Below are positions 1 to 55,897 of a stretch of 55,897 nucleotides of DNA, piece after piece. Origin of the DNA: a virus. A model generated the notes under the pieces. The model worked only from the letters and a program-made list of their open reading frames with translations, was not told the origin of the DNA and did no database searches. The DNA lies in the IMG/VR virus record IMGVR_UViG_3300046520_000074; one strand, written 5' to 3'. The translations under genes and the position numbers were made by a program. Numbering within the stretch: the stretch's first letter is position 1; each line of letters begins with the position of its first letter.

Positions 1-127
1 GGCAACGAGTACAGCGCCTGGCCGATGCAGATTGACGGCATCGAATCCAACGGCGACGGTACGGCTATTCGCCCGACGCTGTCGGTGGGTAACGTCAATG
101 GCCGGATCACAGCCCTGTGCCTGGCCT
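1..127. repeat. Copy 1 of the 127-bp terminal overlap (identical to 55771-55897)
   Basis: Direct reading: ggcaacgagtacagcgcctggccgatgcag... is repeated exactly at the window end. Confidence 0.95.
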
Positions 128-561
128 TCGATGACCTGCTCGAGTTCAAGTTGACCATGCGGCACACGCTGGGCAGCTACCTCGACGCGGTCAACTTCTC
201 CGGCGGCAACCCAACGGCAGACCCTACCCAGGAGACGATCGAGGTCTGGTATATCGACCAGAAGACGAACGAGGACGGGGAGACGGTCACCTGGGAGCTT
301 GCCAGTCCTGGCGACGTGGGCGGGGAGTCCATCGGCCGCCAGGCCACGACGCTGTGCCATTGGTGCCTGACCGGCGGCTACCGTGGGCCGAACTGCGGCT
401 ACACCGGGCCCTACGTGACGAAGGATGGGGTGGTCACCGATAACCCTGAGCTGGACGAATGCGATGCCACACTGGGTCGGGGCTGCATTCCGCGCTTTGG
501 CGAAGGCAACCCGCTGCCATTCGGCGGTTTCCCCGCCGTTTCCCTGATCGCCCGGAGTTGA
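1..561 (+). CDS. Minor tail protein L, C-terminal part (continues the ORF starting at 55582)
   Basis: In frame from base 1. The sequence GNEYSAWPMQIDG...RPTLSVGNVNG...CGYTGP...C..C resembles lambda gpL, including the C-terminal Cys cluster. Confidence 0.9.
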   Translation, partial: GNEYSAWPMQIDGIESNGDGTAIRPTLSVGNVNGRITALCLAFDDLLEFKLTMRHTLGSYLDAVNFSGGNPTADPTQETIEVWYIDQKTNEDGETVTWELASPGDVGGESIGRQATTLCHWCLTGGYRGPNCGYTGPYVTKDGVVTDNPELDECDATLGRGCIPRFGEGNPLPFGGFPAVSLIARS

Positions 562-563
562 CC

Positions 564-1319
564 ATGCGCAAACACATCTTGAGCACGATCCAGGCGCACG
601 CGGCAGCGGAATATCCGAAGGAATGCTGCGGGTTGCTGCTGGCCCTGGGTCGAAAGCAGCAGTACTTCCCATGCAAGAACATCGCGACCGAGCCGAACGA
701 AGAGTTCATCGTCGATCCTGAGGATTACGCCGCGGCGGAAGACCTGGGCGAGATCATCGGAATTGTTCACTCGCACCCGGATGCCACCAGCAGGCCTTCG
801 CCCCGCGACTTAGCGATGTGCGAAGCGACCGGCATGCCCTGGCACATCCTGAGCTGGCCGGAGGGCGACTTGCGGACGGTGCTGCCAACCGGTGAGACGC
901 CGTTGCTGAAGCGCCCGTTCGTCCACGGTGCCTGGGACTGTTGGCAGGTCTGCGCTGATTGGTACAAGCGCGAGTGGGGGCTGGAGTTCGAAGCCTTCAA
1001 GCGCGCAGACGGCTGGTGGGAGAATAAGGAAAACGCCAGCCTGTACGAGGCGAACTACGAGGCCGCCGGCTTCTGCCGGGTCGACCGGCCACAGCGCGGC
1101 GACATGATCGTGATGGAGGTGGGCCGGACGGTTCACCCGAATCACGCTGGTATTTTCCTTGGCGCCAACCCAGCACTGCCCGGCGAGGACGCCGCGACCT
1201 TCGGCCCCGGGCCGTTTCTGCTTCACCATTTATACGGTCGACCGAGCGAAATCATCGTTTTCGGTGGGCCGTGGCTGGATAGAACTCGGCTGGTCCTGCG
1301 CCACAAGGACGCGAAGTGA
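564..1319 (+). CDS. Tail tip assembly protein K (MPN/JAB plus NlpC/P60 domains)
   Basis: Internal ATG of ORF 459..1319. ECCGLL and HSHP..SRPSPRDL are JAB-type motifs. It sits between L and I as in lambda. Confidence 0.9.
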   Translation: MRKHILSTIQAHAAAEYPKECCGLLLALGRKQQYFPCKNIATEPNEEFIVDPEDYAAAEDLGEIIGIVHSHPDATSRPSPRDLAMCEATGMPWHILSWPEGDLRTVLPTGETPLLKRPFVHGAWDCWQVCADWYKREWGLEFEAFKRADGWWENKENASLYEANYEAAGFCRVDRPQRGDMIVMEVGRTVHPNHAGIFLGANPALPGEDAATFGPGPFLLHHLYGRPSEIIVFGGPWLDRTRLVLRHKDAK

Positions 1320-1410
1320 GGTATTCCGTGGCGTTGGTGCTTCCGGTTGATGGTGATAGCATCCTGTCATTAGTCGCGGGCTAGCTGCGACCATTGAGCA
1401 AGGAGTTCAA

Positions 1411-1848
1411 ATGTTCGTCGTCAGGCTACTGGTTTTGAGTTTTCTCGCTTTTTACAGCTACTCCATGGGTATGGAGCGAGGCGGGCTGAATGCGTTTGGT
1501 AAATTGGTAGCGATAAGCGGGATAGTGTTCGTTCCGGCTCTTTATATGCTCCCTACCATTGAGGCGGCAATTCGAAAGAGCAATAACCTTCCGGCGATAG
1601 CCGCTGTGAACTTCTTTCTGGGCTGGAGCCTGATTGGGTGGGTAACTGCTCTGGTATGGGCATTCAAGAACCCAACGCCAGTAATTCTGGCGGAAGCTCC
1701 TGCATACCTAACTGTTGAAACTAGCTCGACTACGGACACAAAACCGAAAAAAGATTGCCCATTCTGTGGCGAAGAGATTTTAGCGGTAGCGGTGAAGTGT
1801 AAGCATTGTGGCAGCGAGCTATCCGAATCCACTGGGGGTGTTGCGTGA
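1411..1848 (+). CDS. Membrane protein: superinfection-immunity (Imm-like) domain fused to a C-terminal zinc ribbon
   Basis: Three hydrophobic segments. NFFLGWSLIGWVTALVWAF matches the Imm_superinfect signature. C-terminal CPFCGEEI..KCKHCG. The segment is AT-richer than its flanks. Confidence 0.75.
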   Translation: MFVVRLLVLSFLAFYSYSMGMERGGLNAFGKLVAISGIVFVPALYMLPTIEAAIRKSNNLPAIAAVNFFLGWSLIGWVTALVWAFKNPTPVILAEAPAYLTVETSSTTDTKPKKDCPFCGEEILAVAVKCKHCGSELSESTGGVA

Positions 1849-2189
1849 AGGCTGTATTTTTACTTTTAGCAGTTACCGCACTGGCTGGTTGCGTATCGCC
1901 AGGCGACCTTGCGTCTAAAGACCCAAGCATCTCAGGCAGCACCACGAAGGACCCGAAGCGTTACGCGCTTTGCGTGCTCCCGAGATGGCAGGACGCGCGC
2001 AGCGACGTAACCATGTCCGAGACGGAATATGGCTACCGCCTCATCGCAGCGACCAACAACATGACCGATGAATTGCTGAGCATCCGCAAGACATCCAAGG
2101 GTAGTGCTGTGAAGCTGTACCAGCGCATGGCCTGGGCCCCGGGATATGGGCGGGGCGATATGGAGCAGGCAGTGAGGGGCTGTCTGTAA
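1845..2189 (+). CDS. Lipoprotein (moron gene)
   Basis: GTG start overlaps the upstream stop (GTGA). The N-terminus VKAVFLLLAVTALAGC carries a lipobox LAGC. Confidence 0.7.
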   Translation: MKAVFLLLAVTALAGCVSPGDLASKDPSISGSTTKDPKRYALCVLPRWQDARSDVTMSETEYGYRLIAATNNMTDELLSIRKTSKGSAVKLYQRMAWAPGYGRGDMEQAVRGCL

Positions 2190-2209
2190 ACGAAATGAAG
2201 TACACCAAG

Positions 2210-2229
2210 CCGCCTCCGGGCGGTTTTTT
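2210..2229 (+). terminator. Rho-independent terminator closing the K-I moron
   Basis: ccgcc-tccg-ggcgg hairpin followed by tttttt. Confidence 0.75.
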
Positions 2230-2246
2230 CATGCCCGGAGAAAACC

Positions 2247-2837
2247 GTGTCAGCGATCAATTGCAGCCATCCAACAATGACTACCATCCTGCTCTCGGGC
2301 CCGCTAATAAAGTTGTTTGGCCGGGTCCACCGCCGAGAACTTGGAAGCCAGTCGGTCGGCGAGGCGTTCAAAGCGCTGAAATGCACGCTCAATGGCTTCG
2401 ACTTGGCAATCAAGGATCTGGAGCGCCGAGGCATGCGGTTCGCGATTTTTCGGAACCGGAAGAATGTCGCGGAAAAGGAGTTCGCGCTGGGCGGTGCCGA
2501 GGAGATCAGGATTGTTCCGGTTATCTCAGGCAGCAAGCGCGCCGGGCTACTTCAGACAATTGTCGGTGCGGTGCTCATTGCCGCCTCGTTCATACCTGGC
2601 TTCCAGGCCCTGGCACCGGTGGGTATTGCCCTCGTCGCCGGCGGCGTCATCCAGATGCTCAGTCCCCAGGCCTCTGGCCTCAAGCAGAGCGCATCCCCCG
2701 ACAACGCCCCGTCCTACGCCTTCGGCAGCGCCAAGAACACCACAGCCAGCGGCAACCCCGTGCCGATCTGCATCGGCGACCGGCGGTGGGGCGGCATGAT
2801 CATTTCCGCATCGATATACGCCGAAGACAAAACGTAA
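2247..2837 (+). CDS. Tail assembly protein I
   Basis: gpI-like. Ubiquitin-like N-terminus (LSGPLIKLFG...), then IxPVISGSKRAG and a hydrophobic C-terminal half. The true start may be ATG 2277. Confidence 0.85.
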   Translation: MSAINCSHPTMTTILLSGPLIKLFGRVHRRELGSQSVGEAFKALKCTLNGFDLAIKDLERRGMRFAIFRNRKNVAEKEFALGGAEEIRIVPVISGSKRAGLLQTIVGAVLIAASFIPGFQALAPVGIALVAGGVIQMLSPQASGLKQSASPDNAPSYAFGSAKNTTASGNPVPICIGDRRWGGMIISASIYAEDKT

Positions 2838-2856
2838 ACCGAACGCAGTAAGCAGG

Positions 2857-2879
2857 CCGCCCATGAGGCGGTTTTTTTT
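2857..2879 (+). terminator. Rho-independent terminator/attenuator upstream of J
   Basis: ccgcc-catga-ggcgg hairpin followed by tttttttt. Confidence 0.7.
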
Positions 2880-2894
2880 CGCCTGGAGGAAAGC

Positions 2895-5800
2895 ATGGGC
2901 GCAGCACGCAAGATCGATATCCACGGCGCGAAGGGCGGAGACAAAAAGCCTAAGTCCCCGACTGAGGCCAGCGACAACCTGCGCTCCACGAACATTGCCA
3001 AGCTGCTGATCGCCGTGGGCGAGGGCGAGTTTGAGGAGGCTCCCACTGCGGCGACCATCTTCCTCGACAACACACCAATCAATGACGTCAGCGGCAACGT
3101 CAACTTCCCCAACGTGAAGTGGGAATGGCGCTCCGGGTCTGTCGATCAGACCTACATCCCCGGCATTCCATCTGTCGAGAACGAGACATCGCTGAACATC
3201 GAGCTGCGCAGCGATGCGGCCTGGGTCCGATCTGTCACGAACACTCAGCTGTCGGCCGTGCGCCTGCGCTTTGCCTGGCCCGCGCTCCAGCGCCAGGACG
3301 ACCAAGGCAACATTGGCGGCTATCGCATCGAGTACGCAATCGACGTGGCCACCGACGGCGGGGCCTATCAGCAGGTCCTAGTCGATGCAGTAGACGGCAA
3401 GACCACCACCCGCTACGAGCGCTCCAAGCGTGTCGACCTGCCAGAGGCAACAACCGGCTGGCAGATCCGCGTCCGCCGCATCACGCCCAACCAGAACAGC
3501 AACAAGATTGCCGACACCATGCTGATCGCCGGTTTCACCGAGGTGATCGATGCGAAGCTGCGCTACCCGAACACCGCGCTGCTGTACATCGAGTTCGACG
3601 CCGAGCAATTCACCAACATCCCGGCCGTCACCGTGAAGTGCAAGGGCCGTAAGTGGCAGGTCCCGAGCAACTACGACCCGATCAGCCGCACTTACACCGG
3701 CACGTGGGACGGCAGCATGAAGCTGGCCTGGACCAATAATCCGGCCTGGATCACGTACGGCATTTGCACAGAGGATCGTTTCGGCCTGGGCAAGCGCATC
3801 AAGACATTCATGGTCGACAAGTGGGAGCTGTACCGTATCGCGCAGTACTGCGACCAGCTCGTTCCCGATGGCCTGGGCGGCACAGAACCGCGCTTCCTCT
3901 GTGACATGAACCTGCAAGGCAAGGCCGACGCCTGGACGCTGCTGCGGGACATCTCCGGCATCTACCGCGGGATGACCTACTGGGCCCAGGGCCAGTTGAT
4001 CATGCAGGCGGACATGCCTCGCGCCCAGGACTTCGACTACGTCTTCACCCGGGCGAACGTCATCGACGGGAAATTTTCCTACGGCAGCGCATCGGCGAAG
4101 ACCCGGTACACCCGGGCCCTGGTCAGCTACGACAACCCGGCGAACAACTACGACACCGACGTCATTCCGTTTTCGGACCTTAACCTTCAGCGCCGCTATG
4201 GGGACCGGCCAACTGAGCTGAGTGCCATTGGCTGCACCCGTGCCTCTGAGGCCCAGCGCCGGGGCAAGTGGGCGATCCTGAGCAACAACCTGGACCGCAC
4301 CGTCACCTTCAAGACCGGGATGGAGGGCGTGATCCCGCTCCCGGGCCACATCATCCCGGTGGCCGACTCGCTGCTGGCCGGTCGGGAGATTGGTGGACGG
4401 ATCTCAGCCGTGGCCGGTCGCGTGGTGACCCTGGACCGTGACACCCAGGCGAAGGCCGGGGACCGATTGATCATCAACCTGCCCGGCGGGCGCGCAGAAG
4501 GGCGCACCGTGCAAAGTGTTGCCGGCCGTGCCGTGACCGTGACCATCGCCTACAGCGAGGCGCCTCGGGCACAGCTTCAGTGGGCACTCGACGCTGACGA
4601 CCTGGCGATCCCGCTGTACCGGGTCCTGCGGACCAAGCGCACCACCGAGGGCGACTTCGAGATCAGCGCGCTGCAGTACGAGCCGAGCAAGTTCGCCAAT
4701 ATCGATACCGGCGCACGCCTGGAAGACCGGCCAATCAGCGTTATTCCGATCACCGTCGTTCCTGCGCCTGCCAGCGTAACCCTGACGGCGAACTCTGTCG
4801 TTTCCCAGGGCATTGCCGTAGCCACGATGACCATCACCTGGCCTCCTGTTGAAGGGTCTGTGGCGTATGACGTTGAGTGGCGCAAGGACAGCGGCAACTG
4901 GATCAAGGTCCAGCGCACCGGCACGACCGGCGTCGACGTGGAGGGCATCTATGCGGGGGGCTACGTGGCCCGCGTCCGCGCGGTGAGTGCCTTCGATATC
5001 TCGTCGATCTGGCGTAACTCCGTGCTGACAGAGCTGAAGGGCAAGGAAGGCCTGCCGCCGGCGGTTACCCACCTGACAGCCACCAGCCTTGTCTATGGCA
5101 TCAGGCTTGACTGGGGCTTCCCGCCGGGAGCTGAGGACACCCAGCGCACTGAAATTTGGTACAGCCAAACGACGGCTCAGGAGAACGCCACAAAGCTGGG
5201 CGACTTTGCCTACCCGCAAGCCAGGACCGAGATGCAGAGCATCCTGGCGGGGGCAACGTTCTTTTTCTGGGCCCGCCTGGTGGATCGCACTGGCAACATT
5301 GGTCCGTGGTTCCCAATCGGGAATGGGGTAATGGGGCAGGCCAGCTCCGACCAGTCTGAATATGAGGACTACTTTGCCGGGAAAATCGGTGACTCCGCCC
5401 TGGGCGAACACCTGGGTGACCGCATTGACCTTATCGACGGTCCTGCCGATCTGCCTGGATCGGTCAATAACCGCATCCAGGTGGTGTCTGGCGAGGTGGA
5501 TGCGATTTCAGAAAAGGTAGACGGTGTTTTTGCCATAGTGAGTCCGCCAATGGCGGGAGATACCGAGGGCTTTGCCGGTACGATCGAGGCGATGGTCGGC
5601 GTCTGGTCGCTTCAGTCGGCCATCATCGAGGACGGCATCGCTACCGGTAAACGAATCGATACCGTGCAAGTTGAGCTGAACGATAACAGCGCGGTCATTC
5701 AGCAGGTCAGCCAGGCGCAAGTCGACTTGGACGGCAAGGCTTCGGCTATGTGGTCGGTGAAAATGCAGGTTGATGCGAACGGGCGCTATGTTGCGGCAGG

Positions 5801-6173
5801 GATCGGCCTGGGCATAGAGAACGGCCCGGCCGGACTGCAAAGCCAGTTCCTGGTGAATGTCGACCGGTTTGCCGTGGTGAATGGTTTGGGAGGCTCGGAT
5901 ATCGCTGTCCCTTTCATCGTTCAGAACGGGCAGACCTTTATCAGCTCGGCGTTCATCCAGGACGGCAGCATCACGATGCTGAAAATCGGGCAGTACCTGC
6001 AATCGGACAACTATGTTGCCGGCGTGCAGGGCTGGCGCCTGGATAAGGCCGGGAACCTGGAATTCAACGGTCCATCTCCGGGTGGTGGGCGACTGACAAT
6101 GACCAACCGCGCGATCAAGGTATATGACCAGAACGGCGTTAAGCGCGTGCAACTTGGGGACTTGTCGGCATGA
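2895..6173 (+). CDS. Host specificity / central tail fibre protein J
   Basis: 1092 aa with lambda gpJ-like organisation, including fibronectin-III-like repeats (e.g. TWPPVEGSVAYDVEWRKD). It follows I. Confidence 0.92.
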   Translation: MGAARKIDIHGAKGGDKKPKSPTEASDNLRSTNIAKLLIAVGEGEFEEAPTAATIFLDNTPINDVSGNVNFPNVKWEWRSGSVDQTYIPGIPSVENETSLNIELRSDAAWVRSVTNTQLSAVRLRFAWPALQRQDDQGNIGGYRIEYAIDVATDGGAYQQVLVDAVDGKTTTRYERSKRVDLPEATTGWQIRVRRITPNQNSNKIADTMLIAGFTEVIDAKLRYPNTALLYIEFDAEQFTNIPAVTVKCKGRKWQVPSNYDPISRTYTGTWDGSMKLAWTNNPAWITYGICTEDRFGLGKRIKTFMVDKWELYRIAQYCDQLVPDGLGGTEPRFLCDMNLQGKADAWTLLRDISGIYRGMTYWAQGQLIMQADMPRAQDFDYVFTRANVIDGKFSYGSASAKTRYTRALVSYDNPANNYDTDVIPFSDLNLQRRYGDRPTELSAIGCTRASEAQRRGKWAILSNNLDRTVTFKTGMEGVIPLPGHIIPVADSLLAGREIGGRISAVAGRVVTLDRDTQAKAGDRLIINLPGGRAEGRTVQSVAGRAVTVTIAYSEAPRAQLQWALDADDLAIPLYRVLRTKRTTEGDFEISALQYEPSKFANIDTGARLEDRPISVIPITVVPAPASVTLTANSVVSQGIAVATMTITWPPVEGSVAYDVEWRKDSGNWIKVQRTGTTGVDVEGIYAGGYVARVRAVSAFDISSIWRNSVLTELKGKEGLPPAVTHLTATSLVYGIRLDWGFPPGAEDTQRTEIWYSQTTAQENATKLGDFAYPQARTEMQSILAGATFFFWARLVDRTGNIGPWFPIGNGVMGQASSDQSEYEDYFAGKIGDSALGEHLGDRIDLIDGPADLPGSVNNRIQVVSGEVDAISEKVDGVFAIVSPPMAGDTEGFAGTIEAMVGVWSLQSAIIEDGIATGKRIDTVQVELNDNSAVIQQVSQAQVDLDGKASAMWSVKMQVDANGRYVAAGIGLGIENGPAGLQSQFLVNVDRFAVVNGLGGSDIAVPFIVQNGQTFISSAFIQDGSITMLKIGQYLQSDNYVAGVQGWRLDKAGNLEFNGPSPGGGRLTMTNRAIKVYDQNGVKRVQLGDLSA

Positions 6174-6493
6174 GTTTCGGTCTGGAAATTCGGGATGAAA
6201 ACGGCAATGTTACGCTCGATCCGTCGTCATTCACTATGCGGGTTGTCTATAGCGGAGTTGTTACAGGAACCAACTCCACTAATTTCCAGACAATATCTGT
6301 CCCCGGCATAACAACAGCCAATAGCGCGGCGTTTGTAGTGCCGATTGGGAGTTATACCGACGGCATCGATATGCAGTTGGAGACGGAAGTTATAAATGAC
6401 GCGGTTCGAGTCTACAGCTATATGCGAGGAAGGGAGCAGTACAGCAGCACGACCAGTTCAACAATGCGACTAATTGTAATAAGGTTCTCCTGA
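6170..6493 (+). CDS. Hypothetical tail-associated protein
   Basis: ATGA overlap with the J stop. The N-terminus MSFGLEIRDENGNVTLD is paralogous to that of the next gene. AT-richer DNA. Confidence 0.65.
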   Translation: MSFGLEIRDENGNVTLDPSSFTMRVVYSGVVTGTNSTNFQTISVPGITTANSAAFVVPIGSYTDGIDMQLETEVINDAVRVYSYMRGREQYSSTTSSTMRLIVIRFS

Positions 6494-7167
6494 TGTCATT
6501 CGGATTAGATTTCACAAACGACAGTAATGTCGTGACAGTTGATTCCGAGTTTACCCGGCTCGTTGTTTTGGCAAAAGGGACGTACCAGCCGACGCAAGAA
6601 TCTGGACTTGGATCAGTTACCTCCTTCCCTCGAACTATAACAAGCCAGGAACCGCCGCTCGTTTTTATCCGGCCCGCTGGGAGCACCGGTATTGCTGGGC
6701 TGTGTCAGATGCGTGTCATAGGGTCTCCAGGTGCCTGGACCGGTTTTTATGTTCGCGCATATGACGTGAATACGTTGCAACCCAACGGATCCTATTTTGC
6801 GTGCGGATTCGCAGCCACGGCGTTGGCGGATTACGGAATGCGAATTTGGGATGGTAATTCAAAGATGCTATTTGACAGCGGCACTCCTTACGCGAGGTTC
6901 ACGCGATCTTTCCAGAATTGGACATATGTAAAAACCGACTCCACGGCCCAAGGAACGCCACGAAATTATTATCGAGTGAATTTCAACTTTCCGGCAGGTG
7001 AGTACATGCTGATAAACACATTCAGTATGCAGATGCTTAATAACTCGCCATTTGATAGGGAATTATATTGCTGGTGGGATTTCTCCGGCGGGAATCTGTA
7101 TGCGCTGACAGTTGGGCCCGGCAACCCGATCGCATTCTTTCTTCCTGCAGTATTCGCAAAATTATAA
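6493..7167 (+). CDS. Hypothetical tail-associated protein (N-terminal paralog of the previous gene)
   Basis: MSFGLDFTNDSNVVTVD resembles the N-terminus of 6170..6493. The start overlaps the upstream stop. Confidence 0.65.
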   Translation: MSFGLDFTNDSNVVTVDSEFTRLVVLAKGTYQPTQESGLGSVTSFPRTITSQEPPLVFIRPAGSTGIAGLCQMRVIGSPGAWTGFYVRAYDVNTLQPNGSYFACGFAATALADYGMRIWDGNSKMLFDSGTPYARFTRSFQNWTYVKTDSTAQGTPRNYYRVNFNFPAGEYMLINTFSMQMLNNSPFDRELYCWWDFSGGNLYALTVGPGNPIAFFLPAVFAKL

Positions 7168-7180
7168 AGGAAAACTTTAT

Positions 7181-7252
7181 ATGCCCTGGTATAAAACTGG
7201 AACGGGCTCCGTCTCCCAAAATCCCAATGCCATGGTCGGCTTAAATAGGTAA
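7181..7252 (+). pseudogene. 23-codon remnant of a tail-fibre gene 5' end
   Basis: MPWYKTGTGSVSQNPNAMVGLNR-stop resembles the conserved N-terminus of many phage tail fibre proteins (MPWY.TGTVSV...). It is truncated just before the intact fibre gene. Confidence 0.5.
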
Positions 7253-7257
7253 GTCTC

Positions 7258-7986
7258 ATGTCTAAACAAACAATTAATCTTGGCACGCCTCCAACAGGCG
7301 TTGGTGGTGATACACCAAGAAGCGCCTTCACAAAAACTCAGTCAAACTTCGATGAGATTTATACTGCTCTCGGCGCAGCCGGCTCGCCGGCAGCTCTTCC
7401 CCCAGCACTCCCCATTGCGAAAGGCGGGACAGGAAGCACTACTGCGCACGGTCTGGGCCAAGCAGCGTCGATACCCATATCAATTGGTGACCTAGACTCA
7501 CCCACCCTGTTGACTGGAATGTACAGTGTAGTTACCGCATCGGGAGGCACAAGAGGGCTGCCTTATGGCACCTATAATCTTTGGGTTAACCGGTTTAATA
7601 GCTCAACTCTCGCGGGGCAAATTGCAATAAACGTGACAACTGGCACTATGTATGTTCGCCATTCTCAATCTGTTTCTTTCGTAGACACAAGCAGCATAGG
7701 CGTGGGCCAGTTGTGGACTGATCTTACTTCCAGCCGTTCGATCGGAACCACTTACACCAACACAACCGGGCGTCCGATCCAACTTGCGGGCGTGGCTGGT
7801 CCTGCTTCGGGGGCGGCTACTACCGTTATCGTGACGGTTGGCTCGATGGCGGTGTACGGCAACTACTCTGGGGCCGCCGGCAATTATTTGGCGTTCCCTA
7901 TGGTCATCATTCCCCCCGGATCGACCTATAGTGTAGCGGCGGCTAACGGCACTGCTGTTTTGGTTAATTGGAGAGAACTTAGATGA
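7258..7986 (+). CDS. Tail fibre protein
   Basis: MSKQTINLGTPPTGVGGDTPRSAFTKTQSNFDEIYTALG is a typical fibre N-terminal attachment motif. The C-terminal half is Gly/Thr/Ser-rich. Confidence 0.8.
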   Translation: MSKQTINLGTPPTGVGGDTPRSAFTKTQSNFDEIYTALGAAGSPAALPPALPIAKGGTGSTTAHGLGQAASIPISIGDLDSPTLLTGMYSVVTASGGTRGLPYGTYNLWVNRFNSSTLAGQIAINVTTGTMYVRHSQSVSFVDTSSIGVGQLWTDLTSSRSIGTTYTNTTGRPIQLAGVAGPASGAATTVIVTVGSMAVYGNYSGAAGNYLAFPMVIIPPGSTYSVAAANGTAVLVNWRELR

Positions 7987-8420
7987 TGAAATATTTCAAG
8001 AGCCCGGACGGCGAAGTCTATGCTTACGAGGCTGATGGTTCTCAAGACGAGTGGATCCTGACGAACCTCGTTCCCATGACAGAATCAGAAGTTGAGGCAC
8101 ATCTAAATCCACCCCGAGACGTACTGGCTGATCAGTCGACCAAGCTTCGGGGTTTTATCCAGCTTGCTGCTGAGCAAAAGTTGGCTCTTACAAGCAGAAT
8201 TAGCACGCTCAACGATGCTATTGATTTGGAAATGGCAACGCCAGAGGAGCTGGAAGAGCTTCCAGTCCGTACCGACCAGTTAAAGCAATGGAAAACGTAT
8301 GCCGTCCTTCTTGGTCGTGTCACCGGGCAACCTGGGTGGCCTCCCGAGGTTGAATGGCCGACGCAACCAACGACCGGAATTGACCTGTCCGTTTCTGTCA
8401 CAAGCCCTGAAGCCGCATAG
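7983..8420 (+). CDS. Tail fibre assembly protein (chaperone)
   Basis: MKYFKSPDGEVYAYEADG... is a Tfa-like N-terminus. It overlaps the fibre gene stop. Confidence 0.75.
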   Translation: MMKYFKSPDGEVYAYEADGSQDEWILTNLVPMTESEVEAHLNPPRDVLADQSTKLRGFIQLAAEQKLALTSRISTLNDAIDLEMATPEELEELPVRTDQLKQWKTYAVLLGRVTGQPGWPPEVEWPTQPTTGIDLSVSVTSPEAA

Positions 8421-8440
8421 CTGCAACTAACTGACGACAG

Positions 8441-8466
8441 CCCGCCATCGAGCGGGATTTTTTTTG
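8441..8466 (+). terminator. Rho-independent terminator after the fibre module
   Basis: cccgc-catcga-gcggg hairpin followed by a T-run. The same 16-nt hairpin recurs at 50754. Confidence 0.75.
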
Positions 8467-8480
8467 TCTGGAGAAAAGTT

Positions 8481-8540
8481 ATGACCGCAACTGAGAAGGA
8501 TCGCGACATCCTGGCCCGCACGCTTTGGGGTGGCAAATGA
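8481..8540 (+). pseudogene. 19-codon remnant of an endolysin 5' end
   Basis: MTATEKDRDILARTLWGGK-stop matches the intact lysin N-terminus MNATERDRDILARTLYGEARG at 9082. It keeps its own RBS (ggag). Its stop overlaps the HNH start (ATGA). Confidence 0.7.
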
Positions 8541-9082
8541 GGAAGATCCCAATGCCATCTGGGTTAACGCTTGATGACCTGCAGTGGCGCCTGTGTCATG
8601 CCTCTGATGACTATGAGGTGAGCGAATACGGCCATGTCCGTCGACGGACAGCGGGCCGCCGCACGTTTCCCGGGAAGGTTCTGTCTTTTTGCTGGCATCA
8701 CGCCGGTTACCCGAGATTCAAGCTCACGATCAATTGCAAACACCAAACCTTCGAAGCGCACCGACTGGTTGCTATGGCATTTCTCGGCCCGCCATTAGGC
8801 GATCGAAACGAAGTCGCCCACGGCGATGGTGACCCAAGCAATTCGCATTACTCGAACCTGTCCTGGAAGACTCACGTCGAGAACGAGAGCGATAAGGTCT
8901 CTCACGGCACTGCCCCTGCGGGCGCAAAGAATGGTGGCGCGAAGCTCAACGATGACTTGGTGTTGAGGATCAGAGCGCGCCGGGTGGATGGCGCGAGCCT
9001 GAGCGCGATTGGCGTTGAGTTCGGTGTCGCCTTTCAAACCATATCCAAAGTCGTCAACCGAAAATCCTGGAGTCACATCTGA
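8537..9082 (+). CDS. HNH homing endonuclease (NUMOD4-like N-terminus, HNH_3 core, C-terminal HTH)
   Basis: YEVSEYGHVRR; GYPRFKL..HRLVAMAF; VAHGDGDPSNSHYSNLSWKTHVEN; C-terminal LSAIGVEFGVAFQTISKVVNRKSW. Confidence 0.85.
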   Translation: MRKIPMPSGLTLDDLQWRLCHASDDYEVSEYGHVRRRTAGRRTFPGKVLSFCWHHAGYPRFKLTINCKHQTFEAHRLVAMAFLGPPLGDRNEVAHGDGDPSNSHYSNLSWKTHVENESDKVSHGTAPAGAKNGGAKLNDDLVLRIRARRVDGASLSAIGVEFGVAFQTISKVVNRKSWSHI

Positions 9083-9507
9083 TGAACGCGACCGAAAGAG
9101 ACCGCGATATTTTGGCGCGGACATTGTACGGCGAAGCCCGTGGCGAGGGCCTGGCCGGCCAGATCGCCGTGGCCTGCACCATCCGCAACCGAGTGAACGA
9201 CGGCAGGGATAAGTCCTGGTGGGGCGAGGGTTACGCCGGCGTCTGCCTGAAGCCATACCAGTTCAGCTGCTGGAACAAGAACGACCCCAACTATCCCCAC
9301 CTGAGCGGCGCCAAGCCGATCCCGCCGAAGCAGTTCGCCCAGGCGCAGCGGGCGGCCGACCTTGTGATCTCCGGCCAGGAGCCTGACATCACCCGTGGCG
9401 CGACCCACTACTACGCCACGACCATGCCGAAGGCGCCGGCCTGGGCCAAGGACGCCACCCAGACCCTGCGCTTGGGAAATCACGTCTTCTTCAAGGATGT
9501 CCCATGA
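9082..9507 (+). CDS. Endolysin, SleB-type cell wall hydrolase (Hydrolase_2 family)
   Basis: ARTLYGEARGEG...IRNRV...YQFSCWN...ATHYY motifs. Confidence 0.85.
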   Translation: MNATERDRDILARTLYGEARGEGLAGQIAVACTIRNRVNDGRDKSWWGEGYAGVCLKPYQFSCWNKNDPNYPHLSGAKPIPPKQFAQAQRAADLVISGQEPDITRGATHYYATTMPKAPAWAKDATQTLRLGNHVFFKDVP

Positions 9508-10019
9508 GCCCCGCCACGCTGAAGCTGCTGATCGCCGGGGTGGCCGTGGCGTTGATCGTCACCATGAGCGCGACATGGAAGGTCCAGGACTGGCGATACG
9601 GCAAGCAACTGGCCGAGCAGGCCGGCCTGCACCAGTCCGACCTGGACAAGATCAGCAGCGCAGCCGCCGCTCAGGCCCAGGCCGAGCAGGGCAAGCGGCT
9701 GGCGCTCGAGCAGCGCCTCTCCAGCAGCGAACAAACTCACCACCAGGTACTGACCGATGCCCAACGTAATCAAGATCGTCTGCGCGATCGCCTCGCTACT
9801 GCTGATATCCGGCTGTCAGTCCTCCTCGCCGAGGATCCTGCCAGTTGCAACGGAGTGCCTGCCGCCACCGACACCGTCGGCTTGGTTCATGGAGCCCGTC
9901 GAGCCCAACTTGACCCAGCGCATGCTCAAAGAATTATCGCCATCACCGATGCCGGCGACCGGGGGTTGATTGCCCTGGCTGCCTGCCAGGCGTACGTCAG
10001 GGAATTGAATCGGCGATAG
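9504..10019 (+). CDS. i-spanin (Rz-like)
   Basis: N-terminal transmembrane segment LLIAGVAVALIVTM, then a coiled-coil periplasmic domain. It follows the lysin with an overlap. Confidence 0.85.
   Translation: MSPATLKLLIAGVAVALIVTMSATWKVQDWRYGKQLAEQAGLHQSDLDKISSAAAAQAQAEQGKRLALEQRLSSSEQTHHQVLTDAQRNQDRLRDRLATADIRLSVLLAEDPASCNGVPAATDTVGLVHGARRAQLDPAHAQRIIAITDAGDRGLIALAACQAYVRELNRR
9757..9969 (+). CDS. o-spanin (Rz1-like lipoprotein) embedded in the +1 frame of Rz
   Basis: Lipobox LLISGC, Pro-rich mature region, entirely inside the Rz gene. Confidence 0.8.
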   Translation: MPNVIKIVCAIASLLLISGCQSSSPRILPVATECLPPPTPSAWFMEPVEPNLTQRMLKELSPSPMPATGG

Positions 10020-10689
10020 GGCGGATCAGCTCGGCGCCCTGGTTGCGCACATTGCCGACGGCGCGGTCCACCTTGAACCACTCGAAGGCCTCGGCCGGCT
10101 CACCCTGGTGCAGGACGATTTGCTCAGCCCGCTCCTTGGGCGTGGCCGGGTCCAGCCATTCCCGGGCGAGCTCAGGCGTCAGCACCACGGGCCGTCGGTC
10201 GTGGATGTCTACCATTCCGCCCTGGCTGTCGGCGGTAATGATCACAAAGCCGTCGTGCTCGCCCGGCTCCCGGGCGTCAGTGGGGAATTGGCCGATGGCC
10301 GCGCAGAATATCGGGGCCTGGTCTCGCCGGCGAATCAGGTAGGGCTGCTTCTTTGGTCCCCCCTCATCGACCCACTCAAACCAGTTGTTGATCGGCGTTA
10401 TGGCTCGGTTCGGCCAGATCGGGCGGTAGAACGGGCCGTGGGCCACTTTCTCTACCCGGGCATTGATTGGCGCAGCCCGGTCTTTGGCCCAGGCCGGCCG
10501 CCACCCCCATCGCACCAGGTCGGCATGCAGCGTGTCGTCCTCCTGGTGAAAGAGGGCGAGCTGCTGCGACGGCGCACCGTTGTACCTCTCCAGCGGCAGG
10601 TCGCCGGCGGAATTGACCAAGGCGTTGGGCATGCTCAAGGCCGCCACGAAGTCGTGGATGCCGGTGTATTGCGAGAGTCGTCCGCACAT
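9997..10689 (-). CDS. SOS response-associated peptidase (SRAP/YedK, DUF159)
   Basis: Start chosen at MCGR (Cys2 nucleophile). NARxE-like INARVEK and WFEW motifs. Confidence 0.85.
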   Translation of the reverse strand: MCGRLSQYTGIHDFVAALSMPNALVNSAGDLPLERYNGAPSQQLALFHQEDDTLHADLVRWGWRPAWAKDRAAPINARVEKVAHGPFYRPIWPNRAITPINNWFEWVDEGGPKKQPYLIRRRDQAPIFCAAIGQFPTDAREPGEHDGFVIITADSQGGMVDIHDRRPVVLTPELAREWLDPATPKERAEQIVLHQGEPAEAFEWFKVDRAVGNVRNQGAELIRPIADSIP

Positions 10690-10706
10690 GACGCCTGCTC
10701 CTGTAG

Positions 10707-11093
10707 TCACCTTGGCTGGGTGCTCGGGATTATGTCATCGGGAAGCCTATCCCCTTCATAAACCTTGAGCCGATGGTGCAGCTCGGCGATAAGCGTGGTA
10801 TTCGCCACACGCTCACCATTCGACTTGTTCATCAGTTCGACATATCGAAGGTGCTCGGAATTCCAAGCCCATTTCGCCTTGTCCAGATCAGCCCGAAGCC
10901 TGGCGCACTCCTTGGCCTCGGTCGCGTGCATTTCCACCAAACCAAAAATGTCCTGGAGCGCCTTGCGTAACTGGGTGGTCAGTTCCTGCACCTCGTTCTC
11001 CAGCATGCGACAGGATTGCCTGTACATCTCCAGCGGTGTGGGGCAGCCCAGCCAATCGCTGGTGTCTTCAATTTCAAACGGGTCCATGACCAT
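10707..11093 (-). CDS. Hypothetical coiled-coil protein, first gene of the SOS-box operon
   Basis: 128-aa ORF with an RBS, 17 nt upstream of the SRAP gene on the same strand. Confidence 0.6.
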   Translation of the reverse strand: MVMDPFEIEDTSDWLGCPTPLEMYRQSCRMLENEVQELTTQLRKALQDIFGLVEMHATEAKECARLRADLDKAKWAWNSEHLRYVELMNKSNGERVANTTLIAELHHRLKVYEGDRLPDDIIPSTQPR

Positions 11094-11106
11094 GCCTTGC
11101 CTTGTA

Positions 11107-11122
11107 CTGTTTGGATATACAG
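11107..11122. promoter_or_regulatory. LexA (SOS) box
   Basis: ctgtttggatatacag = CTGT-N8-ACAG, 14 nt upstream of the 11093 start codon. Confidence 0.7.
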
Positions 11123-11333
11123 TAATCGAGGCGACTCCATAGGGGCGATGATGAGACGACGGGCTGTAGGGTTTTGGGGGATGATCGGTCGGCAGGACGC
11201 CGGGGAGGGAGGTACCACTGTAGGAATATACAACGCTAAGTTATTGATTCTTATAGGATGGTAACGCTGTTTTTTCTAACGCTCCGTGCAGGTGTTTTCC
11301 TTTAATTTTCATAGTGTTACACTCGATTCACGG

Positions 11334-11383
11334 TCACCTTGACATGGTGGGGGTCGTTGGTTCGAGTCCAATCGCGCCTACCA
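11334..11383 (+). other. attP core: 3' half of tRNA-Val(GAC), from the anticodon arm through CCA
   Basis: tcacc-ttGACat-ggtgg anticodon arm, gggtc variable loop, gttgg-ttcgagt-ccaat T-arm, cgcgcct-a-cca acceptor end. There is no matching 5' acceptor or D-arm upstream. It is adjacent to int. Confidence 0.75.
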
Positions 11384-11414
11384 AACAAAATCCGCTCTGC
11401 TGGGCGGTCTAGAA

Positions 11415-11442
11415 GGGCTCACCGAAAGGTGGGCCCTTTTTT
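11415..11442 (+). terminator. Rho-independent terminator following the tRNA fragment
   Basis: gggctcacc-gaaa-ggtgggccc 9-bp stem followed by tttttt. Confidence 0.8.
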
Positions 11443-11492
11443 GTTGTCTGCGATTTTCAAAACTTTTGCAAAACTTTTGCAAAACCCCCACC

Positions 11493-12629
11493 TCACAACG
11501 CCAATTCGGCTCCCACCTCGACGTACTCAATTGTCTTGTTGCCGTGCCCCTCCTGGTAGTGCCTGGTCATCTTCTCGTCCGCATGGCCCAGCAGCGCCTG
11601 GATATACTCCTGCGGGAAATCCTGCTGCTCATACAGCCATGCGCCCAAAGCGCGGATCTCATGAAAAGTGGGGCGCTCGCCGGCCTGCACATGGTCGTAG
11701 GCGTGTGCCGCGTCCCGGGCCTTGCTGAACTCCTTGGTCAGGTAGTCCGGTGTCACCGACGTCCAATGGTCCTTCGCGTCGATCTGCTCGCGCCGGCGCG
11801 CCTTCGGCTTGTAGTGGATCAGGTAAGGCGAAGCCAGAGGCGAACGCAGGCACTCGCCAACTACCTCCCGGAGCGCGGCGCCCATCTTGATTTTCAGGTG
11901 GACGGGGTTGTCATAACCCTGGGTCTTGCCGGGCGATACCGTCAGAGTGTTTTTCTCCATGTCGGCAGCTGATTTCAGCCATGTCACGATATCTTCGCGC
12001 CGTTGTAGGCTGGTCAGCGCCAGGCGAATTGCTCGCTTCAGCCATGGCGGCGTGGTGACCGCGTCGATGATCGACTTCAACCCATCGAGCGTGTGCCGCT
12101 GGCGCTTCTTCTCCGCCTCCTTCTTCACCAGGGTCAGCTCCGCGTTATTTCGCTCGGCCAGGCCCTTGGCCACGGCAAACGCGAATATCTGCACCCACAG
12201 TCCCCTGTGCTTGGTGTAGGCGTTGTTGCTGAACTGGTCCAGATACTCGGCCATAGCCAGCACGTCCATCTGACCGATGAGCCTATCTCCAAGGTCCTGC
12301 CGGTAGCGCTCGATCTTGAATTTGATCTCTTCCAAGGTGCGAGCGGCGTAGCCCTTATCCACCAGCCATTCATCGTGGAAGCGCTGGAGCAGGTTGCTGA
12401 CAGTCGGCAGGCGGTCACCCGTCAGCAGGGTGAGCAGCGCGCCATCGTCGACAACGAGTGCCGCCAGTTTCAAATTCGCCGCCCGGGCTAGTTTTATTGC
12501 CTCCTCTATGGGTCGGTTGATGCTCGTCATCAGGCCGGTGATTGGGTTGCGGTACCGCCAATACTTCCCGTTGGGGTAGAGATTTGGCGGTAACTTCCTG
12601 TTTTTCAGCGTGCGCGGCCGGGCAGCCAT
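11493..12629 (-). CDS. int: Tyrosine integrase (lambda Int family)
   Basis: N-terminal arm-binding type sequence (LPPNLYPNGKYWRYRNP). C-terminal HEIRALGAW...LLGHADEKMTRHY catalytic motifs. Confidence 0.92.
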   Translation of the reverse strand: MAARPRTLKNRKLPPNLYPNGKYWRYRNPITGLMTSINRPIEEAIKLARAANLKLAALVVDDGALLTLLTGDRLPTVSNLLQRFHDEWLVDKGYAARTLEEIKFKIERYRQDLGDRLIGQMDVLAMAEYLDQFSNNAYTKHRGLWVQIFAFAVAKGLAERNNAELTLVKKEAEKKRQRHTLDGLKSIIDAVTTPPWLKRAIRLALTSLQRREDIVTWLKSAADMEKNTLTVSPGKTQGYDNPVHLKIKMGAALREVVGECLRSPLASPYLIHYKPKARRREQIDAKDHWTSVTPDYLTKEFSKARDAAHAYDHVQAGERPTFHEIRALGAWLYEQQDFPQEYIQALLGHADEKMTRHYQEGHGNKTIEYVEVGAELAL

Positions 12630-12862
12630 CAGCCGATCTCCATCATTTGGGCCAGCAGCGGGTCAGCAGATCCCATCACGGCGGCCTGGACGTCCACAAA
12701 ATACATACCGCCCTTCACCTCTCCTGCCACCTCGCCTTCCTCAATCCATTTCTTCAGCTGCTGCACGCTCGGCTTTCCCCCGACGTAGCGCAGCTTCCTG
12801 TATTCGCTCACCTCCATAAGCCGGGGGAGCTTGATCGTCATTTGTGCAATGACCTTTGCCAT
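12629..12862 (-). CDS. xis: Excisionase-like protein
   Basis: 77-aa internal start of ORF 12629..13177. The stop overlaps the int start. The call rests on position and small size. Confidence 0.6.
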   Translation of the reverse strand: MAKVIAQMTIKLPRLMEVSEYRKLRYVGGKPSVQQLKKWIEEGEVAGEVKGGMYFVDVQAAVMGSADPLLAQMMEIG

Positions 12863-12906
12863 GATGATGCTCCATGCCGCGCCTGGCGGCAGAAGGTGGT
12901 GATTGG

Positions 12907-13404
12907 TTATGTGCTGGCCTTGGCCAGAGCTGCGTCGGCCACCGCCATTGCGGCCTGGGCGTCGTCGACGTAGGCAGGATCGAACCCGCCGGCCAAGTGG
13001 ATGGTTCCTTGGCAGGCGCGAAGGTTCTCGCGGGTGAGCTTCAGTGCTGCCACTAACTCTTCGGTCAGTGAGCGCTCCTCCCGGCCGATATCCCAAAAGC
13101 ACTGGCCCCAGTGTCCGGCTGGCGGAGGGTTGGAGTTCTGAGCGCCCATGGCCAGTGCGCCAACAATCATGTCGCACAGGTCGCGCTTATAGGCGTTGTC
13201 ACCGTCGATACTCAGGCCCTGGCGGCGCAGCGCGTCGAGCGCGTTATTTAGGTTCGCCTCGGGCGATGGCAGGACCAGGTCGAAGTCGGCCTTGCCAGGG
13301 CGGCACACCACCAGAAACATCTGGCAGTCGAGCGGCAGGTGCTGGGCGATATCGGAGATCGCATCGATCGCCACTTCGCGCATTAAAGATTTTTGATCAG
13401 GCAT
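12907..13404 (-). CDS. Hypothetical protein
   Basis: Start at MPDQKS with an aaggaa RBS. No recognisable domain. Confidence 0.6.
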   Translation of the reverse strand: MPDQKSLMREVAIDAISDIAQHLPLDCQMFLVVCRPGKADFDLVLPSPEANLNNALDALRRQGLSIDGDNAYKRDLCDMIVGALAMGAQNSNPPPAGHWGQCFWDIGREERSLTEELVAALKLTRENLRACQGTIHLAGGFDPAYVDDAQAAMAVADAALAKAST

Positions 13405-13452
13405 ACGAATTCCTTGCCCGCCGTTCACCGGCAGGCTGTAGGTGGATTGGGG

Positions 13453-14244
13453 TTAGGCTGTTGCGAATAAATCGATTTGCGGTACCGGGGTGTCCCGGAC
13501 AGTGATGGCGTCGGTGATGCGCTGGTGTGCGATATCGAGGTAGCCGAGGCGGTTGCCTTTCTCGTCCAGGTCCTTCTCGATGCCGATGAATCGGCGACCC
13601 AATTGCATGCAAGCCACGCCGGTGGTGCCGCTGCCCATGCTGTTGTCCAGCACCACCTGGCCGGGATGGGTGTAGGTGCTGATCAGAAAGGCCATCCAGG
13701 CCACTGGCTTTTGCGTCGGGTGGAAGCTGCCGGTCTGTTTGTCGCTGGAGAAGAACTGAACCGAGCGCGGGTACCGCTCTGTCGAGTCGTACTCAGCCAA
13801 GGCCAGGGCCTTCCCGTAGCACTCGGAGTTCACCGTCTTGCGCTTGGCCGTCTTTCGCTCATGCCCCCCCGACATCTGCGGGTTGTATACGGGCTGCTTG
13901 CGGTAGAAGACCTGGGCGCTTTCGTGCGCTCGAAGTGGCTGCTTCTTGGAGTTGAGAAAGCCTGTGGCGTTGCCTTTCTCCCAGATCCACTCGTACCGGT
14001 AGAGCTTCGGGTTGCTCGCCACCAGCATGGAGGCGAACGGCTGAGCCGCGCACAGAACGATGGCGGCCTCGGGCTTGGCGATCCGCAGGTATTCCCGCCA
14101 GAGCGGCTCGAGCGGGATGATGGTGTCCCAGGCGCATTGGGTCGATCCGTAGGGCAGGTCCGCCAGCACCATGTCGACGCTGGCGTCCGGCAGTTGCTTC
14201 ATGACGTCCAGGCAGTCGCCGAGATAGAGCTGATATTCGTTCAT
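13453..14244 (-). CDS. DNA N6-adenine/N4-cytosine methyltransferase (beta class)
   Basis: DLPYG (DPPY-type) motif near the N-terminus. HPTQKP and DNSMGSGTTG (FxGxG-type) near the C-terminus. Confidence 0.85.
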   Translation of the reverse strand: MNEYQLYLGDCLDVMKQLPDASVDMVLADLPYGSTQCAWDTIIPLEPLWREYLRIAKPEAAIVLCAAQPFASMLVASNPKLYRYEWIWEKGNATGFLNSKKQPLRAHESAQVFYRKQPVYNPQMSGGHERKTAKRKTVNSECYGKALALAEYDSTERYPRSVQFFSSDKQTGSFHPTQKPVAWMAFLISTYTHPGQVVLDNSMGSGTTGVACMQLGRRFIGIEKDLDEKGNRLGYLDIAHQRITDAITVRDTPVPQIDLFATA

Positions 14245-14294
14245 GGCCTCGGCCCCCTGTAGATGAGCCAGGCCATGTAGAGCAGGGGGGAGGA

Positions 14295-14663
14295 TCATGG
14301 CTGTGGCTCCTTCATCGCTGCCGCTGCAATCGATTCGATCTGATCGCAGTAGCCATAGATGTCCTGGGCGCTGTTCTGCCCGTTCACGCAGTCACGGACG
14401 GTTGGGCGGATGTTTCCGTCGACCTGGGCGGTGATGGCATGGAGGGCTTGGAGCAGCGCTTCGTTCTCGTCGATCAAGGCCCGGACTGCGGCGGGGTTGG
14501 CCGCGGCAATGAAGCGCGCGACAGGGCAGTCGCCATCCTCCTCGAAGGTTTCGAAGACAGCCTCACAGTCGCGGTCGACGACCTGCTTGATTCCGCCATG
14601 TTGGTACCAGGGCCCGGCTGGCGCAGCCTCGGCCAGCCGCTTCAATTCGTTGCGGTCGGTCAT
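14295..14663 (-). CDS. Ead/Ea22-like protein
   Basis: KRLAEAAPAGPWY motif. ATGA overlap with the upstream gene. Confidence 0.65.
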   Translation of the reverse strand: MTDRNELKRLAEAAPAGPWYQHGGIKQVVDRDCEAVFETFEEDGDCPVARFIAAANPAAVRALIDENEALLQALHAITAQVDGNIRPTVRDCVNGQNSAQDIYGYCDQIESIAAAAMKEPQP

Positions 14664-15427
14664 GGCGTCACCCGCTTGAACTCGACGACCCAGACCCAGG
14701 GGTTGGCGTCCCATGCGTCGGCGCCGTTCACTGAGCTCCAGAGGTTGGCGAACGCCCAGCGCGGTGCGCCAAGGCACTGCTCGTGACTGGTGGTCTTGTC
14801 CCACATCCAGCCATTGAGCTGTGGGTGATGCTCTTCCGGCGCCGGGCACGCCCCGACATCTGTCCAGCCTTTACCCCCGTGCCCGCACTTGCGACCGTAA
14901 TCGGTGAAGAAACAGCCTTCCGCCTTGGCCTGCTCATCGCTGATATCCTGCAACCGCTCGACGCGCACAGCGGTGACCTCAAGCAGGATGCGGCAGACCC
15001 AACGGTGCATGTGGATGCTCGGCCTGGAATCGCGCGGGTAATCCCAGTGGGCAACAGAGCCGTTGTACTCGGGATCTTCGCAACGGGCGTATAGGACTGG
15101 CTCTCTGTCGGCGGCGTAGCGTGTCAGGACAGCACCGTTGGCTGTGTCGTAGTCCGCCTCGGTGGTCTCGCGCACCCACAGTCGGTCGCCTGGCTTGCCG
15201 TACGGACACGCGATTGGGTGTTCTGTGCCTTGGTCATCCATGCAGCTCTCGTCAAAGGTGTGCATAGGGCGCCACGAACCGTCTGGTTGCTGATGAAGCT
15301 CGAATTGACAGTCTGCGCTGCGCATGCGCGGTTTGATCTCCCGCCGCGTGACCGTCTTCCGGTTCTCCAGAATGGCGCGCACCATCGGCGCCGAGAACAA
15401 AATAGGGCGTTCTTTCGCTTGGCTCAT
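14660..15427 (-). CDS. ASCH domain-like protein
   Basis: N-terminal ILFSAPMVRAILENRKTVTRR is typical of ASCH-fold phage proteins. Confidence 0.65.
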   Translation of the reverse strand: MSQAKERPILFSAPMVRAILENRKTVTRREIKPRMRSADCQFELHQQPDGSWRPMHTFDESCMDDQGTEHPIACPYGKPGDRLWVRETTEADYDTANGAVLTRYAADREPVLYARCEDPEYNGSVAHWDYPRDSRPSIHMHRWVCRILLEVTAVRVERLQDISDEQAKAEGCFFTDYGRKCGHGGKGWTDVGACPAPEEHHPQLNGWMWDKTTSHEQCLGAPRWAFANLWSSVNGADAWDANPWVWVVEFKRVTP

Positions 15428-15639
15428 TGCGCCACCTCGATCAGCTTCCACTTGGTGTTGTTGCTCTGGCTGTGATCCGACTCAAGCAGGCCGTCTCGCT
15501 CCATCCGTTCCAGCTCCCGGCGGACCTGTTTGGTGGTGAATGGCTCGATATGGAAGCGGAACCACCAGGTGCAGAACCAACCACCGCGCGACCCGCCGGG
15601 CCCGCTCATGTATGCGATGATTCTTTGGCGTAGGCTCAC
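15424..15639 (-). CDS. Small hypothetical protein (possible winged helix)
   Basis: GTG start in a GTGA overlap with the upstream stop. An alternative ATG lies further upstream at 15663. Confidence 0.5.
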   Translation of the reverse strand: MSLRQRIIAYMSGPGGSRGGWFCTWWFRFHIEPFTTKQVRRELERMERDGLLESDHSQSNNTKWKLIEVAQ

Positions 15640-16061
15640 GGCATCACCTCGCGGCGGGCCCACTGCACATAGGGGCCGTCGTCCGTGTCAAATATCCCCA
15701 TCAGGAACCACTCAGGCCCAGGCGATTCGGGATTCCATGCGGTGCACGCGGCATCCTCATCTGGCAGGTCTAAAATTTCGTCACCCGAGTGCCAGCCTTT
15801 AAGCTCCAACCCTTGCTTCTTGGCCCAGGCGTAGTACGGGGCAGGATCTTCGCCTTCGCCAAAGTTCGGGATGGAAGGGTGGTACCACCAGCCATCCTTG
15901 TCGCGCTTCACTTCGACAGGCCCGAACGGCTTCCTTTCGTGGGCGGCGCATGGGGTGACACGGTAGACGTGCGAATACTGGCCTTGCCCATCGCTGAAGC
16001 TCAGTCGGCAGCCACATTCGGCAGGCTTGTCGTTGACGAACACGATATTTTCTTCAGGCAT
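15636..16061 (-). CDS. Hypothetical protein
   Basis: 141-aa ORF with coding-like codon bias in the leftward operon. Confidence 0.6.
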   Translation of the reverse strand: MPEENIVFVNDKPAECGCRLSFSDGQGQYSHVYRVTPCAAHERKPFGPVEVKRDKDGWWYHPSIPNFGEGEDPAPYYAWAKKQGLELKGWHSGDEILDLPDEDAACTAWNPESPGPEWFLMGIFDTDDGPYVQWARREVMP

Positions 16062-16107
16062 GACTTCGTCCTTGCCGCTATAGCGGCTGACTTTGAAGGG
16101 GGAGGGG

Positions 16108-16827
16108 TTACTGCTTGATTTGGCGAAGCGCGGCGTCGTATTCGAGCGGGTCGCCGTTGGGGTAGCGCTCGACGATCTCCATGAGCTTCTCGTCCTGTGG
16201 CATCACCACCGCTACCGGCGCGGGCTGCTCGGCTGGGTGTGTTGCGTTCCAGTGCTCGAACGCTTCTTGCGTGGTGACTGCCTCGATCTTCTCGTCGCAG
16301 GTGTAGCAGTGCGCAACGCCGCCGGCCGCGCCGACGTCGCGGTGACCTTGCTTGCACGGGTTCATGCGCCAGTCCTTGTCCATCTCCGCCTCTGGGTCGA
16401 CGGCCTCTGCGCCGGCATTTATGGCGGCATCGATCACGGCGTCGACATCAGTGACCTCCGCACCACTCGGGAACCAGTCCTGAATCAGCCAGATGAACGT
16501 CGGCTTATCCCGCAGCCAGAGATACCTAGCCGCGTTTCTCTCTGCCGCCTGGCACGCCTGCTGTTCTGCCTGGCGCCGCTGTTCCAGGCTGTGGTTCTGC
16601 TCGTCGCGCTCGTTCAGCAGCAGTTGCAGGGCGGCCTCACGAGCTTTGATTTCTTCGAAGTGCTGCGCCAGGGTGCAAGCGAAGTCGCCGGCCAGGCGCT
16701 CGCTGATGTACTGGCGATAGTCATGACGCCTGAGCACGGTTTCGAACAGATTGGCGATGTAGGTTCGGCCAGCGTCCGGCGTGTTGAATTCGAGCTTTGG
16801 CACGGCCTGTTGGTTTTCTGCGGGCAT
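16108..16827 (-). CDS. Hypothetical protein with a central coiled coil
   Basis: 239-aa ORF in the leftward operon. Confidence 0.6.
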   Translation of the reverse strand: MPAENQQAVPKLEFNTPDAGRTYIANLFETVLRRHDYRQYISERLAGDFACTLAQHFEEIKAREAALQLLLNERDEQNHSLEQRRQAEQQACQAAERNAARYLWLRDKPTFIWLIQDWFPSGAEVTDVDAVIDAAINAGAEAVDPEAEMDKDWRMNPCKQGHRDVGAAGGVAHCYTCDEKIEAVTTQEAFEHWNATHPAEQPAPVAVVMPQDEKLMEIVERYPNGDPLEYDAALRQIKQ

Positions 16828-16914
16828 GGCTATGTCCTTGCCGGGGCATGCCCGGGCGGTGGAGAGTGGTGAGAGATCAGCTACAGTTCAGCGATCAACA
16901 AAAAGGGGTATTAG

Positions 16915-17148
16915 ATGGCTTGCTATGTCTGCAATGGAACGGCGCAGGTGTGGGACAGAAACATGGGCGGTAAATCAGTCGATTGTCCAGGGTGTGGTCG
17001 CTACGACATATCTGCTTCGGCATTCGCCGACATGAATCAGAACATCAGAATTTTCATCGTCGATATGACTCGAAACTGGCTCAAAGAGCAGCGAGCGGCT
17101 GGTGAAAATCCTCCGTTGATCGAGCGACACACTGCTTTCTGGGACTGA
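16915..17148 (+). CDS. Small zinc-ribbon protein on the opposite strand
   Basis: CYVCNG...CPGCG motif. AT-richer DNA. Convergent with the C5 methyltransferase gene. Confidence 0.5.
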   Translation: MACYVCNGTAQVWDRNMGGKSVDCPGCGRYDISASAFADMNQNIRIFIVDMTRNWLKEQRAAGENPPLIERHTAFWD

Positions 17149-17155
17149 CGCTGGG

Positions 17156-19099
17156 CTACGCCGCAGCCGCCTGCTGCTCTACAGCACGCCACGGATCGTT
17201 GGCCCGTGCCAAAGCAGCCATCGGCGGCGGACTGACGCTGTTGCCGCACATGTGGACCTGCTGGGTTTTGGTGAAGGGCTTGCCGTCGGCGCCATGGCTG
17301 ATGACGTAGTCGGCGGGGAAGCCCTGGGCCTTGTACAGCTCGGCCGGCTTCAGCATGCGCAGGCAGATGTCGACGATCACATACGGCGTGCCCTTGACCA
17401 TCACAGTGACCATCGCCAAGCGATCCTTGGTGGTGATGGTGGGCGCCGGTGCATCGCAAGCGCTGATGTTTTCGGTGCCGTAGTAGCTGATCAGGAAGGC
17501 CGCGACGCGAAGGGCGCCGTCTTCATGCTCAGGCGACAGCTTGTAATGCAGCAATGCGTGATGCTCGGCGCCCGCAGTCATGGTCGGTACCGGCTCATCT
17601 ACTCCCCGACCAACGCAGTTCCGGCGCAGGGTGGCTAGGCTGGCGCTCACCAACTGCTGCTGGCTGCCCGTGTTGGTCACCGTGGTCAGCGGCTCGTCCA
17701 TGCCCTTTGCGAAGGTGGTGTTAAAGCCGCCGTTCATCTGCGCCATAAACACAGTGGAGATACCCATCGCGTGGGCGGCACCGGCTGGGCGCTGGTAGTT
17801 GCCGCCACTGGTGATGGTTGGCAGAGGCTCATCCAGCGCCTTGCCCTCGTCCGCAAATCGGAACTTCACCAGGTGCGCCGAAGCGATCGCGGTGTCCGCT
17901 TTTGCTGTGATGGTGTACATCGCTTCATCTCCCGGGCGCGGCTCTGTTTGTCCAGCCCGCCCGCCGACACCCGTCAAGATAGGACTGATCAGCGTCAGCT
18001 CCCCACGGTTCGCGCATGTCACGGTAGGCAATGGGGCCATCGGGTCGTTAACCCTGACGCTACCCTGATGCGTGGCTGGCGCGATGACCGGGCTTGCCAT
18101 GGCGAACGAACCGCCGCGGGGCCAGCTGGTGATGGTACGTAGCGGCTCGGCCGACGATTGCGCCAGCTCACCAGACCAGTTAGCGATCGGCACAATGAAC
18201 GGCGCCGGGTTGTCGATGACGAACTTCTTCATGCCCTTGGCAACGCGGCGCAGGGTGGCCGGCGCCAGGTCCTTCTTACGGCCGAAGATGCTCTTGCCCA
18301 GGTCGCTGAAGTCGATGCAGTCGGCGGCGGTCTTCCACTTTTGCTGGCCTTTTACAGGGTTCTTCGCGTGGGTTGGCTCAGGCCATACGATTGGCTGTCC
18401 GTCGCACCGGGCGATCATGAACAGGCGTTCCCGGCTGGTCGGGGCGCCGAAGTCGCAGGCCTTGATCACACGCCATTCCACTGCGTAGCCCAGGCGCTTC
18501 AGCTCGGCTACGAACACAGCCCATGTCTGCCCGCGGCGTTTCGGGTCAGGCACCAGGAACTGCTGGTGGACAGGAACCACTTCGCCTGGCTCAGCGATGC
18601 CGCCGCCCAGCTTCACGACGCGGCCTGAGGACTTGCACCTCTTGGCGATCAGCGGCCCCCACTGGAGGATCTGCTTCACGTTCTCCAGGCTGATCACCCG
18701 GGGCATCTTCTTGCCGGCCCACTTGAGGCCGATCCACGACAGGTTCCGGATCTCGCGCTTGCGCGGCTGGCCGCCGGCGGCCTGGCTGTGGTGCGTGCAG
18801 TCCGGTGACATGTGGAACCAGCCCACGGCCTTACCGCCACACTCGGTATCGGGGTCGCCGTCGAAAACATCCGTCGTGTAGTGCACTGCGCCCGGGTGAT
18901 TCACGGTGTGCATACTGATCGCCTGCGGGCTGTGATTCTTCGCAACGTTCACCGTCCGGCCCAGGCCCATTTCCAACCCGGTACCGGCACCGCCGCCACC
19001 GCAGAAGAAGTCGACCACGATCTCGTCATCCTGAGGGTTGAAGCCGAGTCCGTATTGGGTTTTGAAATCGAAGGGGTGTTTCTTCTGTTGTGCGGACAT
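17156..19099 (-). CDS. DNA (cytosine-5) methyltransferase, large form
   Basis: FCGGGGAG (motif I), SPDCTHHS (PC-type motif IV), ENV (motif VI), GNSV (motif X). Confidence 0.85.
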   Translation of the reverse strand: MSAQQKKHPFDFKTQYGLGFNPQDDEIVVDFFCGGGGAGTGLEMGLGRTVNVAKNHSPQAISMHTVNHPGAVHYTTDVFDGDPDTECGGKAVGWFHMSPDCTHHSQAAGGQPRKREIRNLSWIGLKWAGKKMPRVISLENVKQILQWGPLIAKRCKSSGRVVKLGGGIAEPGEVVPVHQQFLVPDPKRRGQTWAVFVAELKRLGYAVEWRVIKACDFGAPTSRERLFMIARCDGQPIVWPEPTHAKNPVKGQQKWKTAADCIDFSDLGKSIFGRKKDLAPATLRRVAKGMKKFVIDNPAPFIVPIANWSGELAQSSAEPLRTITSWPRGGSFAMASPVIAPATHQGSVRVNDPMAPLPTVTCANRGELTLISPILTGVGGRAGQTEPRPGDEAMYTITAKADTAIASAHLVKFRFADEGKALDEPLPTITSGGNYQRPAGAAHAMGISTVFMAQMNGGFNTTFAKGMDEPLTTVTNTGSQQQLVSASLATLRRNCVGRGVDEPVPTMTAGAEHHALLHYKLSPEHEDGALRVAAFLISYYGTENISACDAPAPTITTKDRLAMVTVMVKGTPYVIVDICLRMLKPAELYKAQGFPADYVISHGADGKPFTKTQQVHMCGNSVSPPPMAALARANDPWRAVEQQAAAA

Positions 19100-19139
19100 A
19101 GGGGGTCCTCGCCAGCTGGCGTGATTCGAGTTTGTGGGG

Positions 19140-20300
19140 TTACTTCTTCGGGTAGGTCTTGGTCAGCGCGCCGTTGACGGCATGGCCTCGCTTGAGCACG
19201 ACGCGAGCCAGGGCGGCCCGGTCTTTCTCGCTGTGGCTGGCCTGACTGAGCAGACCGAAGTAGCTGTTTGCGGTTTCGCGCAGATCCTCGGCAGGCGCCG
19301 CGGCTGTTCGCTTCAGCGCCTGAGCCAGTGACCGCTTCCGTGTCGTGCGCCGCCAGGGCTTGATGACGTGGCCGACGAAGTCGACGCCCCGATCCACCGG
19401 CTGAAGAATCGTCTTCTTCGGGTTCAGCTTGGCGCCCAGGCTGGGCAGGAATGCTTCCACTGCTGCCAGCCAGGCGTTGAGCTGTTGCGGCGACTCATGC
19501 AGGAACACGAAGTCATCGACGTATCGGATGTAGTGCTTGGCGCCCAGTCGGTGCTTGGCGAACTGGTCCAGGGCGTTCAGGTACACGTTGGCGAAGAACT
19601 GCGAGGACAGGTTGCCGATGGGCAGCCCCAGGCGGGCAGGCTGCGCAGTGAGGCGCTTGTGTTGCGGCACCCGATTGAACAGATGGGCCGGGCTGCGCAC
19701 CTCGTAGTCCTCGCGAGGGTCGTGCATCAGGATCTGTTCGGCGAGGGCCAGCCACCAGGGTTCGGTGATCTTGGCGGCCAACTGCTGGCGCAGCACCTCT
19801 TTGTCGATGGCGACGAAGAAGTTCGCCAGGTCGCACTTGAGGTAGAAGATCGGCTTCGACCAGTTCTCGCTGGCGCTGCGGATCTTCGATTCAAGGCGCT
19901 GGGCGGCGTACAACGTGCCTCGCCCAGGGATGCATGCGCAACTGTCCGCTATGAAGCTGGCGTAGAAGCGCGGTGCCACATGGTTGTACAGCAGGTGGTG
20001 GACGACGCGGTTCCGAAAGGCTGCTGCCCAGACTTCCCGGGCTTTCGGTCGGGTGACCACGAAGCAGATGGAGCGGCCTGGCCGGTAAGTGCCGGCGGTC
20101 AGGTCGTTGTGCAGCTCGATCAGGTTCCGCTCCAGGTCCATTTCGAAAGCCAGCGCGCTGTCGCTGTTGCGCTTGGAGCGTCGGCAGTCGTAATAGGCCT
20201 GGACCAGATCGCTGAATGGGTAGGGACCAACGTTCGAATCTGCGGACGGGGCGGACGCGGAGCTCGTTGTTCTTGTCGTTGTTGTTCTGATTGCCATCAT
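19140..20300 (-). CDS. DGR reverse transcriptase
   Basis: LPIGNLSSQFFANVYLNALDQF (DGR-type IGxxxSQ motif 4) and YIRYVDDFVF (YxDD). It lies immediately 3' of the TR. The only in-frame ATGs (20300 and 20297) lie inside the TR. Confidence 0.9.
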   Translation of the reverse strand: MMAIRTTTTRTTSSASAPSADSNVGPYPFSDLVQAYYDCRRSKRNSDSALAFEMDLERNLIELHNDLTAGTYRPGRSICFVVTRPKAREVWAAAFRNRVVHHLLYNHVAPRFYASFIADSCACIPGRGTLYAAQRLESKIRSASENWSKPIFYLKCDLANFFVAIDKEVLRQQLAAKITEPWWLALAEQILMHDPREDYEVRSPAHLFNRVPQHKRLTAQPARLGLPIGNLSSQFFANVYLNALDQFAKHRLGAKHYIRYVDDFVFLHESPQQLNAWLAAVEAFLPSLGAKLNPKKTILQPVDRGVDFVGHVIKPWRRTTRKRSLAQALKRTAAAPAEDLRETANSYFGLLSQASHSEKDRAALARVVLKRGHAVNGALTKTYPKK

Positions 20301-20340
20301 CGAAGTTCATGTTGAATGCGTTGTTGGCGGAGCGCTGCGA
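20237..20340 (-). repeat. DGR template repeat (TR)
   Basis: Sense strand TCGCAGCGCTCCGCC-AACAACGCATTCAACATGAACTTCGATGATGGCAATCAGAACAACAACGACAAGAACAAC-GAGCTCCGCGTCCGCCCCGTCCGCAGATT. It has 10 Asn codons. It is homologous to three VRs, differing almost only at its adenines. Confidence 0.9.
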
Positions 20341-20511
20341 CCTATCGTGCTATCTACGTCACCAAGCCGAAGGCGGAGCCGATCAGCAAGGCAACTGCGC
20401 GAGACCTACACGGACGCTTTAGACCGGCGGTATCTCTTGTGCGCATGGCGGTGACCAGAAGGTCAGCGGCACGACCAGATTCAATTCGCACAGACCTGAA
20501 AGCCGTGGCTC
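20341..20511 (-). ncRNA. avd-TR spacer, presumed part of the DGR RNA
   Basis: 171-nt non-coding interval between the avd stop and the TR 5' end. It is positionally equivalent to the BPP-1 Sp region. Confidence 0.5.
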
Positions 20512-20868
20512 TCAGATGGCGGGCGCGGTTGGGGTGGAACGTTTCCAGGCGTTTGCCTGTTTGCCAATTGAGGTGGTGATCTCGATAGCCTTGGCGTGCT
20601 GCGGCACGCTGATGAAACGGCTTTCCTTGAAAAGCCTCATCAGGAACTCGATCACCTGGACCTTCTCGACCAGCGAGGTCAGGTGTGGATGCTTGTCCCG
20701 GGTCGAGTTGGCCCGGGCAATCAACATCAGCACGTCGATGCACTCGTCGATCACCCGCTTGCCGAGCGACTGCTTCAGGTCGCGGGGGATGTTTCGAGTC
20801 AGGTTGGTAGCCATGAGCAACAAGCCCATCGACACCTTGTAGATGCTCAGTTCTGTGTGCATTCCCAT
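20512..20868 (-). CDS. avd: Accessory variability determinant (Avd), four-helix-bundle protein
   Basis: 118 aa, basic and helical. It resembles the 23S-rRNA-IVS / four-helix-bundle family. It sits between the target and the TR as in BPP-1. Confidence 0.8.
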   Translation of the reverse strand: MGMHTELSIYKVSMGLLLMATNLTRNIPRDLKQSLGKRVIDECIDVLMLIARANSTRDKHPHLTSLVEKVQVIEFLMRLFKESRFISVPQHAKAIEITTSIGKQANAWKRSTPTAPAI

Positions 20869-20925
20869 TGCAGTGGATCTCCTTGAAGAGCAACCGTCCG
20901 CAAGCGGCCGGATTAAATAAGCAAA

Positions 20926-21546
20926 TTAATCAATCAATTGACTGCGGACGGGGCGGACGCGGAGCTCGTTGCTCTTGACGTCGCTGACCTGATAGCCATC
21001 ACCGAAGCCCATGATGAATGCGGTGTCGGCGGAGCGCTGCGAACTCGACCAGTAGGCGCGATCCTGGAACGCCTCAGGGCCATCTTCCTGGAAGGCTTCG
21101 ATGCTGGTCTGGGTGGGCGACTCCTCGGTGTACAGCAGGCCGACCGGCTCGCTGTTGGGGTTGTCGCCGCTGCGCCCGTACTGCCAGTTCTCTTCGGTGG
21201 TTGGCTTGAAGTGGCGATACTGCAGCTCCTGCACGTCGCGGGCCGGGATCGCCCAGTCAGTGAAACCGCCGATGTCCAGGGCCAGGACTTTCTGCGCCAG
21301 TTCGCTGCCAGAGGCTGCCATGGCCTCGGTATTGGCCCGGCTGTCGGTGAAGCTTTCGGCCCCCTCGATCTTCTCGCCGTACTTGCCCCATGCACCGACC
21401 AGCTCATGTTCGGCGCCGGCGGTGATATTCAGGTAGCGCTTGCCGGTGTCCGGGTCGCGGGTGATGCCGGAGAAGAAGCCGCCACCGAACGGCTGGCCGA
21501 TTTCCGGGATGGTCACTGCTGGTGCTGCTTGAGCTGCTGCGGACAT
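20926..21546 (-). CDS. DGR target protein 1 (DUF1566 / C-type-lectin-fold-like)
   Basis: Start at MSAAAQ with an RBS aaagaggaaa. GQPFGGGFFSG...DW.IPA..EL...YWSSSQRSA...ELRVRPVR. VR1 occupies the C-terminus. Confidence 0.85.
   Translation of the reverse strand: MSAAAQAAPAVTIPEIGQPFGGGFFSGITRDPDTGKRYLNITAGAEHELVGAWGKYGEKIEGAESFTDSRANTEAMAASGSELAQKVLALDIGGFTDWAIPARDVQELQYRHFKPTTEENWQYGRSGDNPNSEPVGLLYTEESPTQTSIEAFQEDGPEAFQDRAYWSSSQRSADTAFIMGFGDGYQVSDVKSNELRVRPVRSQLID
20942..21042 (-). repeat. DGR variable repeat VR1
   Basis: 101 bp alignable to TR 20240-20340. 13 differences by hand count, all at TR adenines. Peptide SQRSADTAFIMGFGDGYQVSDVKSNELRVRPVR. Confidence 0.9.
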
Positions 21547-21572
21547 GGTCTTTCCTCTTTTCGAAGGCAACA

Positions 21573-21596
21573 AAAAAGGCGCTGCTGCGCCCCGGT
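21573..21596 (-). terminator. Hairpin plus T-run after target 2
   Basis: Minus strand ggcgc-agca-gcgcc followed by ttttttg. Confidence 0.55.
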
Positions 21597-21624
21597 GCCG
21601 GATCAAGAACGGATGAATGAAGGA

Positions 21625-22230
21625 TTAAATAAAGAATCTGCGGACGGGGCGGACGCGGAGCTCGCCGTCCTTGACGCCGTAGTCCTGAGGGCCAACATCG
21701 AAGTGCACGCTGAATGCGCCGTAGGCGGAGCGCTGCGAAGATGACCAGTACCAGGTGTCTTGGGCGAACACCTCAGGACAGTTCAGCCAGCCCTGGTACA
21801 GCTCGGCAGCGGCGGGCAGGTAGAAGTCGTTGTGGCCGTCTACCGCATACTCGGCGCAGGCATCGGACGCCGGATAATCGTTTTCGTCGAAGCACATCAG
21901 TTCGGTGTTGAGCTTGCCGTCCGTTTTGCTGGTGCCCGGCAGATCAGTGTTACGTGGACCCCATTCAAAGCTGCCAGCGTCCTTTGCAGCGAAGATCAGG
22001 TAGTGCGCCGGGACATCGCCACGAGCGGCAACCAGGCCGCCGTTGATGCCGCCCTGGCTCGGCCAGTACTCGCCCAGGGCAGGCACTGCACCTGGTGCTG
22101 GCGGCGCAACATTCGCCGCCTGGGGCAGGGCACCGGCAAACAAGGCGGCGACCGCGATCTCGGCCAGCCTGGTGCGCGCCACTTTGAATTGAGCACCGTT
22201 GTAGTTCAGCTTCACCATTTCAGCTTTCAT
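21625..22230 (-). CDS. DGR target protein 2 (DUF1566 / C-type-lectin-fold-like)
   Basis: GEYWPSQGGINGGLV...DFYLPAAAEL...WYWSSSQRSA...ELRVRPVRR. VR2 occupies the C-terminus. Confidence 0.85.
   Translation of the reverse strand: MKAEMVKLNYNGAQFKVARTRLAEIAVAALFAGALPQAANVAPPAPGAVPALGEYWPSQGGINGGLVAARGDVPAHYLIFAAKDAGSFEWGPRNTDLPGTSKTDGKLNTELMCFDENDYPASDACAEYAVDGHNDFYLPAAAELYQGWLNCPEVFAQDTWYWSSSQRSAYGAFSVHFDVGPQDYGVKDGELRVRPVRRFFI
21635..21738 (-). repeat. DGR variable repeat VR2
   Basis: 104 bp alignable to the TR. 17 differences by hand count, all at TR adenines. Peptide SQRSAYGAFSVHFDVGPQDYGVKDGELRVRPVR. Confidence 0.9.
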
Positions 22231-22289
22231 GGATATTCCTCAGGATGGCGCCGCCCTCCGTGGGCCGGATGCGCAGCGTGGGGTAGGGG

Positions 22290-22601
22290 TTATTCGTCGT
22301 GGCAGATGCGAAGGGCTTCGCGCTGATATGCCAGGGTCAATTTTTCCGACACGTTTTCGGGTATCACGTATTCGTGTCGCGGAGCAGAAAGGAACTGAGC
22401 AGATCCAGTCGGGCCAAGGCCGTGCAGATGGTGAATCATCAGCGTCATGGCCTCGCCCTGTTCCTCAATACCGTTCCAGGCCATCAGGTCGGCCAGGGCC
22501 TGGCGGGTGCCAGCCAGCGTGTGCAGGCGTAACTCCTCTTCGCCGCGGCTCTTTCGCTTCGCCGCGGTCTTTGCTGACCGGTCTTTCTGAGCTGCAGCCA
22601 T
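22290..22601 (-). CDS. Hypothetical protein
   Basis: 103-aa ORF in the leftward operon. Confidence 0.55.
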   Translation of the reverse strand: MAAAQKDRSAKTAAKRKSRGEEELRLHTLAGTRQALADLMAWNGIEEQGEAMTLMIHHLHGLGPTGSAQFLSAPRHEYVIPENVSEKLTLAYQREALRICHDE

Positions 22602-22670
22602 GGCAGGTCTCCGTTATTCCACTGGCCGGCAGTGCCAGCCAGGTCTGTCGTTTGCGTTGTTGGGTGCGGG

Positions 22671-23264
22671 CTATGCGGCGCATGAAGTACAGCCGCGCCG
22701 CGCTTTCGGGTAATCAATGCCGTGTTTGTCGAGAATTCGCTCGAAAGTCTTGTTGGCGATCCCGATTCGGCCGCAGGCCTGCCGCCTGGTAATTCCAAGC
22801 TCAAGGAAGGCGCGGATCCGCTCGGCGAACTTCGCGTCGCGCTCATCCAAATGCTTGTTTCGGTCTTCACCGCCAGAGCGCAACCGAGCCGGCCGCTTGA
22901 ATGTCAGGTTGTGGTCCTGGGCGATTCCGTACAGCGTGCGGCGGCTGATGCCAAGGGCGTCGACGATCTCGGCCTGTGTGTGCGTCGGCGCCATCTCGCG
23001 AATCTTTTCGATCTGCTTCATCCGCGCCTGGTGGCGAATGTCCTGGGCGGACAGTGGTGGAGGTGGTGCCGGAGGGCGTCGGCGAACAAACGGCTTTGGT
23101 GCCGGCGGCATCTGGTTGCTGTAACTGATCGGCTTTGGCTTGTAGCCGATCGGCTCGGCCTCTTCGATCTTTCCGCCGGCGGCCAGGTATTGCTCGGCCT
23201 GCGCTGCCAGCTTTTCGCGTTCAGGTCGAAGGGCTTCGACCATGCTCAAGTGGTTGCTGATCAT
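22671..23264 (-). CDS. HTH-domain protein (two putative helix-turn-helix segments, Pro-rich linker)
   Basis: TQAEIVDALGISRRTLYGI and RRQACGRIGIANKTFERIL. Confidence 0.6.
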   Translation of the reverse strand: MISNHLSMVEALRPEREKLAAQAEQYLAAGGKIEEAEPIGYKPKPISYSNQMPPAPKPFVRRRPPAPPPPLSAQDIRHQARMKQIEKIREMAPTHTQAEIVDALGISRRTLYGIAQDHNLTFKRPARLRSGGEDRNKHLDERDAKFAERIRAFLELGITRRQACGRIGIANKTFERILDKHGIDYPKARRGCTSCAA

Positions 23265-24028
23265 GCTGCTTTACTCCGAAGTTTCGCCTCGTAGCCGTCC
23301 ACCAGCAGCTTGAACTGCCAGAGGTCTTCTTCGAGCTTTTCGATGTAGTCGTCGTCGCGCTTGAATTCCTGAAGCCAGAGCTGGCGCCCGACAGGCTTGA
23401 GGAGAGGGCAGTACATCCCGATGTGCCACCACTTGCGGCCGGTGATCCACATGCAGCCCTGTACCTGGTCGATGACGTCGCTGGCATCGTTGTCGATGTG
23501 GAAGGCGCGGAGCTTGTCGGGAGCAAGGAAGCATTTGTACTCCGACCCGCCGTCCTCGCCGATGAACCCGTCCGCGCTGGCGCCAAACACGCCGTCATCC
23601 GTTTTAACTAGCCCGACCTGCATAACGATCAGACCCGTCTGGATTTCGTGCTCCATGCGGGCTTCTGGCTCCAGCTCATGCCCCCGGCGCATCTGCCACG
23701 TTTCGAACCCGCCATCCAGCGGCGCGCCGCCGATCCGCTCGACTGCCAGCTCAAAGGCGTAGCTCAAGGCAGCATTGGATGGCTCGCCGACCTGTTCGCC
23801 GTCCAGAGCTCGCTGAACAACTTCGGCCTTTGGCGCCGCCTTGTAGCCAGCAAGGTCGCGAGCTCGCGATTCGCTGTGACCGGCCAGGATGGCTTCCACA
23901 TAGGTGCGCTGCTGCGTGGTCAGCCCATTCACCTTGGAGCGGGCGGTGCTGAACATACTGGCAGTGATAACGCCTGCGCGGCCTTGCAGCCACTCAGGAG
24001 AACCTTGCGTGCAGTTGACGACGATCAT
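23261..24028 (-). CDS. YqaJ-type recombination exonuclease
   Basis: GSPEWLQGRAGVITASMF N-terminal motif. It is paired with an annealase. Confidence 0.85.
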   Translation of the reverse strand: MIVVNCTQGSPEWLQGRAGVITASMFSTARSKVNGLTTQQRTYVEAILAGHSESRARDLAGYKAAPKAEVVQRALDGEQVGEPSNAALSYAFELAVERIGGAPLDGGFETWQMRRGHELEPEARMEHEIQTGLIVMQVGLVKTDDGVFGASADGFIGEDGGSEYKCFLAPDKLRAFHIDNDASDVIDQVQGCMWITGRKWWHIGMYCPLLKPVGRQLWLQEFKRDDDYIEKLEEDLWQFKLLVDGYEAKLRSKAA

Positions 24029-24783
24029 TTGGGCGCCTCCAGCTTGGCTTTGTGGACGGTTACGGCGGTCTTCACGGTGGAGTAGCCGTTGGTGTCACCC
24101 GATGCTTGCAGGACTTTCAGGCTTGCCTGCCAGACATCCCTGAGCTCATCTGGAGTTTTGGTCTGTCCGACACGCTCAAGGATGTCCGCCACTACCTGAG
24201 CGCGCATGTCATCCGTATCCGAGCCATCGGCCGACTGTCCGTCATCGTCGCGCGTCTCGCCCGTGGTGATGTTGAGTAGCGCGCACATAACGTAGCGCTT
24301 TCCGTAAGTAGTGGAGGAGCCGACGGCCTGCACATCGTTGCGCCCCTTGCCGATATCGACCGGCAGGCTCATGGTCGTTTGCTCGCGATGACCGCCTCGG
24401 TGCATCAGAATCCCGGTGACCTTAATCACCTTGTCCTCTGTTTCAACCTTGAACGTGATGGCGAAGCCATGCTGCTGCATGATCGGCTTCAGGGTGTGGG
24501 TGATGTGGTCCAGCGTTGCGTAGGAGTTGCCCGTGTGCAGGTTTACGGCGCCCTCGAACACAGTGGGGATGTTGCACTGCATTTCGGCCATGGCCGCGTT
24601 GAATTCCTGCTCGGCGGTCTTGGCCTGCATCCGTTCATGCATGGCGAGCAGGCGCTCCATCTTTTCGATATCGCAGGTCGGGTCGGCGGCGGCTCGGCTG
24701 ATGACCGCCATGATGCTGTTGTCCGTCGAGATCGGCACGACGGCTTGCCGGCGCTGATCCGGCATGATGATGTCTTGTGCCAT
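24025..24783 (-). CDS. ERF-family single-strand annealing protein
   Basis: YATLDHI...KP and QAVGSSTTYGKRYVMCALLNI resemble P22 Erf (QVTGATSSYARKYCLNGLFGI). Confidence 0.75.
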   Translation of the reverse strand: MAQDIIMPDQRRQAVVPISTDNSIMAVISRAAADPTCDIEKMERLLAMHERMQAKTAEQEFNAAMAEMQCNIPTVFEGAVNLHTGNSYATLDHITHTLKPIMQQHGFAITFKVETEDKVIKVTGILMHRGGHREQTTMSLPVDIGKGRNDVQAVGSSTTYGKRYVMCALLNITTGETRDDDGQSADGSDTDDMRAQVVADILERVGQTKTPDELRDVWQASLKVLQASGDTNGYSTVKTAVTVHKAKLEAPK

Positions 24784-24795
24784 GGTGGGCCTCTC

Positions 24796-25926
24796 TCAGT
24801 ACTGGATAGCGATTGCTGGGATCTTGCGCAGTGCGATCAAGGTGATTGCCTGCTTCGCGCATTCCTCGGTCATGCCGCCGGCGACGAAAGCGTCCAGGGC
24901 GGCACGGTTGATCCTGGTCTTGTGCGCCTTGTCAGCTTCGCGGGCTTCCTGCTGCCGGAGGATCTCGGCAGCGGCAGCATCAGCCCGGCGGCGCTCGTCG
25001 ATGCGCGCTTGCTCAGCGGCTTGCTCGGCCCGCTGTTCTGCCGCGATGCGGCTGGCTTCTGCCTGCTCGGCTGCCCGCTGGGCTTGCTGGGCCTGTAACT
25101 GAAGCTGAAGGCGCTGGTTCTCTGCGGCTGCTTCAGCATCGCGGGCCGCTTGCTCTGCGGCCAACTGATTGGCTGCGGCCTGGTCCCGTAGCTCCTGCTC
25201 CCGGCGTGCCGCTGCATCGCGCTCAGCCTGGGCCTGTTGTTCGGCTTGGAGTCGGGCCTGTTCAGCCGCTGCCCGGGCAATCTCTGCATCCCGGTCGCGC
25301 TGGGCCTGCGCTTCTGCCTCGGTGCGCAGCCGGACCAACTCGGCCTGTTCGGTTTCGTACCGCGCTCGCTCGGTGTGCAGGGCGCGCAGCTTGATCAGCG
25401 TCTGGTCTTTCACCTGGGCGGCCTCGGCCAAGAACTCTTCCCACGAATCGTCCAGTGCCAGCAGCTCCAGGTCGCCAATGATTTGTGCAACGTGCGCAGC
25501 GGTCGGCGACTCTTCGAATCGAGCCAGAGCCTTGATGGCATCTATCTCGTCGCTGTGCTTGGCGACCCTGGCATCTTCGGCAGCCTGCCAATCGTCTAGG
25601 GGCTTCCTAACCTCCTTCTGCCATGCTTCGAGGGTGTCCCATACGCGCTTGCGCTCAGCGTCGATCAGCTTGGGGATTTCCTTTTGCTTGGCGGAAATCT
25701 CTTTCCCCACCGCTTCAAGTGCAGTTTTCGATTTTGCAATCGAGTGCGCCATCGATGCGTAAGCCTCGCGGCCTTTGCGAGTTTTGAGGTCGGGCAGCAC
25801 CTTCTTGAACTCGTCGACCTTTGCTCGCACCTGGTCAAGCCAAGGGTCAAGCCCGTTCGGTTTGCTGTAGACGGCCAGGGCGGTTTCAGCGGGCGGCACC
25901 ACGGCCAGTTCGGTATTTGCGGACAC
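24796..25926 (-). CDS. Coiled-coil protein with an Ala/Glu/Gln-rich low-complexity centre
   Basis: GTG start with an aagga RBS. 376 aa. Confidence 0.65.
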   Translation of the reverse strand: MSANTELAVVPPAETALAVYSKPNGLDPWLDQVRAKVDEFKKVLPDLKTRKGREAYASMAHSIAKSKTALEAVGKEISAKQKEIPKLIDAERKRVWDTLEAWQKEVRKPLDDWQAAEDARVAKHSDEIDAIKALARFEESPTAAHVAQIIGDLELLALDDSWEEFLAEAAQVKDQTLIKLRALHTERARYETEQAELVRLRTEAEAQAQRDRDAEIARAAAEQARLQAEQQAQAERDAAARREQELRDQAAANQLAAEQAARDAEAAAENQRLQLQLQAQQAQRAAEQAEASRIAAEQRAEQAAEQARIDERRRADAAAAEILRQQEAREADKAHKTRINRAALDAFVAGGMTEECAKQAITLIALRKIPAIAIQY

Positions 25927-25970
25927 GAGCGAATCCTTGCCGCGACGTGCGCAGCGTTTGAAGGTGTGAG

Positions 25971-26087
25971 TTAGGAGGTGATGCGATCAGCGAGTGCGCT
26001 CATCAGCATCAGGAAGGTCCAAAAGGTGATGGCCGAGAACGACCCTCGCCAGATCAGGATGCGCCTAGCGCGCTGATGGCCGGTCAC
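25971..26087 (-). CDS. Possible small hydrophobic peptide (38 aa)
   Basis: GTGA overlap with the upstream small ORF. AITFWTFLMLMSAL segment. It is below the ORF-track size cut-off. Confidence 0.3.
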   Translation of the reverse strand: MTGHQRARRILIWRGSFSAITFWTFLMLMSALADRITS

Positions 26088-26203
26088 CGAAGCATCTGGG
26101 AGAGTTGAGGCGGCAGGCATACGCCACGGTCTTCTTGCCGGGCAATGTGCTCGAGCATGAGCACAAGAAGGGCGGCGACAAGCATCCAGTAGAGGAACTT
26201 CAT
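26084..26203 (-). CDS. Possible small membrane peptide (39 aa)
   Basis: ATGA overlap with the 26200 stop. MKFLYWMLVAALLVLMLEH. Confidence 0.4.
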   Translation of the reverse strand: MKFLYWMLVAALLVLMLEHIARQEDRGVCLPPQLSQMLR

Positions 26204-26409
26204 GGCGCCACCTTCACCGCATAGGCGACAGTCCATTCACCACAAAGGCAGGCCCGGCCACTCCAGGCATGTACGTTCGGGATGCCAGCGTCATGAGCGA
26301 GCGAAAGGGCGCCCAGCCACTTGGTGTGGGTGAAGGCCAGGATCATGCGGTCGGCGGGCAGCTCTTCGATCTGCTCGTCGATCAGTGATTTCACGATAGG
26401 GGTGGTCAT
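26200..26409 (-). CDS. Hypothetical protein
   Basis: 69-aa ORF, translationally coupled on both sides. Confidence 0.55.
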   Translation of the reverse strand: MTTPIVKSLIDEQIEELPADRMILAFTHTKWLGALSLAHDAGIPNVHAWSGRACLCGEWTVAYAVKVAP

Positions 26410-26621
26410 GCCGAAGCCCTCTTGAGGTAGTCGTTGCGCTCGCAGAACTTCAAGTCCAGCTTGTCGCGGTAGGCGTTGGCCTCGTGCCGGTTGAGCAGGT
26501 CGATGAACTCGGCCATCTCGATCATGCCCATGACGAAGGTCCGGTCTGGCCCAGGGCAGTGGGAGCGGGAGACCTTGGCAATCTCCAGGTCGATGGCAGC
26601 CTTGGCTTTATCGGCGCTCAT
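26406..26621 (-). CDS. Hypothetical protein
   Basis: 71-aa ORF, coupled to its neighbours. Confidence 0.55.
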   Translation of the reverse strand: MSADKAKAAIDLEIAKVSRSHCPGPDRTFVMGMIEMAEFIDLLNRHEANAYRDKLDLKFCERNDYLKRASA

Positions 26622-27040
26622 AATTCGTTGTCCTCTGCCTGGGCGATCAGTGCGTCATCAGCCAAGGGCTCAAGTAGGGCCTGTGCGATTTCGCCGAGCT
26701 TGCCGAAGGGGTGGTCGCTGGGGCCGAGCAGTTCGGCGATGGCGTTCTTGTCGGCCCGACCATCTGCCGACAGCAGCAGCCAGCCCAGCGCCGGGGTGTG
26801 GACCTTGCAGTCCGCCAGCCTGTTGTTCACGTGCTCATCCACGGCCAGGGCCAGGGCTGCCACGGTGACGACCCGGGCTTGTTGCCAGCGGCGCCGGACC
26901 TTCACATCCACGCCACGCAGCAGGTCCTCAGTCGCGCTGTACAACCACTCAGCCCGAGCAACCTCACGTGGGCTCTCGCTCACCATCGGAGGCAACTGCT
27001 CGTCGTGCATGGCCTGACAAATCTTCAGTGCTGCGTTCAT
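26618..27040 (-). CDS. Hypothetical protein
   Basis: Start at MNAALKICQ with a ggaggc RBS. The longer ORF to 27142 would overlap the small Zn-protein gene. Confidence 0.55.
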   Translation of the reverse strand: MNAALKICQAMHDEQLPPMVSESPREVARAEWLYSATEDLLRGVDVKVRRRWQQARVVTVAALALAVDEHVNNRLADCKVHTPALGWLLLSADGRADKNAIAELLGPSDHPFGKLGEIAQALLEPLADDALIAQAEDNEL

Positions 27041-27059
27041 GGTTGCCTCCAGATCGGCG

Positions 27060-27209
27060 TTATTGGGCTTTCTGTTTCTCTTGCCTTGCCTTGATGGCGC
27101 AGTCGGCATGCTGGGTTCGCCAGCCGCCCGCATGGCGCTCAAAGTGGCCTTGTCCGACCTCGACGCGCTGGTTGCAGCGGTAGCAGGTGCCGGGGTGCTT
27201 GTTGCGCAT
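27060..27209 (-). CDS. Small Cys/His protein (49 aa)
   Basis: MRNKHPGTCYRCNQRVEVGQGHFERH...HADC. It is below the ORF-track cut-off. Confidence 0.5.
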   Translation of the reverse strand: MRNKHPGTCYRCNQRVEVGQGHFERHAGGWRTQHADCAIKARQEKQKAQ

Positions 27210-27214
27210 GGCGG

Positions 27215-27712
27215 CTACTCGGAAGGCGGGGCGGGGATTTCGTGCCAGTGCGTCGGCGTGATGTCACAACGGTCGCCGTCGATGTAGCGCCACGGCCGAT
27301 GTTCGTTACCGCAGGTCATGGCGAAGAAAGGACCGTCGTTGGTCTTCTTACCCAGGCGATACACCAGAACCTTCTGCCGAATTGGTGGCAGCCTGTCGCT
27401 GCACTTGATCCAATCACTCGTGGCGACCTCTAGTGTTTGGGATTGGGCGGTGGCTTTGGCGATTGCAGCCTCTGCATCAGCCAGAGCCGCGTGGTACTTG
27501 CTGAGGTTTGCGGCGCCAAGCCGGGCTAGGCCAACCAGATTGCTAAGGCTTTCCAGAAGCTCAGGCGCGGCGACGATCAGCTTGGCGTTGGCTATCCCTT
27601 CGTCGTTGCTGATTCTCACGTCCGCCACTTTGCGGTCGCCCCCAGCGTCCCTAACCACGCTTCCATTCCTGATCCACGGCTTCGGCGTGTGCTTGCTCAT
27701 GACTATCTCCAT
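27215..27712 (-). CDS. Ead/Ea22-like N-terminus plus DUF551-like C-terminus
   Basis: HTPKPW...AKLIVAAPELLESL; C-terminal WIKCSDRLPP...THWHEIPAPP. Confidence 0.65.
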   Translation of the reverse strand: MEIVMSKHTPKPWIRNGSVVRDAGGDRKVADVRISNDEGIANAKLIVAAPELLESLSNLVGLARLGAANLSKYHAALADAEAAIAKATAQSQTLEVATSDWIKCSDRLPPIRQKVLVYRLGKKTNDGPFFAMTCGNEHRPWRYIDGDRCDITPTHWHEIPAPPSE

Positions 27713-27821
27713 CTGGTTGATCCAACAAATTCCGGCTGCACACGATCCTTCCGCTGTTTGCCGTTGGGCGCGGTGTCATGTGCATGCGGGATTGGTCGGT
27801 GACCTGTGGGGACGAGAAGTG

Positions 27822-27851
27822 AAAAGGCCCAACTCGACAGAAAGGCCTTTT
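27822..27851. terminator. Symmetric hairpin, possible bidirectional terminator inside the early operon
   Basis: aaaaggcc-14 nt-ggcctttt. Confidence 0.4.
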
Positions 27852-27865
27852 CGAATGATGCAGCT

Positions 27866-28036
27866 TCAGGTCGAGTATTTGGATCGGGGCAGCGTGCGCC
27901 AGAACGAACGCCGACCCTCAGTACATCGCCAGCGCTCACGATGTAAGCGCAGTGGACCGGTTGGCAGGCCGTCATCAGGTGGCGGTTCTGGCCGCGCATG
28001 GCTGAGCGCTGCGCCGATCAGGAATATCTGGAGCAT
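27866..28036 (-). CDS. Possible 56-aa ORF
   Basis: ggagatagatATG RBS. MLQIFLIGAALS start. It lies in a 435-bp gap that otherwise has no gene call. Confidence 0.3.
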   Translation of the reverse strand: MLQIFLIGAALSHARPEPPPDDGLPTGPLRLHRERWRCTEGRRSFWRTLPRSKYST

Positions 28037-28147
28037 ATCTATCTCCAATTTGGAGCAGGTGGCCGGCACTGCCCGGCATGTATCAGGCCTTGCCGCTCGT
28101 ACCTGAGCAGCACCGCGATTCACCTGCGATGAGAAGCAATAAATGGA

Positions 28148-28750
28148 TCAATGAATAGACAATCTGCGGACGGGGCGGACGCGGAGCTCGTAGAACTTGA
28201 AGCTGGTGCCCTGAGTGCCAGCAACGAAGTACATGAGGAAGGCGTCGTAGGCGGAGCGCTGCGAACTGCTCCAGTGCCACTCCTTCTCAAACAGCTCCGG
28301 CACGTTCGCCATGCACAGGGCCAGCTCGTCGATGGCTGGCAGGTAGAGATCCTTGTGGCCCTCGACAGTGAGGCCGTCGCACCACTGGGCGGCCGGGTGG
28401 TTCTGGTCGGAGCCTTCAACCAGGTGAAGCGTGTTCGCCAGGCCATCCCGGCGGCTTGCCGCTTCCGGCTCATCCACCTCATAGCCGCCAAAGGCCAGCT
28501 TCTTGCCCTTGACCGATTCGTGAGTGGGGACGATCACCCAGTAATCAGGGGTGCCGTTCTCTCCGCGCATCAGGCCGGCATTCACACCGCCTTGGCCGGC
28601 CCAATACTCGCCGATGGCCGGGGCCGAGATTGCGAACGTGGCAGGCTGAGCGCTCATCGACAAGGTCGCCAGTTTCAGCACCATCGATTCGTCAGGACTG
28701 CTGATCATTAGGTCGCCACGGGTGTAGGTGGTCAGTTGAGTTGCTTGCAT
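28148..28750 (-). CDS. DGR target protein 3 (remote; DUF1566 / C-type-lectin-fold-like)
   Basis: Start at MQATQL with an aaggaa RBS. GEYWAGQGGVNAGLM...DLYLPAIDEL...WHWSSSQRSA...ELRVRPVRR. VR3 occupies the C-terminus. Confidence 0.85.
   Translation of the reverse strand: MQATQLTTYTRGDLMISSPDESMVLKLATLSMSAQPATFAISAPAIGEYWAGQGGVNAGLMRGENGTPDYWVIVPTHESVKGKKLAFGGYEVDEPEAASRRDGLANTLHLVEGSDQNHPAAQWCDGLTVEGHKDLYLPAIDELALCMANVPELFEKEWHWSSSQRSAYDAFLMYFVAGTQGTSFKFYELRVRPVRRLSIH
28161..28264 (-). repeat. DGR variable repeat VR3
   Basis: 104 bp alignable to the TR. 17 differences at TR adenines plus one at a TR guanine (codon GAC in TR versus TTC in VR3). Peptide SQRSAYDAFLMYFVAGTQGTSFKFYELRVRPVR. Confidence 0.88.
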
Positions 28751-28976
28751 GGGGTTATTCCTTGTCGGGGATGTTGGGCCGCATTGGGGTGTGATCTGTG
28801 CGGAAGGCAAGTCCCGCTTTGCGCCTCGGAGTGCGCCCCCTCAAGCCACGCTCCGGTGATTTCTCACTGCCTGGTCGTGGTCTCGCGTTCTTCCCGAGGT
28901 TGCGAACCCTCGCTTTTCGGCTAGTTGCCAGCGCCTTAATGTCTGCTGGCAGTTCAGATCACACCCCGATGCGCTC

Positions 28977-29174
28977 TCATAGAGAGGATCGGGCAGCAGC
29001 CTTGCAGTCGGCCGCCGTCATTCGATGGCCGTCTTCGCACTCAACTACGCGCACGCCACTGGTGTAGCCACGCTCAGCGTTGAGCCTGTTTGCCTCGCGG
29101 ATGCAGGCATCCAGGTCTTCATCGGCAAACACCTGCAACTCTCCGTGCAGGGTGATGTGAAGGACCTTGTTCAT
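28977..29174 (-). CDS. Hypothetical protein
   Basis: 65-aa ORF in the leftward operon. Confidence 0.5.
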   Translation of the reverse strand: MNKVLHITLHGELQVFADEDLDACIREANRLNAERGYTSGVRVVECEDGHRMTAADCKAAARSSL

Positions 29175-29189
29175 CGTCTTGCCCTCGCT

Positions 29190-29432
29190 TCACGCAACCT
29201 TTTCGAGAACTTCCCGGCTGAAGGCCTGAATGTTCATGTGTGCCTTGACCGTCATTGCCTGGCGCTGCTTGATGTGGCTGCGCATCGCAAGGTCTGCTAT
29301 GTCGGCTGGGTCAGCTTCGAGTGCTGCAATCGCCTCATCTACTCCGCCGAACCACTTCTCCAGCAGCCTGGCGCAGGAAGCGGCGGCTTCGCTAACCACC
29401 TCATCACTCACTTCAAAAACTGAAGTACTCAT
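29190..29432 (-). CDS. Hypothetical protein
   Basis: 80-aa ORF. Confidence 0.5.
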   Translation of the reverse strand: MSTSVFEVSDEVVSEAAASCARLLEKWFGGVDEAIAALEADPADIADLAMRSHIKQRQAMTVKAHMNIQAFSREVLEKVA

Positions 29433-29640
29433 TACGTGCCTCCCGGTTGCTTTCCCAATGCACCCGGTCGCCCAGGTGCATCAGTGAAAAATCCGTATTG
29501 CTCGCGCCTCCTACCGGGTCATTCGCCAGTTCGGTCAACACCTCGTCCGCCGTCGCAGTTCTGCGCGTTGGTAGCCTTTCGGGGCTATCGGATCGCCGGT
29601 CGCCAGCAGTGGCAGCGCGATTTTTTTCACCTGACTTCAT
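29413..29640 (-). CDS. First gene downstream of the PL-like promoter; Arg-rich N-terminus (N-like antiterminator candidate by position only)
   Basis: GDRRSDSPERLPTRRTA basic stretch. No sequence similarity to lambda N is claimed. Confidence 0.45.
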   Translation of the reverse strand: MKSGEKNRAATAGDRRSDSPERLPTRRTATADEVLTELANDPVGGASNTDFSLMHLGDRVHWESNREARNEYFSF

Positions 29641-29763
29641 CTCGCCCCACAGGTGTGGCCGGGGCTGACCTCCCAGCGTTAGCCGGGTAATCGTTTATGG
29701 CGCGGATTGTTAAAGAGCGGCGCGGCTTTCGCTGCTGGGCCGGTGTTGCTTGGCTTGGAACAA

Positions 29764-29808
29764 ACATTACTAGCGATAATATTAATCGTCAAGACCGCAG
29801 GTAATAAA
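29764..29808 (-). promoter_or_regulatory. PL-like promoter with operator
   Basis: Minus strand TTGACG-17 nt-TAATGT. The motif aagaccgcaggtaataa (29791-29807) overlaps the -35 and recurs in the cI/cro intergenic region. Confidence 0.55.
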
Positions 29809-29868
29809 AATTATCACGGACAATAAAAAGCCCACTCGGTGGCGGGCTCGGGGATGGGGTGGGGCGGC

Positions 29869-30120
29869 TCAGGCTTCGCAGTATTCGCGCCAGCCGATCC
29901 TGACGGTTCCGTCCTCCAGTCGTTCTATTCGAACGCCGCTGGTTTCTTCAATTTCCTGAAGGACCTGGTGCCAGGCCTCCGAGCTTTCATCCTCACGTCT
30001 GGATACGACGACGGCCTGCGTCTTTTGAACGGCAGGCGAGGCGATGAGGCGCTGGATTCGCCGCCCCACAAGTTCGTAGGAATTCTTTGGTTGCAGTTTG
30101 ACGGCTGCGATCTGCTGCAT
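29869..30120 (-). CDS. Small protein under a LexA box (function unknown)
   Basis: 83 aa with a strong RBS (aaggag). An SOS box lies 20 nt upstream. Confidence 0.65.
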   Translation of the reverse strand: MQQIAAVKLQPKNSYELVGRRIQRLIASPAVQKTQAVVVSRREDESSEAWHQVLQEIEETSGVRIERLEDGTVRIGWREYCEA

Positions 30121-30139
30121 ATTGCGCTCCTTGTTTTAG

Positions 30140-30155
30140 CTGTATGTATATACAG
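30140..30155. promoter_or_regulatory. LexA (SOS) box
   Basis: ctgtatgtatatacag = CTGT-N8-ACAG. Confidence 0.7.
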
Positions 30156-30219
30156 TATTGATCCTGACGTATTTTGGCAAGAGCGTGGGTGGCGATTAGC
30201 TTTCATTCTTGATTTGGCA

Positions 30220-30244
30220 CAAAAAAGCCCGCACTTGGCGGGCT
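30220..30244 (-). terminator. Rho-independent terminator after the membrane-protein gene
   Basis: Minus strand agcccgc-caagt-gcgggct followed by tttttt. Confidence 0.75.
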
Positions 30245-30261
30245 TCGTCATCGCTGGATGT

Positions 30262-30816
30262 TTAGGTGACTGGCTCGATCAGAAATAGCTCTCCATGCAG
30301 ATCGCAGTGGGATATCAGACTTTCGCGTGCACTAGCTGCCTCGGATTCAGAGGGGAACGGGCCAGCAATTAAGAGTTTTGGGGTGCCTTTAGTCAGCGGT
30401 AGTCCGATACGCTTGATGGCCTTGGTTGCTTCTGCATGCTGCCAGGGCTCGCACTCTATCTGCACAGCCCAACCGTGCGCCAAAGGAGCTTGTCCGGAGC
30501 GAGATGGAGAAACGTCGGCGCCGCAATGTCTGCATTTGATTGCTGCGTTTTTAATGGGCTCTGCACAAAGCGGGCAGGGCCGCGTGTCGAATTGCGCTGC
30601 TGTTTGCGCTGCCGAGGTCTTGCCTCCAAGCAGAACCATTAGCAAGCCTGCAAGCGCTATCATCCCGCCAACAATAGTGTGTATCTGGCGGTCAGCCATG
30701 AGCCCCAGGTTGTTCACTCTGCCGCCGGCGCCTGTAGCGACAGATACGTCCATGCTCAACGCGAACACCAGCCAGCAGATGCCGATGATCAGTGCAAGCG
30801 TTCCAAATCCTTTCAT
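30262..30816 (-). CDS. Membrane protein with a zinc ribbon and a SPOR-like C-terminal domain
   Basis: Start at MKGFGTL. Two hydrophobic segments. CPLCAEPI..KCRHCG. C-terminal WAVQIE...LLIAGPFPSESEAASA resembles a SPOR fold. It is adjacent to cI. Confidence 0.7.
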   Translation of the reverse strand: MKGFGTLALIIGICWLVFALSMDVSVATGAGGRVNNLGLMADRQIHTIVGGMIALAGLLMVLLGGKTSAAQTAAQFDTRPCPLCAEPIKNAAIKCRHCGADVSPSRSGQAPLAHGWAVQIECEPWQHAEATKAIKRIGLPLTKGTPKLLIAGPFPSESEAASARESLISHCDLHGELFLIEPVT

Positions 30817-30921
30817 TGGATAACCCCCGAAATTGAGCACGCACTTTACCATCCGTGGCGTACGGCCACCATTGGCATGCTGGGAAGGGCATGTGCTGGA
30901 TCGGATTTGGGATTGATCAAG

Positions 30922-31662
30922 TTAGTAATGAAACTTCTGTGTTGCCTGCACCACGACGCCCACGATCCGGCAGTTCTCATCAAATACTTCCGTGGGGTAC
31001 CCGGGATTCAGCGGCTTCAGGAACAGCTTTCCGCCATCACTGACTAGCTTTTTGAAGGTTGCCTCATTGCTGTCGGGCAGCTTGGCTACGACCAGCTTGC
31101 CCGGCGCAGCTTCGACCTCTGTATCGACGAGGATCAGTGAGCCTTGGGCGATGCTGGTGCCAACCTGCGAGGTCATTGAGTCGCCCTTGACTTCAAGCCA
31201 GAACGCTGGGCCCTTCGAGTCGTATTCGGAAAACTCGTATCGATCTGAAAATCCAGCCGGGTAGGGCTCGACAGCTTCAGACCAAGCGCCGGCGGCAACC
31301 CAACTGATCACTGGGTAGCGGAAAGACTGCTTTGGTTGTCTCACTTCCCCCACGTTTGAATTCGAATCCTCAGAAAGGCGATCGATTTCTTTTGCCAGGC
31401 GCGCACTGAAGTCCGACACCGGGACTTGAAGGTAGCGAGCGAAGACAGCCGCCGCCTCGATGTTCAACGCGTTTCTGCCAGTCAAATAGTGGCTGGCTGC
31501 ACTTTGACTATTCGCCTTGAGTCCTTCAATGGCGATCTTCTCCTGGCTGATTCCCAGTTCCTTTTTCTTCGCCTTGTAAATCGCGTTAAGCGCAGCGCAC
31601 TCGGCCTTCTCAACCTCGGAAAGCTCGCGTTTTTTGGTCAGGTTTTTTTCAGTCGTTTTCAT
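30922..31662 (-). CDS. cI: CI-type repressor (HTH plus S24 autopeptidase)
   Basis: Close match in pattern to lambda cI: YPVISWVAAGAW (Ala-Gly cleavage site), FWLEVKGDSM, ATFKKL...LKPLNPGYP. Confidence 0.92.
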   Translation of the reverse strand: MKTTEKNLTKKRELSEVEKAECAALNAIYKAKKKELGISQEKIAIEGLKANSQSAASHYLTGRNALNIEAAAVFARYLQVPVSDFSARLAKEIDRLSEDSNSNVGEVRQPKQSFRYPVISWVAAGAWSEAVEPYPAGFSDRYEFSEYDSKGPAFWLEVKGDSMTSQVGTSIAQGSLILVDTEVEAAPGKLVVAKLPDSNEATFKKLVSDGGKLFLKPLNPGYPTEVFDENCRIVGVVVQATQKFHY

Positions 31663-31767
31663 CAGGCAACTGTATTACTTCAGGTATTAACATTCCAAGA
31701 CCGCCAATATTGACTTAATAAAGACCGCAAGTAATACTTACGCATGCATCACGCAGGAGAACCCCGT
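31663..31767. promoter_or_regulatory. OR region: divergent PRM/PR-like promoters with repeated operator motifs
   Basis: aagaccgc-N-a.taat motifs at 31697 and 31721. Inverted GTATTACTT (31672) and AAGTAATAC (31729). PR candidate TTGACT (31710-31715)-16 nt-TAATAC (31732-31737). Confidence 0.6.
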
Positions 31768-31968
31768 ATGCAACGCACACCACTGAAAGAGTTCGTGACA
31801 AAGGTCGGGCAGATCAAGGCTGCCGCCGCGCTTGGGCTTACCCAGGGCGGAATTAGCAAGGCGCTTAGGGCTGATCGCGAGGTTTATGTGATTGATCTCG
31901 GCGACGGCTCCTACAAGGCCGAAGAGATCAAGCCCTTCCCAGGCCAGGCCCAAAGGCTCGCCAGCTAA
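31768..31968 (+). CDS. cro: Cro-like repressor (HTH)
   Basis: MQRTPLKEFVTKVGQIKAAAALGLTQGGISKAL. Divergent from cI. Confidence 0.8.
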   Translation: MQRTPLKEFVTKVGQIKAAAALGLTQGGISKALRADREVYVIDLGDGSYKAEEIKPFPGQAQRLAS

Positions 31969-32022
31969 CTGAACATCCTTTCCACCGAATCATTGAAGCC
32001 AGATTAGAAGAGAGCGGCCCCC

Positions 32023-32625
32023 ATGGAAACGTCGAACTTGCGACACGAAACACGCGATGCGGTCTTGGTCGCTATTGCGCGAGACATGATCGCTCGTACG
32101 AGCATGAGCCAGGACGGCTTTGCAGAGCAGTTGAATCACCAGCTCTTTGATCGTGCGCCGGGGCGCTGCAAAGAGAAGGGGTTCCCTGATCTGCACGAAA
32201 TGACCAAAACCGCAGACATGCAGGCCTATGGCCGTGCCTACAAGGCATGGAGTAAGCGTGTAGAGCGCTGGCTGGACGACAGCGGCGAGCGCATCGAGAT
32301 CCCTTCGTGGATTGAAGAGTCATGGGTTTCCGCCCTTGATCAGCCCTGGCGCGATCGCGCATTGATTGAGCTGTCGAGCAGATACGGCCTTCTCGCCGTG
32401 AAGCAGGTAGGCGCGGGTATTGACGACGCGCTGCAGGTATTCGCCGGCATTTCGACAAGCTTTGGTCACGTCGCCGGACTGGGCGGGAAGGTTTTCGCTG
32501 ATGGCGTGTTTGACCATAAAGACAAGGGCTACGCCGAGTCCTTCGAATCTTTCTGCCGCTCACTAGCCGCCCATGCGGTTTCGATGGCCGATCAGGCTGC
32601 ATCGGTCAGATCAAAGATTCACTAA
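32023..32625 (+). CDS. Hypothetical protein in the cII position
   Basis: 200-aa ORF directly after cro. No recognisable domain. Confidence 0.55.
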   Translation: METSNLRHETRDAVLVAIARDMIARTSMSQDGFAEQLNHQLFDRAPGRCKEKGFPDLHEMTKTADMQAYGRAYKAWSKRVERWLDDSGERIEIPSWIEESWVSALDQPWRDRALIELSSRYGLLAVKQVGAGIDDALQVFAGISTSFGHVAGLGGKVFADGVFDHKDKGYAESFESFCRSLAAHAVSMADQAASVRSKIH

Positions 32626-32641
32626 ATCCCAGACACAAAAA

Positions 32642-32666
32642 AGCCGGGGTGCGATCCCGGCTCTTT
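32642..32666 (+). terminator. Hairpin terminator (tR1-like position)
   Basis: agccggg-gtgcgat-cccggct followed by cttt. Confidence 0.55.
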
Positions 32667-32696
32667 AAACAGCAACAAACTTGTGAGGGCGATTAT

Positions 32697-33545
32697 ATGC
32701 AAACCCAGCCACATATCAATACCCAGGCCAATGTCGCGACACGTTTCGCCGGATCTGAAAACGTGTCGCGAAATTCTTCAGTTATTCCGTTTGACTTCGA
32801 CGGCGCCGCGATCCGGGTCATCACCGACAAGCTCGGCGACCCTTGGTTTATCGCCCGTGATGTCGCTGACGCACTTGGGTACTCCAAGCCGGAGAACGCA
32901 GTGGCCCGTCACTGCAAGGCCGCGACCACTACCCCGAAACAGGGTGGTGGTTTCATGACCATCATCCCGGAGCGTGACCTTTACCGATTGGTGATGAAGT
33001 CCAAGCTGCCCGCCGCTGAAAGGTTCGAAGAATGGGTTGTGGGCCAGGTACTGCCGAGCATTCGCAAGGCCGGAAATTTTTCAATTCAAGGCCCGAACAA
33101 CTCCAAGATTGTCGGCGAGCTCGCCATCCTGGAATGCTTCGATCGCCTACTCAAGCCAGCACCGTCGAGCAAGATGATGATGCTCGCCAAGATCGCCGTC
33201 AACAATGGTCTGGACTCCAAGTTCCTCCCCGGCTACGCAATCGACGCCGCGCCCGATGCGGCCGGCGGCTCCTCGATGCCCACCAAGTCCATCACCGCGC
33301 TGATCAAGGACTTCGACCTGAGAACGTCCGCACCAGCCCTCAACAAACGGTTGGAGGCGCACGGATACCTCAAGGAAATGCAGCGCCGCAACTCCAAGCA
33401 GGAATACGTCGGCTTCTGGTCCGTGACTGAAAAGGGCTTGCAGTACGGCAAGAATCTCACCAGTCCTCAATCCCCCCGCGAGACGCAACCCCACTGGTAC
33501 GTCGATCGCTTCCTCGAACTGGCCAAACTGGTCGGGAAGGCCTGA
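32697..33545 (+). CDS. Bro-N domain antirepressor-like protein
   Basis: IRVITDKLGDPWFIARDVADALGY...ERDLYRLVMKSKLPAAERFEEWV. Confidence 0.8.
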   Translation: MQTQPHINTQANVATRFAGSENVSRNSSVIPFDFDGAAIRVITDKLGDPWFIARDVADALGYSKPENAVARHCKAATTTPKQGGGFMTIIPERDLYRLVMKSKLPAAERFEEWVVGQVLPSIRKAGNFSIQGPNNSKIVGELAILECFDRLLKPAPSSKMMMLAKIAVNNGLDSKFLPGYAIDAAPDAAGGSSMPTKSITALIKDFDLRTSAPALNKRLEAHGYLKEMQRRNSKQEYVGFWSVTEKGLQYGKNLTSPQSPRETQPHWYVDRFLELAKLVGKA

Positions 33546-33546
33546 A

Positions 33547-34518
33547 ATGCAGTACACCGTCACGATAAACCAGGTGAAGGCGCTTGAGTGGGGGCTGAAT
33601 TCTCAGCAGGCCCTGCTGTTCGCTTTCGTCTACGGCTGCCCGAGCTGGACCAAGCCAATCAAGACCGACGACGGGATCTTCTTCGCGCTAAGCAAGGCGA
33701 AGATCATCGAGGAGCTACCGCTGCTCACCGACAAGCCAGATACCGCTTACCGGATGTTGAAGGCCCTGGAAGAGGCTGGCTTGATTGAGCTTTCCAGCAC
33801 TTCGAATATCACGCTGTTCCGCCTGACCGAAAAGGCGATCGAGTGGAATCAAAAGCTTGATGGGTCGGAAAAATATCCGACCCCACCAAAGAATGAAGGT
33901 CGGAAAAAAATCCGATCTACCCCGGAAAAAAATCCGATCAAGGTCGGAGAAAAATCCGGGCAAGGGTCGGAAAAATCTCCGACAAATCAGGATACCAATC
34001 ATCAGGGTACCAATCAGGATACCGGTCAGGACTTGCAAGGCAGCCCGGACAAGCCGGCCCGCAATCTGGTTCTGGTGGTAGATCGCACTGAGGGGCCACG
34101 GGTCGAGATACCCGCCGACATGCCAGGCCCCAAAGACCAATCCTGCAAAACCTTCAAGGTCTGGGCGAACTACGCCATGGCCTACCGCAAGCGCTACAGC
34201 ACTTGGCCCGTGTGGAACGCAAAGGTTGGCGGCCAGCTCGGTCAGCTTGTCGACCGCCTGGGCGCCGATGTCGCCCACCACGTCGCTGCTCACTTTCTGA
34301 AAACCAGCGATGCCGCCGTTCTCCGCAAGTGCCACAGCCTCAACGAGCTGCTGGCCAACGCGGAGAGCTATCACACCCAGTGGGTGACCGGTCAGCGCGT
34401 CAACGGGACGACAGCCCGCCAGATGGAGCGGACCGAGGCGAACCTCTCCGCAGCGGAGCAGGCCGCCCAGATGGTTTTGGCAAAACGCCAAGCAGGTGAC
34501 CGCAATGAGTACCTTTGA
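33547..34518 (+). CDS. Replication initiator (O-like, winged-helix N-terminus)
   Basis: Position after the immunity region, with iterons inside the gene. Confidence 0.7.
   Translation: MQYTVTINQVKALEWGLNSQQALLFAFVYGCPSWTKPIKTDDGIFFALSKAKIIEELPLLTDKPDTAYRMLKALEEAGLIELSSTSNITLFRLTEKAIEWNQKLDGSEKYPTPPKNEGRKKIRSTPEKNPIKVGEKSGQGSEKSPTNQDTNHQGTNQDTGQDLQGSPDKPARNLVLVVDRTEGPRVEIPADMPGPKDQSCKTFKVWANYAMAYRKRYSTWPVWNAKVGGQLGQLVDRLGADVAHHVAAHFLKTSDAAVLRKCHSLNELLANAESYHTQWVTGQRVNGTTARQMERTEANLSAAEQAAQMVLAKRQAGDRNEYL
33864..33983. repeat. Origin iterons (five copies of about 18 bp, GTCGGAAAAA-N-TCCGA type)
   Basis: Copies at 33864, 33899, 33921, 33942 and 33966, followed by atcaggatacc-type repeats up to about 34030. 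Confidence 0.75.
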
Positions 34519-35293
34519 AATGAACGACCAGCAGGTCGCCGGCCTGGCCGCTGCTATCTGCGCCACCGCCGAGGCTATGGGCCAGGAAATGAATCCGGGC
34601 ACCGCGGCGATGATGGCTGAAGACCTCTGTGCGTACCCGGTGCCGGTCGTGAAAGCCGCGTTGAAGGCCTGTCGTTTCGAGGTGAAAGGCAAGCTGGCAA
34701 TGGCTGACATTCTCCAGCGCGTTCAGATTGCCGACGGCCGCCCGGGGAAGGACGAAGCCTGGGCGATTGCCATGACCACAAATGACGAGTTCGAAACCGT
34801 GGTGCTGACCGATGAAATCCAGCTGGCTCTGGCCGCCGCGAAGCCCGTCCTCGACGCGGGCGACAAGGTTGGCGCCCGCATGGCGTTCATCAGCGCTTAC
34901 GAGCGTTTCGTCAGCCAGGCCCGAGAAGACGCCAAGACAGTCAACTGGCACGTCTCCGTGGGCTTTGACGCCAATCGCCGAATCCAGGCCGTTACCAAGG
35001 CCATGGAGCTGAAGCGAATTCCCCAAGAGCACGCTCAGAAGTATCTGGCTGACCTGAGTGTCGTGCCGGTCACTGAGGATGGCCGAGCCATTGCGGGCTT
35101 ACTCACTGGCGCCGTCACCCGGCCAGCTCCGGCTCTGCGCGAAAAGCTGCATCTGGTGAAGTCCTCGATGCTGGAGATGCGTGCCGCCAGCGCTGACAAA
35201 AAAGACGAAATGCGGATTGAGGCTGCCAACGAGTTGGCGGATCGCCGCGCACTGCTGATCAAGCAGGCCCAGGAACTGGAGCAGCGGACATGA
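34505..35293 (+). CDS. Replication-module protein (P-like position; function unconfirmed)
   Basis: ATG 34505 within ORF 34496..35293. It overlaps the initiator stop. Confidence 0.55.
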   Translation: MSTFEMNDQQVAGLAAAICATAEAMGQEMNPGTAAMMAEDLCAYPVPVVKAALKACRFEVKGKLAMADILQRVQIADGRPGKDEAWAIAMTTNDEFETVVLTDEIQLALAAAKPVLDAGDKVGARMAFISAYERFVSQAREDAKTVNWHVSVGFDANRRIQAVTKAMELKRIPQEHAQKYLADLSVVPVTEDGRAIAGLLTGAVTRPAPALREKLHLVKSSMLEMRAASADKKDEMRIEAANELADRRALLIKQAQELEQRT

Positions 35294-35799
35294 CCATCGA
35301 CAAACAAAAGCTCCAGAAGCTGCTGTGGGCTGAGGCTGCGTCATTCCGTGCCGACTGCACAGACTGGAAGCGCAACACCGAGGCGCTGCAAGAGTTCCTG
35401 GGCGAGAAGACGCTTGAGGAGGTGGCGCTGGAGCTGCTGGCGGAGAACGAGCGTTTGCAGTCTGCCGCCAGAACGCTGGGCCAACTTCGCTACACGGACA
35501 ATGGCGGAGAGCTTTGGAAGCCGCCCCTTGGCGAGAAGCCGAATTTTAATTTGGTCGACCAGCTCAAGGCAGAGGTTGATTCGCTTACCCGGGAAGCCGA
35601 CAGGCAATACACGACCATTGAAGCGTATCGCAAGGATGCCGAGCGCTTTCAGTGGCTGCTCAAAAACGCCAGCATCATCTTTGACAAAAAAGCCGGATAT
35701 CAGGCTGAAACTGGATTCATCAAGTTCGACACCATGCCCGGTCGCACGGAAACCGCGTCGGCCATCGACGCCGCCATGGGCAAGGGAGAGCAGCCATGA
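35290..35799 (+). CDS. Hypothetical coiled-coil protein
   Basis: 169-aa ORF, coupled to its neighbours. Confidence 0.55.
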   Translation: MTIDKQKLQKLLWAEAASFRADCTDWKRNTEALQEFLGEKTLEEVALELLAENERLQSAARTLGQLRYTDNGGELWKPPLGEKPNFNLVDQLKAEVDSLTREADRQYTTIEAYRKDAERFQWLLKNASIIFDKKAGYQAETGFIKFDTMPGRTETASAIDAAMGKGEQP

Positions 35800-35987
35800 A
35801 TGCATTCAGCATCCTCAGCGTCATCTTCACAGTTATCGGCCTGATACTGATCGGCCTTTCGCTGCTGGTCAGCGAGGACTTCATCATCGCCGCCCTGGTG
35901 AGCGTGTTTGTAGCCGTCTACCTGGACCACTTGGGGATCGAGAAAGACCTCCGTGATTTCCTGGCTGAGGGGAGGGCCAAGCGATGA
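35796..35987 (+). CDS. Small membrane protein
   Basis: Two hydrophobic segments in 63 aa. Confidence 0.55.
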   Translation: MNAFSILSVIFTVIGLILIGLSLLVSEDFIIAALVSVFVAVYLDHLGIEKDLRDFLAEGRAKR

Positions 35988-36451
35988 GCAATGTCATCCA
36001 CAAACCCCGCCACTACTGGGCGACTGGCTCGAACCGCATTCGCGATGTGTTCCGCCTGGCCTACCTGTTCGCCACTGAGCTTTCCGCCGCCGGCGCCGTG
36101 GAGATCATCGTCCGCCCGGTGAAGTCCCGCCGCACCCTGGAGCAGAACGCCAAGCTGTGGGCGATGTTGGGCGATATCTCCCGCCAGGTCGATTGGCCGG
36201 TCAATGGTGTGATGCAGAAGCTCGACAGCGAGGACTGGAAGGCCCTCATGACCGCGGCGGCCCGCCAGGAGATCCGCATGGCCCAGGGAATCAATGGTGG
36301 GGTTGTGATGCTGGGCGAGAGCACCAAGCGCATGACCGTGGCCGAACTGGGCGACGTAATCGAATGCATGTACGCCTTCGGCGCCGACAAGGGCGTGGTC
36401 TGGAGCGAACCGAAAGGGCAGATGCCTGAGCAGTGGGAGGCGGCAGCATGA
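35984..36451 (+). CDS. ninB: NinB/Orf recombination mediator
   Basis: RTLEQNAKLWAMLGDISRQV motif. Confidence 0.85.
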   Translation: MSNVIHKPRHYWATGSNRIRDVFRLAYLFATELSAAGAVEIIVRPVKSRRTLEQNAKLWAMLGDISRQVDWPVNGVMQKLDSEDWKALMTAAARQEIRMAQGINGGVVMLGESTKRMTVAELGDVIECMYAFGADKGVVWSEPKGQMPEQWEAAA

Positions 36452-36669
36452 CCACTCTCGAAGAAATCAGTCTGTGCCCGAAAGCAAACCGCCGGTTCTG
36501 GTCGGATCGTGCCCGCTCGAGTCTTGCCTTCATGCGCTACAACGGCACCGGTCCTGCTGATCGTCGCCTTGAGCGCGCCGCCTTCCGAAAAAATATGGCT
36601 CACCGTCGGGCGCAGACCTATCTCGACGCGCCGCGCGGGCAACTGGATATGTTCGGGGTGGCCGCATGA
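36448..36669 (+). CDS. Hypothetical nin-region protein
   Basis: ATGA-coupled at both ends. Confidence 0.5.
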   Translation: MTTLEEISLCPKANRRFWSDRARSSLAFMRYNGTGPADRRLERAAFRKNMAHRRAQTYLDAPRGQLDMFGVAA

Positions 36670-37271
36670 GCCTCACAGCAAAGCAGCCCCGCCCGAAAAA
36701 GTGCGCCGTCGCAACGTGCAGAGCCTCATTCGTCCCGAGGGCAAGCTTCCAGTCCTGGTGCTCTCCGGACTGCGGTGTCGCGCTCGCCCGAGCTAAGCAG
36801 GAGAAGACGCGCAAGGAACTGGCCCAGGTCGAGCGCCGGGAGATCAAGGTGCGCAAGGAGAAGCTGAAGAGCAGGGCGGATCACCTCCGCGAAGCTCAGG
36901 CCGCGGTGAACGAGTACGTCCGCCTGCGCGATGCGCATCTGCCTTGCATCAGCTGCGACTCCCGGCCCAACGACAACGACCTGATGACAGGCAGCCGCTG
37001 GGACGCCGGCCATTACCGATCCGTCGGCGCCTGCCCTGAACTGCGCTTCGAGCCACTGAACATTCACCGCCAGTGCGTGAAGTGCAATCGAAACCTGTCC
37101 GGCAACGCGGTCGAGTACCGCATCCGCCTGGTGCTGCGCATCGGCGCCGACAAGGTGGCCTGGCTGGAAGGGGCTCACCCGGCCCGCAAGTACACCGTGG
37201 AAGAAATCAAAGCCATCAAGGCCGACTACCGGGCCAAGACCCGCGAACTGAAAAAAGGGGAAGCTGCATGA
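36666..37271 (+). CDS. ninG: NinG/Rap recombination endonuclease
   Basis: Cys clusters CAVATC...CSPDC and CISC...HYRS...CVKCN. Confidence 0.85.
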   Translation: MSLTAKQPRPKKCAVATCRASFVPRASFQSWCSPDCGVALARAKQEKTRKELAQVERREIKVRKEKLKSRADHLREAQAAVNEYVRLRDAHLPCISCDSRPNDNDLMTGSRWDAGHYRSVGACPELRFEPLNIHRQCVKCNRNLSGNAVEYRIRLVLRIGADKVAWLEGAHPARKYTVEEIKAIKADYRAKTRELKKGEAA

Positions 37272-37954
37272 AGCTGATCAACGCAAGGCAAGTATGGACC
37301 GAGGCTCAGCACGAATCGAACGCTTCGATCAGCGCTGCGGCCATCCAACAGGCAGAGTCGGGAGCGGTGAAGACTGGCGGGCGCATTGGAAAGCGCGACG
37401 CCCAGTTCCCAGCCATGGGCAGCGAGAAGGGCGAGGAGGCCGGTCGCTTCTCCGTGCCCGGGCAGAGGATCAGCATCAGTGAGACGAGGCGCACGCCGGT
37501 AGGTCGATCCACTGCCCGCGCCGCGCACCTGGCCACCATCGGTAAAGTCCTGCGCGCGATCGACACCCTTCCTTTCCAGGAGCAACAGTTCGGGCACTAC
37601 CTGTACCACCCCTGCATGACGCTGACTCACGTGCTCAACGCCGAGAAGCTGATTTGGAACTGCGTGGACTTTTCATCCCTGACCGAAGCCAAGGAGGCAA
37701 AAGTGCATTGCCTAGTGACGATGGCCTTGCAGTCCTACAAGGTCGAGGCGCACGACGGTGCGCAGTGGGGCCCCGCTCGTATCGCTGAAGGCATGCTCAA
37801 GCTCTACGGCGTCCACATCGAGCCGAAGGTATGGGATCGCGACTGGAAAGAAGCGTGGAATTTCCTGCGTGAAGCCATTGAAGAGGTGGATATTCGTATA
37901 CAACAGCCGGTTTGGCAGGTTATTCACTCGGAAAAGGAGGTAGATGCGGCATAA
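37268..37954 (+). CDS. Late-gene regulator candidate (Q position)
   Basis: ATGA overlap with ninG. It is followed by a promoter-like AT-rich segment and a strong terminator. Function is inferred from position only. Confidence 0.4.
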   Translation: MKLINARQVWTEAQHESNASISAAAIQQAESGAVKTGGRIGKRDAQFPAMGSEKGEEAGRFSVPGQRISISETRRTPVGRSTARAAHLATIGKVLRAIDTLPFQEQQFGHYLYHPCMTLTHVLNAEKLIWNCVDFSSLTEAKEAKVHCLVTMALQSYKVEAHDGAQWGPARIAEGMLKLYGVHIEPKVWDRDWKEAWNFLREAIEEVDIRIQQPVWQVIHSEKEVDAA

Positions 37955-38032
37955 AGCTATTGCTATGTTGGGATTTTTGAGTTACTTTTCCCATAGTGCA
38001 CAAGTAACGCGAAACGCACACGAAACCCTGAA

Positions 38033-38056
38033 CCCGGCCACTGCGCCGGGTTTTTT
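38033..38056 (+). terminator. tR'-like rho-independent terminator
   Basis: cccggc-cactgc-gccggg followed by tttttt. Confidence 0.8.
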
Positions 38057-38068
38057 GCATCCAGGATT

Positions 38069-38144
38069 TGCGTGGTAGAGCAGTGGTCAGCTCGTCGGGC
38101 TCATATCCCGAAGGTCGATGGTTCGAATCCATCCCTCGCAACCA
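38069..38144 (+). tRNA. tRNA with anticodon CAT (elongator Met or Ile2)
   Basis: Hand-folded cloverleaf: D-arm gagc/gctc, anticodon arm tcggg-ctCATat-cccga, T-arm gatgg-ttcgaat-ccatc, CCA end. There is one T:T mismatch in the acceptor stem. Confidence 0.7.
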
Positions 38145-38149
38145 GATTT

Positions 38150-38225
38150 GCCGTTATAGCTCCAGCGGTAGAGCAATCGCTTTGTAAGCGAATGGCCCGG
38201 GGTTCGAATCCTCGTGACGGCACCA
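38150..38225 (+). tRNA. tRNA-Thr (anticodon TGT)
   Basis: Acceptor gccgtta/tgacggc, D-arm gctc/gagc, anticodon loop ttTGTaa, T-arm cgggg-ttcgaat-cctcg, CCA end. Confidence 0.7.
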
Positions 38226-38228
38226 CAT

Positions 38229-38287
38229 TGGCATGTAGCTCAGCGGTAGAGCAGGCGACGGAGGTTCGATCCCTCCCGTGCCAGCCA
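38229..38287 (+). ncRNA. Truncated tRNA-like element lacking the anticodon arm (59 nt)
   Basis: Acceptor tggcatg/cgtgcca, D-arm gctc-agcggta-gagc, then aggcgac directly joined to T-arm ggagg-ttcgatc-cctcc, then gCCA. Confidence 0.6.
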
Positions 38288-38521
38288 GCAACACCTGTAG
38301 CCAGGACAGCCTTCGGGAATCCCTGGACGCGGTATAGCCGGAAGTCACGCGTCACGAAAGAACACCGGCAGCCCGCGCACCCTGTTCACACCTGACTTCC
38401 AGGGTGGCGCGAGACTTGAGCGGCGAGATCGATGCACTGGGGCGTCGACGTTGCAAAGGCCTTCGGCAGACAGCGGGAAAGACTGCGCACCTATTCAGGG
38501 CCTCAGCTACTGCTGAAGCTG

Positions 38522-38923
38522 TTACCGCCCCAGCTTTTCCATGGCTGCATCAGCCAGGAAAGACGACCGGCTTTTGATGTTGTGATCGCGAACAAAGCGG
38601 TCGATCTGCTGGATCACATAGCCAGGCAGTGTGACGTTGACCTTCTCGGTTTTGCCGAGGTAGGGCGTGATGTCGATTTCCAGCATGCCCCATCCCATAT
38701 CATCGAACTCTGGATTGTTCCGGTGGTTGTTGATAGAGGTTGGGAGCGGGATGCCTTTCTCAGAGCTCGCCAGCTCTTCCAGCATGATGTGCGCGATTTC
38801 GATGGCAGCGCTGTACGCCTCCTCGAATGTGTCGCCGGCTGTAATTGCCCCGGGAATGTCAGGAATCTGGATGCCGGTAGCGGTTCTCTCGTCGCCCCAC
38901 TCGATGCAGATTGGATATTGCAT
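38522..38923 (-). CDS. hicB: HicB antitoxin
   Basis: MQYPICIEWGDE...IPDIPGAITAGDTFEEA (HicB fold) plus a C-terminal RHH-like SRSSFLADAAMEKL. Confidence 0.85.
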   Translation of the reverse strand: MQYPICIEWGDERTATGIQIPDIPGAITAGDTFEEAYSAAIEIAHIMLEELASSEKGIPLPTSINNHRNNPEFDDMGWGMLEIDITPYLGKTEKVNVTLPGYVIQQIDRFVRDHNIKSRSSFLADAAMEKLGR

Positions 38924-38960
38924 ATGTATCTCCTCAGGAGGTGCAAAGGGTGAAGCCGGG

Positions 38961-39149
38961 TTAGATCAACCCGGCTAGTTTCTTGATGGCCCTTACGGTT
39001 CCGATTGGTAGGTCTTTCTTCGGGTGTGGCACTGGAACCGTTTGGGGTCTGTTTGGATGCTTGAACATGTGGTGGCTTCCGGTTACTCGATCTAGAACCC
39101 ATCCAGCGGTTTCAAGCTCCTTTATCAACTGCCTGCTTTGCACCTCCAT
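38961..39149 (-). CDS. hicA: HicA mRNA-interferase toxin
   Basis: 62 aa. LIKELETAGWVLDRVTGSHHMFKHP. Confidence 0.85.
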   Translation of the reverse strand: MEVQSRQLIKELETAGWVLDRVTGSHHMFKHPNRPQTVPVPHPKKDLPIGTVRAIKKLAGLI

Positions 39150-39178
39150 CTCCTTGTTTAGTTGATGAGAAAATTATA

Positions 39179-39222
39179 ACTCTAGGCGCATAACTGTGCA
39201 ACAGTAATTGTGCGCCTAGAGT
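39179..39222. promoter_or_regulatory. Nested palindrome upstream of hicA (candidate operator)
   Basis: actctaggcgca (39179-39190) and tgcgcctagagt (39211-39222) form a perfect 12-bp inverted repeat. An inner palindrome actgtgcaacagt lies between them. Confidence 0.5.
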
Positions 39223-39254
39223 CACCTTTTAGTCATGCCCACGGAGTCGAGCGC

Positions 39255-39584
39255 ATGGAGTTTTTACAGCGCCTGTTCGATAAGCTCGACTGGGCTTTTG
39301 CCGGACTGCTCGGCGCAATCGCCGCCAGTTTCTGGCACCGCGATGACCTGGTAGACCGAAAGGCCTGGGCCATCTTCATTTTCTCGGGTGCTGTCTGTGC
39401 CCATTACCTGACGGGCCTGATCAGTTCCTATTTCGGAGTGGTCGAGCCGCGCAGCGTGGCCGGTGTGGGCTTCCTCCTGGGGACCTTTGGCGGATCGCTT
39501 ATCGCCGCCATTACCCGGGCCATCAAAGCCGCTGACCTCTGGGCCTTCATCCGCCAGCGGTTCGGGGGAGGCAATCCACCATGA
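39255..39584 (+). CDS. Membrane protein, holin candidate
   Basis: Three hydrophobic segments and a charged C-terminus. ATG 39255 within ORF 39210..39584. Confidence 0.55.
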   Translation: MEFLQRLFDKLDWAFAGLLGAIAASFWHRDDLVDRKAWAIFIFSGAVCAHYLTGLISSYFGVVEPRSVAGVGFLLGTFGGSLIAAITRAIKAADLWAFIRQRFGGGNPP

Positions 39585-39901
39585 ATCTTGAACTGATCAA
39601 CTCCATCGCCTGCGGCATGATCGCCTTGTGGGCGTTCTGGTGTGTGGTGAGCGGGAAGGTGAGGGACGGTATCCTCGGGAAGCTGATCTACTCAACGATC
39701 GCCATCAGCGCGTACGTGGTCACCACCCGGCATGACAGCTTCCTGTTCGGCCCGACCACGGCCGGTCTGACCCTGCATATCTCCCTGGCCCTCGCCGGCA
39801 TCCGTCATCTGTTCATGGTCACTTACTGGCAGCGGGTCAAGGCCTGGATCTGCCGCCACCTGAACTGCGAGCACTGCATGGGCTGCGAGAAGAAGCGGTA
39901 G
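39581..39901 (+). CDS. Membrane protein, second holin/antiholin candidate
   Basis: Three hydrophobic segments. C-terminal Cys/His/Lys-rich tail. Confidence 0.5.
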   Translation: MNLELINSIACGMIALWAFWCVVSGKVRDGILGKLIYSTIAISAYVVTTRHDSFLFGPTTAGLTLHISLALAGIRHLFMVTYWQRVKAWICRHLNCEHCMGCEKKR

Positions 39902-39958
39902 AGCGCGACACGTTTCGCGCATCAGCAAATTGTGTCGCGACACTTGAGAGGAGTCCTT

Positions 39959-40084
39959 ATGGGTCAGTTGCCAGATATGACCGGCGCTTTCATCATGCTT
40001 GGTGTCCTGTGCGCCGTCGGAGGTTGGGCTGTGATCGAGGGCTTGATCTGGATCGCCTCACACTTCCGGGTGGTGCTGGCATGA
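39959..40084 (+). CDS. Small membrane peptide (41 aa)
   Basis: gagaggag RBS. AFIMLGVLCAVGGWAVIEGLIWIA. The stop overlaps the next start. Below the ORF-track cut-off. Confidence 0.5.
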   Translation: MGQLPDMTGAFIMLGVLCAVGGWAVIEGLIWIASHFRVVLA

Positions 40085-40269
40085 CCAACGTAACCCGCCT
40101 TCGCCACGCTCTCCCGATGAGCCAGGACATCAACAAGTCGCTGACCGAGCTGGATAGTGCCATCGCCAAAGCGGTGGACGCTGCCCGGGCCGCCGGTCTT
40201 CCCCAGGGCCTGATCGTCGCCGAGCTCCACGGGCATGCCCACGCTCAAACCCACATCATGGTGACCTGA
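40081..40269 (+). CDS. Hypothetical protein
   Basis: Internal ATG of ORF 40009..40269, ATGA-coupled. Confidence 0.5.
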   Translation: MTNVTRLRHALPMSQDINKSLTELDSAIAKAVDAARAAGLPQGLIVAELHGHAHAQTHIMVT

Positions 40270-40449
40270 ATGACGGCCATAGGTTGTGTCGCCTCTGTTC
40301 TCGCGGCGACAGTGAGGTTATCGAGGCTGTCCAATCCGAAAGCCCCGGTGCTTGGCCTCTTGGATGCCTGGGCCAGGCTCTACCCAAGGAAGCGTCTCGC
40401 GCTAAAGACCATTGAACTGATTGTGCATGACCGACCGGGGCGGAGCTGA
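40270..40449 (+). CDS. Hypothetical protein (59 aa)
   Basis: The ATG directly follows the upstream stop. Its own stop overlaps ATG 40449. Just below the ORF-track cut-off. Confidence 0.45.
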   Translation: MTAIGCVASVLAATVRLSRLSNPKAPVLGLLDAWARLYPRKRLALKTIELIVHDRPGRS

Positions 40450-40904
40450 TGACCACCATTGCCTACAAAGACGGCGTGATCGCCTATGACGGTCGCCAGA
40501 CCCGAAGCGGCGCCATCGTTTCTGACGATTGCTCGAAGTGCCAGGTTGTCGACGGGGTCAGCTTCCTTCTGTCGGGCACCGTGTGCGATGAGAAGCCGTT
40601 GATCGCGGACTACTTCGGGACGCCTTCCCCAGTCCCCGTGGAGTGTTCGGGTTACGTCGTCGATGGCGGCAAGCTGATGATGGTCGGCCATGACGACGAG
40701 ACAGGCATCTGGAAGCAGGATCTCGATCCGGCCAACCCTGACGCGATTGGCAGTGGTGCCCCATATGCCCTGGCTGCAATGGATATGGGCGCAAGCGCAG
40801 AAGATGCAGTGCGTGCAGCCATGAAGCGTGACATCTACACCGGCGGCACGATCCGCACATTGGTCGTCGACCATGGTAAGGCGGAGGAGATGTGCCGCAG
40901 GTAA
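40449..40904 (+). CDS. HslV/proteasome-beta-like Ntn peptidase
   Basis: MTTIAYKDGVIAYDG (Thr right after Met), ...DAIGSGAPYALAA...DIYTGG parallels HslV MTTIV...IAIGSGGPYA...D.YT. Confidence 0.7.
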   Translation: MTTIAYKDGVIAYDGRQTRSGAIVSDDCSKCQVVDGVSFLLSGTVCDEKPLIADYFGTPSPVPVECSGYVVDGGKLMMVGHDDETGIWKQDLDPANPDAIGSGAPYALAAMDMGASAEDAVRAAMKRDIYTGGTIRTLVVDHGKAEEMCRR

Positions 40905-40920
40905 GTACGGCACGGATGGA

Positions 40921-41130
40921 TCACTTAACTTTAAGTGCTTCTTGGATCTGATCGGCGTACCTGCTCAAGCTGCTCATTTCAGCCTCAAGAGCGGCCCCGT
41001 TACTGGGAGAGTTAGCGACCTTGGACTGGATAAGTGTGAGCGCTGCTGTTACTGCGGCCTCACGCTTTGCCTCCGACGTGCCATCGCTCATACCGGAATG
41101 CCTGCGCAGATTTTTGAAGTTTTCGGACAT
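40921..41130 (-). CDS. Hypothetical protein on the opposite strand
   Basis: 69-aa ORF between the peptidase gene and terS. Confidence 0.45.
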   Translation of the reverse strand: MSENFKNLRRHSGMSDGTSEAKREAAVTAALTLIQSKVANSPSNGAALEAEMSSLSRYADQIQEALKVK

Positions 41131-41206
41131 GTTGCGTTCCTTGCTGTTGAGTTGATCTTCATCAATACCGGCAGCCCCCCACTATTTCAAGCACTAGAGG
41201 ATTCCA

Positions 41207-41806
41207 ATGACAGCCAAGCAACCCGACTGGGAGGCGATCGAACGAGCCTACCGGGCCGGCGCGCTCTCCATCAGAACCATTGCCGAGCGCCAAGGCGTAA
41301 GCGACACCGCAATCAGGAAGAAGGCCAAGGCCCTTGGATGGGCGAGAGACCTTTCTGACCAGGTGCGCAAAGAGGTTCGCAGCAAGCTGGTTCGCGGAGA
41401 GGTTCGCAACGATCAAGGCGCGAACTGCGAACTGGATGCTGAGATCATCGAGGAGGCAGCGGAAGAAGGCGCCAAGGTGGTTCGCAGCCACCGGCGAGAC
41501 ATCCGCAAAGCCACGAACCTTGCGAACCTGCTGATGGACGATCTTTTGTCCACCATCCAGCGCCGAGTAGAGATCGAAGAAGACATCGAGGCGGAAACCT
41601 CCGAAGACAGCAACGGGATGCGCCGGGCTTCGATGCTCGCCGCCGTGGCGCTGCCCAGCAACTCCAAAACACTGTTCCAGCTTTCCTCAGCGATGAAGAA
41701 CCTGCAGGTTCTGGAGCGCCAGGCATACAGCCTGGACGAGAAAGAGAAGACGGATGAAGCCGATGAACTATCGAAAATGATGGACGAACTATCGAAGGAC
41801 GCCTGA
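41207..41806 (+). CDS. terS: Terminase small subunit
   Basis: N-terminal HTH (LSIRTIAERQGVSDTAIRKKA). It sits directly upstream of terL. Confidence 0.8.
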   Translation: MTAKQPDWEAIERAYRAGALSIRTIAERQGVSDTAIRKKAKALGWARDLSDQVRKEVRSKLVRGEVRNDQGANCELDAEIIEEAAEEGAKVVRSHRRDIRKATNLANLLMDDLLSTIQRRVEIEEDIEAETSEDSNGMRRASMLAAVALPSNSKTLFQLSSAMKNLQVLERQAYSLDEKEKTDEADELSKMMDELSKDA

Positions 41807-41807
41807 C

Positions 41808-43295
41808 ATGAAGCCCGAGCACATGAAGCTGCTCCGGGACAAGCGCTGGCGGTTGAATAATCTCTACTTCATCACCGACAAGCAGGGCAAGAAAGTCCGC
41901 TTCCGGATGACGGATGAGCAGATTGAATACTTCGATGGGATGCACACCCGCAACATCATCCTGAAGGCTCGACAACTCGGCTTCACCACCGAGTGCTGCA
42001 TCATCCAGCTGGACGCCGCTCTGTTCGAGTCGGCCAAGTGCGCGTTGATCGCTCACACCCTGAACGACGCCAAGCGCCTGTTCCGTGAGAAGGTGAAGTA
42101 CGCCTACGACAACCTGCCGAAAGAGATCCGCGCCGCCAACCCGGCGAGTAACGATGCAGCCGGCGAGCTGGTGTTCAGCAAAGGCGGCTCGATCTACGTT
42201 TCCACGTCCTTCCGGGGCGGCACGCTTCGCTACTTGCACGTCTCCGAGTTCGGGAAGATCTGCGCCAAGTTTCCGCACAAGGCGCGCGAGATCGTCACCG
42301 GTGCTTTCGAGGCGGTAGCTACAGACTGTTTCGTCACGATTGAATCGACGGCTGAAGGCCGGGCCGGCTACTTCTTCGATTACTCACAGAGCGCCGAGAA
42401 GCAACTGCTCTCCGGTACACCGCTCGGCAAGTTGGACTGGAAGTTCTTCTTCTTCAGTTGGTGGAAGAACAAAACCTATTGGCTCGATCCGGCCGAGGCG
42501 GTCATCCCGCAGCGGCTGACTGACTACTTCAACGAACTGTTCGCCAAGCACGGCATCGACACAAACCCGGGCCAGCGCGCCTGGTACGCCGCCAAGGAGA
42601 AGACCCTCGGCGACGACATGAAGCGGGAATACCCGTCGATCCCGGCTGAGGCCTTCCAGCAGTCGATCGAGGGTGCCTACTACGCCCAACAGTTCACCAA
42701 GCTGTATGCCGCTCAGCGCATAGGCACGCTGCCAGACAACAGCCACCTGCCGGTGATGACCTTCTGGGACATCGGCGTCGGGGACTCCACGGCCATCTGG
42801 TTCGTGCGTCAGGTCGGCAACGAGTACCACGTCATCGACTTCTACCAGAACAGCGGAGAAGGCCTGCGGCACTACATGAAGGTGCTGAAAGACAAGGGCT
42901 ACACCTACTCCGAGCACTGGGGGCCGCACGACATCGACAACCGCGAGTTTGGCAGCGATGCCAAGACTCGGCGGGAAATGGCGCGAGAAGGCTACGAGAT
43001 CGACGGCCAGCACTACCGTATGACGTTCCAGGTCGTGCCGAAAATCGGCGTCGATGACGGTATCGACCAGGCCCGCGAGATCATGGCCCATTGCGCATTC
43101 GACGAATCGAAGTGCGAAGAGGGGATCACCGCCCTGGAGAACTACCGCAAAGAGTGGGACGACAAGAAGGGCTGCTGGAAGGACAAGCCGCTCCATGACT
43201 GGGCGTCTCACCCGTCCGATGCATTCCGGTACTTCGCTGTCGCCAAGAGCGCAAAGAAGCCGGTCAAGTCAATCAAAATGGGATTCGCACGCTAA
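41808..43295 (+). CDS. terL: Terminase large subunit
   Basis: 495 aa. ILKARQLGFTT (Walker A-like). C-terminal nuclease-type acidic motifs. Position. Confidence 0.88.
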   Translation: MKPEHMKLLRDKRWRLNNLYFITDKQGKKVRFRMTDEQIEYFDGMHTRNIILKARQLGFTTECCIIQLDAALFESAKCALIAHTLNDAKRLFREKVKYAYDNLPKEIRAANPASNDAAGELVFSKGGSIYVSTSFRGGTLRYLHVSEFGKICAKFPHKAREIVTGAFEAVATDCFVTIESTAEGRAGYFFDYSQSAEKQLLSGTPLGKLDWKFFFFSWWKNKTYWLDPAEAVIPQRLTDYFNELFAKHGIDTNPGQRAWYAAKEKTLGDDMKREYPSIPAEAFQQSIEGAYYAQQFTKLYAAQRIGTLPDNSHLPVMTFWDIGVGDSTAIWFVRQVGNEYHVIDFYQNSGEGLRHYMKVLKDKGYTYSEHWGPHDIDNREFGSDAKTRREMAREGYEIDGQHYRMTFQVVPKIGVDDGIDQAREIMAHCAFDESKCEEGITALENYRKEWDDKKGCWKDKPLHDWASHPSDAFRYFAVAKSAKKPVKSIKMGFAR

Positions 43296-44755
43296 TGGCA
43301 GACGTCACTTACACCCGCCCGGAATACGACGCGGCACAGTCCCGTTGGCGGCTGGTGCGCGACGTGTGCAAGGGCTCCGAAACGGTCAAGGGGCGCGGCG
43401 ATGTCTATCTGCCGAAACCCAACGAGCATGACACGAGCAAAGAGAACCAGGATCGGTACAAGTCCTATAAGCAACGAGCGGTTTTCTACAACGCCACGGG
43501 GCGGACAAAAAACAGCCTGGTTGGTGCGGTTTTTCGTACCTGGCCCACGCTGACCGTCCCGGGTGCGCTCGACTACGTGTCCGGGGATATCGACGGGCAG
43601 GGCGTCAGCGTCTATCAGCAGTCGCAGTCGGTCATCGGGCATTTGCTTGAGGTCGGCCGGCACGGGCTGCTGGTGGATTATGCCGTCGTTCAGCCTGGCA
43701 CGGTGAGCAAGGCAGACGAGCAAGCAGGCCGGGCGCGGGCGAGCGTTGCCAGCTACCCGGCCGAGTCAATCAGGAACTGGAAGACCCGCAAGGTCGGTGG
43801 TCAGCACCTTTTGAGCCTGGTGGTGTTGCAGGAGTCGGTGGACGTTGATACCGATGACGGCTTCGGTAGCGAAAAGGTTGTGCAATATCGGGTTTTGCGC
43901 TTGGACGAGGCCGGTGTTTATACCCAGGAGGTGTGGCAGCAAGGCAGTAGCGAGACGTCGATGATCACCCCGCCTTTCACACCACTGAATGGCCTTGGTC
44001 AGCCGTGGAAGATTATTCCGTTCCAGTTTCTCGGCAGCGAAAACAATGACACCAGCATCGACGACGCGCCGCTGTACGACATGGCTGTACTGAACATCGG
44101 TCATTACTGCAACAGTGCGGACTATGAGGACTCTGTCTGGTTCTCGGGTCAGCCGCAGTTCTGGATTTCTGGGCTTGATGAGGCTTGGCGCGACCACCTT
44201 GAAGCCAATGGCATCTATGTCGGCTCCAGGGCCCCCTTGACGCTTCCTGCCAATGGGTCGTGCGGGTTTGCTCAGCCAGAGCCGAACACGCTTGTGAAAG
44301 AGGCCATGGATGCCAAGAAGGAAGACATGGTGTCGCTCGGCGCCCGACTGATCGAGCGTGGTAGCGCAGTGAAAACCGCAACCCAGGCCGACAACGATAG
44401 CGCCGCCGAACACAGCGTTCTATCCCTGGTAGTGAGCAACGTTAGCGAGGCGTACAGCCAGTGCCTGGCCTGGATGGCGGAGTTCGTCAATGTGCCTGGT
44501 GAGGTGGTCTATAAGCTCAACCAAGACTTCAGCCAAATCACTCTGGACGCAACGATTCTGGCTGCTCTGTTCAATGCGGTGCAGGGCGGTAAGCTGCCGG
44601 AAGGTGACTTCTGGCAGTACCTGCGTGATCGCGGCGTGATCAACCCAGAGAAGACGGACGACGACATTCGGGGCGAGCTTGAAACGCAAAGCGCTGGGCC
44701 TGACCTGGATGATGACGAGGCGAACCTAAATGGCGGCAACCCAAGCAATCCTTGA
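43295..44755 (+). CDS. Portal protein
   Basis: 486 aa, follows terL with an overlap. DUF4055-like N-terminus (RWRLVRDVCKGSETVK). Confidence 0.85.
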   Translation: MADVTYTRPEYDAAQSRWRLVRDVCKGSETVKGRGDVYLPKPNEHDTSKENQDRYKSYKQRAVFYNATGRTKNSLVGAVFRTWPTLTVPGALDYVSGDIDGQGVSVYQQSQSVIGHLLEVGRHGLLVDYAVVQPGTVSKADEQAGRARASVASYPAESIRNWKTRKVGGQHLLSLVVLQESVDVDTDDGFGSEKVVQYRVLRLDEAGVYTQEVWQQGSSETSMITPPFTPLNGLGQPWKIIPFQFLGSENNDTSIDDAPLYDMAVLNIGHYCNSADYEDSVWFSGQPQFWISGLDEAWRDHLEANGIYVGSRAPLTLPANGSCGFAQPEPNTLVKEAMDAKKEDMVSLGARLIERGSAVKTATQADNDSAAEHSVLSLVVSNVSEAYSQCLAWMAEFVNVPGEVVYKLNQDFSQITLDATILAALFNAVQGGKLPEGDFWQYLRDRGVINPEKTDDDIRGELETQSAGPDLDDDEANLNGGNPSNP

Positions 44756-45818
44756 CGCCACCATCCGGCATGCCGTCTTTCTGGAGCAACTGAAGTCGGG
44801 AGAGGTGGCGAAGTTCGCGCCATTCCTCAAGGAGATCGATCGCTCGATTCGTGAACGGCTGACCCGGGCGGATTTGACGGATTACACCGTCGCGCGCCTG
44901 GAGCGGCTGCTGAGCGAGGTGGATAGCCTGCTGTTGGGCATCTTCGACCGGTACAGCGAGAAGCTGAACCTCGATCTGGTGGACATCGCCAACTACGAGG
45001 CCGAGTTTGAGGCTACCAGCCTGACTCGGGCGGCACCGGTGGGCGTCACCTTCGACGCGGCGGTGCCTGGTGCTGCGGCAATCAGGACGGCCATTCTCAC
45101 CAACCCGCTCAGTGTGCGCGGCGCCGACGGCGGGAAGCTGCTCAAGTCGTTCATTGATGGCTTCACCAGCACCGAGCGGCAACGCCTCACAGGCGCGATC
45201 AGGCAGGGTTTTTTCGAAGGCCAGACGAACTTCCAGATCATCAAGAACATTCGCGGCACCAAGGCGCTCCAGTACAACGACGGCATCCTTGCCACGACCA
45301 GCCGGAACGCCGGCGCGGTGGTGAGAACTGCCGTGCAGCACGTCGCCACCCAGGCGCGCATGGAGACCCTGAAAGAGAACTCCGATGTTGTGCAGTCGGT
45401 GGAATGGGTCAGCACCCTGGATTCGAAGACCACCAGCCAGTGCCGGACGCTGGATAAGCGCCGGTTCAAGCTGGCTGAGGGTCCAAGGCCTCCGATCCAC
45501 ATCAACTGCCGCTCGACGGTAGTTGCGGTGACTCGCTTCAGCGCCTTGTTCGCCAAGGACGCCACTCGGGCATCCATCGGCGACGGCGGTGCGCAGCAGG
45601 TGAGGGCAGAACTCAGCTACTACGACTGGCTCAAGCAGCAGCCAGCCGCGTTCCAGGACAAGGCCATCGGCCCGGTCCGCGCCAAGCTCTTCCGCGAAGG
45701 CGGCCTGAGCATCGAACGATTCTCCGAACTACAGCTTGATCGCAACTTTTCACCTCTGACCCTTGTGCAGATGAAGGCTCTTGAGCCTCTGGCGTTCGAG
45801 CGGGCGGGCATCAAATAA
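44730..45818 (+). CDS. Head morphogenesis protein (Mu F / SPP1 gp7 family)
   Basis: STLDSKTTSQCRTLD...PPIHINCRST motif. Confidence 0.8.
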   Translation: MAATQAILDATIRHAVFLEQLKSGEVAKFAPFLKEIDRSIRERLTRADLTDYTVARLERLLSEVDSLLLGIFDRYSEKLNLDLVDIANYEAEFEATSLTRAAPVGVTFDAAVPGAAAIRTAILTNPLSVRGADGGKLLKSFIDGFTSTERQRLTGAIRQGFFEGQTNFQIIKNIRGTKALQYNDGILATTSRNAGAVVRTAVQHVATQARMETLKENSDVVQSVEWVSTLDSKTTSQCRTLDKRRFKLAEGPRPPIHINCRSTVVAVTRFSALFAKDATRASIGDGGAQQVRAELSYYDWLKQQPAAFQDKAIGPVRAKLFREGGLSIERFSELQLDRNFSPLTLVQMKALEPLAFERAGIK

Positions 45819-45831
45819 CCTGGAAATCCAC

Positions 45832-46146
45832 ATGAACGACAAAGCAATCGAGCAAGAGATCCAAGCCAAGGGCCTGACTGCGCCGCGTGTCAGCTTCGCA
45901 GAGCTGCAAGCCAACATCGCCCATACGGAGATCGTTAAGCACGTTTCTCCCTCGGGCCAGGTCCTGCGCTGGGCTGTGCTTACCACGGTTAACGGATTCG
46001 CCGTGACCGGTCGCCCATCTGCAAGCGCGTCGTCTGCAAACGACAATGCTGAGATCGGCGAGAAGATCGCCATCGAGAACGCAACCCAGGAACTGTGGCC
46101 GCTGATGGGCTACGCGCTGAAGCAGCAATTGCACGAAGCCAAGTAA
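45832..46146 (+). CDS. Gp49-like protein (PF13876-like)
   Basis: KGLTAPRVS...NGFAVTG...ENA...WPLMGYAL. Confidence 0.6.
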   Translation: MNDKAIEQEIQAKGLTAPRVSFAELQANIAHTEIVKHVSPSGQVLRWAVLTTVNGFAVTGRPSASASSANDNAEIGEKIAIENATQELWPLMGYALKQQLHEAK

Positions 46147-46169
46147 CTGAACACCGAACACCGAACACC

Positions 46170-46192
46170 AAGCCGGCCATGAGCCGGCTTTT
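46170..46192 (+). terminator. Rho-independent terminator
   Basis: agccggc-catga-gccggct followed by tttt. Confidence 0.7.
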
Positions 46193-46239
46193 TCATGTCT
46201 GCGGGCAGGGCCTGCAAATCGTCTCTGGGAGACAAGCAA

Positions 46240-46950
46240 ATGGGTTTGAAATATCAGCTGGACACTCTTGACGGTCTCGATGACTCCGTTAAATCGCTCT
46301 ACACCGAGAAGGAAGGCAAGTTTGTCCTCGGTATTGAAGGCCTGCCGCAACCAGAAGATGTATCCGGCCTGAAGTCGAAGGTGGAAGAGCTGCTCGGCGA
46401 GAAGAAAGCCGCCGAGAAGGCTCGCAAGGATGCGGAAGAGCAGGCCCGCCTGGATCGCGAAGAAGCAGCTCGCAAGTCCGGCAACGTCGAAGAGCTCGAA
46501 AAGTCCTGGTCCGAAAAATACAACCGCCGCGAAGCTGAGCTGAACGGCATGCTGGAGCAGGAGCGTGGAACGCTGGGCGGACAGATCCGGGATCTGACCG
46601 TCGGCCGTACCGCTACTGATATCGCGTCTGCCCTGGCAATTCCAGGCAGCGCCAAAGCCCTGTTGCCGCACATCGAACGCCGCCTGGGCGTCGAGCAGCG
46701 CGACGGGAAGCCTGTTGTGGTCGTCCTCGATCCGCAGGGCAAGCTCTCGGCGGCAACGCTGGATGAGCTGAAAGCAGAATTCGCAAACGACACGGCCTTC
46801 GCGCCGTTGATCGCGGGCAGTAAGGCATCTGGTGGCGGGGCCAGCGGTGCTGGAGGTAGCGGCGGGGCCGCAAAAGGAAAAATCGGCGGCACCAAAGAGG
46901 AACGACAGGCAGCAATCGCGAGCCGGTTCCCGGATCTCCCACAATCGTAA
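46240..46950 (+). CDS. Scaffolding protein
   Basis: Charged coiled-coil centre and a Gly-rich tail. It immediately precedes the capsid gene. Confidence 0.75.
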   Translation: MGLKYQLDTLDGLDDSVKSLYTEKEGKFVLGIEGLPQPEDVSGLKSKVEELLGEKKAAEKARKDAEEQARLDREEAARKSGNVEELEKSWSEKYNRREAELNGMLEQERGTLGGQIRDLTVGRTATDIASALAIPGSAKALLPHIERRLGVEQRDGKPVVVVLDPQGKLSAATLDELKAEFANDTAFAPLIAGSKASGGGASGAGGSGGAAKGKIGGTKEERQAAIASRFPDLPQS

Positions 46951-46961
46951 GGAAATAACCT

Positions 46962-47930
46962 ATGTCCCTGTCGCAAATGCAGGTTTTCAACGAATACATC
47001 ATGCCGGCGACTCTCGAGACGCTGGATCAGTATCTCGCCGCTTTCAACGCCGCAAGTCGCGGCGCCATCGTGCTGTCTCCGGACGGCTTCACTGGTGACT
47101 TCCTCCAGGAGTCGTTCTTCCAGACTCTGGCCGCTGCTCAGCGCCGTGTGGATCGCTACAGCGCAAACGCTGCTGTCGCCGCGACCGACCTGACCGAGCT
47201 GAAGAACACTTCGGTGAAGGTGGCCGGTGGCTTCGGTCCGATACGATACGAGCCGTCGCAAATGACCTGGCTGGAGCGCCCAACCACGCAAGGTATCGAG
47301 GTTGCTAGCCGCGCGTTCGCTGAAATCCTGTTGAAGGATCAACTGAACACCGCGATCGCCGCCCTGGTAGCTGCTATCACCGCCCAGGCTGCTGCCGTCA
47401 ACGATGTGTCGGCTACCGATGGCATCACCTACGCCGGCCTGAACAACGCACACGCGAAGTTCGGTGACGCAAGCCAGAACCTGGTAACCCAGGTGATGCA
47501 GGGCACCAGCTACCACAAGTTGGTCGGCCAGAATCTGGCGAACCAGCAGCAGCTGTTCCAGGCAGGCAACGTCCGTGTGGTGGACATCCTCGGCAAGATC
47601 TCCGTTGTGACGGATGCTCCGGCGCTGATGCAGGCCGGCACCCCAAACAAGGAAATCATCCTCTCCCTGGTGCAAGGCGCTGCGCTGGTCCACGACGGCC
47701 GCGATATTGTCAGCAACGTCGAGACCACCAACGGCAAGGAGCGCATCGAAACCACCCTCCAGACCGACTACACCTTCGGCCTGGGCCTCAAGGGTTACAC
47801 CTGGGACGCCACCGCCGGCGGCAAGTCGCCAACCGACGCCGAGCTGTCTACCGGCACCAATTGGGACAAGACCGCCACCAGCATCAAGCACACCGCCGGT
47901 GTTGCACTGATCGGTGACGCCTCCAAGTAA
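46962..47930 (+). CDS. Major capsid protein
   Basis: 322 aa. Called from position after the scaffold and strong codon bias. A hairpin follows at 47946-47962. Confidence 0.85.
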   Translation: MSLSQMQVFNEYIMPATLETLDQYLAAFNAASRGAIVLSPDGFTGDFLQESFFQTLAAAQRRVDRYSANAAVAATDLTELKNTSVKVAGGFGPIRYEPSQMTWLERPTTQGIEVASRAFAEILLKDQLNTAIAALVAAITAQAAAVNDVSATDGITYAGLNNAHAKFGDASQNLVTQVMQGTSYHKLVGQNLANQQQLFQAGNVRVVDILGKISVVTDAPALMQAGTPNKEIILSLVQGAALVHDGRDIVSNVETTNGKERIETTLQTDYTFGLGLKGYTWDATAGGKSPTDAELSTGTNWDKTATSIKHTAGVALIGDASK

Positions 47931-47945
47931 CCCTTCAAAGCTGAG

Positions 47946-47962
47946 CCGGGCGTTTCGCCCGG
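47946..47962 (+). terminator. Hairpin after the capsid gene (attenuator/stabiliser)
   Basis: ccgggcg-ttt-cgcccgg with only a short T tail. Confidence 0.4.
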
Positions 47963-47974
47963 TTCAGTGAGGAC

Positions 47975-48547
47975 ATGATCATGAGCAACAAAAACGTCTG
48001 GTATCTACCGGGCCCGTTTCACCAGTACCAGGAAGACGTGAAAGCCCTGGCGAAAAAGGCAGGCCTTCGCATCATCGACGCGAACGTGACCGAAAGCCGT
48101 GAAGATGAGGCTGAGGAAACTCCTGAAGTGACGATCCGGGAAATGGCACAGCCGTTGGCTCCTGTTGCTGACCAGGGCGACCCAGTCGACGTTGACGAAC
48201 TGGTTGCCCAGCTTCGCGGAATTGCCGGCCTGATTGATGCCGCTGAGGGCCTTGCTCCGCTGGAGCATCCTGGCGCCGGAGAGTTAGCTATCCGGCTGTT
48301 CGATGTGATGAAGGGTATCAGCGAAGGCATGAACGACCTGGAGGGGCTGCGTAGCACTCTGGCGCAGGAAAACGAAGCGCTGCGGGGAGAGATTGAAGAG
48401 CTCAAGGCGGCTGCCGATCAGTCGAAGGCCGAGCATGACAAGGCTTCAGCTCTCAAGGCCAAACTCGACGACGCGGGCGTTTCCTACCGCTCCAATGCTT
48501 CGATTGAATCGCTGGAAAAGGCTGTCGCTGAACTGTCCAAGGACTGA
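47975..48547 (+). CDS. Hypothetical head-associated acidic protein
   Basis: 190-aa ORF in the head module. Confidence 0.6.
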   Translation: MIMSNKNVWYLPGPFHQYQEDVKALAKKAGLRIIDANVTESREDEAEETPEVTIREMAQPLAPVADQGDPVDVDELVAQLRGIAGLIDAAEGLAPLEHPGAGELAIRLFDVMKGISEGMNDLEGLRSTLAQENEALRGEIEELKAAADQSKAEHDKASALKAKLDDAGVSYRSNASIESLEKAVAELSKD

Positions 48548-48588
48548 TACTTCGGTCGATCATCAAAACCAAACCTGCGAGTTACTCC

Positions 48589-49092
48589 ATGACACTCATC
48601 ATTGAGGACGGAACCGGGAAGCCGGACGCCGAAAGCTACGCGAGCGCCGAGGATCTGGCGCTGTATGCCGTGAAGTTCGGCGTCGTCATTCCTGCTGATG
48701 TGCCCGCGCAAGAAGCGTTGCTTCGCCGGTCCGCCTTGGCGATGGATGGCATGACCTGGAAAGGTCGGAAGATGAGCAGCGAGCAGGCTCTGGCTTGGCC
48801 GCGCCGGGGCGTCCAACTGGATTGCGAAATCAAGCCGGACAACTATCTCCCGGCGCGCATCCAGTACGGCCAGATGGCCTTGGCAGCAGAAATTCACCAG
48901 GATGACGTTGACCCGATCGACAAGCGCAAAGGTGCAGTTACGCTAGAGCGCGTCGAAGGCGCTGTAACTCGTGAGTACGCGACGATTTCCAACACCAGCG
49001 GACGACTCTTGCCCGCGGCACCGGATCGGCCGAGCGCTACGCAGTTTGCCGACTATTTGCAGAAGCGTGGGTTGTTCGCTGTTCGTGCATAG
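48589..49092 (+). CDS. Head-tail connector (DnaT-like / gp6-like N-terminus)
   Basis: MTLIIEDGTGKPDAESYASAEDLALYA is typical of this adaptor family. Confidence 0.7.
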   Translation: MTLIIEDGTGKPDAESYASAEDLALYAVKFGVVIPADVPAQEALLRRSALAMDGMTWKGRKMSSEQALAWPRRGVQLDCEIKPDNYLPARIQYGQMALAAEIHQDDVDPIDKRKGAVTLERVEGAVTREYATISNTSGRLLPAAPDRPSATQFADYLQKRGLFAVRA

Positions 49093-49294
49093 TTGTAATG
49101 CGGGGGAATGCGCAGGCTGATGCGTGAGGAAGCTACACGGGTTTGCCGGTGAAATTCCGGTGCTCCTGCAAGGTTTGCGACCAGCGTTGCCGGTTCGAGT
49201 CCGGACGGAACCTTGCATGCCGGGATCAGCTCCGGCACCCCGCACCCATTCAAAGGCCTAGCCATCGCGCTGGCTTTTCACATATGGAGCCACC

Positions 49295-49663
49295 ATGGCC
49301 TTCTACGACGAAATGGCCGTGATGGCTCTGGACATGATCACAGAGTTCGGCCAGCCCGTGATCATTCGGGACATCAAGGTCGGCGAATACGACCCTGGCA
49401 CAGGCACCGTGCCACCGGATACCGTCGTTGAGCAGACCGCCCAGGGCATCCTACTCGACTTCACCGGGCAAGAATTCCAAGCCAACAGCCTCATCAAGGT
49501 TGGCGACAAAAAGCTCAAGATCGCTGCGCAGGACCTGGACTGGCCTCCAAGCCTCCTGAACAAAGTCATCGTTCAGGGGCGCACATGGTCGATTATTCCA
49601 CCGCTGAAAGAGATCAGCCCGGCCGGAACGCCGATTCTTTATGAACTGCAGGTGAGGTCGTGA
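49295..49663 (+). CDS. Head-tail joining protein
   Basis: 122 aa, in the position between the connector and a gp10-like gene. Confidence 0.6.
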   Translation: MAFYDEMAVMALDMITEFGQPVIIRDIKVGEYDPGTGTVPPDTVVEQTAQGILLDFTGQEFQANSLIKVGDKKLKIAAQDLDWPPSLLNKVIVQGRTWSIIPPLKEISPAGTPILYELQVRS

Positions 49664-50316
49664 GTAGGGCAGGCGCCGGCCAATCCGGCAGTTTCGCCTT
49701 GAGCCTGGCCGAGTTCGCTCAGCAGGCTACGGAGGCCATCGACGCGAGCCTGCGCGAGATCATCATCGAAATCGGCAGCAGCATTATTCGCATGTCACCG
49801 GTAGGCAACCCTGAAATCTGGGCGGCGAACGTCACTTATCGGCAAGCGAATGCGCGGGCGGCTGATGACTATGACTTCAAGGTTGCCGTTCGAAACACTG
49901 TCATCAACCTGACCGACAGTAATTTCACCAAGGCTGGAAAGCTGAGGCGCGGCGTGAAGTACGCCAAACCCCTGACCAAAACTGAGCGGGACCAGAATTT
50001 CAACGTAAACGGATTGGTCGCCGGGCAGGACTATGTGGGCGGCCGGTTCCGTGGGAACTGGAATTTCTCTATCGGGTACCCGGACAACAGTTTTCGAATT
50101 CAACCAGACCCGACAGGCGAGGCAACCATGGCCCGACTGGTCAATGGGGCGATTGAGTTCAAGGCGGGGCAGACGGCTTTCATCGTGAACAATCTACCGT
50201 ACGCCATCCCGCTGGAGTTCGGTCATTCCACCCAGGCCCCCGGCGGCATGGTTCGGGTAACCGTGGCCCGCTTCCAGCAGATCGTGCTGGAGGCAATCAG
50301 GAACAACCAGGTATGA
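49660..50316 (+). CDS. HK97 gp10-like neck/tail completion protein
   Basis: LPYAIPLEFGHSTQAPGGMVR motif. Confidence 0.7.
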   Translation: MSRAGAGQSGSFALSLAEFAQQATEAIDASLREIIIEIGSSIIRMSPVGNPEIWAANVTYRQANARAADDYDFKVAVRNTVINLTDSNFTKAGKLRRGVKYAKPLTKTERDQNFNVNGLVAGQDYVGGRFRGNWNFSIGYPDNSFRIQPDPTGEATMARLVNGAIEFKAGQTAFIVNNLPYAIPLEFGHSTQAPGGMVRVTVARFQQIVLEAIRNNQV

Positions 50317-50729
50317 GCCACAAGATCATTCGCTCGCTACTGGAGTCGCGCTTGAACGCCTGGGCGAGCGCTCGAACGCCCGTGTTGCGCATTGCGTACC
50401 AGAACGTGGCGTTCACACCAGTCGACGACGAGACGTATCTTCGAGCGTTTCTCCTGCCGGCCGGTACCGACAGCAACGACCTGGCCGGTGCGCACCGGCT
50501 GTACACCGGTGTGTTTCAAATCACCATCGTGACGCCAACAGGCAATGGCCCATCCGGCGCCGAAACGATCGCTGATGAGCTTGCAGCGCTGTACCCGCTC
50601 AACGACCGGCTGGTTCGCAATGGCCTCACGGCCTTGATCATGACTCCGGTTGAGCCAGGCCCCGAACAAACTGAGGACACAGCGTTCGCCTTGCCCGTGT
50701 CGTTCCAGTACCGAGCCGACACCACTTAA
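50313..50729 (+). CDS. Tail terminator-like protein (DUF4128-like)
   Basis: Position directly before the major tail gene. 138 aa. Confidence 0.6.
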   Translation: MSHKIIRSLLESRLNAWASARTPVLRIAYQNVAFTPVDDETYLRAFLLPAGTDSNDLAGAHRLYTGVFQITIVTPTGNGPSGAETIADELAALYPLNDRLVRNGLTALIMTPVEPGPEQTEDTAFALPVSFQYRADTT

Positions 50730-50753
50730 TCCGCCCGTTGGGCAACCCAGAAA

Positions 50754-50773
50754 CCCGCCATCGAGCGGGTTTT
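50754..50773 (+). terminator. Hairpin terminator/attenuator before the major tail gene
   Basis: cccgc-catcga-gcggg followed by tttt. The hairpin is identical to the one at 8441. Confidence 0.6.
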
Positions 50774-50798
50774 GTCATTTCTGCACAGAGGAAAACCC

Positions 50799-51446
50799 AT
50801 GAGCGTCTCGATTCCCAACGGCACTACCTTCGAAATCGCCAGCGTCATGAGCGCTGCGAAGCCGTTCACTGCAATTTCCAACGCCAATCCGGCTGTCTTG
50901 ACCGCAGCGGCCCATGGCCTGGCCGATGGCGACATCATCGTCATTGACTCGGGCTGGGCGAAACTCAACGGTCGTCCGGCTCGGGTGATTGACTCCGATG
51001 TCGGCGACTTCGCCGCGGAAGGGATCAACACTACCAGCGTCAAGAGTTTCCCGGCTGGTTCTGGCGCAGGCTCTGTCCGAGCTGCGTCCAGTTTCATTCA
51101 AATTTCCCAGATCACTGAGCCGGCCGCCAACGGCGGTGAGCAGCAATTCCTGACCTACGGCTTCCTGGAGGATGACGACGACCGTCAGCTCCCGACCACC
51201 AAATCGGCCAGCAGCATGACGCTGCCAGTGGCAGATGATCCCAATCAGCCGTTCGTTGCGGTCGTTGAGGCGGCAGATGAAGACAAGGAACCGCGGCTGA
51301 TCCGCGCAAATCTCCCGTCTGGCTCGACCATCCTCTACTACGCCTATGTGTCGATCACTGCGACGCCGACGCTGAGCCGGAACAACATCATGACCCGGAC
51401 CATCACCCTGTCGTTCGCGTCCCGTCCAACTCGCTACAACGCCTAA
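50799..51446 (+). CDS. Major tail tube protein
   Basis: ATG 50799 with an RBS agaggaaaa. 215 aa. It precedes G/GT. Confidence 0.8.
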   Translation: MSVSIPNGTTFEIASVMSAAKPFTAISNANPAVLTAAAHGLADGDIIVIDSGWAKLNGRPARVIDSDVGDFAAEGINTTSVKSFPAGSGAGSVRAASSFIQISQITEPAANGGEQQFLTYGFLEDDDDRQLPTTKSASSMTLPVADDPNQPFVAVVEAADEDKEPRLIRANLPSGSTILYYAYVSITATPTLSRNNIMTRTITLSFASRPTRYNA

Positions 51447-51455
51447 GGAGGCCTC

Positions 51456-51839
51456 ATGGCAAAGTTTTCAATCGCGCCGAAGCCGACCTTTACGGTCGAC
51501 GTAGCGATACCCCAGGTGGGCGGCAAGCCGGTCATGGTCCCGTTCACGTTTCAATACCGCGACCGCACCGCCCTGGCTGAGCTGTTTGACGCCTGGAGTG
51601 CAAAGGCTGAAGCCTTGAACGAACGTTTCAAAGGCACTGAGCCAACCATCTCCGATATCACCCAGGCGGAAGTCGAGCAGGGTGTCGAGCAGGTTCGGGA
51701 TCTGGTCGTGGCATGGGGTTTCAGCGACAAGCTGAACGACGAATCCATCACCGCGCTGGTGAAGAGCTGCATTGGTGTTTCGGATGCTGTTGTGAAGGCG
51801 TACAGCGACGCCTTCGGCAAGGCTCGCTTGGGAAACTGA
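51456..51839 (+). CDS. Tail assembly chaperone G
   Basis: 127 aa between the tube and tape measure genes. It ends at TGA right after the slippery site. Confidence 0.85.
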   Translation: MAKFSIAPKPTFTVDVAIPQVGGKPVMVPFTFQYRDRTALAELFDAWSAKAEALNERFKGTEPTISDITQAEVEQGVEQVRDLVVAWGFSDKLNDESITALVKSCIGVSDAVVKAYSDAFGKARLGN

Positions 51840-52159
51840 CGGCCGCCGCCCGGGCGCTCTACGAGCCAGCCGCAACCGCTGAGCAATTGGCGGTATTCGG
51901 ATTTTCCCCTGAAGACTATGACGAGACATTCGAAGTCTGGCCGGACGCCTGGCCGTCATTCCTCGTGATGGATGCCATGGGAACGCAGTGGCGCACCGGC
52001 GCGTGCGGCGCTACCGGACTTGACTATGCCGTGCTGCCCAGCGTGATGCGCCTTGTCGGTGTGCCTGCAAAGGATCGGCCGACAGTTTTCCAGGACATCC
52101 GTGTGATGGAGTCGGAAGCGATCGCCGTAATGGCTGAGTTACGCGATAACCGCCCGTGA
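51456..52159 (+). CDS. Tail assembly chaperone GT (programmed -1 frameshift product)
   Basis: The -1 frame from 51830 reads GKLTAAARALYEP... and stays open to 52159. Confidence 0.75.
51830..51836 (+). promoter_or_regulatory. Slippery heptamer G GGA AAC for the G/GT frameshift
   Basis: X XXY YYZ pattern one codon before the G stop. Confidence 0.75.
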
Positions 52160-52186
52160 GAACGGGCACTTATACAAGGTGAGTCG

Positions 52187-55100
52187 ATGAATATTGCAGA
52201 ACTCGGCGTCAAGATCGACTCGGCCGATGCAATCCAGGCCAAGACAAGCCTGGATGAAATGGCGAAGGCCGGCGGCCGCGCCGAGCAGTCTGCTGTTTTG
52301 CTGATGAACGAAATGCAGGCCCTGGAGAAGTCGCTGTCCACAGGCGCCAAAACCACCCAGGACCTAGCAAAGCAAAGAGACGCTCTCGCCAAACTGACCA
52401 AGACCGGCGCCTATGGCGAGGCTGAGTTCACCAAGATCACCGCCCAGCTCGACAAGCAGCAGGTTGCCCTTGCCAAGTCCACCATGGATGAGCAGAAGGC
52501 GCTGAACAGCCTTTTGGGCGCTATTGATCCGGCCCGCGCCGCACTGGCGAAGCTGGACAAGCAAGTCGAGGATCTGGGCAGGCATCTGGACGCCGGCCGG
52601 ATCAGTCAGGATGAGTTCAACTCCTCGCTGAGTAAGATCGACAAGGACTATGCGAAGCTCGAAAAGACCGCTACTGGGTTCGACAAGCTTCGTCTCGGCA
52701 CTCGCCAAGCCCAGGAAAACGTCGTTCAGTTGGGTAACGCTCTGTCCTCGGGCGACTGGGGCAGCGGTGTGCGTGCTGTCGCCCAGCTGGGAGCGGGCGC
52801 TGGCGCTTCGGCTGCCGGCCTCCTTGCCATCTTGGCTCCGATCGCTCTTGCTACTGCCGCCGTCGGCGCGCTCGGGGTGGCCTATTACAAGGGTAGCGAA
52901 GAGCAGGATAGTTTCAACAAGTCGCTGATACTGACCGGCAACTATGCGGGCGTGAGCGCTGGACAGCTTGGGGATATGGCGCGCCAGGTGGGCGCTACAG
53001 TCGGCACAACCGGGCAGGCTGCCGAAGTGCTGGCGCTGCTGGCCGGGAATGGCAAGATCGCTGGCGAAAGCTTCCTGGGCATCACCCAGGCTGCTGTGTC
53101 GATGCGGGAGGCCACTGGCAAAGCCGTCAAGGAGACGGTGGCCGAGTTCGAGAAGATCGCCGATGAGCCGGTGAAGGCCTCAGCTGCGCTCAATGAGCAA
53201 TACCACTACCTGACGGCCTCGGTTTACTCCCAAATCGCAGCGCTCGAAAAACAGGGCGACCATGCCGGCGCGGTGAAGCTGGCAACCGAGCAGTACGCCG
53301 ACGCTATCAACGAGCGCACCCCGAGAGTTCTGGAGAACCTGAGCTTCTGGGAGAAGGGATACAACGCGGTAGCACGGGCAGCGGATAGCCTGAAGAACCT
53401 GGGTCGTCCCGATATCGATGCTGACATCGACCAGGCCCGGCGAAATCTGGAACAGGCCCAGTCAGGCAATGTCGGGGTGTTCCAGAACCAGAAGGAAATG
53501 GTTGAGCTATATAGTAACCAGCTCAACATGCTGGAGGACCAGAAGGCCGCGGCGGAGGACATCGCCAAGTGGGAAGGTGAGCAGGCCAAAGCTCAGCGGG
53601 ATGCTGTCACGGCGATGGGCAAGGTTGATGCCCTGACCAAGTCCTCCTGGACGAATGAGCAAAAGCGCGCCGACGCACTGAAGGAGTACAAGCGGCAGCT
53701 CGACGATATTCGCAAAGTCAGCCCAAACGATGCGCGCCTGAATCAGGCTGTGGTCGATAAAAACATTGCCAATATCAACGACCAGTTCAAGGATCCAAAG
53801 ACAGCAGCAGGTGCTGTCGACCTGACCAGGTTCAACGACTCGAAAAACGCGCTCAACGAAATTCTGTCCGATTACAAGAACGCCCAGAAGGAGCTGGACG
53901 CAGCCCAAAAAGCTGGTCTTGTTTCTCAGTCGGACTACTTGCTGAAGCGCCAGGCGATGATCGGCAATCAGCGCGACGAGGTAACCGCCGCTTACGAGGC
54001 GGAAATTTCGGCGCTTGAGGCGACCAAGGGTAAAGCTGGCACTTCCGCCGCCCAGCGAATCCAGTTGGACCAGAAGATTGCTGACGCGCGCTCGGCGATG
54101 GTCAAGGCGCAAAAGGATTCAGACTCGGAACTGACCGTGCTGGCCGCGAACGAAGAGGGCCGCCTCAAGAAACAGGCCCTGGCCGTCAGCACTTATACCG
54201 GGGCACTGCAACGCCAAGTCGAAACGCTTCGAGAGCAGGGGATTCGAGCAGCATCCGGCCTGGGTCAGGGGGATCGGCAACGTGGGCTGACGGATCAGCA
54301 GAACGGCATCGACGATCGCATCAACCAACAGCGGCTCGAACTGGCGAATCAGTACGGCGACGGCTCGCGCGGCATGAGCCTCGACGAGTACACCCAAAAG
54401 CTGAACGCGTTGAAAGCCACGCAGCAGGATCTGCACGATACGGTGCAGGCCAACTACGACGACATGACCGCAGCCCAGGGAAGCTGGAGCGCTGGAGCAT
54501 CGTCGGCCTGGCAGAATTACCTGGAGTCGGCGCGGGACGTGGCCGGACAGACGAAAAGTCTGTTCACCAATGCCTTCAGCTCGATGGAGGACGCCATCGT
54601 CAACTTCGCCATGACCGGGAAGTTGTCGTTTGCCGATTTTACCAAGTCCATCTTGGCGGACATGGCGCGTATTGCGACCCGGGCCGCGGCGTCCTCAGCA
54701 ATGGAGGCTCTGTTCGGCCTTGCGGCCTCTGCCGCCGGTTCGTATTTCGGTGGCGGCGCAACGTCGGCCGGTTCCACCCAGGCAGGCTACTCCGGCGACC
54801 TCTCAGGCTTCACCCCGGGCAGCATTCAGGCAAAGGGGGGGGCTTGGTCGGGCGGCGTGCAGATGTTCGCCAATGGCGCAGCCTTCACCAACTCCATCGT
54901 CAGCAAGCCGACCGCGTTCGGCATGTCTGGCGGCGGTATTGGGGTGATGGGCGAGGCCGGGGAAGAGGCGATCATGCCGCTGACCCGCACGGCTGGCGGC
55001 CAACTGGGCGTTCGCGCTATCTCGGGTGGCGGTAGCGGTGGCGGGAACGTTTACAACTTCCCCGTCGCCGTCTCCGTGCAAACCACCGGTGATGGTGGCG

Positions 55101-55234
55101 AAACTACCACGGAAGACACCACGCAGCTGGGTAGGGGCATCCAGCAAGCGGCCAAGACCGAAGCCGAAACAGCAATTGCCAGGGGCTTGCAGCCAGGCGG
55201 CGCCATCTGGCGCGTTATCAATGGGAGGGGCTGA
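52187..55234 (+). CDS. Tape measure protein
   Basis: 1015 aa, long helical with hydrophobic central and C-terminal segments. Position. Confidence 0.92.
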   Translation: MNIAELGVKIDSADAIQAKTSLDEMAKAGGRAEQSAVLLMNEMQALEKSLSTGAKTTQDLAKQRDALAKLTKTGAYGEAEFTKITAQLDKQQVALAKSTMDEQKALNSLLGAIDPARAALAKLDKQVEDLGRHLDAGRISQDEFNSSLSKIDKDYAKLEKTATGFDKLRLGTRQAQENVVQLGNALSSGDWGSGVRAVAQLGAGAGASAAGLLAILAPIALATAAVGALGVAYYKGSEEQDSFNKSLILTGNYAGVSAGQLGDMARQVGATVGTTGQAAEVLALLAGNGKIAGESFLGITQAAVSMREATGKAVKETVAEFEKIADEPVKASAALNEQYHYLTASVYSQIAALEKQGDHAGAVKLATEQYADAINERTPRVLENLSFWEKGYNAVARAADSLKNLGRPDIDADIDQARRNLEQAQSGNVGVFQNQKEMVELYSNQLNMLEDQKAAAEDIAKWEGEQAKAQRDAVTAMGKVDALTKSSWTNEQKRADALKEYKRQLDDIRKVSPNDARLNQAVVDKNIANINDQFKDPKTAAGAVDLTRFNDSKNALNEILSDYKNAQKELDAAQKAGLVSQSDYLLKRQAMIGNQRDEVTAAYEAEISALEATKGKAGTSAAQRIQLDQKIADARSAMVKAQKDSDSELTVLAANEEGRLKKQALAVSTYTGALQRQVETLREQGIRAASGLGQGDRQRGLTDQQNGIDDRINQQRLELANQYGDGSRGMSLDEYTQKLNALKATQQDLHDTVQANYDDMTAAQGSWSAGASSAWQNYLESARDVAGQTKSLFTNAFSSMEDAIVNFAMTGKLSFADFTKSILADMARIATRAAASSAMEALFGLAASAAGSYFGGGATSAGSTQAGYSGDLSGFTPGSIQAKGGAWSGGVQMFANGAAFTNSIVSKPTAFGMSGGGIGVMGEAGEEAIMPLTRTAGGQLGVRAISGGGSGGGNVYNFPVAVSVQTTGDGGETTTEDTTQLGRGIQQAAKTEAETAIARGLQPGGAIWRVINGRG

Positions 55235-55572
55235 TGGCTATCGAAACATTCACCTGGCCCACCCAGCACGGAGACGCACCCGAGATTACCTATCGGGTGC
55301 GCACCTCCCGGTTCGGCAGTGGTTACAAGCAGACCGCCGGCGACGGGCCGAATAACAAGGAAGATTCCTACCCGATCACCTACACCGGGTCGAAGACCAG
55401 CGTGCTGCAGATCATGGACTTTCTGGACCGGCACGCCGGCACGAAGGCCTTCCTCTGGACGACCCCGCTCGGCGAGTTGGGTCTTTTCGATTGCGTCAAT
55501 CCTGTGCCAACCCCGGTGGGGGGCGGTGTTTTCAAACTGACGGCCACGTTCACGCGGGCCTACCATCCATAA
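55234..55572 (+). CDS. Minor tail protein M
   Basis: gpM-like, 112 aa. FTWPT...YRV..S.FGSGY.Q....G.N. Confidence 0.88.
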   Translation: MAIETFTWPTQHGDAPEITYRVRTSRFGSGYKQTAGDGPNNKEDSYPITYTGSKTSVLQIMDFLDRHAGTKAFLWTTPLGELGLFDCVNPVPTPVGGGVFKLTATFTRAYHP

Positions 55573-55581
55573 GGGGCGACC

Positions 55582-55897
55582 ATGCCGCTGATTAGTGAAA
55601 TCCAGGTCCTCGAGCCTGGAAGCGAAGCGCTGCTCTTTGAACTGGATGGCTCCGACTACGGCGCGGACGTCCTGCGCTTCCACGGACACGCAATTCCGCA
55701 CACGCCGGCTGAGTTGATAGCCGCCGGCGCCGCTGCCGATGAGCTACCAGCCAAGCCGATCTACTGGCAGGGCAACGAGTACAGCGCCTGGCCGATGCAG
55801 ATTGACGGCATCGAATCCAACGGCGACGGTACGGCTATTCGCCCGACGCTGTCGGTGGGTAACGTCAATGGCCGGATCACAGCCCTGTGCCTGGCCT
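55582..55897 (+). CDS. Minor tail protein L, N-terminal part (runs off the window and continues at base 128 of the circular map)
   Basis: MPLISEIQVLEPGSEALLFELDG... is in frame with ORF 1..561 through the 127-bp overlap. Confidence 0.9.
   Translation, partial: MPLISEIQVLEPGSEALLFELDGSDYGADVLRFHGHAIPHTPAELIAAGAAADELPAKPIYWQGNEYSAWPMQIDGIESNGDGTAIRPTLSVGNVNGRITALCLA
55771..55897. repeat. Copy 2 of the 127-bp terminal overlap
   Basis: Identical to bases 1-127. It lies inside the gene L coding sequence. Confidence 0.95.

Follow-up and report, generated by a model that had tools for sequence, protein, structure and literature searches.

The diversity-generating retroelement (DGR) of Bordetella phage BPP-1 is laid out as mtd-avd-TR-spacer-brt, with a template repeat (TR) and a single target, Mtd, a 381-aa tail-fibre protein of the CLec1/Mtd type. 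Between TR and brt lies a structured spacer of 140 nt (Rfam RT-10), the source of the priming adenosine (mechanism: bioRxiv 10.1101/2023.10.23.563531). In the 'category d'/CLec2 DGRs, exemplified by Legionella pneumophila LdtA, the variable repeat (VR) overlaps a DUF1566-type domain, which is assigned a CLec fold; about half of the category d targets are short, DUF1566-only proteins, and multiple and remote targets inside prophages have already been described (Wu et al. 2018, PMC5758913).

We analysed 55,897 nt of viral DNA (IMG/VR record IMGVR_UViG_3300046520_000074; "the window" below), which very probably carries an active Avd-type DGR (architecture B, DUF1566/CLec2) among the early leftward genes of a temperate, lambda-like Pseudomonas siphophage. 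One invariant TR feeds three C-terminal VRs in three paralogous DUF1566 proteins of ~200 aa, and the changes fall essentially at TR adenines alone (Table 1). The locus shares with BPP-1 the target(s)-avd-TR-RT order on one strand, a homologous reverse transcriptase (RT; 1e-34) with I/LGxxxSQ and YxDD motifs, Avd, adenine-only TR-to-VR differences at AAC codons, a VR at the target C-terminus, GC-rich 3' homology, and a predicted short duplex at the TR 3' boundary with G as the putative first template base. Whereas BPP-1 has one target, the window has three, all encoded in the early operon and the third 7.8 kb away; furthermore, its structured RNA (RT-15) lies 5' of the TR, the RT open reading frame starts within the TR, and an RT-10-like element was not found. 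Architecture B (avd, TR, RT) and the DUF1566 VR domain are common to the window and category d DGRs; however, LdtA is a surface lipoprotein, whereas the three targets (T1–T3) are phage early-operon genes without signal peptide or lipobox. The element type is known and widespread; its RNA layout is unusual.

Table 1 Features of the DGR locus, with positions in the window.
Feature	Position	Strand	Basis or remark
DGR reverse transcriptase, 386 aa	19140-20300	minus	ORF; Pfam RVT_1 at 1.2e-16
YVDD motif of RT	19512-19523	minus	
IGNLSSQ motif of RT	19599-19619	minus	
Long-range helix, 3' arm (5'-CAGAUUCGA-3')	20234-20242	minus	putative IMH*-like segment flanking cDNA initiation site
Template repeat (TR), 101-nt core	20240-20340	minus	in-register copies from repeat search
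RT-15 RNA (Rfam RF03018)	20338-20528	minus	cmscan 173.2 bits
Long-range helix, 5' arm (5'-UUGAAUCUG-3')	20476-20484	minus	single-stranded RT-15 linker; putative primer strand
avd accessory gene, 118 aa	20512-20868	minus	Pfam PF22296 bAvd
VR1 3' flank	20894-20941	minus	AT-rich element 20910-20941, then GC hairpin 20894-20911, 4-nt loop
Target gene 1 (T1), 206 aa	20926-21546	minus	DUF1566/Lcl_C protein; ATG at 21546
VR1	20942-21042	minus	13 mismatches vs TR, 13/13 at TR adenines (ungapped 101-nt alignment)
VR2 3' flank	21572-21637	minus	AT-rich element 21600-21637 + hairpin 21572-21593, 4-nt loop, then T-run
Target gene 2 (T2), 201 aa	21625-22230	minus	DUF1566/Lcl_C protein
VR2	21638-21738	minus	17 mismatches vs TR, 17/17 at TR adenines (ungapped 101-nt alignment)
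VR3 3' flank	28092-28163	minus	AT-rich element 28128-28163 + imperfect hairpin 28092-28111
Target gene 3 (T3), 200 aa	28148-28750	minus	remote DUF1566 protein; phrog_4245 at 5e-31
VR3	28164-28264	minus	18 mismatches vs TR: 17 at adenines + one G>T

A repeat search returned in-register copies of the repeat starting at 20240, 20942 and 21638 (n = 3), and identity to the TR extends past the core by 4 nt in VR2 and 3 nt in VR3. The core contains 31 adenines in 101 nt, and its target-frame translation, SQRSANNAFNMNFDDGNQNNNDKNNELRVRPVR, holds the ten Asn codons counted in the preliminary description. Our machine alignment agrees with the differences reported there for VR1 and VR2, all of them at TR adenines (30/30 together; hypergeometric P = 2.5e-8 for VR1 and 3.3e-11 for VR2). 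The variable adenines sit at codon positions 1 and 2, with an upper bound of ~1e17 potential protein variants per target. No difference exists between any copies in the flanks TCGCAGCGCTCCGCC and GAGCTCCGCGTCCGCCCCGTCCGCAG, as had been noted; the 26-nt, GC-rich 3' block of the repeat is likewise invariant, and all three VRs terminate 3–5 codons ahead of the target stop codon. The earlier view that the DGR is complete within 19140-22230, with two target genes, did not hold: VR3 had been overlooked, and it lies with the third target outside that interval. The tail J gene carries no VR.

Hairpins with 4-nt loops stand 30–45 nt 3' of the VR1- and VR2-type ends and are conserved and covarying in relatives; their spacing is unlike that downstream of the BPP-1 VR. 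At VR1-type ends the conserved, covarying form is CCGGCCG-CTTG-CGGCCGG, from which the hairpin of the present phage departs by one mismatch, and the VR2 downstream hairpin with its T-run looks like a terminator. Following BPP-1 biochemistry, an RT-Avd complex would reverse-transcribe the TR RNA, misincorporating opposite adenines, and the resulting cDNA would replace the VR, a replacement that the GC-rich 3' homology, AT-rich flank and downstream hairpin may guide.

The reading frames of RT, avd and both adjacent targets are as previously described, that of T1 remaining open to 21606 (20926-21606; 206 aa is also the length called on other contigs), and the IGNLSSQ and YVDD motifs were both located in the RT. 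Among solved structures in the PDB the RT is closest to BPP-1 bRT (8ub7; 1.1e-34); a group II maturase follows at 1e-8, and a retron RT reaches 8e-4. Avd, whose identity had been suggested from sequence, passed the gathering score of Pfam PF22296 bAvd (47.6 bits; cut-off 40), scored under the cut-off of NCBIfam DivGenRetAVD (50.3 bits; cut-off 80), and gave no direct sequence match in the PDB. The RT start codons (ATG-ATG) are located within the TR, and the two overlap by 61 nt; therefore, a BPP-1-type spacer between TR and RT is absent. Similarly, at 60/75 related loci the in-frame RT starts lie exclusively within or upstream of the TR, with 0 beyond its 3' end.

Other RT classes were tried as candidates and rejected. 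The retron St85 RT model scored 45.6 bits (cut-off 235) and an Rfam scan returned no retron RNA family; the group II model TIGR04416 scored 93 bits (cut-off 300), with no group II intron RNA in the Rfam scan; defence RTs (DRT/Abi) gave generic RT-domain matches only, NCBIfam Drt models being far under their cut-offs. Avd and the targets had no match in PADLOC.

The element resides in a lambda-like temperate Pseudomonas siphophage with genes for cI, Cro, CII, NinB, NinG, Q, Erf, exonuclease, integrase and a lambda J-type tail, and the cassette is located in the early leftward operon, outside the tail module. Taken as a whole, this phage is new, the top phage record covering 13% of a 24-kb query. 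We found ~75 related loci with the same layout in Pseudomonas and Betaproteobacteria; 75/79 related loci have 1–3 VRs, 22 have a remote VR, and their TR/VR mismatches number 2195 at A vs 104 at the other three bases together. The same cassette occurs in Burkholderia phage Magia (where it is annotated as a DGR), Shewanella phage QDWS, and Pseudomonas phages Cruim01, SC_8_H2H8_2017, Haboob, phPA-G and LPPA56. These seven phages, at 68–82% nucleotide identity to the window, share its gene order, RT-15 and placement in the early operon, and have a pair of neighbouring lectin-fold targets. VR mismatches were examined in four Pseudomonas phages and are all at adenines bar single terminal positions. 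In the records of cassette phages the DGR is mostly unannotated, or its RT is labelled 'retron-type'.

We then compared the window with near-identical contigs from other samples. VR2 has three alleles on three contigs and VR1 has two, every allele difference falling at a TR-adenine site; the contigs are otherwise 99.8–100% identical, with just 3 SNPs outside the VRs in ~20 kb, and the TR is identical in all of them. Because otherwise near-identical phages carry differing VR2 and VR1 alleles, the retroelement has diversified these repeats recently. VR3 is invariant among the same contigs; given this constancy across samples and its non-adenine change, VR3 may no longer be targeted. The locus thus combines adenine-only TR/VR differences, the RT motifs, an accessory Avd, and ongoing VR change with an invariant TR. 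A BPP-1-type 3' spacer with a priming nucleotide and an Avd-binding stem-loop was not found here in the 230 nt 3' of the TR. The earlier reading, adenine-directed mutagenic retrohoming by a DGR in a lambdoid phage, was borne out by the adenine mismatches, the bRT match, Avd, the phage genes and the contig alleles.

We assign the targets to DUF1566. Direct matches of T1 and T2 to Pfam Lcl_C/DUF1566 are under the cut-off (8e-7 and 5e-6); many target homologues carry PF07603, and the BFVD fold matches of the targets are DUF1566 proteins. T1 also matched phrog_4245 (3.7e-31), the target profile matched PDB entry 8q4e (E = 0.0024), and Foldseek of a target model against the PDB gave no significant C-type-lectin match. 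Homologues of T2 number ~950, mainly in Pseudomonas prophages, and their column entropy is highest at the TR AAC codons. T3, ~7.8 kb upstream of the TR and downstream of the cI gene in the same leftward operon, was modelled by AlphaFold at pLDDT 83; T2 and T3 carry a separate N-terminal hairpin-helix module in their models, which T1 does not have. We detected no signal peptide or transmembrane segment in the targets (hydrophobicity too low) and no lipobox in T1–T3. Because of this, and of their early, non-structural position, the targets are probably diversified binding proteins at work inside infected cells or lysogens, not tail fibres; this is the weakest step of our reading.

The length of the avd-TR gap, 171 nt, was given correctly in the preliminary description; the label of spacer was not, since the gap holds a conserved structured RNA, Rfam RT-15, that overlaps the avd 3' end and adjoins the TR 5' end. 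The cmscan score exceeds the gathering threshold of 82 bits (E = 3.8e-43), and the full model (1-192) is covered. RT-15 is present in 8/8 phage relatives with an RT and 0/2 without, and an independent alignment revealed compensatory changes in 31/50 pairs of its stems, the 3' stem closing directly ahead of the TR. An Rfam scan gave no RT-10 match at E <= 0.1, and RNAalifold on 34 sequences found no conserved structure within 230 nt 3' of the TR. The structured RNA around the template appears to lie wholly 5' of the TR, an arrangement specific to this clade.

A linker of RT-15 and the boundary at the TR 3' end are predicted to form a long-range helix of 7–9 bp (9 bp in the present phage), supported by covariation. 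The boundary arm covers the final 3 nt of the TR and 6 nt beyond, so that the helix starts exactly at the end of TR/VR homology; the next template base is G. Helix cells were paired at 88.1%, compared with 79.9 ± 1.1 in shuffles (0/500 shuffles reached 88.1%), and pairing fell to 23–46% once the partner was slid. At helix positions 6–9, counted over 55 distinct arm pairs out of 84 loci, 170/220 cells were paired vs 134 ± 4.3 after permutation. Positions 6 and 9 are unpaired in about one-third of the distinct sequences, and U-G pairs at position 8 (15/55 distinct arm pairs) fit RNA pairing on the sense strand. From this covariation and the likeness to the BPP-1 template:primer duplex, we propose that the UUGAAUCUG:CAGAUUCGA duplex serves in priming. 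It would be the template:primer duplex, reverse transcription would begin at the G directly 5' of CAG, and the primer element would sit upstream of the template, not downstream as in BPP-1. Alternatively, the helix may act as a scaffold or as a stop element.

This last possibility was weighed as a reading in which RT-15 is an RNP scaffold or cDNA stop, the helix serves folding, and priming occurs elsewhere, for instance within the RT-coding RNA, at the 3'-OH of a nicked RNA or by target-primed synthesis. In BPP-1, upstream RNA does pair with downstream RNA as a 'cPRT stop' duplex (bioRxiv 10.1101/2023.10.23.563531), and the closure of the RT-15 3' stem immediately 5' of the TR, the two frequently unpaired helix positions, and a 3' conservation search that covered up to +230 nt suit it as well. 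However, the duplex edge coincides with the TR/VR homology edge, with G next as for TR G117 in BPP-1; neither conserved structure nor an RT-10 match was found 3' of the TR within that range; and the RT reading frame begins within the TR at most loci, leaving no non-coding spacer. We regard a purely structural role as possible but not the likely one. The target proteins pose a separate question, as most targets of viral DGRs are tail proteins (Roux 2021, PMC8144416), and T1–T3 might be virion receptor-binding proteins (adhesins or tail-fibre tips) that switch tropism as Mtd does in BPP-1. Among their best BFVD neighbours are tail-fibre-like proteins in which DUF1566 is C-terminal and which also contain peptidase S74 or collagen repeats, the phrog_4245 profile has 583 positions with its DUF1566 portion C-terminal, and the N-terminal module of T2 and T3 could dock onto a fibre. 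This role is unlikely given that the target genes lie 15–25 kb from the tail genes on the opposite strand, between cI/recombination genes and methyltransferases plus integrase in the early leftward operon, a position kept in 8 phage relatives. Homologues, moreover, occur in sipho-, podo- and jumbo-myovirus phages, adjoining cI or amid small early genes, and the proteins have just ~200 aa, T1 being without the module.

The assignment to an active DGR has itself two competitors. The repeats could be paralogous gene ends under gene conversion, or the remains of a dead DGR with a historical adenine bias, since VR3 is constant between samples with a G>T relative to the TR and some related phages retain target genes without RT and Avd. 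The exclusive placement of VR1 and VR2 mismatches at adenines, the intact RT, Avd and RT-15, and the differing alleles in otherwise almost identical contigs make this very improbable. Still less credit is due to an RT from a retron, group II intron or defence-associated system, for which annotators' 'retron-type' labels in related phages and weak matches to models of group II, retron and DRT enzymes in NCBIfam and PADLOC would speak; all of these matches are far under curated cut-offs, bRT is the best solved-structure match by 26 orders of magnitude, and the SQ motif, Avd and a TR/VR pair are present.

RT-10 has been proposed as the BPP-1 spacer, and other RT motifs have been speculated to act in DGRs (Weinberg et al. 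2017, PMC5737381); for RT-15, we found no assigned role in the literature that could be searched. The sequence of this phage and its relatives now ties RT-15 to a DGR, in which it lies 5' of the TR and is predicted to base-pair at the 3' boundary of that repeat.

A repeat finder revealed a direct repeat in three copies starting at 20240, 20942 and 21638 (spacing 702 and 696 nt), corresponding to the template repeat (TR) of the diversity-generating retroelement (DGR) and to the variable repeats VR1 and VR2 that end target genes T1 and T2. VR1 differs from TR at 13 positions and VR2 at 17, and all 30 sites are TR adenines, confirming by machine alignment the count made in the preliminary description; adenines make up 31 of the 101 nt (hypergeometric P = 2.5e-8 for VR1 and 3.3e-11 for VR2). 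The substitutions were A>G, A>T and A>C at codon positions 1 and 2 in the target frames, and both repeat flanks were invariant, again as first described. The ORFs with their lengths, the IGNLSSQ and YVDD motifs, the 171-nt gap and the ten Asn codons were likewise all correct. Scanning the whole window with TR revealed a fourth copy, VR3, which departs from TR at 17 adenines and at one further site, a G>T (18 mismatches in all); the tail genes contain no copy. VR3 ends a third target gene, T3, ~7.8 kb upstream of TR; T3 belongs to the same leftward operon and follows the cI repressor gene in it. Contrary to what had been proposed, the element thus extends beyond 19140-22230. The order target2-target1-avd-spacer-TR-RT held, but TR and the reverse transcriptase (RT) gene overlap rather than forming separate parts, and the 171-nt spacer, correct in length, is not a plain spacer but the Rfam RNA RT-15. 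With these corrections, the original reading of adenine-directed mutagenic retrohoming in a lambdoid phage is supported.

Coordinates of the repeats, target features and phage genes in the window, and of DUF1566 genes or VR-like ends in RT-less Pseudomonas phages
Feature	Coordinates	Strand	Basis or remark
TR, 101-nt core	20240-20340	minus	ungapped alignment
VR1	20942-21042	minus	ungapped alignment
VR2	21638-21738	minus	ungapped alignment
VR3, fourth copy	28164-28264	minus	whole-window scan with TR
T3, 200 aa	28148-28750	minus	VR3 is its 3' end; paralogous to T1 and T2
N-terminal module of T3	28651-28750
N-terminal module of T2	22129-22230
Terminase, portal, major head, tape measure	41.8-55.2 kb
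Tape measure	52187-55234
Minor tail proteins and J-type central fibre	459-6173		tail genes, 0.5-6.2 kb
Integrase	11493-12629
cI	30922-31662
DUF1566 gene or VR-like end, L005	5625-6413
DUF1566 gene or VR-like end, L006	4998-5786
DUF1566 gene or VR-like end, L007	3223-3323
DUF1566 gene or VR-like end, L008	4223-4323
DUF1566 gene or VR-like end, L009	3223-3323
DUF1566 gene or VR-like end, L010	4618-5425

We then compared the window with near-identical contigs found by exact-protein look-up (JGI 3300046491, JGI 3300046457 and two Logan runs). Outside the VRs, only three positions differ from the window over ~20 kb (18.5-38.75 kb); VR2 occurs as three alleles in three long contigs and VR1 as two, and every allele difference lies at a TR-adenine site. 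These results are direct comparative evidence that VR2 and VR1 have recently been rewritten by the element, and the possibility of a dead relic was rejected on the same allele differences. TR and VR3 are identical throughout these contigs; VR3 has been left alone among them, which fits its G>T never having been overwritten. In the Logan contigs L095 and L096 (window 20238-21663), short-read unitigs of the same phage break off precisely at the TR 3' end and within VR2. Assemblies thus fragment at the DGR repeats, and surveys of short contigs would miss the cassette.

The RT matches Pfam RVT_1, and its closest solved relative is bRT, the RT of the reference DGR of Bordetella phage BPP-1 (8ub7, 1.1e-34), followed at a distance by a group II maturase (1e-8) and a retron RT (8e-4). 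Scores against the NCBIfam group II, retron and Drt models all fell far under their cut-offs; together with the much weaker maturase and retron matches, this led us to reject the group II intron and retron readings, and a defence RT was rejected on the Drt scores. The 118-aa accessory protein Avd exceeded the Pfam bAvd threshold; phmmer found no match for it in the PDB, and PADLOC returned nothing for Avd or the targets.

The DGR cassette is 80-82% identical to those of Pseudomonas phages SC_8_H2H8_2017 and Cruim01, and 68-72% identical to those of Haboob, phPA-G, LPPA56, Burkholderia phages Magia and E192a, and Shewanella phage QDWS; it occupies the same early-operon position in all eight annotated related cassettes. 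Among these phages, only the annotators of Magia recognised a DGR, and the Cruim01 paper makes no mention of an RT or DGR. Scanning one genome per species yielded 80 loci with RT relatives (60-94% identity) in Pseudomonas and many Betaproteobacteria. One to three VRs were present in 75 of the 79 usable loci (three VRs in 20), 22 of which have a window-like remote VR 2.5-8 kb upstream, and the pooled VR mismatches numbered 2195 at A, 54 at G, 29 at C and 21 at T. Wu et al. (PMC5758913) had already described this class, with architecture B, 'category d' targets of the DUF1566/CLec2 type (roughly half of which are short) and both multiple and remote targets; the element is therefore known in kind, an ordinary DGR in outline that belongs to a widespread class.

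Its RNA is organised differently. The gap between avd and TR is a full-length RT-15 (Rfam RF03018; 173 bits against a gathering score of 82). All eight phage relatives that have the RT also have RT-15, which in every case stops at the TR 5' edge; two relatives lacking the RT do not have it. The RT-15 stems covary: compensatory changes were seen at 31 of 50 pairs in a 34-sequence alignment. Weinberg et al. (PMC5737381) proposed that the motif RT-10 is the BPP-1 spacer between TR and RT and gave RT-15 no role; our literature search found no paper linking RT-15 with DGRs. The BPP-1 spacer is a structured RNA located 3' of TR; it base-pairs with TR 118-129 and provides the adenosine from which cDNA synthesis is primed (bioRxiv 10.1101/2023.10.23.563531). 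Here, we found no RT-10 match, the 230 nt that follow TR showed no conserved structure in RNAalifold, and the RT ORF starts inside TR with an ATG-ATG (20300 and 20297). The clade therefore lacks the BPP-1 arrangement: its structured RNA precedes the template on the 5' side, and the template contains the start of the RT gene. Relatives share a conserved RT ATG 57 nt before the TR end, and 60 of 75 have in-frame RT starts only within or upstream of TR and none past its 3' end.

An invariant, single-stranded RT-15 linker, 5'-UUGAAUCUG-3' (20476-20484), is the reverse complement of 5'-CAGAUUCGA-3' (20234-20242), which spans the final three bases of TR and the six that follow. In the tool-based analysis of the 34-sequence alignment, 88.1% of cells in this duplex were paired, compared with 79.9 ± 1.1 for shuffled controls (0/500 reached the observed value), and the covariation score was 0.215 versus 0.093 (0/500); sliding the partner by 1-3 columns reduced pairing to 23-46%. 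Across 84 loci with 55 distinct arm pairs, the variable positions 6-9 were paired in 170 of 220 cells, whereas permuted partners gave a mean of 134 ± 4.3 and a maximum of 153 in 20,000 permutations. Position 7 appears as G-C (31), U-A (11), C-G (5) and A-U (4), position 2 shows a compensatory U-A to C-G change in one locus, and the U-G at position 8 in 15 distinct pairs fits pairing of sense-strand RNA. The duplex starts at the exact end of TR/VR homology and the next template base is a G (20243), resembling TR G117 of BPP-1, the first templated base beside the TR:Sp duplex. Covariation and this analogy suggest that RT-15 is probably, by a modest balance, the functional counterpart of the BPP-1 spacer, moved upstream of the template; it would join the primer strand, protein-binding stem-loops and possibly a cDNA stop just 5' of TR. 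This covariation-supported model of upstream priming yields a testable prediction on the cDNA priming site. The organisation of this RNA gives the orphan Rfam family RT-15 a clear place in DGR function; this assignment, the upstream-priming model, the clear signs of natural activity and the probably non-structural early-operon targets together make up the added value of this analysis.

A downstream hairpin is required by the VR of BPP-1. Here, an AT-rich stretch of 30-40 nt separates each VR from a GC hairpin on its 3' side, recalling that of BPP-1 with different spacing; a short-range inverted-repeat search found no hairpin within 40 nt of the VR ends, and the hairpins emerged only when the region 30-60 nt downstream was compared across relatives. 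Both types have a 4-nt loop and are conserved across relatives: the VR1 type (CCGGCCG-CTTG-CGGCCGG), which covaries and carries one mismatch in the window, and the VR2 type (GGCGC-AGCA-GCGCC plus T-run). The RT-15 arm UUGAAUCUG is complementary to the 3' flanks of VR2 over 7 nt (CAGATTC, 21631-21637) and VR3 over 6 nt (CAGATT, 28158-28163), and to that of VR1 over only 3 nt (CAG), a complementarity that might contribute to target recognition. Between targets 2 and 1, a conserved hairpin with T-run (21572-21593, minus) resembles an intrinsic terminator; it may double as a DGR target hairpin or, alternatively, may need antitermination for read-through into T1-avd-TR-RT.

The structural module (41207-55572) is cut by the right end of the window and continues from the left end (1-6173); the contig is thus a complete, circularly permuted genome of a lambda-like siphophage of fluorescent Pseudomonas. 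As a whole the phage is new: of a 24-kb query, the best-matching phage record covered 13%. A long early operon, directed leftward, extends from cI through T3, Erf and exonuclease to the DGR cassette, three methyltransferases and int, and the rightward operon carries CII, Ant, O-like, NinB, NinG and Q genes. Beside the RT, a 647-aa C5-cytosine methyltransferase (17156-19099, minus) is mosaic among the otherwise near-identical contigs, with dozens of differences, mostly at every third base, clustered at ~17190-18465 (in one contig the product has 644 aa); the pattern suggests recombination with a diverged allele, which may have exchanged the target-recognition domain. An SRAP gene (SOS-response-associated peptidase, PF02586; 9997-10710, minus) adjoins the integrase, as in Burkholderia phage Magia, and probably lies close to an end of the prophage. 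A 133-aa HicB-like antitoxin gene (38522-38923, minus; Pfam HicB_lk_antitox on an identical contig) and an adjoining 62-aa ORF that could be HicA (38961-39149, minus) may constitute a toxin-antitoxin pair, flanked by the Q region and the packaging genes.

Regarding the target proteins, the expected match to Lcl_C/DUF1566 was obtained in Pfam, but below threshold; homologues in the databases (~950 for T2, ~540 for T3) are mostly annotated Pseudomonas DUF1566 proteins, and NCBIfam returned nothing. An alignment of 118 T2 homologues is strongly conserved, with entropy peaking exactly at the residues templated by TR AAC codons. The AlphaFold model of T2 (39 close homologues; pLDDT 54) was too poor for use, whereas that of T3, based on 148 sequences aligned to T3 as the query (pLDDT 83), has a beta-hairpin and helix at the N-terminus, then a linker and a DUF1566 domain with low-confidence VR loops. 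T2 and T3, but not T1, carry this ~35-aa hairpin-helix module, joined to the DUF1566 domain by a flexible linker. Foldseek found no significant PDB fold match for the T3 model, and the module showed only a weak, non-significant VapB/AbrB-like resemblance (E about 2), on which we do not rely. Literature on 'HbP1', the name of a PDB match, concerned only an unrelated human transcription factor.

The function of the targets is the weakest part of the analysis. We tentatively favour, at somewhat short of even likelihood, a role as diversified binders within the infected cell or lysogen. A virion adhesin would agree with surveys in which viral DGR targets are mostly tail proteins (Roux 2021, PMC8144416) and with DUF1566 domains capping tail-fibre-like proteins elsewhere; the significant structural neighbours of the T3 model are DUF1566 proteins of viruses, and some form the C-terminal domain of such a tail-fibre-like protein. 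We nevertheless consider this role unlikely: the early-operon position of the targets is conserved across eight phages, the proteins are small, T1 is without any N-terminal module, and homologues from siphoviruses, podoviruses and virulent jumbo phages are encoded next to cI or within groups of small early genes. None of T1-T3 has a signal peptide or hydrophobicity enough for a transmembrane helix, and many of the genes around them are methyltransferases or lambdoid 'ea'-type accessory genes. Other roles share the probability left by these two readings.

Several RT-less phages (Aurca01, Medea1, phi_D3, U7, podovirus FBPa42 and the virulent jumbo phage Callisto) have kept target genes with a 3' end that matches a DGR TR and departs from it mainly at adenines; the orphan VR of FBPa42 has 17 adenine differences and one other from the Haboob TR. 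These orphan VRs are compatible with RT loss or with diversification in trans by a co-resident DGR, and trans rewriting is possible because RT-less phages, a virulent jumbo phage among them, keep VR ends with the adenine pattern.

DGRs are, to our knowledge, the only natural system of targeted protein hypermutation in prokaryotes, and their mechanism is understood almost entirely from BPP-1. The clade described here is large, occurs in culturable Pseudomonas and Burkholderia phages, and has an RNA organised unlike that of BPP-1; the natural alleles show that the element is active, making its isolated relatives (Cruim01, Haboob, phPA-G, LPPA56 and Magia) practical experimental models. In combination, a speculative and rather improbable reading would be that small cytoplasmic early-operon binders, not receptor-binding proteins, are diversified to bind variable intracellular partners (e.g., host defence or takeover targets) through a permuted DGR RNA, with RT-15 as primer and handle element upstream of the template, and that targets on co-infecting genomes are perhaps also rewritten in trans. 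If true, the phage would gain an adaptive binder repertoire. With small early-operon proteins as its targets rather than tail fibres, the clade could reveal DGR use beyond host-range switching.

What the first reader, a model, noticed from the sequence alone, without database searches (positions are those of the whole stretch)
20926..22230. The DGR diversifies early-operon proteins, not tail or receptor-binding proteins
In the best-known phage DGR, BPP-1, the target is the tail fibre tip. Here the tail genes J, the fibre and the Tfa (2895-8420) carry no VR. All three targets lie in the leftward PL-type operon, among the exo/ERF recombination genes, the Ea22-like genes and the DNA methyltransferases. 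That region usually holds host-takeover and anti-defence functions. Target 1 has no N-terminal signal peptide or lipobox visible by eye. Target 2 has a hydrophobic stretch after a basic segment (KVARTRLAEIAVAALFAGALPQAA), which is ambiguous. A hypermutating ligand-binding fold expressed early could act as a diversifying binder of host proteins, for example defence-system or surface components. This is hypothesis only.
Basis: inference. Interest (0 to 1): 0.85.

Follow-up and report, generated by a model that had tools for sequence, protein, structure and literature searches.

The report
Phage hypermutation system targeting early, non-tail proteins
A temperate Pseudomonas phage carries a working hypermutation cassette (a DGR) that rewrites the tips of three small early-gene lectin-like proteins rather than its tail fibres; this is rare but has one published precedent, and what the proteins bind is unknown.

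Summary
The window is a lambda-like Pseudomonas phage genome. A complete DGR lies on the minus strand between cI and int: reverse transcriptase, 101-nt template repeat (TR), RT-15 leader RNA and Avd. There are exactly three variable repeats (VRs), each at the 3' end of a ~200-aa DUF1566/Lcl_C paralogue (T1, T2, T3). 47 of 48 TR/VR mismatches fall on TR adenines. No TR-like sequence occurs in the J, fibre or Tfa genes. The system is active. A 99.7%-identical sister contig differs at 23 positions in VR1 and VR2, all at TR adenines, against one substitution in about 13.7 kb of the rest.

The cassette is common: 481 relatives in IMG/VR, plus cultured Pseudomonas, Burkholderia and Shewanella phages. 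In the loci and phage records examined it sits in the cI-to-int early arm. DGR-less homologues include D3 orf68 and an early, non-virion gene of jumbo phage PA5oct. The targets show no signal peptide or lipobox by eye or by hydropathy.

The proposed role as a diversifying binder of host or defence proteins is plausible but untested. There is a precedent: Quimbyvirus (Benler 2021) has one non-structural DGR target beside methyltransferases. Verdict: a new variant of a known kind, of moderately high interest.

The parts
19140..20300 (-). DGR reverse transcriptase (386-aa ORF; its first ATG lies inside the TR, and the conserved RT region starts near residue 30)
   Evidence: PF00078 at 61.5 bits and phrog_1423 at 2.9e-117. 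DGR-type motif IGNLSSQ at residue 228 and YVDD at residue 260. 481 relatives in IMG/VR.
20240..20340 (-). Template repeat (TR), 101 nt with 31 adenines; encodes SQRSANNAFNMNFDDGNQNNNDKNNELRVRPVR with 10 AAY codons
20338..20528 (-). RT-15 RNA motif: structured 5' leader of the DGR RNA, running from the end of avd into the first bases of the TR
   Evidence: Rfam RF03018, 173.2 bits against a gathering score of 82, E = 1.2e-42. The same feature is annotated in phage Cruim01.
20512..20868 (-). Avd accessory protein (118 aa)
   Evidence: PF22296 bAvd at 47.6 bits (cut-off 40). phrog_3206 'Avd protein of DGR' at 5.3e-30. NCBIfam DivGenRetAVD at 50 bits, below its cut-off of 80.
20926..21546 (-). Target 1 (T1), 206 aa: acidic, no cysteine, no N-terminal extension; a DUF1566/Lcl_C protein with VR1 at its 3' end
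   Evidence: Lcl_C at E = 8.1e-07 (29.8 bits, below the gathering score of 34.9). phrog_4245 at 8.1e-32. 889 homologues, with entropy of about 3 bits only at VR codons.
20942..21042 (-). VR1
   Evidence: 13/13 mismatches at TR adenines. 3 adenine-site differences to sister contig L090.
21625..22230 (-). Target 2 (T2), 201 aa: N-terminal beta-hairpin plus helix module, then a DUF1566/Lcl_C domain, with VR2 at its 3' end
   Evidence: Lcl_C at E = 4.6e-06. phrog_4245 at 1.5e-29. Family profile hits PDB 8Q4E (Lcl C-terminal domain) at E = 7.7e-4. AF2 N-terminal module pLDDT 75-82.
21638..21738 (-). VR2
   Evidence: 17/17 mismatches at TR adenines. 20 adenine-site differences to sister contig L090. 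GC hairpin followed by a T-run at 21576-21593.
28148..28750 (-). Target 3 (T3), 200 aa: remote paralogue with the same N-terminal module as T2; fourth ORF downstream of the PL-like promoter
   Evidence: Lcl_C at E = 1e-4. phrog_4245 at 5.2e-31. Alignment. A third remote VR is present in 15 of the 80 related loci.
28164..28264 (-). VR3
   Evidence: 17 of 18 mismatches at TR adenines. Identical in sister contig L090.
29707..29815 (-). PL-like control region: operator-like TATTACCTGCGGTCTT, TTGACG-17 nt-TAATGT promoter, and boxA-like GCTCTTTAACAA
   Evidence: Sequence read. The only two exact YTGCGGTCTT copies lie here and in the cI/cro intergenic region. A single boxA match, 0.08 expected by chance.
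30922..31662 (-). cI-type repressor (S24 peptidase), diverging from cro at 31744-31968 (+); marks the immunity region that heads the leftward arm
   Evidence: phrog_4 at 5.6e-45. ORF list.

Best explanation
This is an active diversity-generating retroelement (DGR) inside the leftward early (PL-type) arm of a lambda-like temperate Pseudomonas phage.

Mechanism (known DGR mechanism, inferred here):
- RT and Avd copy the TR RNA, which carries the RT-15 leader, into cDNA. Adenines are copied unfaithfully.
- The cDNA replaces the last ~100 nt of three paralogous genes.

The three products are small (~200 aa), acidic DUF1566/Lcl_C (C-type-lectin-like) proteins with no signal peptide. Ten AAY codons sit in the variable tip.

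Expression and location (inferred):
- The proteins are non-structural.
- They are made from the early leftward transcript together with the recombination and DNA-methyltransferase genes.
- They act inside the infected cell as variable binders.

The most likely role is in conflict with the host: neutralising or sequestering a variable host factor such as a defence protein. Diversification would then change which hosts the phage can grow in after entry, not which cells it adsorbs to.

Shown: the DGR anatomy, adenine-specific variation, recent activity, absence of any tail VR, and conservation of the early-arm position. Inferred: early expression, cytoplasmic location and non-virion status. Hypothesis only: the ligand and the counter-defence role.
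For: - DGR parts and adenine bias.
- Only four repeat copies in the window, none in tail genes.
- Recent activity: against sister contig L090, 23 of 23 VR1/VR2 differences are at TR adenines, versus one other substitution in about 13.7 kb. Among homologues of T1 and T2, entropy of about 3 bits is confined to VR codons.
- Early-arm placement: same strand as cI, ERF, YqaJ, methyltransferases, xis and int. A PL-like promoter with a cI-operator-like repeat and boxA lies upstream.
- Conservation: the T2-T1-Avd-TR-RT cassette is present in 76-79 of 80 IMG/VR loci. YqaJ, ERF and cI lie upstream and Int downstream on the same strand wherever detected. No J, tape measure or terminase homologue lies within 10 kb.
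- The layout is the same in Pseudomonas phages Cruim01 and Haboob, Burkholderia phage Magia and Shewanella phage vB_Sb_QDWS. The last carries a C5 methylase and a 'host nuclease inhibitor' right after the RT.
- Non-structural status by homology: D3 orf68 is the first gene leftward of cI. The PA5oct homologue EST35_0104 lies in the gp34-gp105 block reported as early, with only gp39, gp48 and gp51 structural (PMC7318152).
- No export signal: maximum 19-residue hydropathy is 0.76, 1.43 and 1.15. There is no N-terminal Cys or lipobox, and T1 has no Cys. The T2/T3 N-terminal module is conserved and modelled as a folded hairpin plus helix.
- Precedent for a non-structural DGR target beside methyltransferases: PMC8008677.
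Against: - There is no direct expression, localisation or virion-proteome data for this phage or any close relative.
- No similarity to any known anti-defence or defence protein (PADLOC none). The PHROG family has unknown function.
- Structure prediction failed to give a confident C-type-lectin model (pLDDT 45 and 62, with the VR region below 40). Foldseek found nothing.
- Pfam Lcl_C scores are below the gathering threshold.
- The T2 hydrophobic helix (IAVAALFAGAL), which follows basic residues, cannot be formally excluded as an export signal without SignalP.
- Guilt by association in the early arm is weak. That arm is also simply where accessory cassettes are tolerated.
- The PA5oct argument rests on about 33% identity and on equating locus tag 0104 with gp104.
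Confidence: 0.55

Rival explanations
1. The variable proteins act against other phages or mobile elements rather than against the host. They would be a diversifying exclusion or immunity function that binds proteins of superinfecting or co-resident phages. They would be expressed early in lytic growth, or at a low level from the prophage, and would give lysogen populations a pre-made repertoire of binders.
For: - D3 orf68 and T3 sit close to the immunity region, where rex-, sie- and moron-type functions are usually found.
- Three paralogues and population-wide diversity fit a repertoire strategy.
- DGR-linked candidate immune sensors are discussed for cellular genomes (PMC10053308; references in PMC8008677).
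Against: - T3 lies downstream of the PL-like, operator-bearing promoter, and two terminator-like hairpins separate it from cI. It should therefore be repressed in lysogens.
- The proteins have no effector domain.
- There are no PADLOC hits.
Confidence: 0.17
2. The proteins leave the cytoplasm, either by an unrecognised export signal in T2/T3 or on lysis. They would then bind envelope or extracellular ligands, for example masking receptors as T5 Llp or Cor proteins do, or binding cell debris or polysaccharide. They would still be surface-directed, like most DGR targets.
For: - DUF1566 is typical of surface and secreted proteins: Lcl, LdtA, and giant multi-repeat proteins among the best hits.
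- T2 has a hydrophobic helix after basic residues.
- T2 and T3 keep two roughly aligned cysteines.
Against: - T1, D3 orf68 and the PA5oct homologue start directly with the domain and have no leader.
- T1 has no cysteine.
- The hydrophobic segment starts at about residue 22, after a conserved beta-hairpin, and is followed by a conserved PPAANV motif rather than an AxA cleavage site.
- The homologous T3 segment is too polar. Hydropathy is below the usual 1.6 transmembrane threshold.
Confidence: 0.1
3. The proteins are virion components, accessory receptor-binding or decoration proteins, that happen to be encoded away from the tail module. The DGR would then still switch tropism as in BPP-1.
For: - Most phage DGR targets are tail proteins (PMC8144416).
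- The Magia genome note suggests host-range change.
- The PHROG family profile is 583 positions long, so some members may be larger proteins.
Against: - The targets are on the opposite strand and 13-20 kb from the tail genes, embedded between recombination and methylase genes.
- No tail-attachment or collar domain was detected.
- The PA5oct homologue is not listed among the virion proteins of its gene block.
- No structural homologues lie within 10 kb in the 80 related loci.
Confidence: 0.05
4. The position says nothing about function. The targets-avd-TR-RT block is a self-contained mobile cassette that sits in the cI-to-int arm only because insertions are tolerated there. The DUF1566 proteins may have a role unrelated to their neighbours, or be nearly neutral cargo.
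For: - The flanks of the cassette are mosaic between phages.
- Avd-TR-RT is cleanly replaced by a ~490-nt gene in Aurca01 and Medea1, while the target pair stays.
- A terminator is annotated just upstream of the Magia cassette.
Against: - The target pair, plus the upstream 103-aa gene, is kept even where the RT is lost.
- DGR-less homologues persist in D3, PMG1 and PA5oct-like jumbo phages, which argues for a selected function.
- Framework residues are strongly conserved while only VR codons vary.
- Whatever its origin, the cassette is still co-oriented with the early transcript.
Confidence: 0.13

Closest known systems
Bordetella phage BPP-1 DGR (mtd-avd-TR-brt)
   Same: Same machinery and logic: a DGR-type RT with the IGxxxSQ motif, Avd, one TR, adenine-specific mutagenesis, a VR at the 3' end of the target ORF, an invariant GC-rich 3' end of the repeat, and a small hairpin downstream.
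   Different: The BPP-1 target is Mtd, the tail-fibre tip in the late structural module. Here there are three targets, none structural, of the DUF1566/Lcl_C class rather than Mtd, and the whole cassette is in the early leftward arm. The leader RNA is the RT-15 motif upstream of the TR.
Quimbyvirus ('Quimbyviridae', Bacteroides) DGR, Benler et al. 2021 (PMC8008677)
   Same: A phage DGR with a C-type-lectin target encoded on the strand opposite the structural genes, next to several DNA methyltransferases and a nuclease. The authors interpreted it as non-structural and conflict-related.
   Different: Quimbyvirus also diversifies a second target next to the tail-fibre genes, and its RT is split over three frames. 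Here every target is non-structural, the host is a proteobacterium, the phage is lambdoid, and cultured relatives exist. Relatedness of the target proteins was not tested.
Category 'd' / CLec2 DGR targets (DUF1566, e.g. Legionella LdtA), Wu et al. 2018 (PMC5758913)
   Same: The same target domain family. About half of that category are short proteins consisting only of the DUF1566 domain. Multiple targets, including non-adjacent ones within the same prophage, are described.
   Different: LdtA is an exported, surface-anchored lipoprotein of a cellular element. These phage proteins lack a lipobox or signal peptide and sit in an early phage operon.
Burkholderia phage Magia DGR (MT701587; PMC7883833) and Pseudomonas phages Cruim01, Haboob, phPA-G, LPPA56, SC_8_H2H8_2017
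   Same: The same DGR clade (RT 67-92% identical) in the same place between the recombination genes and int. In Magia, two short 'lectin fold' genes are already annotated as potential DGR targets.
   Different: These are genome announcements only. The Magia note suggests adaptation or host-range change without noting that the targets are non-structural. Cruim01's RT is annotated as 'retron-type', and its paper does not mention a DGR.
Phage D3 orf68 / PA5oct EST35_0104 (phrog_4245 family)
   Same: Homologous stand-alone DUF1566 proteins (about 33% identity to T1) in early or immunity-proximal positions of Pseudomonas phages, with the same WYWSSSQ...RVRPVR C-terminus.
   Different: No DGR is annotated beside them in the regions viewed, and neither phage appears among the records with an RT match at E <= 1e-30 that were listed (30 of 46). 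They appear to be fixed versions of the scaffold. Their function is also unknown.

Membership tests
Diversity-generating retroelement (DGR) | Reverse transcriptase of the DGR type (RT domain with the [LIV]GxxxSQ motif) | tested here: met
   PF00078 at 61.5 bits; phrog_1423 at 2.9e-117. IGNLSSQ at residue 228 and YVDD at residue 260. The significance of the motif comes from my own knowledge of DGR RTs.
Diversity-generating retroelement (DGR) | TR/VR repeat pair(s) whose differences fall almost only at TR adenines | tested here: met
   47 of 48 mismatches at TR adenines over three VRs, P = 2.6e-23.
Diversity-generating retroelement (DGR) | VR at the 3' end of a protein-coding target, with AAY codons in the TR | tested here: met
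   Each VR ends 5-6 codons before the stop codon of T1, T2 or T3. There are 10 AAY codons in the TR.
Diversity-generating retroelement (DGR) | Accessory protein Avd next to the TR and RT | tested here: met
   PF22296 above its gathering score; phrog_3206 'Avd protein of DGR'. The NCBIfam equivalog score is below its cut-off.
Diversity-generating retroelement (DGR) | IMH-type invariant 3' end and a hairpin downstream of the VR | tested here: inconclusive
   A 26-nt GC-rich end is identical in the TR and all VRs, so no IMH/IMH* difference is visible inside it. Short GC hairpins lie 30-55 nt downstream of each VR, but they are not better than shuffled controls.
Diversity-generating retroelement (DGR) | Evidence of ongoing mutagenic retrohoming | tested here: met
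   Sister contig L090 has 23 differences in VR1 and VR2, all at TR adenines, against one elsewhere in about 13.7 kb.
DUF1566 / Lcl_C C-type-lectin-like target class (Wu category d) | Significant match to Pfam PF07603 | tested here: inconclusive
   E = 8e-07 to 1e-04, but 23-30 bits is below the gathering score of 34.9. Most close homologues carry precomputed PF07603 hits and NCBI names such as 'DUF1566 domain-containing protein'.
DUF1566 / Lcl_C C-type-lectin-like target class (Wu category d) | Relationship to a solved DUF1566 structure with a C-type-lectin-like fold | tested here: met
   The family profile hits 8Q4E (Lcl C-terminal domain) at E = 7.7e-4 over the VR-bearing C-terminus. 8Q4E is described as C-type-lectin-like in PMC11162425. 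The match is marginal but specific.
DUF1566 / Lcl_C C-type-lectin-like target class (Wu category d) | Predicted 3D fold is C-type-lectin-like, with the variable residues on one surface | tested here: inconclusive
   AF2 models have pLDDT 45 and 62, with the VR region below 40. Foldseek against the PDB gave no hit at E < 1.
BPP-1 Mtd-type tropism-switching target | The target is a tail-fibre or receptor-binding protein in the structural (late) module | tested here: not met
   There is no VR in J, fibre or Tfa. The targets are on the opposite strand, among the early genes.
Surface-displayed or secreted DGR targets (LdtA, TvpA type) | N-terminal signal peptide, lipobox or transmembrane anchor | tested here: not met
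   No lipobox or N-terminal Cys. Maximum 19-residue hydropathy is 0.76, 1.43 and 1.15. The T2/T3 N-terminus is a conserved hairpin-helix module. This was a manual test only, with no SignalP or TMHMM.
Non-structural phage DGR target in a counter-defence neighbourhood (Quimbyvirus type, Benler 2021) | Target on the strand opposite the structural genes and adjacent to DNA methyltransferases or nucleases | tested here: met
   The RT is followed 41 nt later by a 647-aa C5 methyltransferase. A second methyltransferase is at 13453-14298, and the exonuclease and ERF genes lie upstream. The same holds in Haboob and the Shewanella phage.
Non-structural phage DGR target in a counter-defence neighbourhood (Quimbyvirus type, Benler 2021) | Demonstrated early expression, non-virion status and a role in conflict | not testable with these tools
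   There is only indirect support, from PA5oct transcriptome and virion statements for a 33%-identical homologue.

The most novel reading that the evidence does not exclude
A whole clade of DGRs in lambdoid phages of Pseudomonas, Burkholderia and Shewanella hypermutates intracellular early proteins, and these serve as an evolvable counter-defence or host-takeover repertoire. The phage would change its post-entry host range by retargeting a lectin-like binder onto variable host immunity or host factors. This would be an antibody-like anti-immunity system in a virus, separate from tropism switching at the cell surface.
Probability: 0.3. Interest if true: 0.85.

Novelty: new variant of a known kind. 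Interest (0 to 1): 0.62.

Why it matters
Phage DGRs are generally explained as tropism switches acting on tail fibres. What a phage gains by hypermutating a non-structural protein is an open question, raised by a single metagenomic case (Quimbyvirus) with no culture system.

This window shows that the situation is common. There are 481 relatives in IMG/VR, and in the loci and phage records examined the cassette sits in the early cI-to-int arm. In this window every target is early-arm, and the DGR is demonstrably active in nature.

The question is also experimentally accessible. Cultured phage-host pairs carry the same cassette: Cruim01 on P. syringae CC1557, Haboob on P. aeruginosa, and Magia on B. 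cenocepacia. There are natural DGR-minus counterparts that keep the target pair (Aurca01 on the same P. syringae strain, and Medea1). If the targets prove to bind host defence proteins, this would be a programmable, self-diversifying anti-immunity binder. If they bind something else, it would still widen the known uses of DGRs.

Tried and rejected
- Structure route. Two AlphaFold2 runs gave low-confidence models: T1 with 32 sequences (pLDDT 45) and T2 with 130 sequences (pLDDT 62). The hypervariable C-terminus was below 40. Foldseek against the PDB returned only insignificant hits (E >= 3) to small hairpin-helix proteins such as the Lsr2 dimerisation domain. I draw no fold conclusion from these.
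- Single-sequence search of T2 against PDB sequences found nothing. Only family profiles reach Lcl-CTD.
- NCBIfam and PADLOC gave no family for the targets. PADLOC hits for the RT are generic RT similarity.
- Signal peptide in T2. I considered this seriously. I rejected it as unlikely because the segment is preceded by a conserved 20-residue hairpin and followed by a conserved PPAANV motif, and because it is homologous to a polar segment in T3. It is not formally excluded.
- The Trp-leader Rfam hit at 30219-30373 is below threshold. It is simply a terminator hairpin after the gene next to cI.
- The promoter and terminator consensus scan of 16.5-32.5 kb was no better than shuffled sequence. The PL assignment rests instead on the operator-like repeat and boxA. 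No second (nutR) boxA was found.
- A literature search on 'HbP1' was wasted on a human gene. The PDB code search resolved it.
- The supplement of Wu et al. 2018 was not available to check whether this DGR is already listed.
Full report
WHAT THE WINDOW IS. The 55.9-kb window is a lambda-like temperate Pseudomonas phage genome, circularly permuted in the assembly.
- Late genes run on the plus strand: terminase 41808-43295, major head protein 46962-47930, tape measure 52187-55234, J 2895-6173, fibre 7258-7986, Tfa 7983-8420, endolysin 9082-9507.
- On the minus strand, a continuous block runs from the cI-type repressor (30922-31662, diverging from cro at 31744) down to xis and int (11493-12629). 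It contains an ERF annealing protein, a YqaJ exonuclease and two DNA methyltransferases.
- The closest cultured relatives are Pseudomonas phages.

A complete DGR lies in that minus-strand block.
- RT ORF 19140-20300, with the motifs IGNLSSQ and YVDD.
- A 101-nt template repeat (TR) at 20240-20340.
- An RT-15 RNA motif (Rfam RF03018, 173 bits) at 20338-20528, running from the end of avd into the TR.
- Avd at 20512-20868.

The TR has exactly three other copies in the window, each at the 3' end of an ORF:
- VR1 20942-21042, in T1 (20926-21546).
- VR2 21638-21738, in T2 (21625-22230).
- VR3 28164-28264, in T3 (28148-28750).

Of 48 TR/VR mismatches, 47 are at TR adenines (31 A in 101 nt; P = 2.6e-23). 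The TR encodes 10 AAY codons. Neither conserved end of the repeat occurs anywhere in the tail genes. T1 most likely starts at ATG 21546, not at the TTG at 21606.

THE DGR IS ACTIVE.
- A sister contig from another sample (L090) is 99.7% identical over 14.4 kb. Apart from a mosaic segment at the 3' end of the methyltransferase gene, it differs by a single substitution. In contrast it has 20 substitutions in VR2 and 3 in VR1, and all 23 are at positions of TR adenines.
- Among 104 T1 homologues of identical length, positional entropy is about 3 bits at the AAY-derived codons and near zero in most of the framework. The same holds for the T2 family.

WHAT THE TARGETS ARE.
- T1, T2 and T3 are paralogues, 34-36% identical.
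- They match Pfam Lcl_C/DUF1566 at E = 1e-4 to 8e-7, which is below the gathering score.
- They belong to PHROG 4245, of unknown function.
- As a family profile they hit the solved Lcl C-terminal domain, 8Q4E, at E = 7.7e-4. That domain is described as C-type-lectin-like, trimeric and free of disulfides (PMC11162425).
- This places them in the DUF1566/CLec2 target class of Wu et al. 2018, where about half the members are short DUF1566-only proteins (PMC5758913).
- My two structure predictions were too poor to confirm the fold.
- The wider superfamily is very large: 21,785 representative clusters at E <= 1e-3. It includes both ~200-aa stand-alone proteins and giant multi-repeat proteins.

ARE THEY EXPORTED OR STRUCTURAL?
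- T1 starts directly with the domain, has no cysteine and is strongly acidic (31 D+E against 17 K+R).
- Maximum 19-residue hydropathy is 0.76 for T1, 1.43 for T2 and 1.15 for T3. No N-terminal lipobox cysteine is present.
Its pattern is xLTxxxGDxxIxxP followed by xxLxKLAxLA and a conserved PPAANV linker. AlphaFold2 models it as a beta-hairpin plus helix with pLDDT 75-82.
- I therefore regard a signal peptide as unlikely, but no dedicated predictor was available.
- DGR-less homologues support non-structural status. D3 orf68 is the first gene leftward of cI. The PA5oct homologue EST35_0104 lies in the terminal-repeat gene block gp34-gp105. That block is reported as highly transcribed early, with only gp39, gp48 and gp51 structural (PMC7318152). 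This assumes that locus-tag number equals gp number.

IS IT AN EARLY OPERON? All of this is sequence inference, not expression data.
- Downstream of cI there is a 196-aa membrane/zinc-ribbon ORF and a strong terminator hairpin.
- Then comes the sequence TATTACCTGCGGTCTTGACGATTAATATTATCGCTAGTAATGT. Its first 16 nt match 15 of 16 nt of a sequence in the cI/cro intergenic region. It also contains TTGACG-17 nt-TAATGT. The only two exact YTGCGGTCTT copies in the window are at these two sites.
- A boxA-like GCTCTTTAACAA follows at 29707-29718, then a small ORF with several arginines. T3 is the fourth ORF of this transcript.
- T2, T1, avd, TR and RT follow further down on the same strand, after erf and exo, and directly before the C5 methyltransferase.
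- This fits a PL-type, antitermination-dependent early transcript.

HOW GENERAL IS IT?
- The RT has 481 relatives in IMG/VR.
- In the best 80 loci, Avd is present in 79 and T1/T2-type genes in 76. VRs lie about 700 and 1400 nt upstream of the TR, and 15 loci have a third, remote VR.
- Wherever detected, YqaJ, ERF and cI lie upstream and Int downstream on the same strand. No J, tape measure, terminase or portal homologue lies within 10 kb.
- Cultured phages show the same layout. In Pseudomonas phage Haboob the order is cI, two short genes, Avd, RT, C5 methylase, Bet, nuclease. Cruim01 is similar.
- Burkholderia phage Magia has two 'lectin fold' genes already annotated as potential DGR targets, one of them as the first leftward gene (PMC7883833).
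- In Shewanella phage vB_Sb_QDWS the RT is followed by a cytosine methylase and a 'host nuclease inhibitor'.
- Aurca01 and Medea1 keep the T2/T1 pair but have a ~490-nt gene in place of Avd-TR-RT. They are natural DGR-minus comparators, and Aurca01 grows on the same P. syringae strain as Cruim01.

HOW IT MOST LIKELY WORKS.
- Shown: the anatomy and recent activity of the DGR, the absence of tail targets, and the conserved early-arm position.
- From established DGR biology (BPP-1): the TR RNA, here with the RT-15 leader, is reverse-transcribed by RT-Avd with adenine misincorporation. The cDNA then replaces the VRs.
- Inferred: the cassette and its targets are expressed from the early leftward transcript, so diversification accompanies lytic growth, and each variant is tested at the next infection. 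The targets are cytoplasmic binders.
- Hypothesis: their ligands are variable host factors such as defence proteins, so the DGR would tune post-entry host range.
- I put about 0.55 on the composite statement. That breaks down as roughly 0.75 for 'non-structural, early, intracellular' and roughly 0.3 for 'counter-defence'.
- The rivals are: exclusion of other phages; exported or post-lysis surface binders; virion accessory proteins; and position being merely permissive.

COMPARISON WITH WHAT IS KNOWN.
- Surveys state that viral DGR targets are mostly tail proteins (PMC8144416).
- Benler et al. 2021 reported as unprecedented that Quimbyvirus has, besides a tail-proximal target, a second target on the opposite strand among four methyltransferases and a nuclease (PMC8008677).
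- The present case resembles that one but goes further. All targets are non-structural, it represents a large clade in Proteobacteria, and it has cultured members.
- Pseudomonas and Burkholderia were already noted as DGR-rich genera with DUF1566 targets (PMC6642488). The Cruim01 paper does not mention the DGR.
- I found no paper interpreting this clade's targets as early or non-structural. The library searched is incomplete.

VERDICT. Novelty: a new variant of a known kind. Interest: 0.62.

Noticed in passing
20338-20528 (-): The Rfam RT-15 RNA motif (173 bits) runs from the last codons of avd to the first three bases of the TR. In this DGR clade, RT-15 therefore appears to be the structured 5' leader of the DGR template RNA. 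It is annotated the same way in phage Cruim01.
   Followed up: partly
17198-17747 (-), 3' part of the C5 methyltransferase gene 17156-19099: In sister contig L090, all but one of the differences outside the VRs cluster in this ~550-nt segment (about 20 substitutions). The 20 differences in L089's second aligned segment (17749-11000) cluster here too. The C-terminal part of the 647-aa methyltransferase looks mosaic or recombinant.
   Followed up: no
22290-22601 (-): A 103-aa gene of unknown function (phrog_5439) sits directly upstream of T2 in 43 of 80 related loci, and also in DGR-less Medea1 and Aurca01. It travels with the target pair rather than with the RT and could be a partner of the targets.
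   Followed up: partly
L088 (Aurca01) 8358-10177; L002 (Medea1) 9358-11177: Two cultured P. syringae phages keep the T2/T1 gene pair with VR-like ends, but a ~490-nt gene (annotated 'RecB' in Aurca01) replaces Avd-TR-RT. They are natural DGR-minus versions of Cruim01.
   Followed up: partly
30219-30852 (-): cI is followed on the same strand by a 196-aa membrane/zinc-ribbon ORF (phrog_8032) and a strong terminator hairpin (AAGCCCGCCAAGTGCGGGCTTTTTT). This is a rex-like, probably lysogen-expressed position. Rfam reported the hairpin as a sub-threshold Trp-leader hit.
   Followed up: no
29413-29815 (-): An operator-like repeat shared with the cI/cro region, a TTGACG-17 nt-TAATGT promoter, a boxA-like GCTCTTTAACAA and a small ORF with several arginines suggest an N-type antitermination system. 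No second boxA (nutR) was found.
   Followed up: partly
20265-20272 region of the TR and the matching positions in VR1-3: The AAG (Lys) codon inside the TR is unchanged in all three VRs and is nearly invariant in homologues, although both adenines are mutable. A change of the first A to T would create a stop codon.
   Followed up: no
9997-10710 (-): An SRAP/YedK-like ORF (sequence MCGRLSQ...) lies between the lysis genes and int. Burkholderia phage Magia has an annotated SOS-response-associated peptidase at the same position.
   Followed up: no
38069-38225 (+): Two adjacent tRNA genes, tRNA-Met (CAT) and tRNA-Thr (TGT), lie in the right arm of the phage.
   Followed up: no
8525-9082 (+): An HNH endonuclease gene is inserted between the tail-fibre assembly gene and the endolysin.
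   Followed up: no

Follow-up and report, generated by a model that had tools for sequence, protein, structure and literature searches.

A DGR of a temperate Pseudomonas phage with two adjacent targets and a probable third target 7.8 kb away

We analysed a 55,897-nucleotide stretch of viral DNA (IMG/VR record IMGVR_UViG_3300046520_000074; hereafter the window), which carries one DGR with two adjacent DUF1566 targets and one remote DUF1566 target. The VR of the remote target, VR3, is very likely a functional, non-adjacent third target of this single DGR. The evidence is laid out below, together with the other explanations of the likeness between VR3 and the TR.

Results

One TR and three VRs in a Pseudomonas phage genome

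A repeat search revealed that positions 1-127 of the window are the same as 55771-55897, so the window is a circular assembly of ~55.8 kb. All database neighbours of the window are Pseudomonas phages, and the window is the genome of a temperate Pseudomonas phage. When the database was searched by part, no phage record covered at least 80% of positions 17000-31000 or of 31000-55897. The repeat search of the window also detected a repeat of ~150 nt present four times in register, at 20208-20355, 20910-21057, 21606-21753 and 28132-28279. On the minus strand its 101-nt core starts with TCGCAGCGCTCCGCC and ends with CCGTCCGCAG, and the four cores are as follows.

20240-20340, minus strand: TR core, with 31 adenines, most of them in AAC codons (the TR is 20237-20340 when the ATT after the core is included)
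20942-21042, minus strand: VR1 core, in the C-terminal part of target 1
21638-21738, minus strand: VR2 core, in the C-terminal part of target 2
28164-28264, minus strand: VR3 core (28161-28264 with the ATT common to the TR and VR3)

The TR and the three VRs have the same GC-rich 20-nt end (CGCGTCCGCCCCGTCCGCAG), and this 20-mer was observed exactly 4 times in the window compared to 0.04 expected. The initial annotation of this DNA had placed VR3, with the same invariant flanks, at 28161-28264, at the end of a third paralogue, and these coordinates are exact, including the shared ATT. The VRs stop 13-16 nt short of the stop codons of their targets.

Compared to the TR, VR1 has 13 mismatches and VR2 has 17, all of them at TR adenines (13/13 and 17/17). 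VR3 has 18 mismatches, of which 17 are at TR adenines and one is a G>T change. The alignment agrees exactly with the earlier hand count of 17 adenine-site differences, and gave a single non-A mismatch, equal to the number counted by hand. Across its 101 nt the VR3 block shares 82% of its bases with the TR, rising to 99% at non-A sites. The probability of at least 17 of the 18 mismatches falling on the 31 adenines among 101 positions is P=5e-10 (hypergeometric).

VR3 might resemble the TR through ordinary paralogy of three duplicated genes, with the adenine bias a coincidence. The three target genes, of ~200 aa each, are indeed related, with 36% amino-acid identity and homologous 3' flanks. However, the P value of 5e-10 speaks against a coincidence, the rest of the paralogues is far more diverged than the VR block with its 82% (99% non-A) identity to the TR, and seven genomes show the same pattern, with TR variants that are specific to the genome (see below). 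Based on the adenine-bias P value and the seven-genome pattern, chance or plain paralogy was rejected; we regard its probability as negligible.

The cassette and the position of the third target

The DGR and the genes around it are listed below.

19140-20300, minus strand: DGR RT ORF, 386 aa (Pfam RVT_1, 61.5 bits)
20237-20340, minus strand: TR, with the same sequence in the sibling contigs L022 and L023
20338-20528, minus strand: RT-15 structured RNA (Rfam RF03018; cmscan 173.2 bits compared to a gathering score of 82, E=4.7e-42)
20512-20868, minus strand: Avd, 118 aa (Pfam bAvd PF22296, 47.6 bits compared to a cut-off of 40)
20926-21546, minus strand: target 1, 206 aa, DUF1566 paralogue (Pfam Lcl_C E=6e-7, under the gathering score)
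21625-22230, minus strand: target 2, 201 aa, DUF1566 paralogue (VR2 mismatches 17/17 at TR adenines)
23261-24028, minus strand: YqaJ exonuclease, between the cassette and target 3
24025-24783, minus strand: ERF annealing protein, between the cassette and target 3
28148-28750, minus strand: target 3, 200 aa, DUF1566 paralogue (Pfam Lcl_C E=9e-5; PHROG 4245)
30922-31662, minus strand: S24 cI-type repressor, beyond target 3

From downstream to upstream, the order on the minus strand is RT, TR, RT-15 RNA, Avd, target 1, target 2 and an HTH protein, followed by the YqaJ exonuclease, ERF, small ORFs with a DUF551 protein, and target 3. Further small ORFs and then the S24 repressor lie upstream of target 3. 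Target 3 starts with the ATG at 28750 and ends with the TGA at 28148-28150. It is in the same leftward early operon as the cassette, past the ERF/YqaJ recombination module. The distance from the TR to VR3 is 7.8 kb, and the initial annotation was right on this distance and on the recombination genes in between. Repeat and exact 20-mer searches found no second TR or second RT in the window genome; as had been proposed, one TR would serve all three VRs.

The translated RT contains LPIGNLSSQFFANVYLN and YVDD motifs (IGNLSSQ motif). An I/LGxxxSQ sequence in motif 4 and a catalytic YxDD are marks of DGR-clade RTs. In tblastn searches the RT matched those of Cruim01 and SC_8 at 90-91%, and Bordetella phage records were also matched; a search of NCBIfam with the RT gave only sub-threshold matches, to other RT classes. 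The first ATG of the RT ORF is inside the TR, and homology to other RTs starts just past the TR. The RT-15 RNA abuts the TR on its upstream side and overlaps the 3' end of avd, and an RT-15 RNA is also included in the annotation of Cruim01. Avd scored 50.3 bits with NCBIfam DivGenRetAVD, under the cut-off of 80.

All defining features of a DGR that can be examined in silico are thus present: a DGR-type RT, an adenine-specific TR/VR pair, Avd, a C-terminal VR in the target and an IMH/IMH*-like arrangement, as well as A-site VR differences between near-identical genomes as a sign of activity. With 17 A-to-N differences and one exception, and a single TR and RT, VR3 corresponds to a non-adjacent target as defined by Wu et al. 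2018, whose definition asks for a TR match differing by A-to-N changes alone, minor exceptions aside, and belonging to no other DGR. A GC-rich inverted repeat past the IMH, which is not a defining DGR feature, is absent at VR3.

The targets are small DUF1566 proteins

Pfam Lcl_C matched the targets at 23-30 bits, which is sub-threshold (gathering score 34.9), and NCBI names their homologues 'DUF1566 domain-containing protein'. A profile of the target-3 family aligned to residues 90-164 of the Legionella Lcl-CTD (PDB 8Q4E), through its C-terminal xVRxVR strand (E=4.5e-6). Lcl-CTD has a C-type-lectin-like fold (PMC11162425). The AF2 (AlphaFold) model of target 3 had a pLDDT of 79.8, falling below 50 in the VR loop (residues 166-184). 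Searched against BFVD, this model matched predicted DUF1566 phage proteins with E down to 9e-8; searched against the PDB with Foldseek, it gave nothing significant, with no match below E=1. The assignment of fold and family therefore rests on the sequence profiles and the BFVD matches, by which the targets are classed as small C-type-lectin-like (DUF1566/CLec2) proteins. Collagen repeats, a feature of Legionella Lcl, are absent from the window targets, and no recognisable signal peptide was found in them.

VR3 varies at adenine sites and follows the TR of its own genome

The layout of TR, VR1, VR2 and remote VR3 was found at the same syntenic position in six other Pseudomonas phage or prophage genomes, namely phage Cruim01, the IMG/VR prophages L005, L006, L009 and L011, and a prophage of Pseudomonas sp. 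RGM2987 (L019). In these six relatives VR3 lies 6.8-9.1 kb from the TR. Each VR3 differs from its own TR at adenines only, except at position 0 in L009 and L011, which is the edge of the repeat. Non-A variants of the TR are copied into the VR3 of the same genome: AATCAG and GAGCTT in Cruim01, CCGTG in L005 and GAGTT in L019. This concerted evolution, in which VR3 follows the non-A variants of its own TR, requires continuing transfer from TR to VR3.

Among 10 VR3 orthologues, 26 of the 31 TR-adenine columns are variable and the non-A columns match the TR of each genome. The initial annotation had asked whether VR3 varies at A sites between relatives, with invariance pointing to a fossil, and VR3 is clearly not invariant. 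In pairs of genomes with 93-97% identical target-3 bodies, the A sites are 39-61% identical compared to 97-100% at the other VR sites. At the protein level, where target-3 orthologues were grouped at 90% identity (clusters of 12 and 15 sequences), almost all variation falls in the VR, in which a single position can show as many as 7 different residues. Together, the scrambling of the adenine sites between relatives and the tracking by VR3 of its own TR indicate that VR3 is live, and not a fossil.

In Aurca01, Medea1 and a P. putida prophage (L024), VR-bearing paralogues are present and the RT, Avd and TR are absent. These orphan VR paralogues retain the GC-rich end and the AT-rich flank described below. 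Overall, the number of targets in relatives ranges from one to three, and in some the targets are orphans with no retroelement.

A single non-adenine mismatch in VR3

The initial annotation had noted one VR3 difference at a TR guanine (GAC in the TR, TTC in VR3), which we located as follows.

28201, minus strand: non-A difference, core index 63, TR G and VR3 T (GAC->TTC)

An assembly error is ruled out for the G>T change, which recurs in three contigs that were assembled independently. TTC is unique at this codon among the 10 VR3 orthologues, the others having GTC, GGC or GCC, and GAC is present in 9/9 TRs examined. To put the mismatch in context, 25 TR-VR pairs in nine genomes were compared. 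A sites differed from the TR in 351/775 cases (45%), and internal non-A sites in 3/1750 (0.17%). The other two internal non-A mismatches are in the proximal VR1 of L009 and of L019. Purified bRT-Avd misincorporates at ~50% of A sites and at 0-0.5% of non-A sites (PMC6182149), and one or more non-A-to-N substitutions were found in 23% of the DGRs surveyed (PMC5758913). The family-wide non-A rate of 0.17% is within the published RT error, so the mismatch fits an error of one homing event. A later point mutation from GTC (Val) to TTC (Phe) is equally compatible. Drift and RT error, the two sources that had been put forward for this change, thus both fit, and neither is singled out. The mismatch is no evidence of slower homing, because single non-A mismatches are found in proximal VR1s too and the rate fits RT error.

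Alternatively, it may be the TR that changed and not VR3, with an older TR carrying AAC, VR3 written from it as TTC, and the TR later becoming GAC; VR3 would then be very old. One target-3 cluster has S, R and Y at this codon, which are reachable from AAC and not from GAC, and the G at this site in VR1 and VR2 is compatible with either template. When the TR of the lineage of this cluster (P0034) was sought, the only long contig (L024) had no DGR nearby. However, all nine TRs have GAC although the RTs have diverged to about 90% identity, which makes a former AAC in the TR unlikely. The nine other VR3 orthologues have GTC, GGC or GCC, and the A-site turnover in VR3 is far more recent than the TR divergence. 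We consider a changed TR very improbable, and a change in VR3 itself remains the preferred reading.

The three VRs share an AT-rich 3' flank

The initial annotation had suggested a search for conserved cis-elements 3' of each VR, and such an element was found. In all three VR classes and in all genomes, a homologous AT-rich stretch of ~32-36 nt lies directly after CCGTCCGCAG. In the window the flanks are as follows.

20894-20941, minus strand: VR1 3' flank, with an AT-rich motif at 20916-20934 and then a GC hairpin at 20894-20911; TCAATTGATTGATTAATTTGCTTATTTAATCC
21572-21637, minus strand: VR2 3' flank, with an AT-rich motif at 21612-21630; ATTCTTTATTTAATCCTTCATTCATCCG...
28128-28163, minus strand: VR3 3' flank, with an AT-rich motif at 28138-28156; ATTGTCTATTCATTGATCCATTTATTGCTTCTC

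After the TR, this flank is replaced by the unrelated ATTCGAACGTTGGTCCC, which codes for the N-terminus of the RT. The AT-rich flank is mostly past the stop codons, and can be aligned between the paralogues despite a protein identity of only 36%. At VR3 it is kept across orthologues with gene bodies 60-97% identical, and the sequence further downstream is unalignable between clades. L005, L006 and L010 have almost the same VR3 flank as the window. As TR-derived cDNA cannot homogenise the AT-rich flank, its conservation implies selection. We infer that the flank is a target-recognition element and a candidate IMH, a role suggested by its position and conservation. In BPP-1, a GC-rich block is likewise followed by VR-specific sequence, the difference between IMH and IMH* (PMC5758913). 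The basis for the shared AT-rich flank is the cross-genome alignment. A search with a degenerate 19-nt motif was circular, the pattern having been built from its three hits, and is not counted as evidence. An IHF-type consensus in the AT-rich flanks was also considered and dropped, since by eye only VR1 fits.

Beyond the AT-rich motif the three flanks differ. The GC hairpin of VR1 is kept in 9 genomes; in L009 one of its pairs has changed in a compensatory manner, from C-G to T-A. In the VR2 flank the motif is followed by a terminator-like hairpin, GGCGC-AGCA-GCGCC (21578-21591), and then six Ts. At VR3, no GC hairpin was found within 80 nt on the 3' side, and this sequence folds no better than shuffled sequences (z=+0.48). 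A GC-rich inverted repeat boosts homing in BPP-1 and Legionella. GC-rich inverted repeats are present in only 34% of DGRs (PMC5758913).

Unequal rewriting of the VRs in sibling genomes

L022 and L023 are JGI contigs from other samples and are siblings of the window. Over window positions 18500-32200, they differ from it by one background SNP (22766) in 13.7 kb, and the TR is identical. In VR2, the siblings have 11 and 20 differences compared to the window, and L022 and L023 differ from each other at 16 sites. All of these differences are at A, so that the three sibling contigs have three VR2 alleles. In VR1, L022 and L023 share one allele, with 3 A-site differences compared to the window, at the last three AAC adenines toward the 3' end. 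The window, L022 and L023 have the same VR3, G>T change included. The DGR is active in the lineage of the window, in that VR1 and VR2 have been rewritten among the siblings: at least two rewrites of VR2, one partial rewrite of VR1 and none of VR3. In sibling genomes, turnover is thus unequal, in the order VR2 > VR1 > VR3.

L022 was found via exact identity of the target-3 protein and L023 via the target-2 cluster. The VR3 identity of L022 is therefore by construction, and L023 and cluster counts were added to lessen this ascertainment bias. In an exact-sequence index, the RT of the window is on four contigs; the target-3 protein has a single variant, carried by 4 contigs, whereas target 2 has three variants. 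An exact look-up of the target-2 protein of the window returned no record, and scans of metagenome and viral sequences for the VR3-flank pattern returned no new sibling contigs. The sibling sample is 3-4 contigs that are ~1 SNP per 14 kb apart, and therefore spans a very short time.

Slower homing at VR3, one of the earlier suggestions, is hinted at by siblings that have the same VR3 and different VR1 and VR2, which lends it weak support; the non-A mismatch is not itself evidence for it. By analogy with the BPP-1 paradigm, homing at VR3 may be less efficient, and we speculate that the absent hairpin could be a reason for slower homing. As the siblings are identical at VR3, its activity in the window's own genome would be read from the VR3 orthologues in relatives.

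These data also bear on whether VR3 of the window is a fossil that is no longer homed, for example through loss of a cis-element, and is drifting, with the G>T change as the first sign of decay. In its favour, VR3 is invariant in three or four siblings, among which VR2 has had at least two rewrites and VR1 one. The single non-A mismatch, the absence of a GC hairpin nearby and the existence of true orphan VRs in Aurca01, Medea1 and L024 are in line with this too. However, the VR3 flank is nearly identical to those of L005, L006 and L010, whose VR3s differ at about half of the A sites, and 69/70 non-A positions of VR3 still equal the TR. The whole DGR is intact and is demonstrably active in the siblings, whose ~1 SNP per 14 kb covers a very short time, and proximal VR1s carry single non-A mismatches as well. 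Collectively, these results make a fossil VR3 improbable and favour VR3 as a functional target.

Discussion

A model for the three-target element can be drawn from the Bordetella phage BPP-1 paradigm, from which the RNA intermediate, the RT-Avd chemistry and the role of the flank as IMH are taken by analogy. A minus-strand early transcript would span the RT-15 RNA and the TR and reach into the RT gene, carrying its first part. RT-Avd would copy the TR into cDNA and misread about half of the template adenines. The diffusible cDNA would then replace the homologous 101-nt stretch at loci that have the GC-rich end and the AT-rich, VR-only flank, and transfer would stay one-way because a different sequence follows the TR. 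Three paralogous DUF1566 genes would qualify, two of which adjoin avd while the third is 7.8 kb upstream. If the cDNA acts in trans, the distance of VR3 is irrelevant. The G>T change may have come from a rare non-A error in the last homing event or from a point mutation afterwards (GTC to TTC), and would have been kept in the absence of any later rewriting of VR3.

The element resembles the DGR of BPP-1 (mtd-avd-TR-brt) in the order target-avd-TR-RT and in the RT-Avd pair. Also similar are the adenine-specific TR-VR differences concentrated in AAC codons, a C-type-lectin-like domain with the VR at its C-terminus, and the GC-rich VR end followed by sequence that differs between VR and TR (IMH and IMH*). 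In contrast, BPP-1 has one target compared to three in the window. Its target is a late-region tail-fibre protein, whereas the window targets are 200-aa DUF1566 proteins in an early recombination-gene operon near cI. Unlike BPP-1, the window has a conserved RT-15 structured RNA upstream of the TR, and no separate non-coding TR-RT spacer since the RT ORF opens inside the TR. VR3 is also without the GC inverted repeat of BPP-1.

A multi-target DGR with a non-adjacent target is a layout already known for DGRs. Classic examples of multi-target or non-adjacent-target DGRs come from Treponema denticola and Legionella. In the survey of Wu et al. 2018, ~15% of DGRs had more than one target and 45/372 had non-adjacent targets; phage-associated extra targets were within 50 kb in the same prophage, and targets of category 'd' (CLec2/DUF1566) were often short and DUF1566-only (PMC5758913). 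The window element fits every one of these traits, and differs in that its three-target layout is syntenic across at least 7 genomes. Pseudomonas is not mentioned in the main text of that survey (PMC5758913). The genome paper of Cruim01 does not mention a DGR, the RT of this phage being annotated 'retron-type', and we found no paper on this Pseudomonas phage DGR lineage. As a catalogue entry the element is ordinary, multi-target and in-prophage non-adjacent DGR targets having been documented since 2017-2018. Mildly unusual are the targets in an early operon and not among the tail genes, the syntenic three-target layout and the relatives with orphan VRs.

All three targets are located in the leftward early operon, close to cI and together with ERF/YqaJ, DUF551 and a methylase, and not among the virion genes. 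This location and their lack of an evident signal peptide raise the tentative and rather doubtful idea that this DGR clade diversifies a non-structural early binding protein and not a receptor-binding tail protein, and that orphan VRs could be rewritten in trans. If so, the targets might be, for example, anti-defence, host-takeover or superinfection-exclusion factors, and the DGR of a co-resident prophage or a co-infecting phage could rewrite the orphan VRs of Aurca01, Medea1 and L024. The value of the element is as a clean natural test system, with one TR, three paralogous targets and a conserved 3' flank common to them. In Pseudomonas phages that can be cultured, such as Cruim01, it would allow direct tests of what sets homing efficiency (hairpin, distance or replication context) and of the binding partners of the early-operon DUF1566 proteins.

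The genome and its rightward RNA genes

The two ends of the window carry an exact 127-nt direct repeat (1-127 = 55771-55897). Terminal repeats of this kind mark a circular assembly, so the window represents the complete genome, about 55,770 bp long. Its rightward part contains the following RNA features:

38069-38141 and 38150-38222, + strand, two tRNA genes
38295-38373, + strand, Proteo-phage-1 RNA (RF03044; 69 bits), after the two tRNA genes

The RNA upstream of the TR and the start of the RT

A structured RNA was found between avd and the template repeat (TR):

20338-20528, - strand, RT-15 RNA (Rfam RF03018), full-length match, 173 bits, E=4.7e-42

On one side the RNA shares bases with the avd stop region, and on the other it reaches just into the TR, stopping at the opening bases of the repeat, which gives the order avd / RT-15 / TR. 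An RT-15 feature is likewise annotated in Cruim01, a Pseudomonas phage with the same DGR layout. The DGR of Bordetella phage BPP-1 depends on sequence upstream of its TR, and RT-15 may be the upstream portion of the DGR RNA that is required in cDNA synthesis. The RT ORF starts inside the TR (20237-20300, - strand), with its first ATG at 20300 in the TR stretch GATGATGGC, and the part that resembles other RTs starts around residue 21-27 of the window RT, directly past the TR. Since the RT frame opens within the TR and RT homology follows directly after it, there is no non-coding spacer between the two. In contrast, TR and RT are separated by such a spacer in BPP-1. The start of the window RT is annotated variously in databases (333, 336, 372 or 386 aa).

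Recent change in VR1 and recombination beside the DGR

VR1 of the window was compared with VR1 of L022 and L023, sibling contigs from other samples. The sole differences were three adenines (window 20969-20973), which sit in the final two AAC codons, adjoining the GC-rich end. This pattern fits a partial conversion tract beginning at the 3' (IMH) end. The siblings also differ from the window downstream of the RT, where the following gene is located:

17156-19099, - strand, C5 cytosine methyltransferase gene

Relative to L022, this gene carries a patch of clustered substitutions, especially at 18149-18464, and the L023 sequence is unrelated to that of the window below ~17700. These differences represent mosaic recombination immediately beside the DGR.

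Target genes among relatives

Relatives differ in how many DUF1566 targets they have. SC_8_H2H8_2017 (MT121966) has only the two adjacent targets, and a match to target 3 was not found in this record. The P. aeruginosa phages Haboob, phPA-G and LPPA56 encode RTs of the window's clade (68-72% identical), while vB_Pae_U7 and U9, also P. aeruginosa phages, were absent from the RT matches. Two places matching the target-3 protein were found in each of Haboob, phPA-G, U7 and U9, and one in LPPA56. RTs of Burkholderia and Shewanella phages were 67% identical.

A target-3 orthologue occupies the syntenic position in a P. putida prophage (L024):

10001-10603 of JANHLC010000009.1 (GCA_028682395.1), target-3 orthologue

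Target 1, target 2, Avd and RT were not found over the 9 kb reaching the contig end. Despite no RT or Avd being found nearby, the 90%-identity protein cluster of this target (P0034) showed strong VR diversification. The residues of the cluster at the GAC codon included S, R and Y, which adenine mutagenesis of GAC cannot yield. In another prophage, L007 (IMGVR_UViG_2510065054_000001), a 1-nt insertion within the variable stretch of VR3 (about 10487-10588) causes a C-terminal frameshift, and a P. brassicacearum protein (P0186) has this frameshifted tail too. The insertion has two possible origins, an indel made by the DGR, which inactivated the target, or an error in sequencing.

Targets in phages Aurca01 and Medea1

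VR-like ends of DUF1566 paralogues were found in two further phages:

6737-6837, 7425-7525 and 15962-16062, Aurca01 (PP179334), three paralogues
11265-11365 and 11953-12053, Medea1 (MW862109), two paralogues

When compared to a Cruim01-type TR, these ends showed apparent adenine diversification. No Avd, TR or RT was found anywhere in either phage, and both were absent from the six Pseudomonas RT matches. At VR1, the sequence switches exactly at the repeat end (CCGTCCGACG), and the AT-rich flank is lost. The two VRs of Medea1 also show a non-A difference (GAGCTT versus GAGCTC). The VR-bearing paralogues of Aurca01 and Medea1 are orphan or fossil targets.
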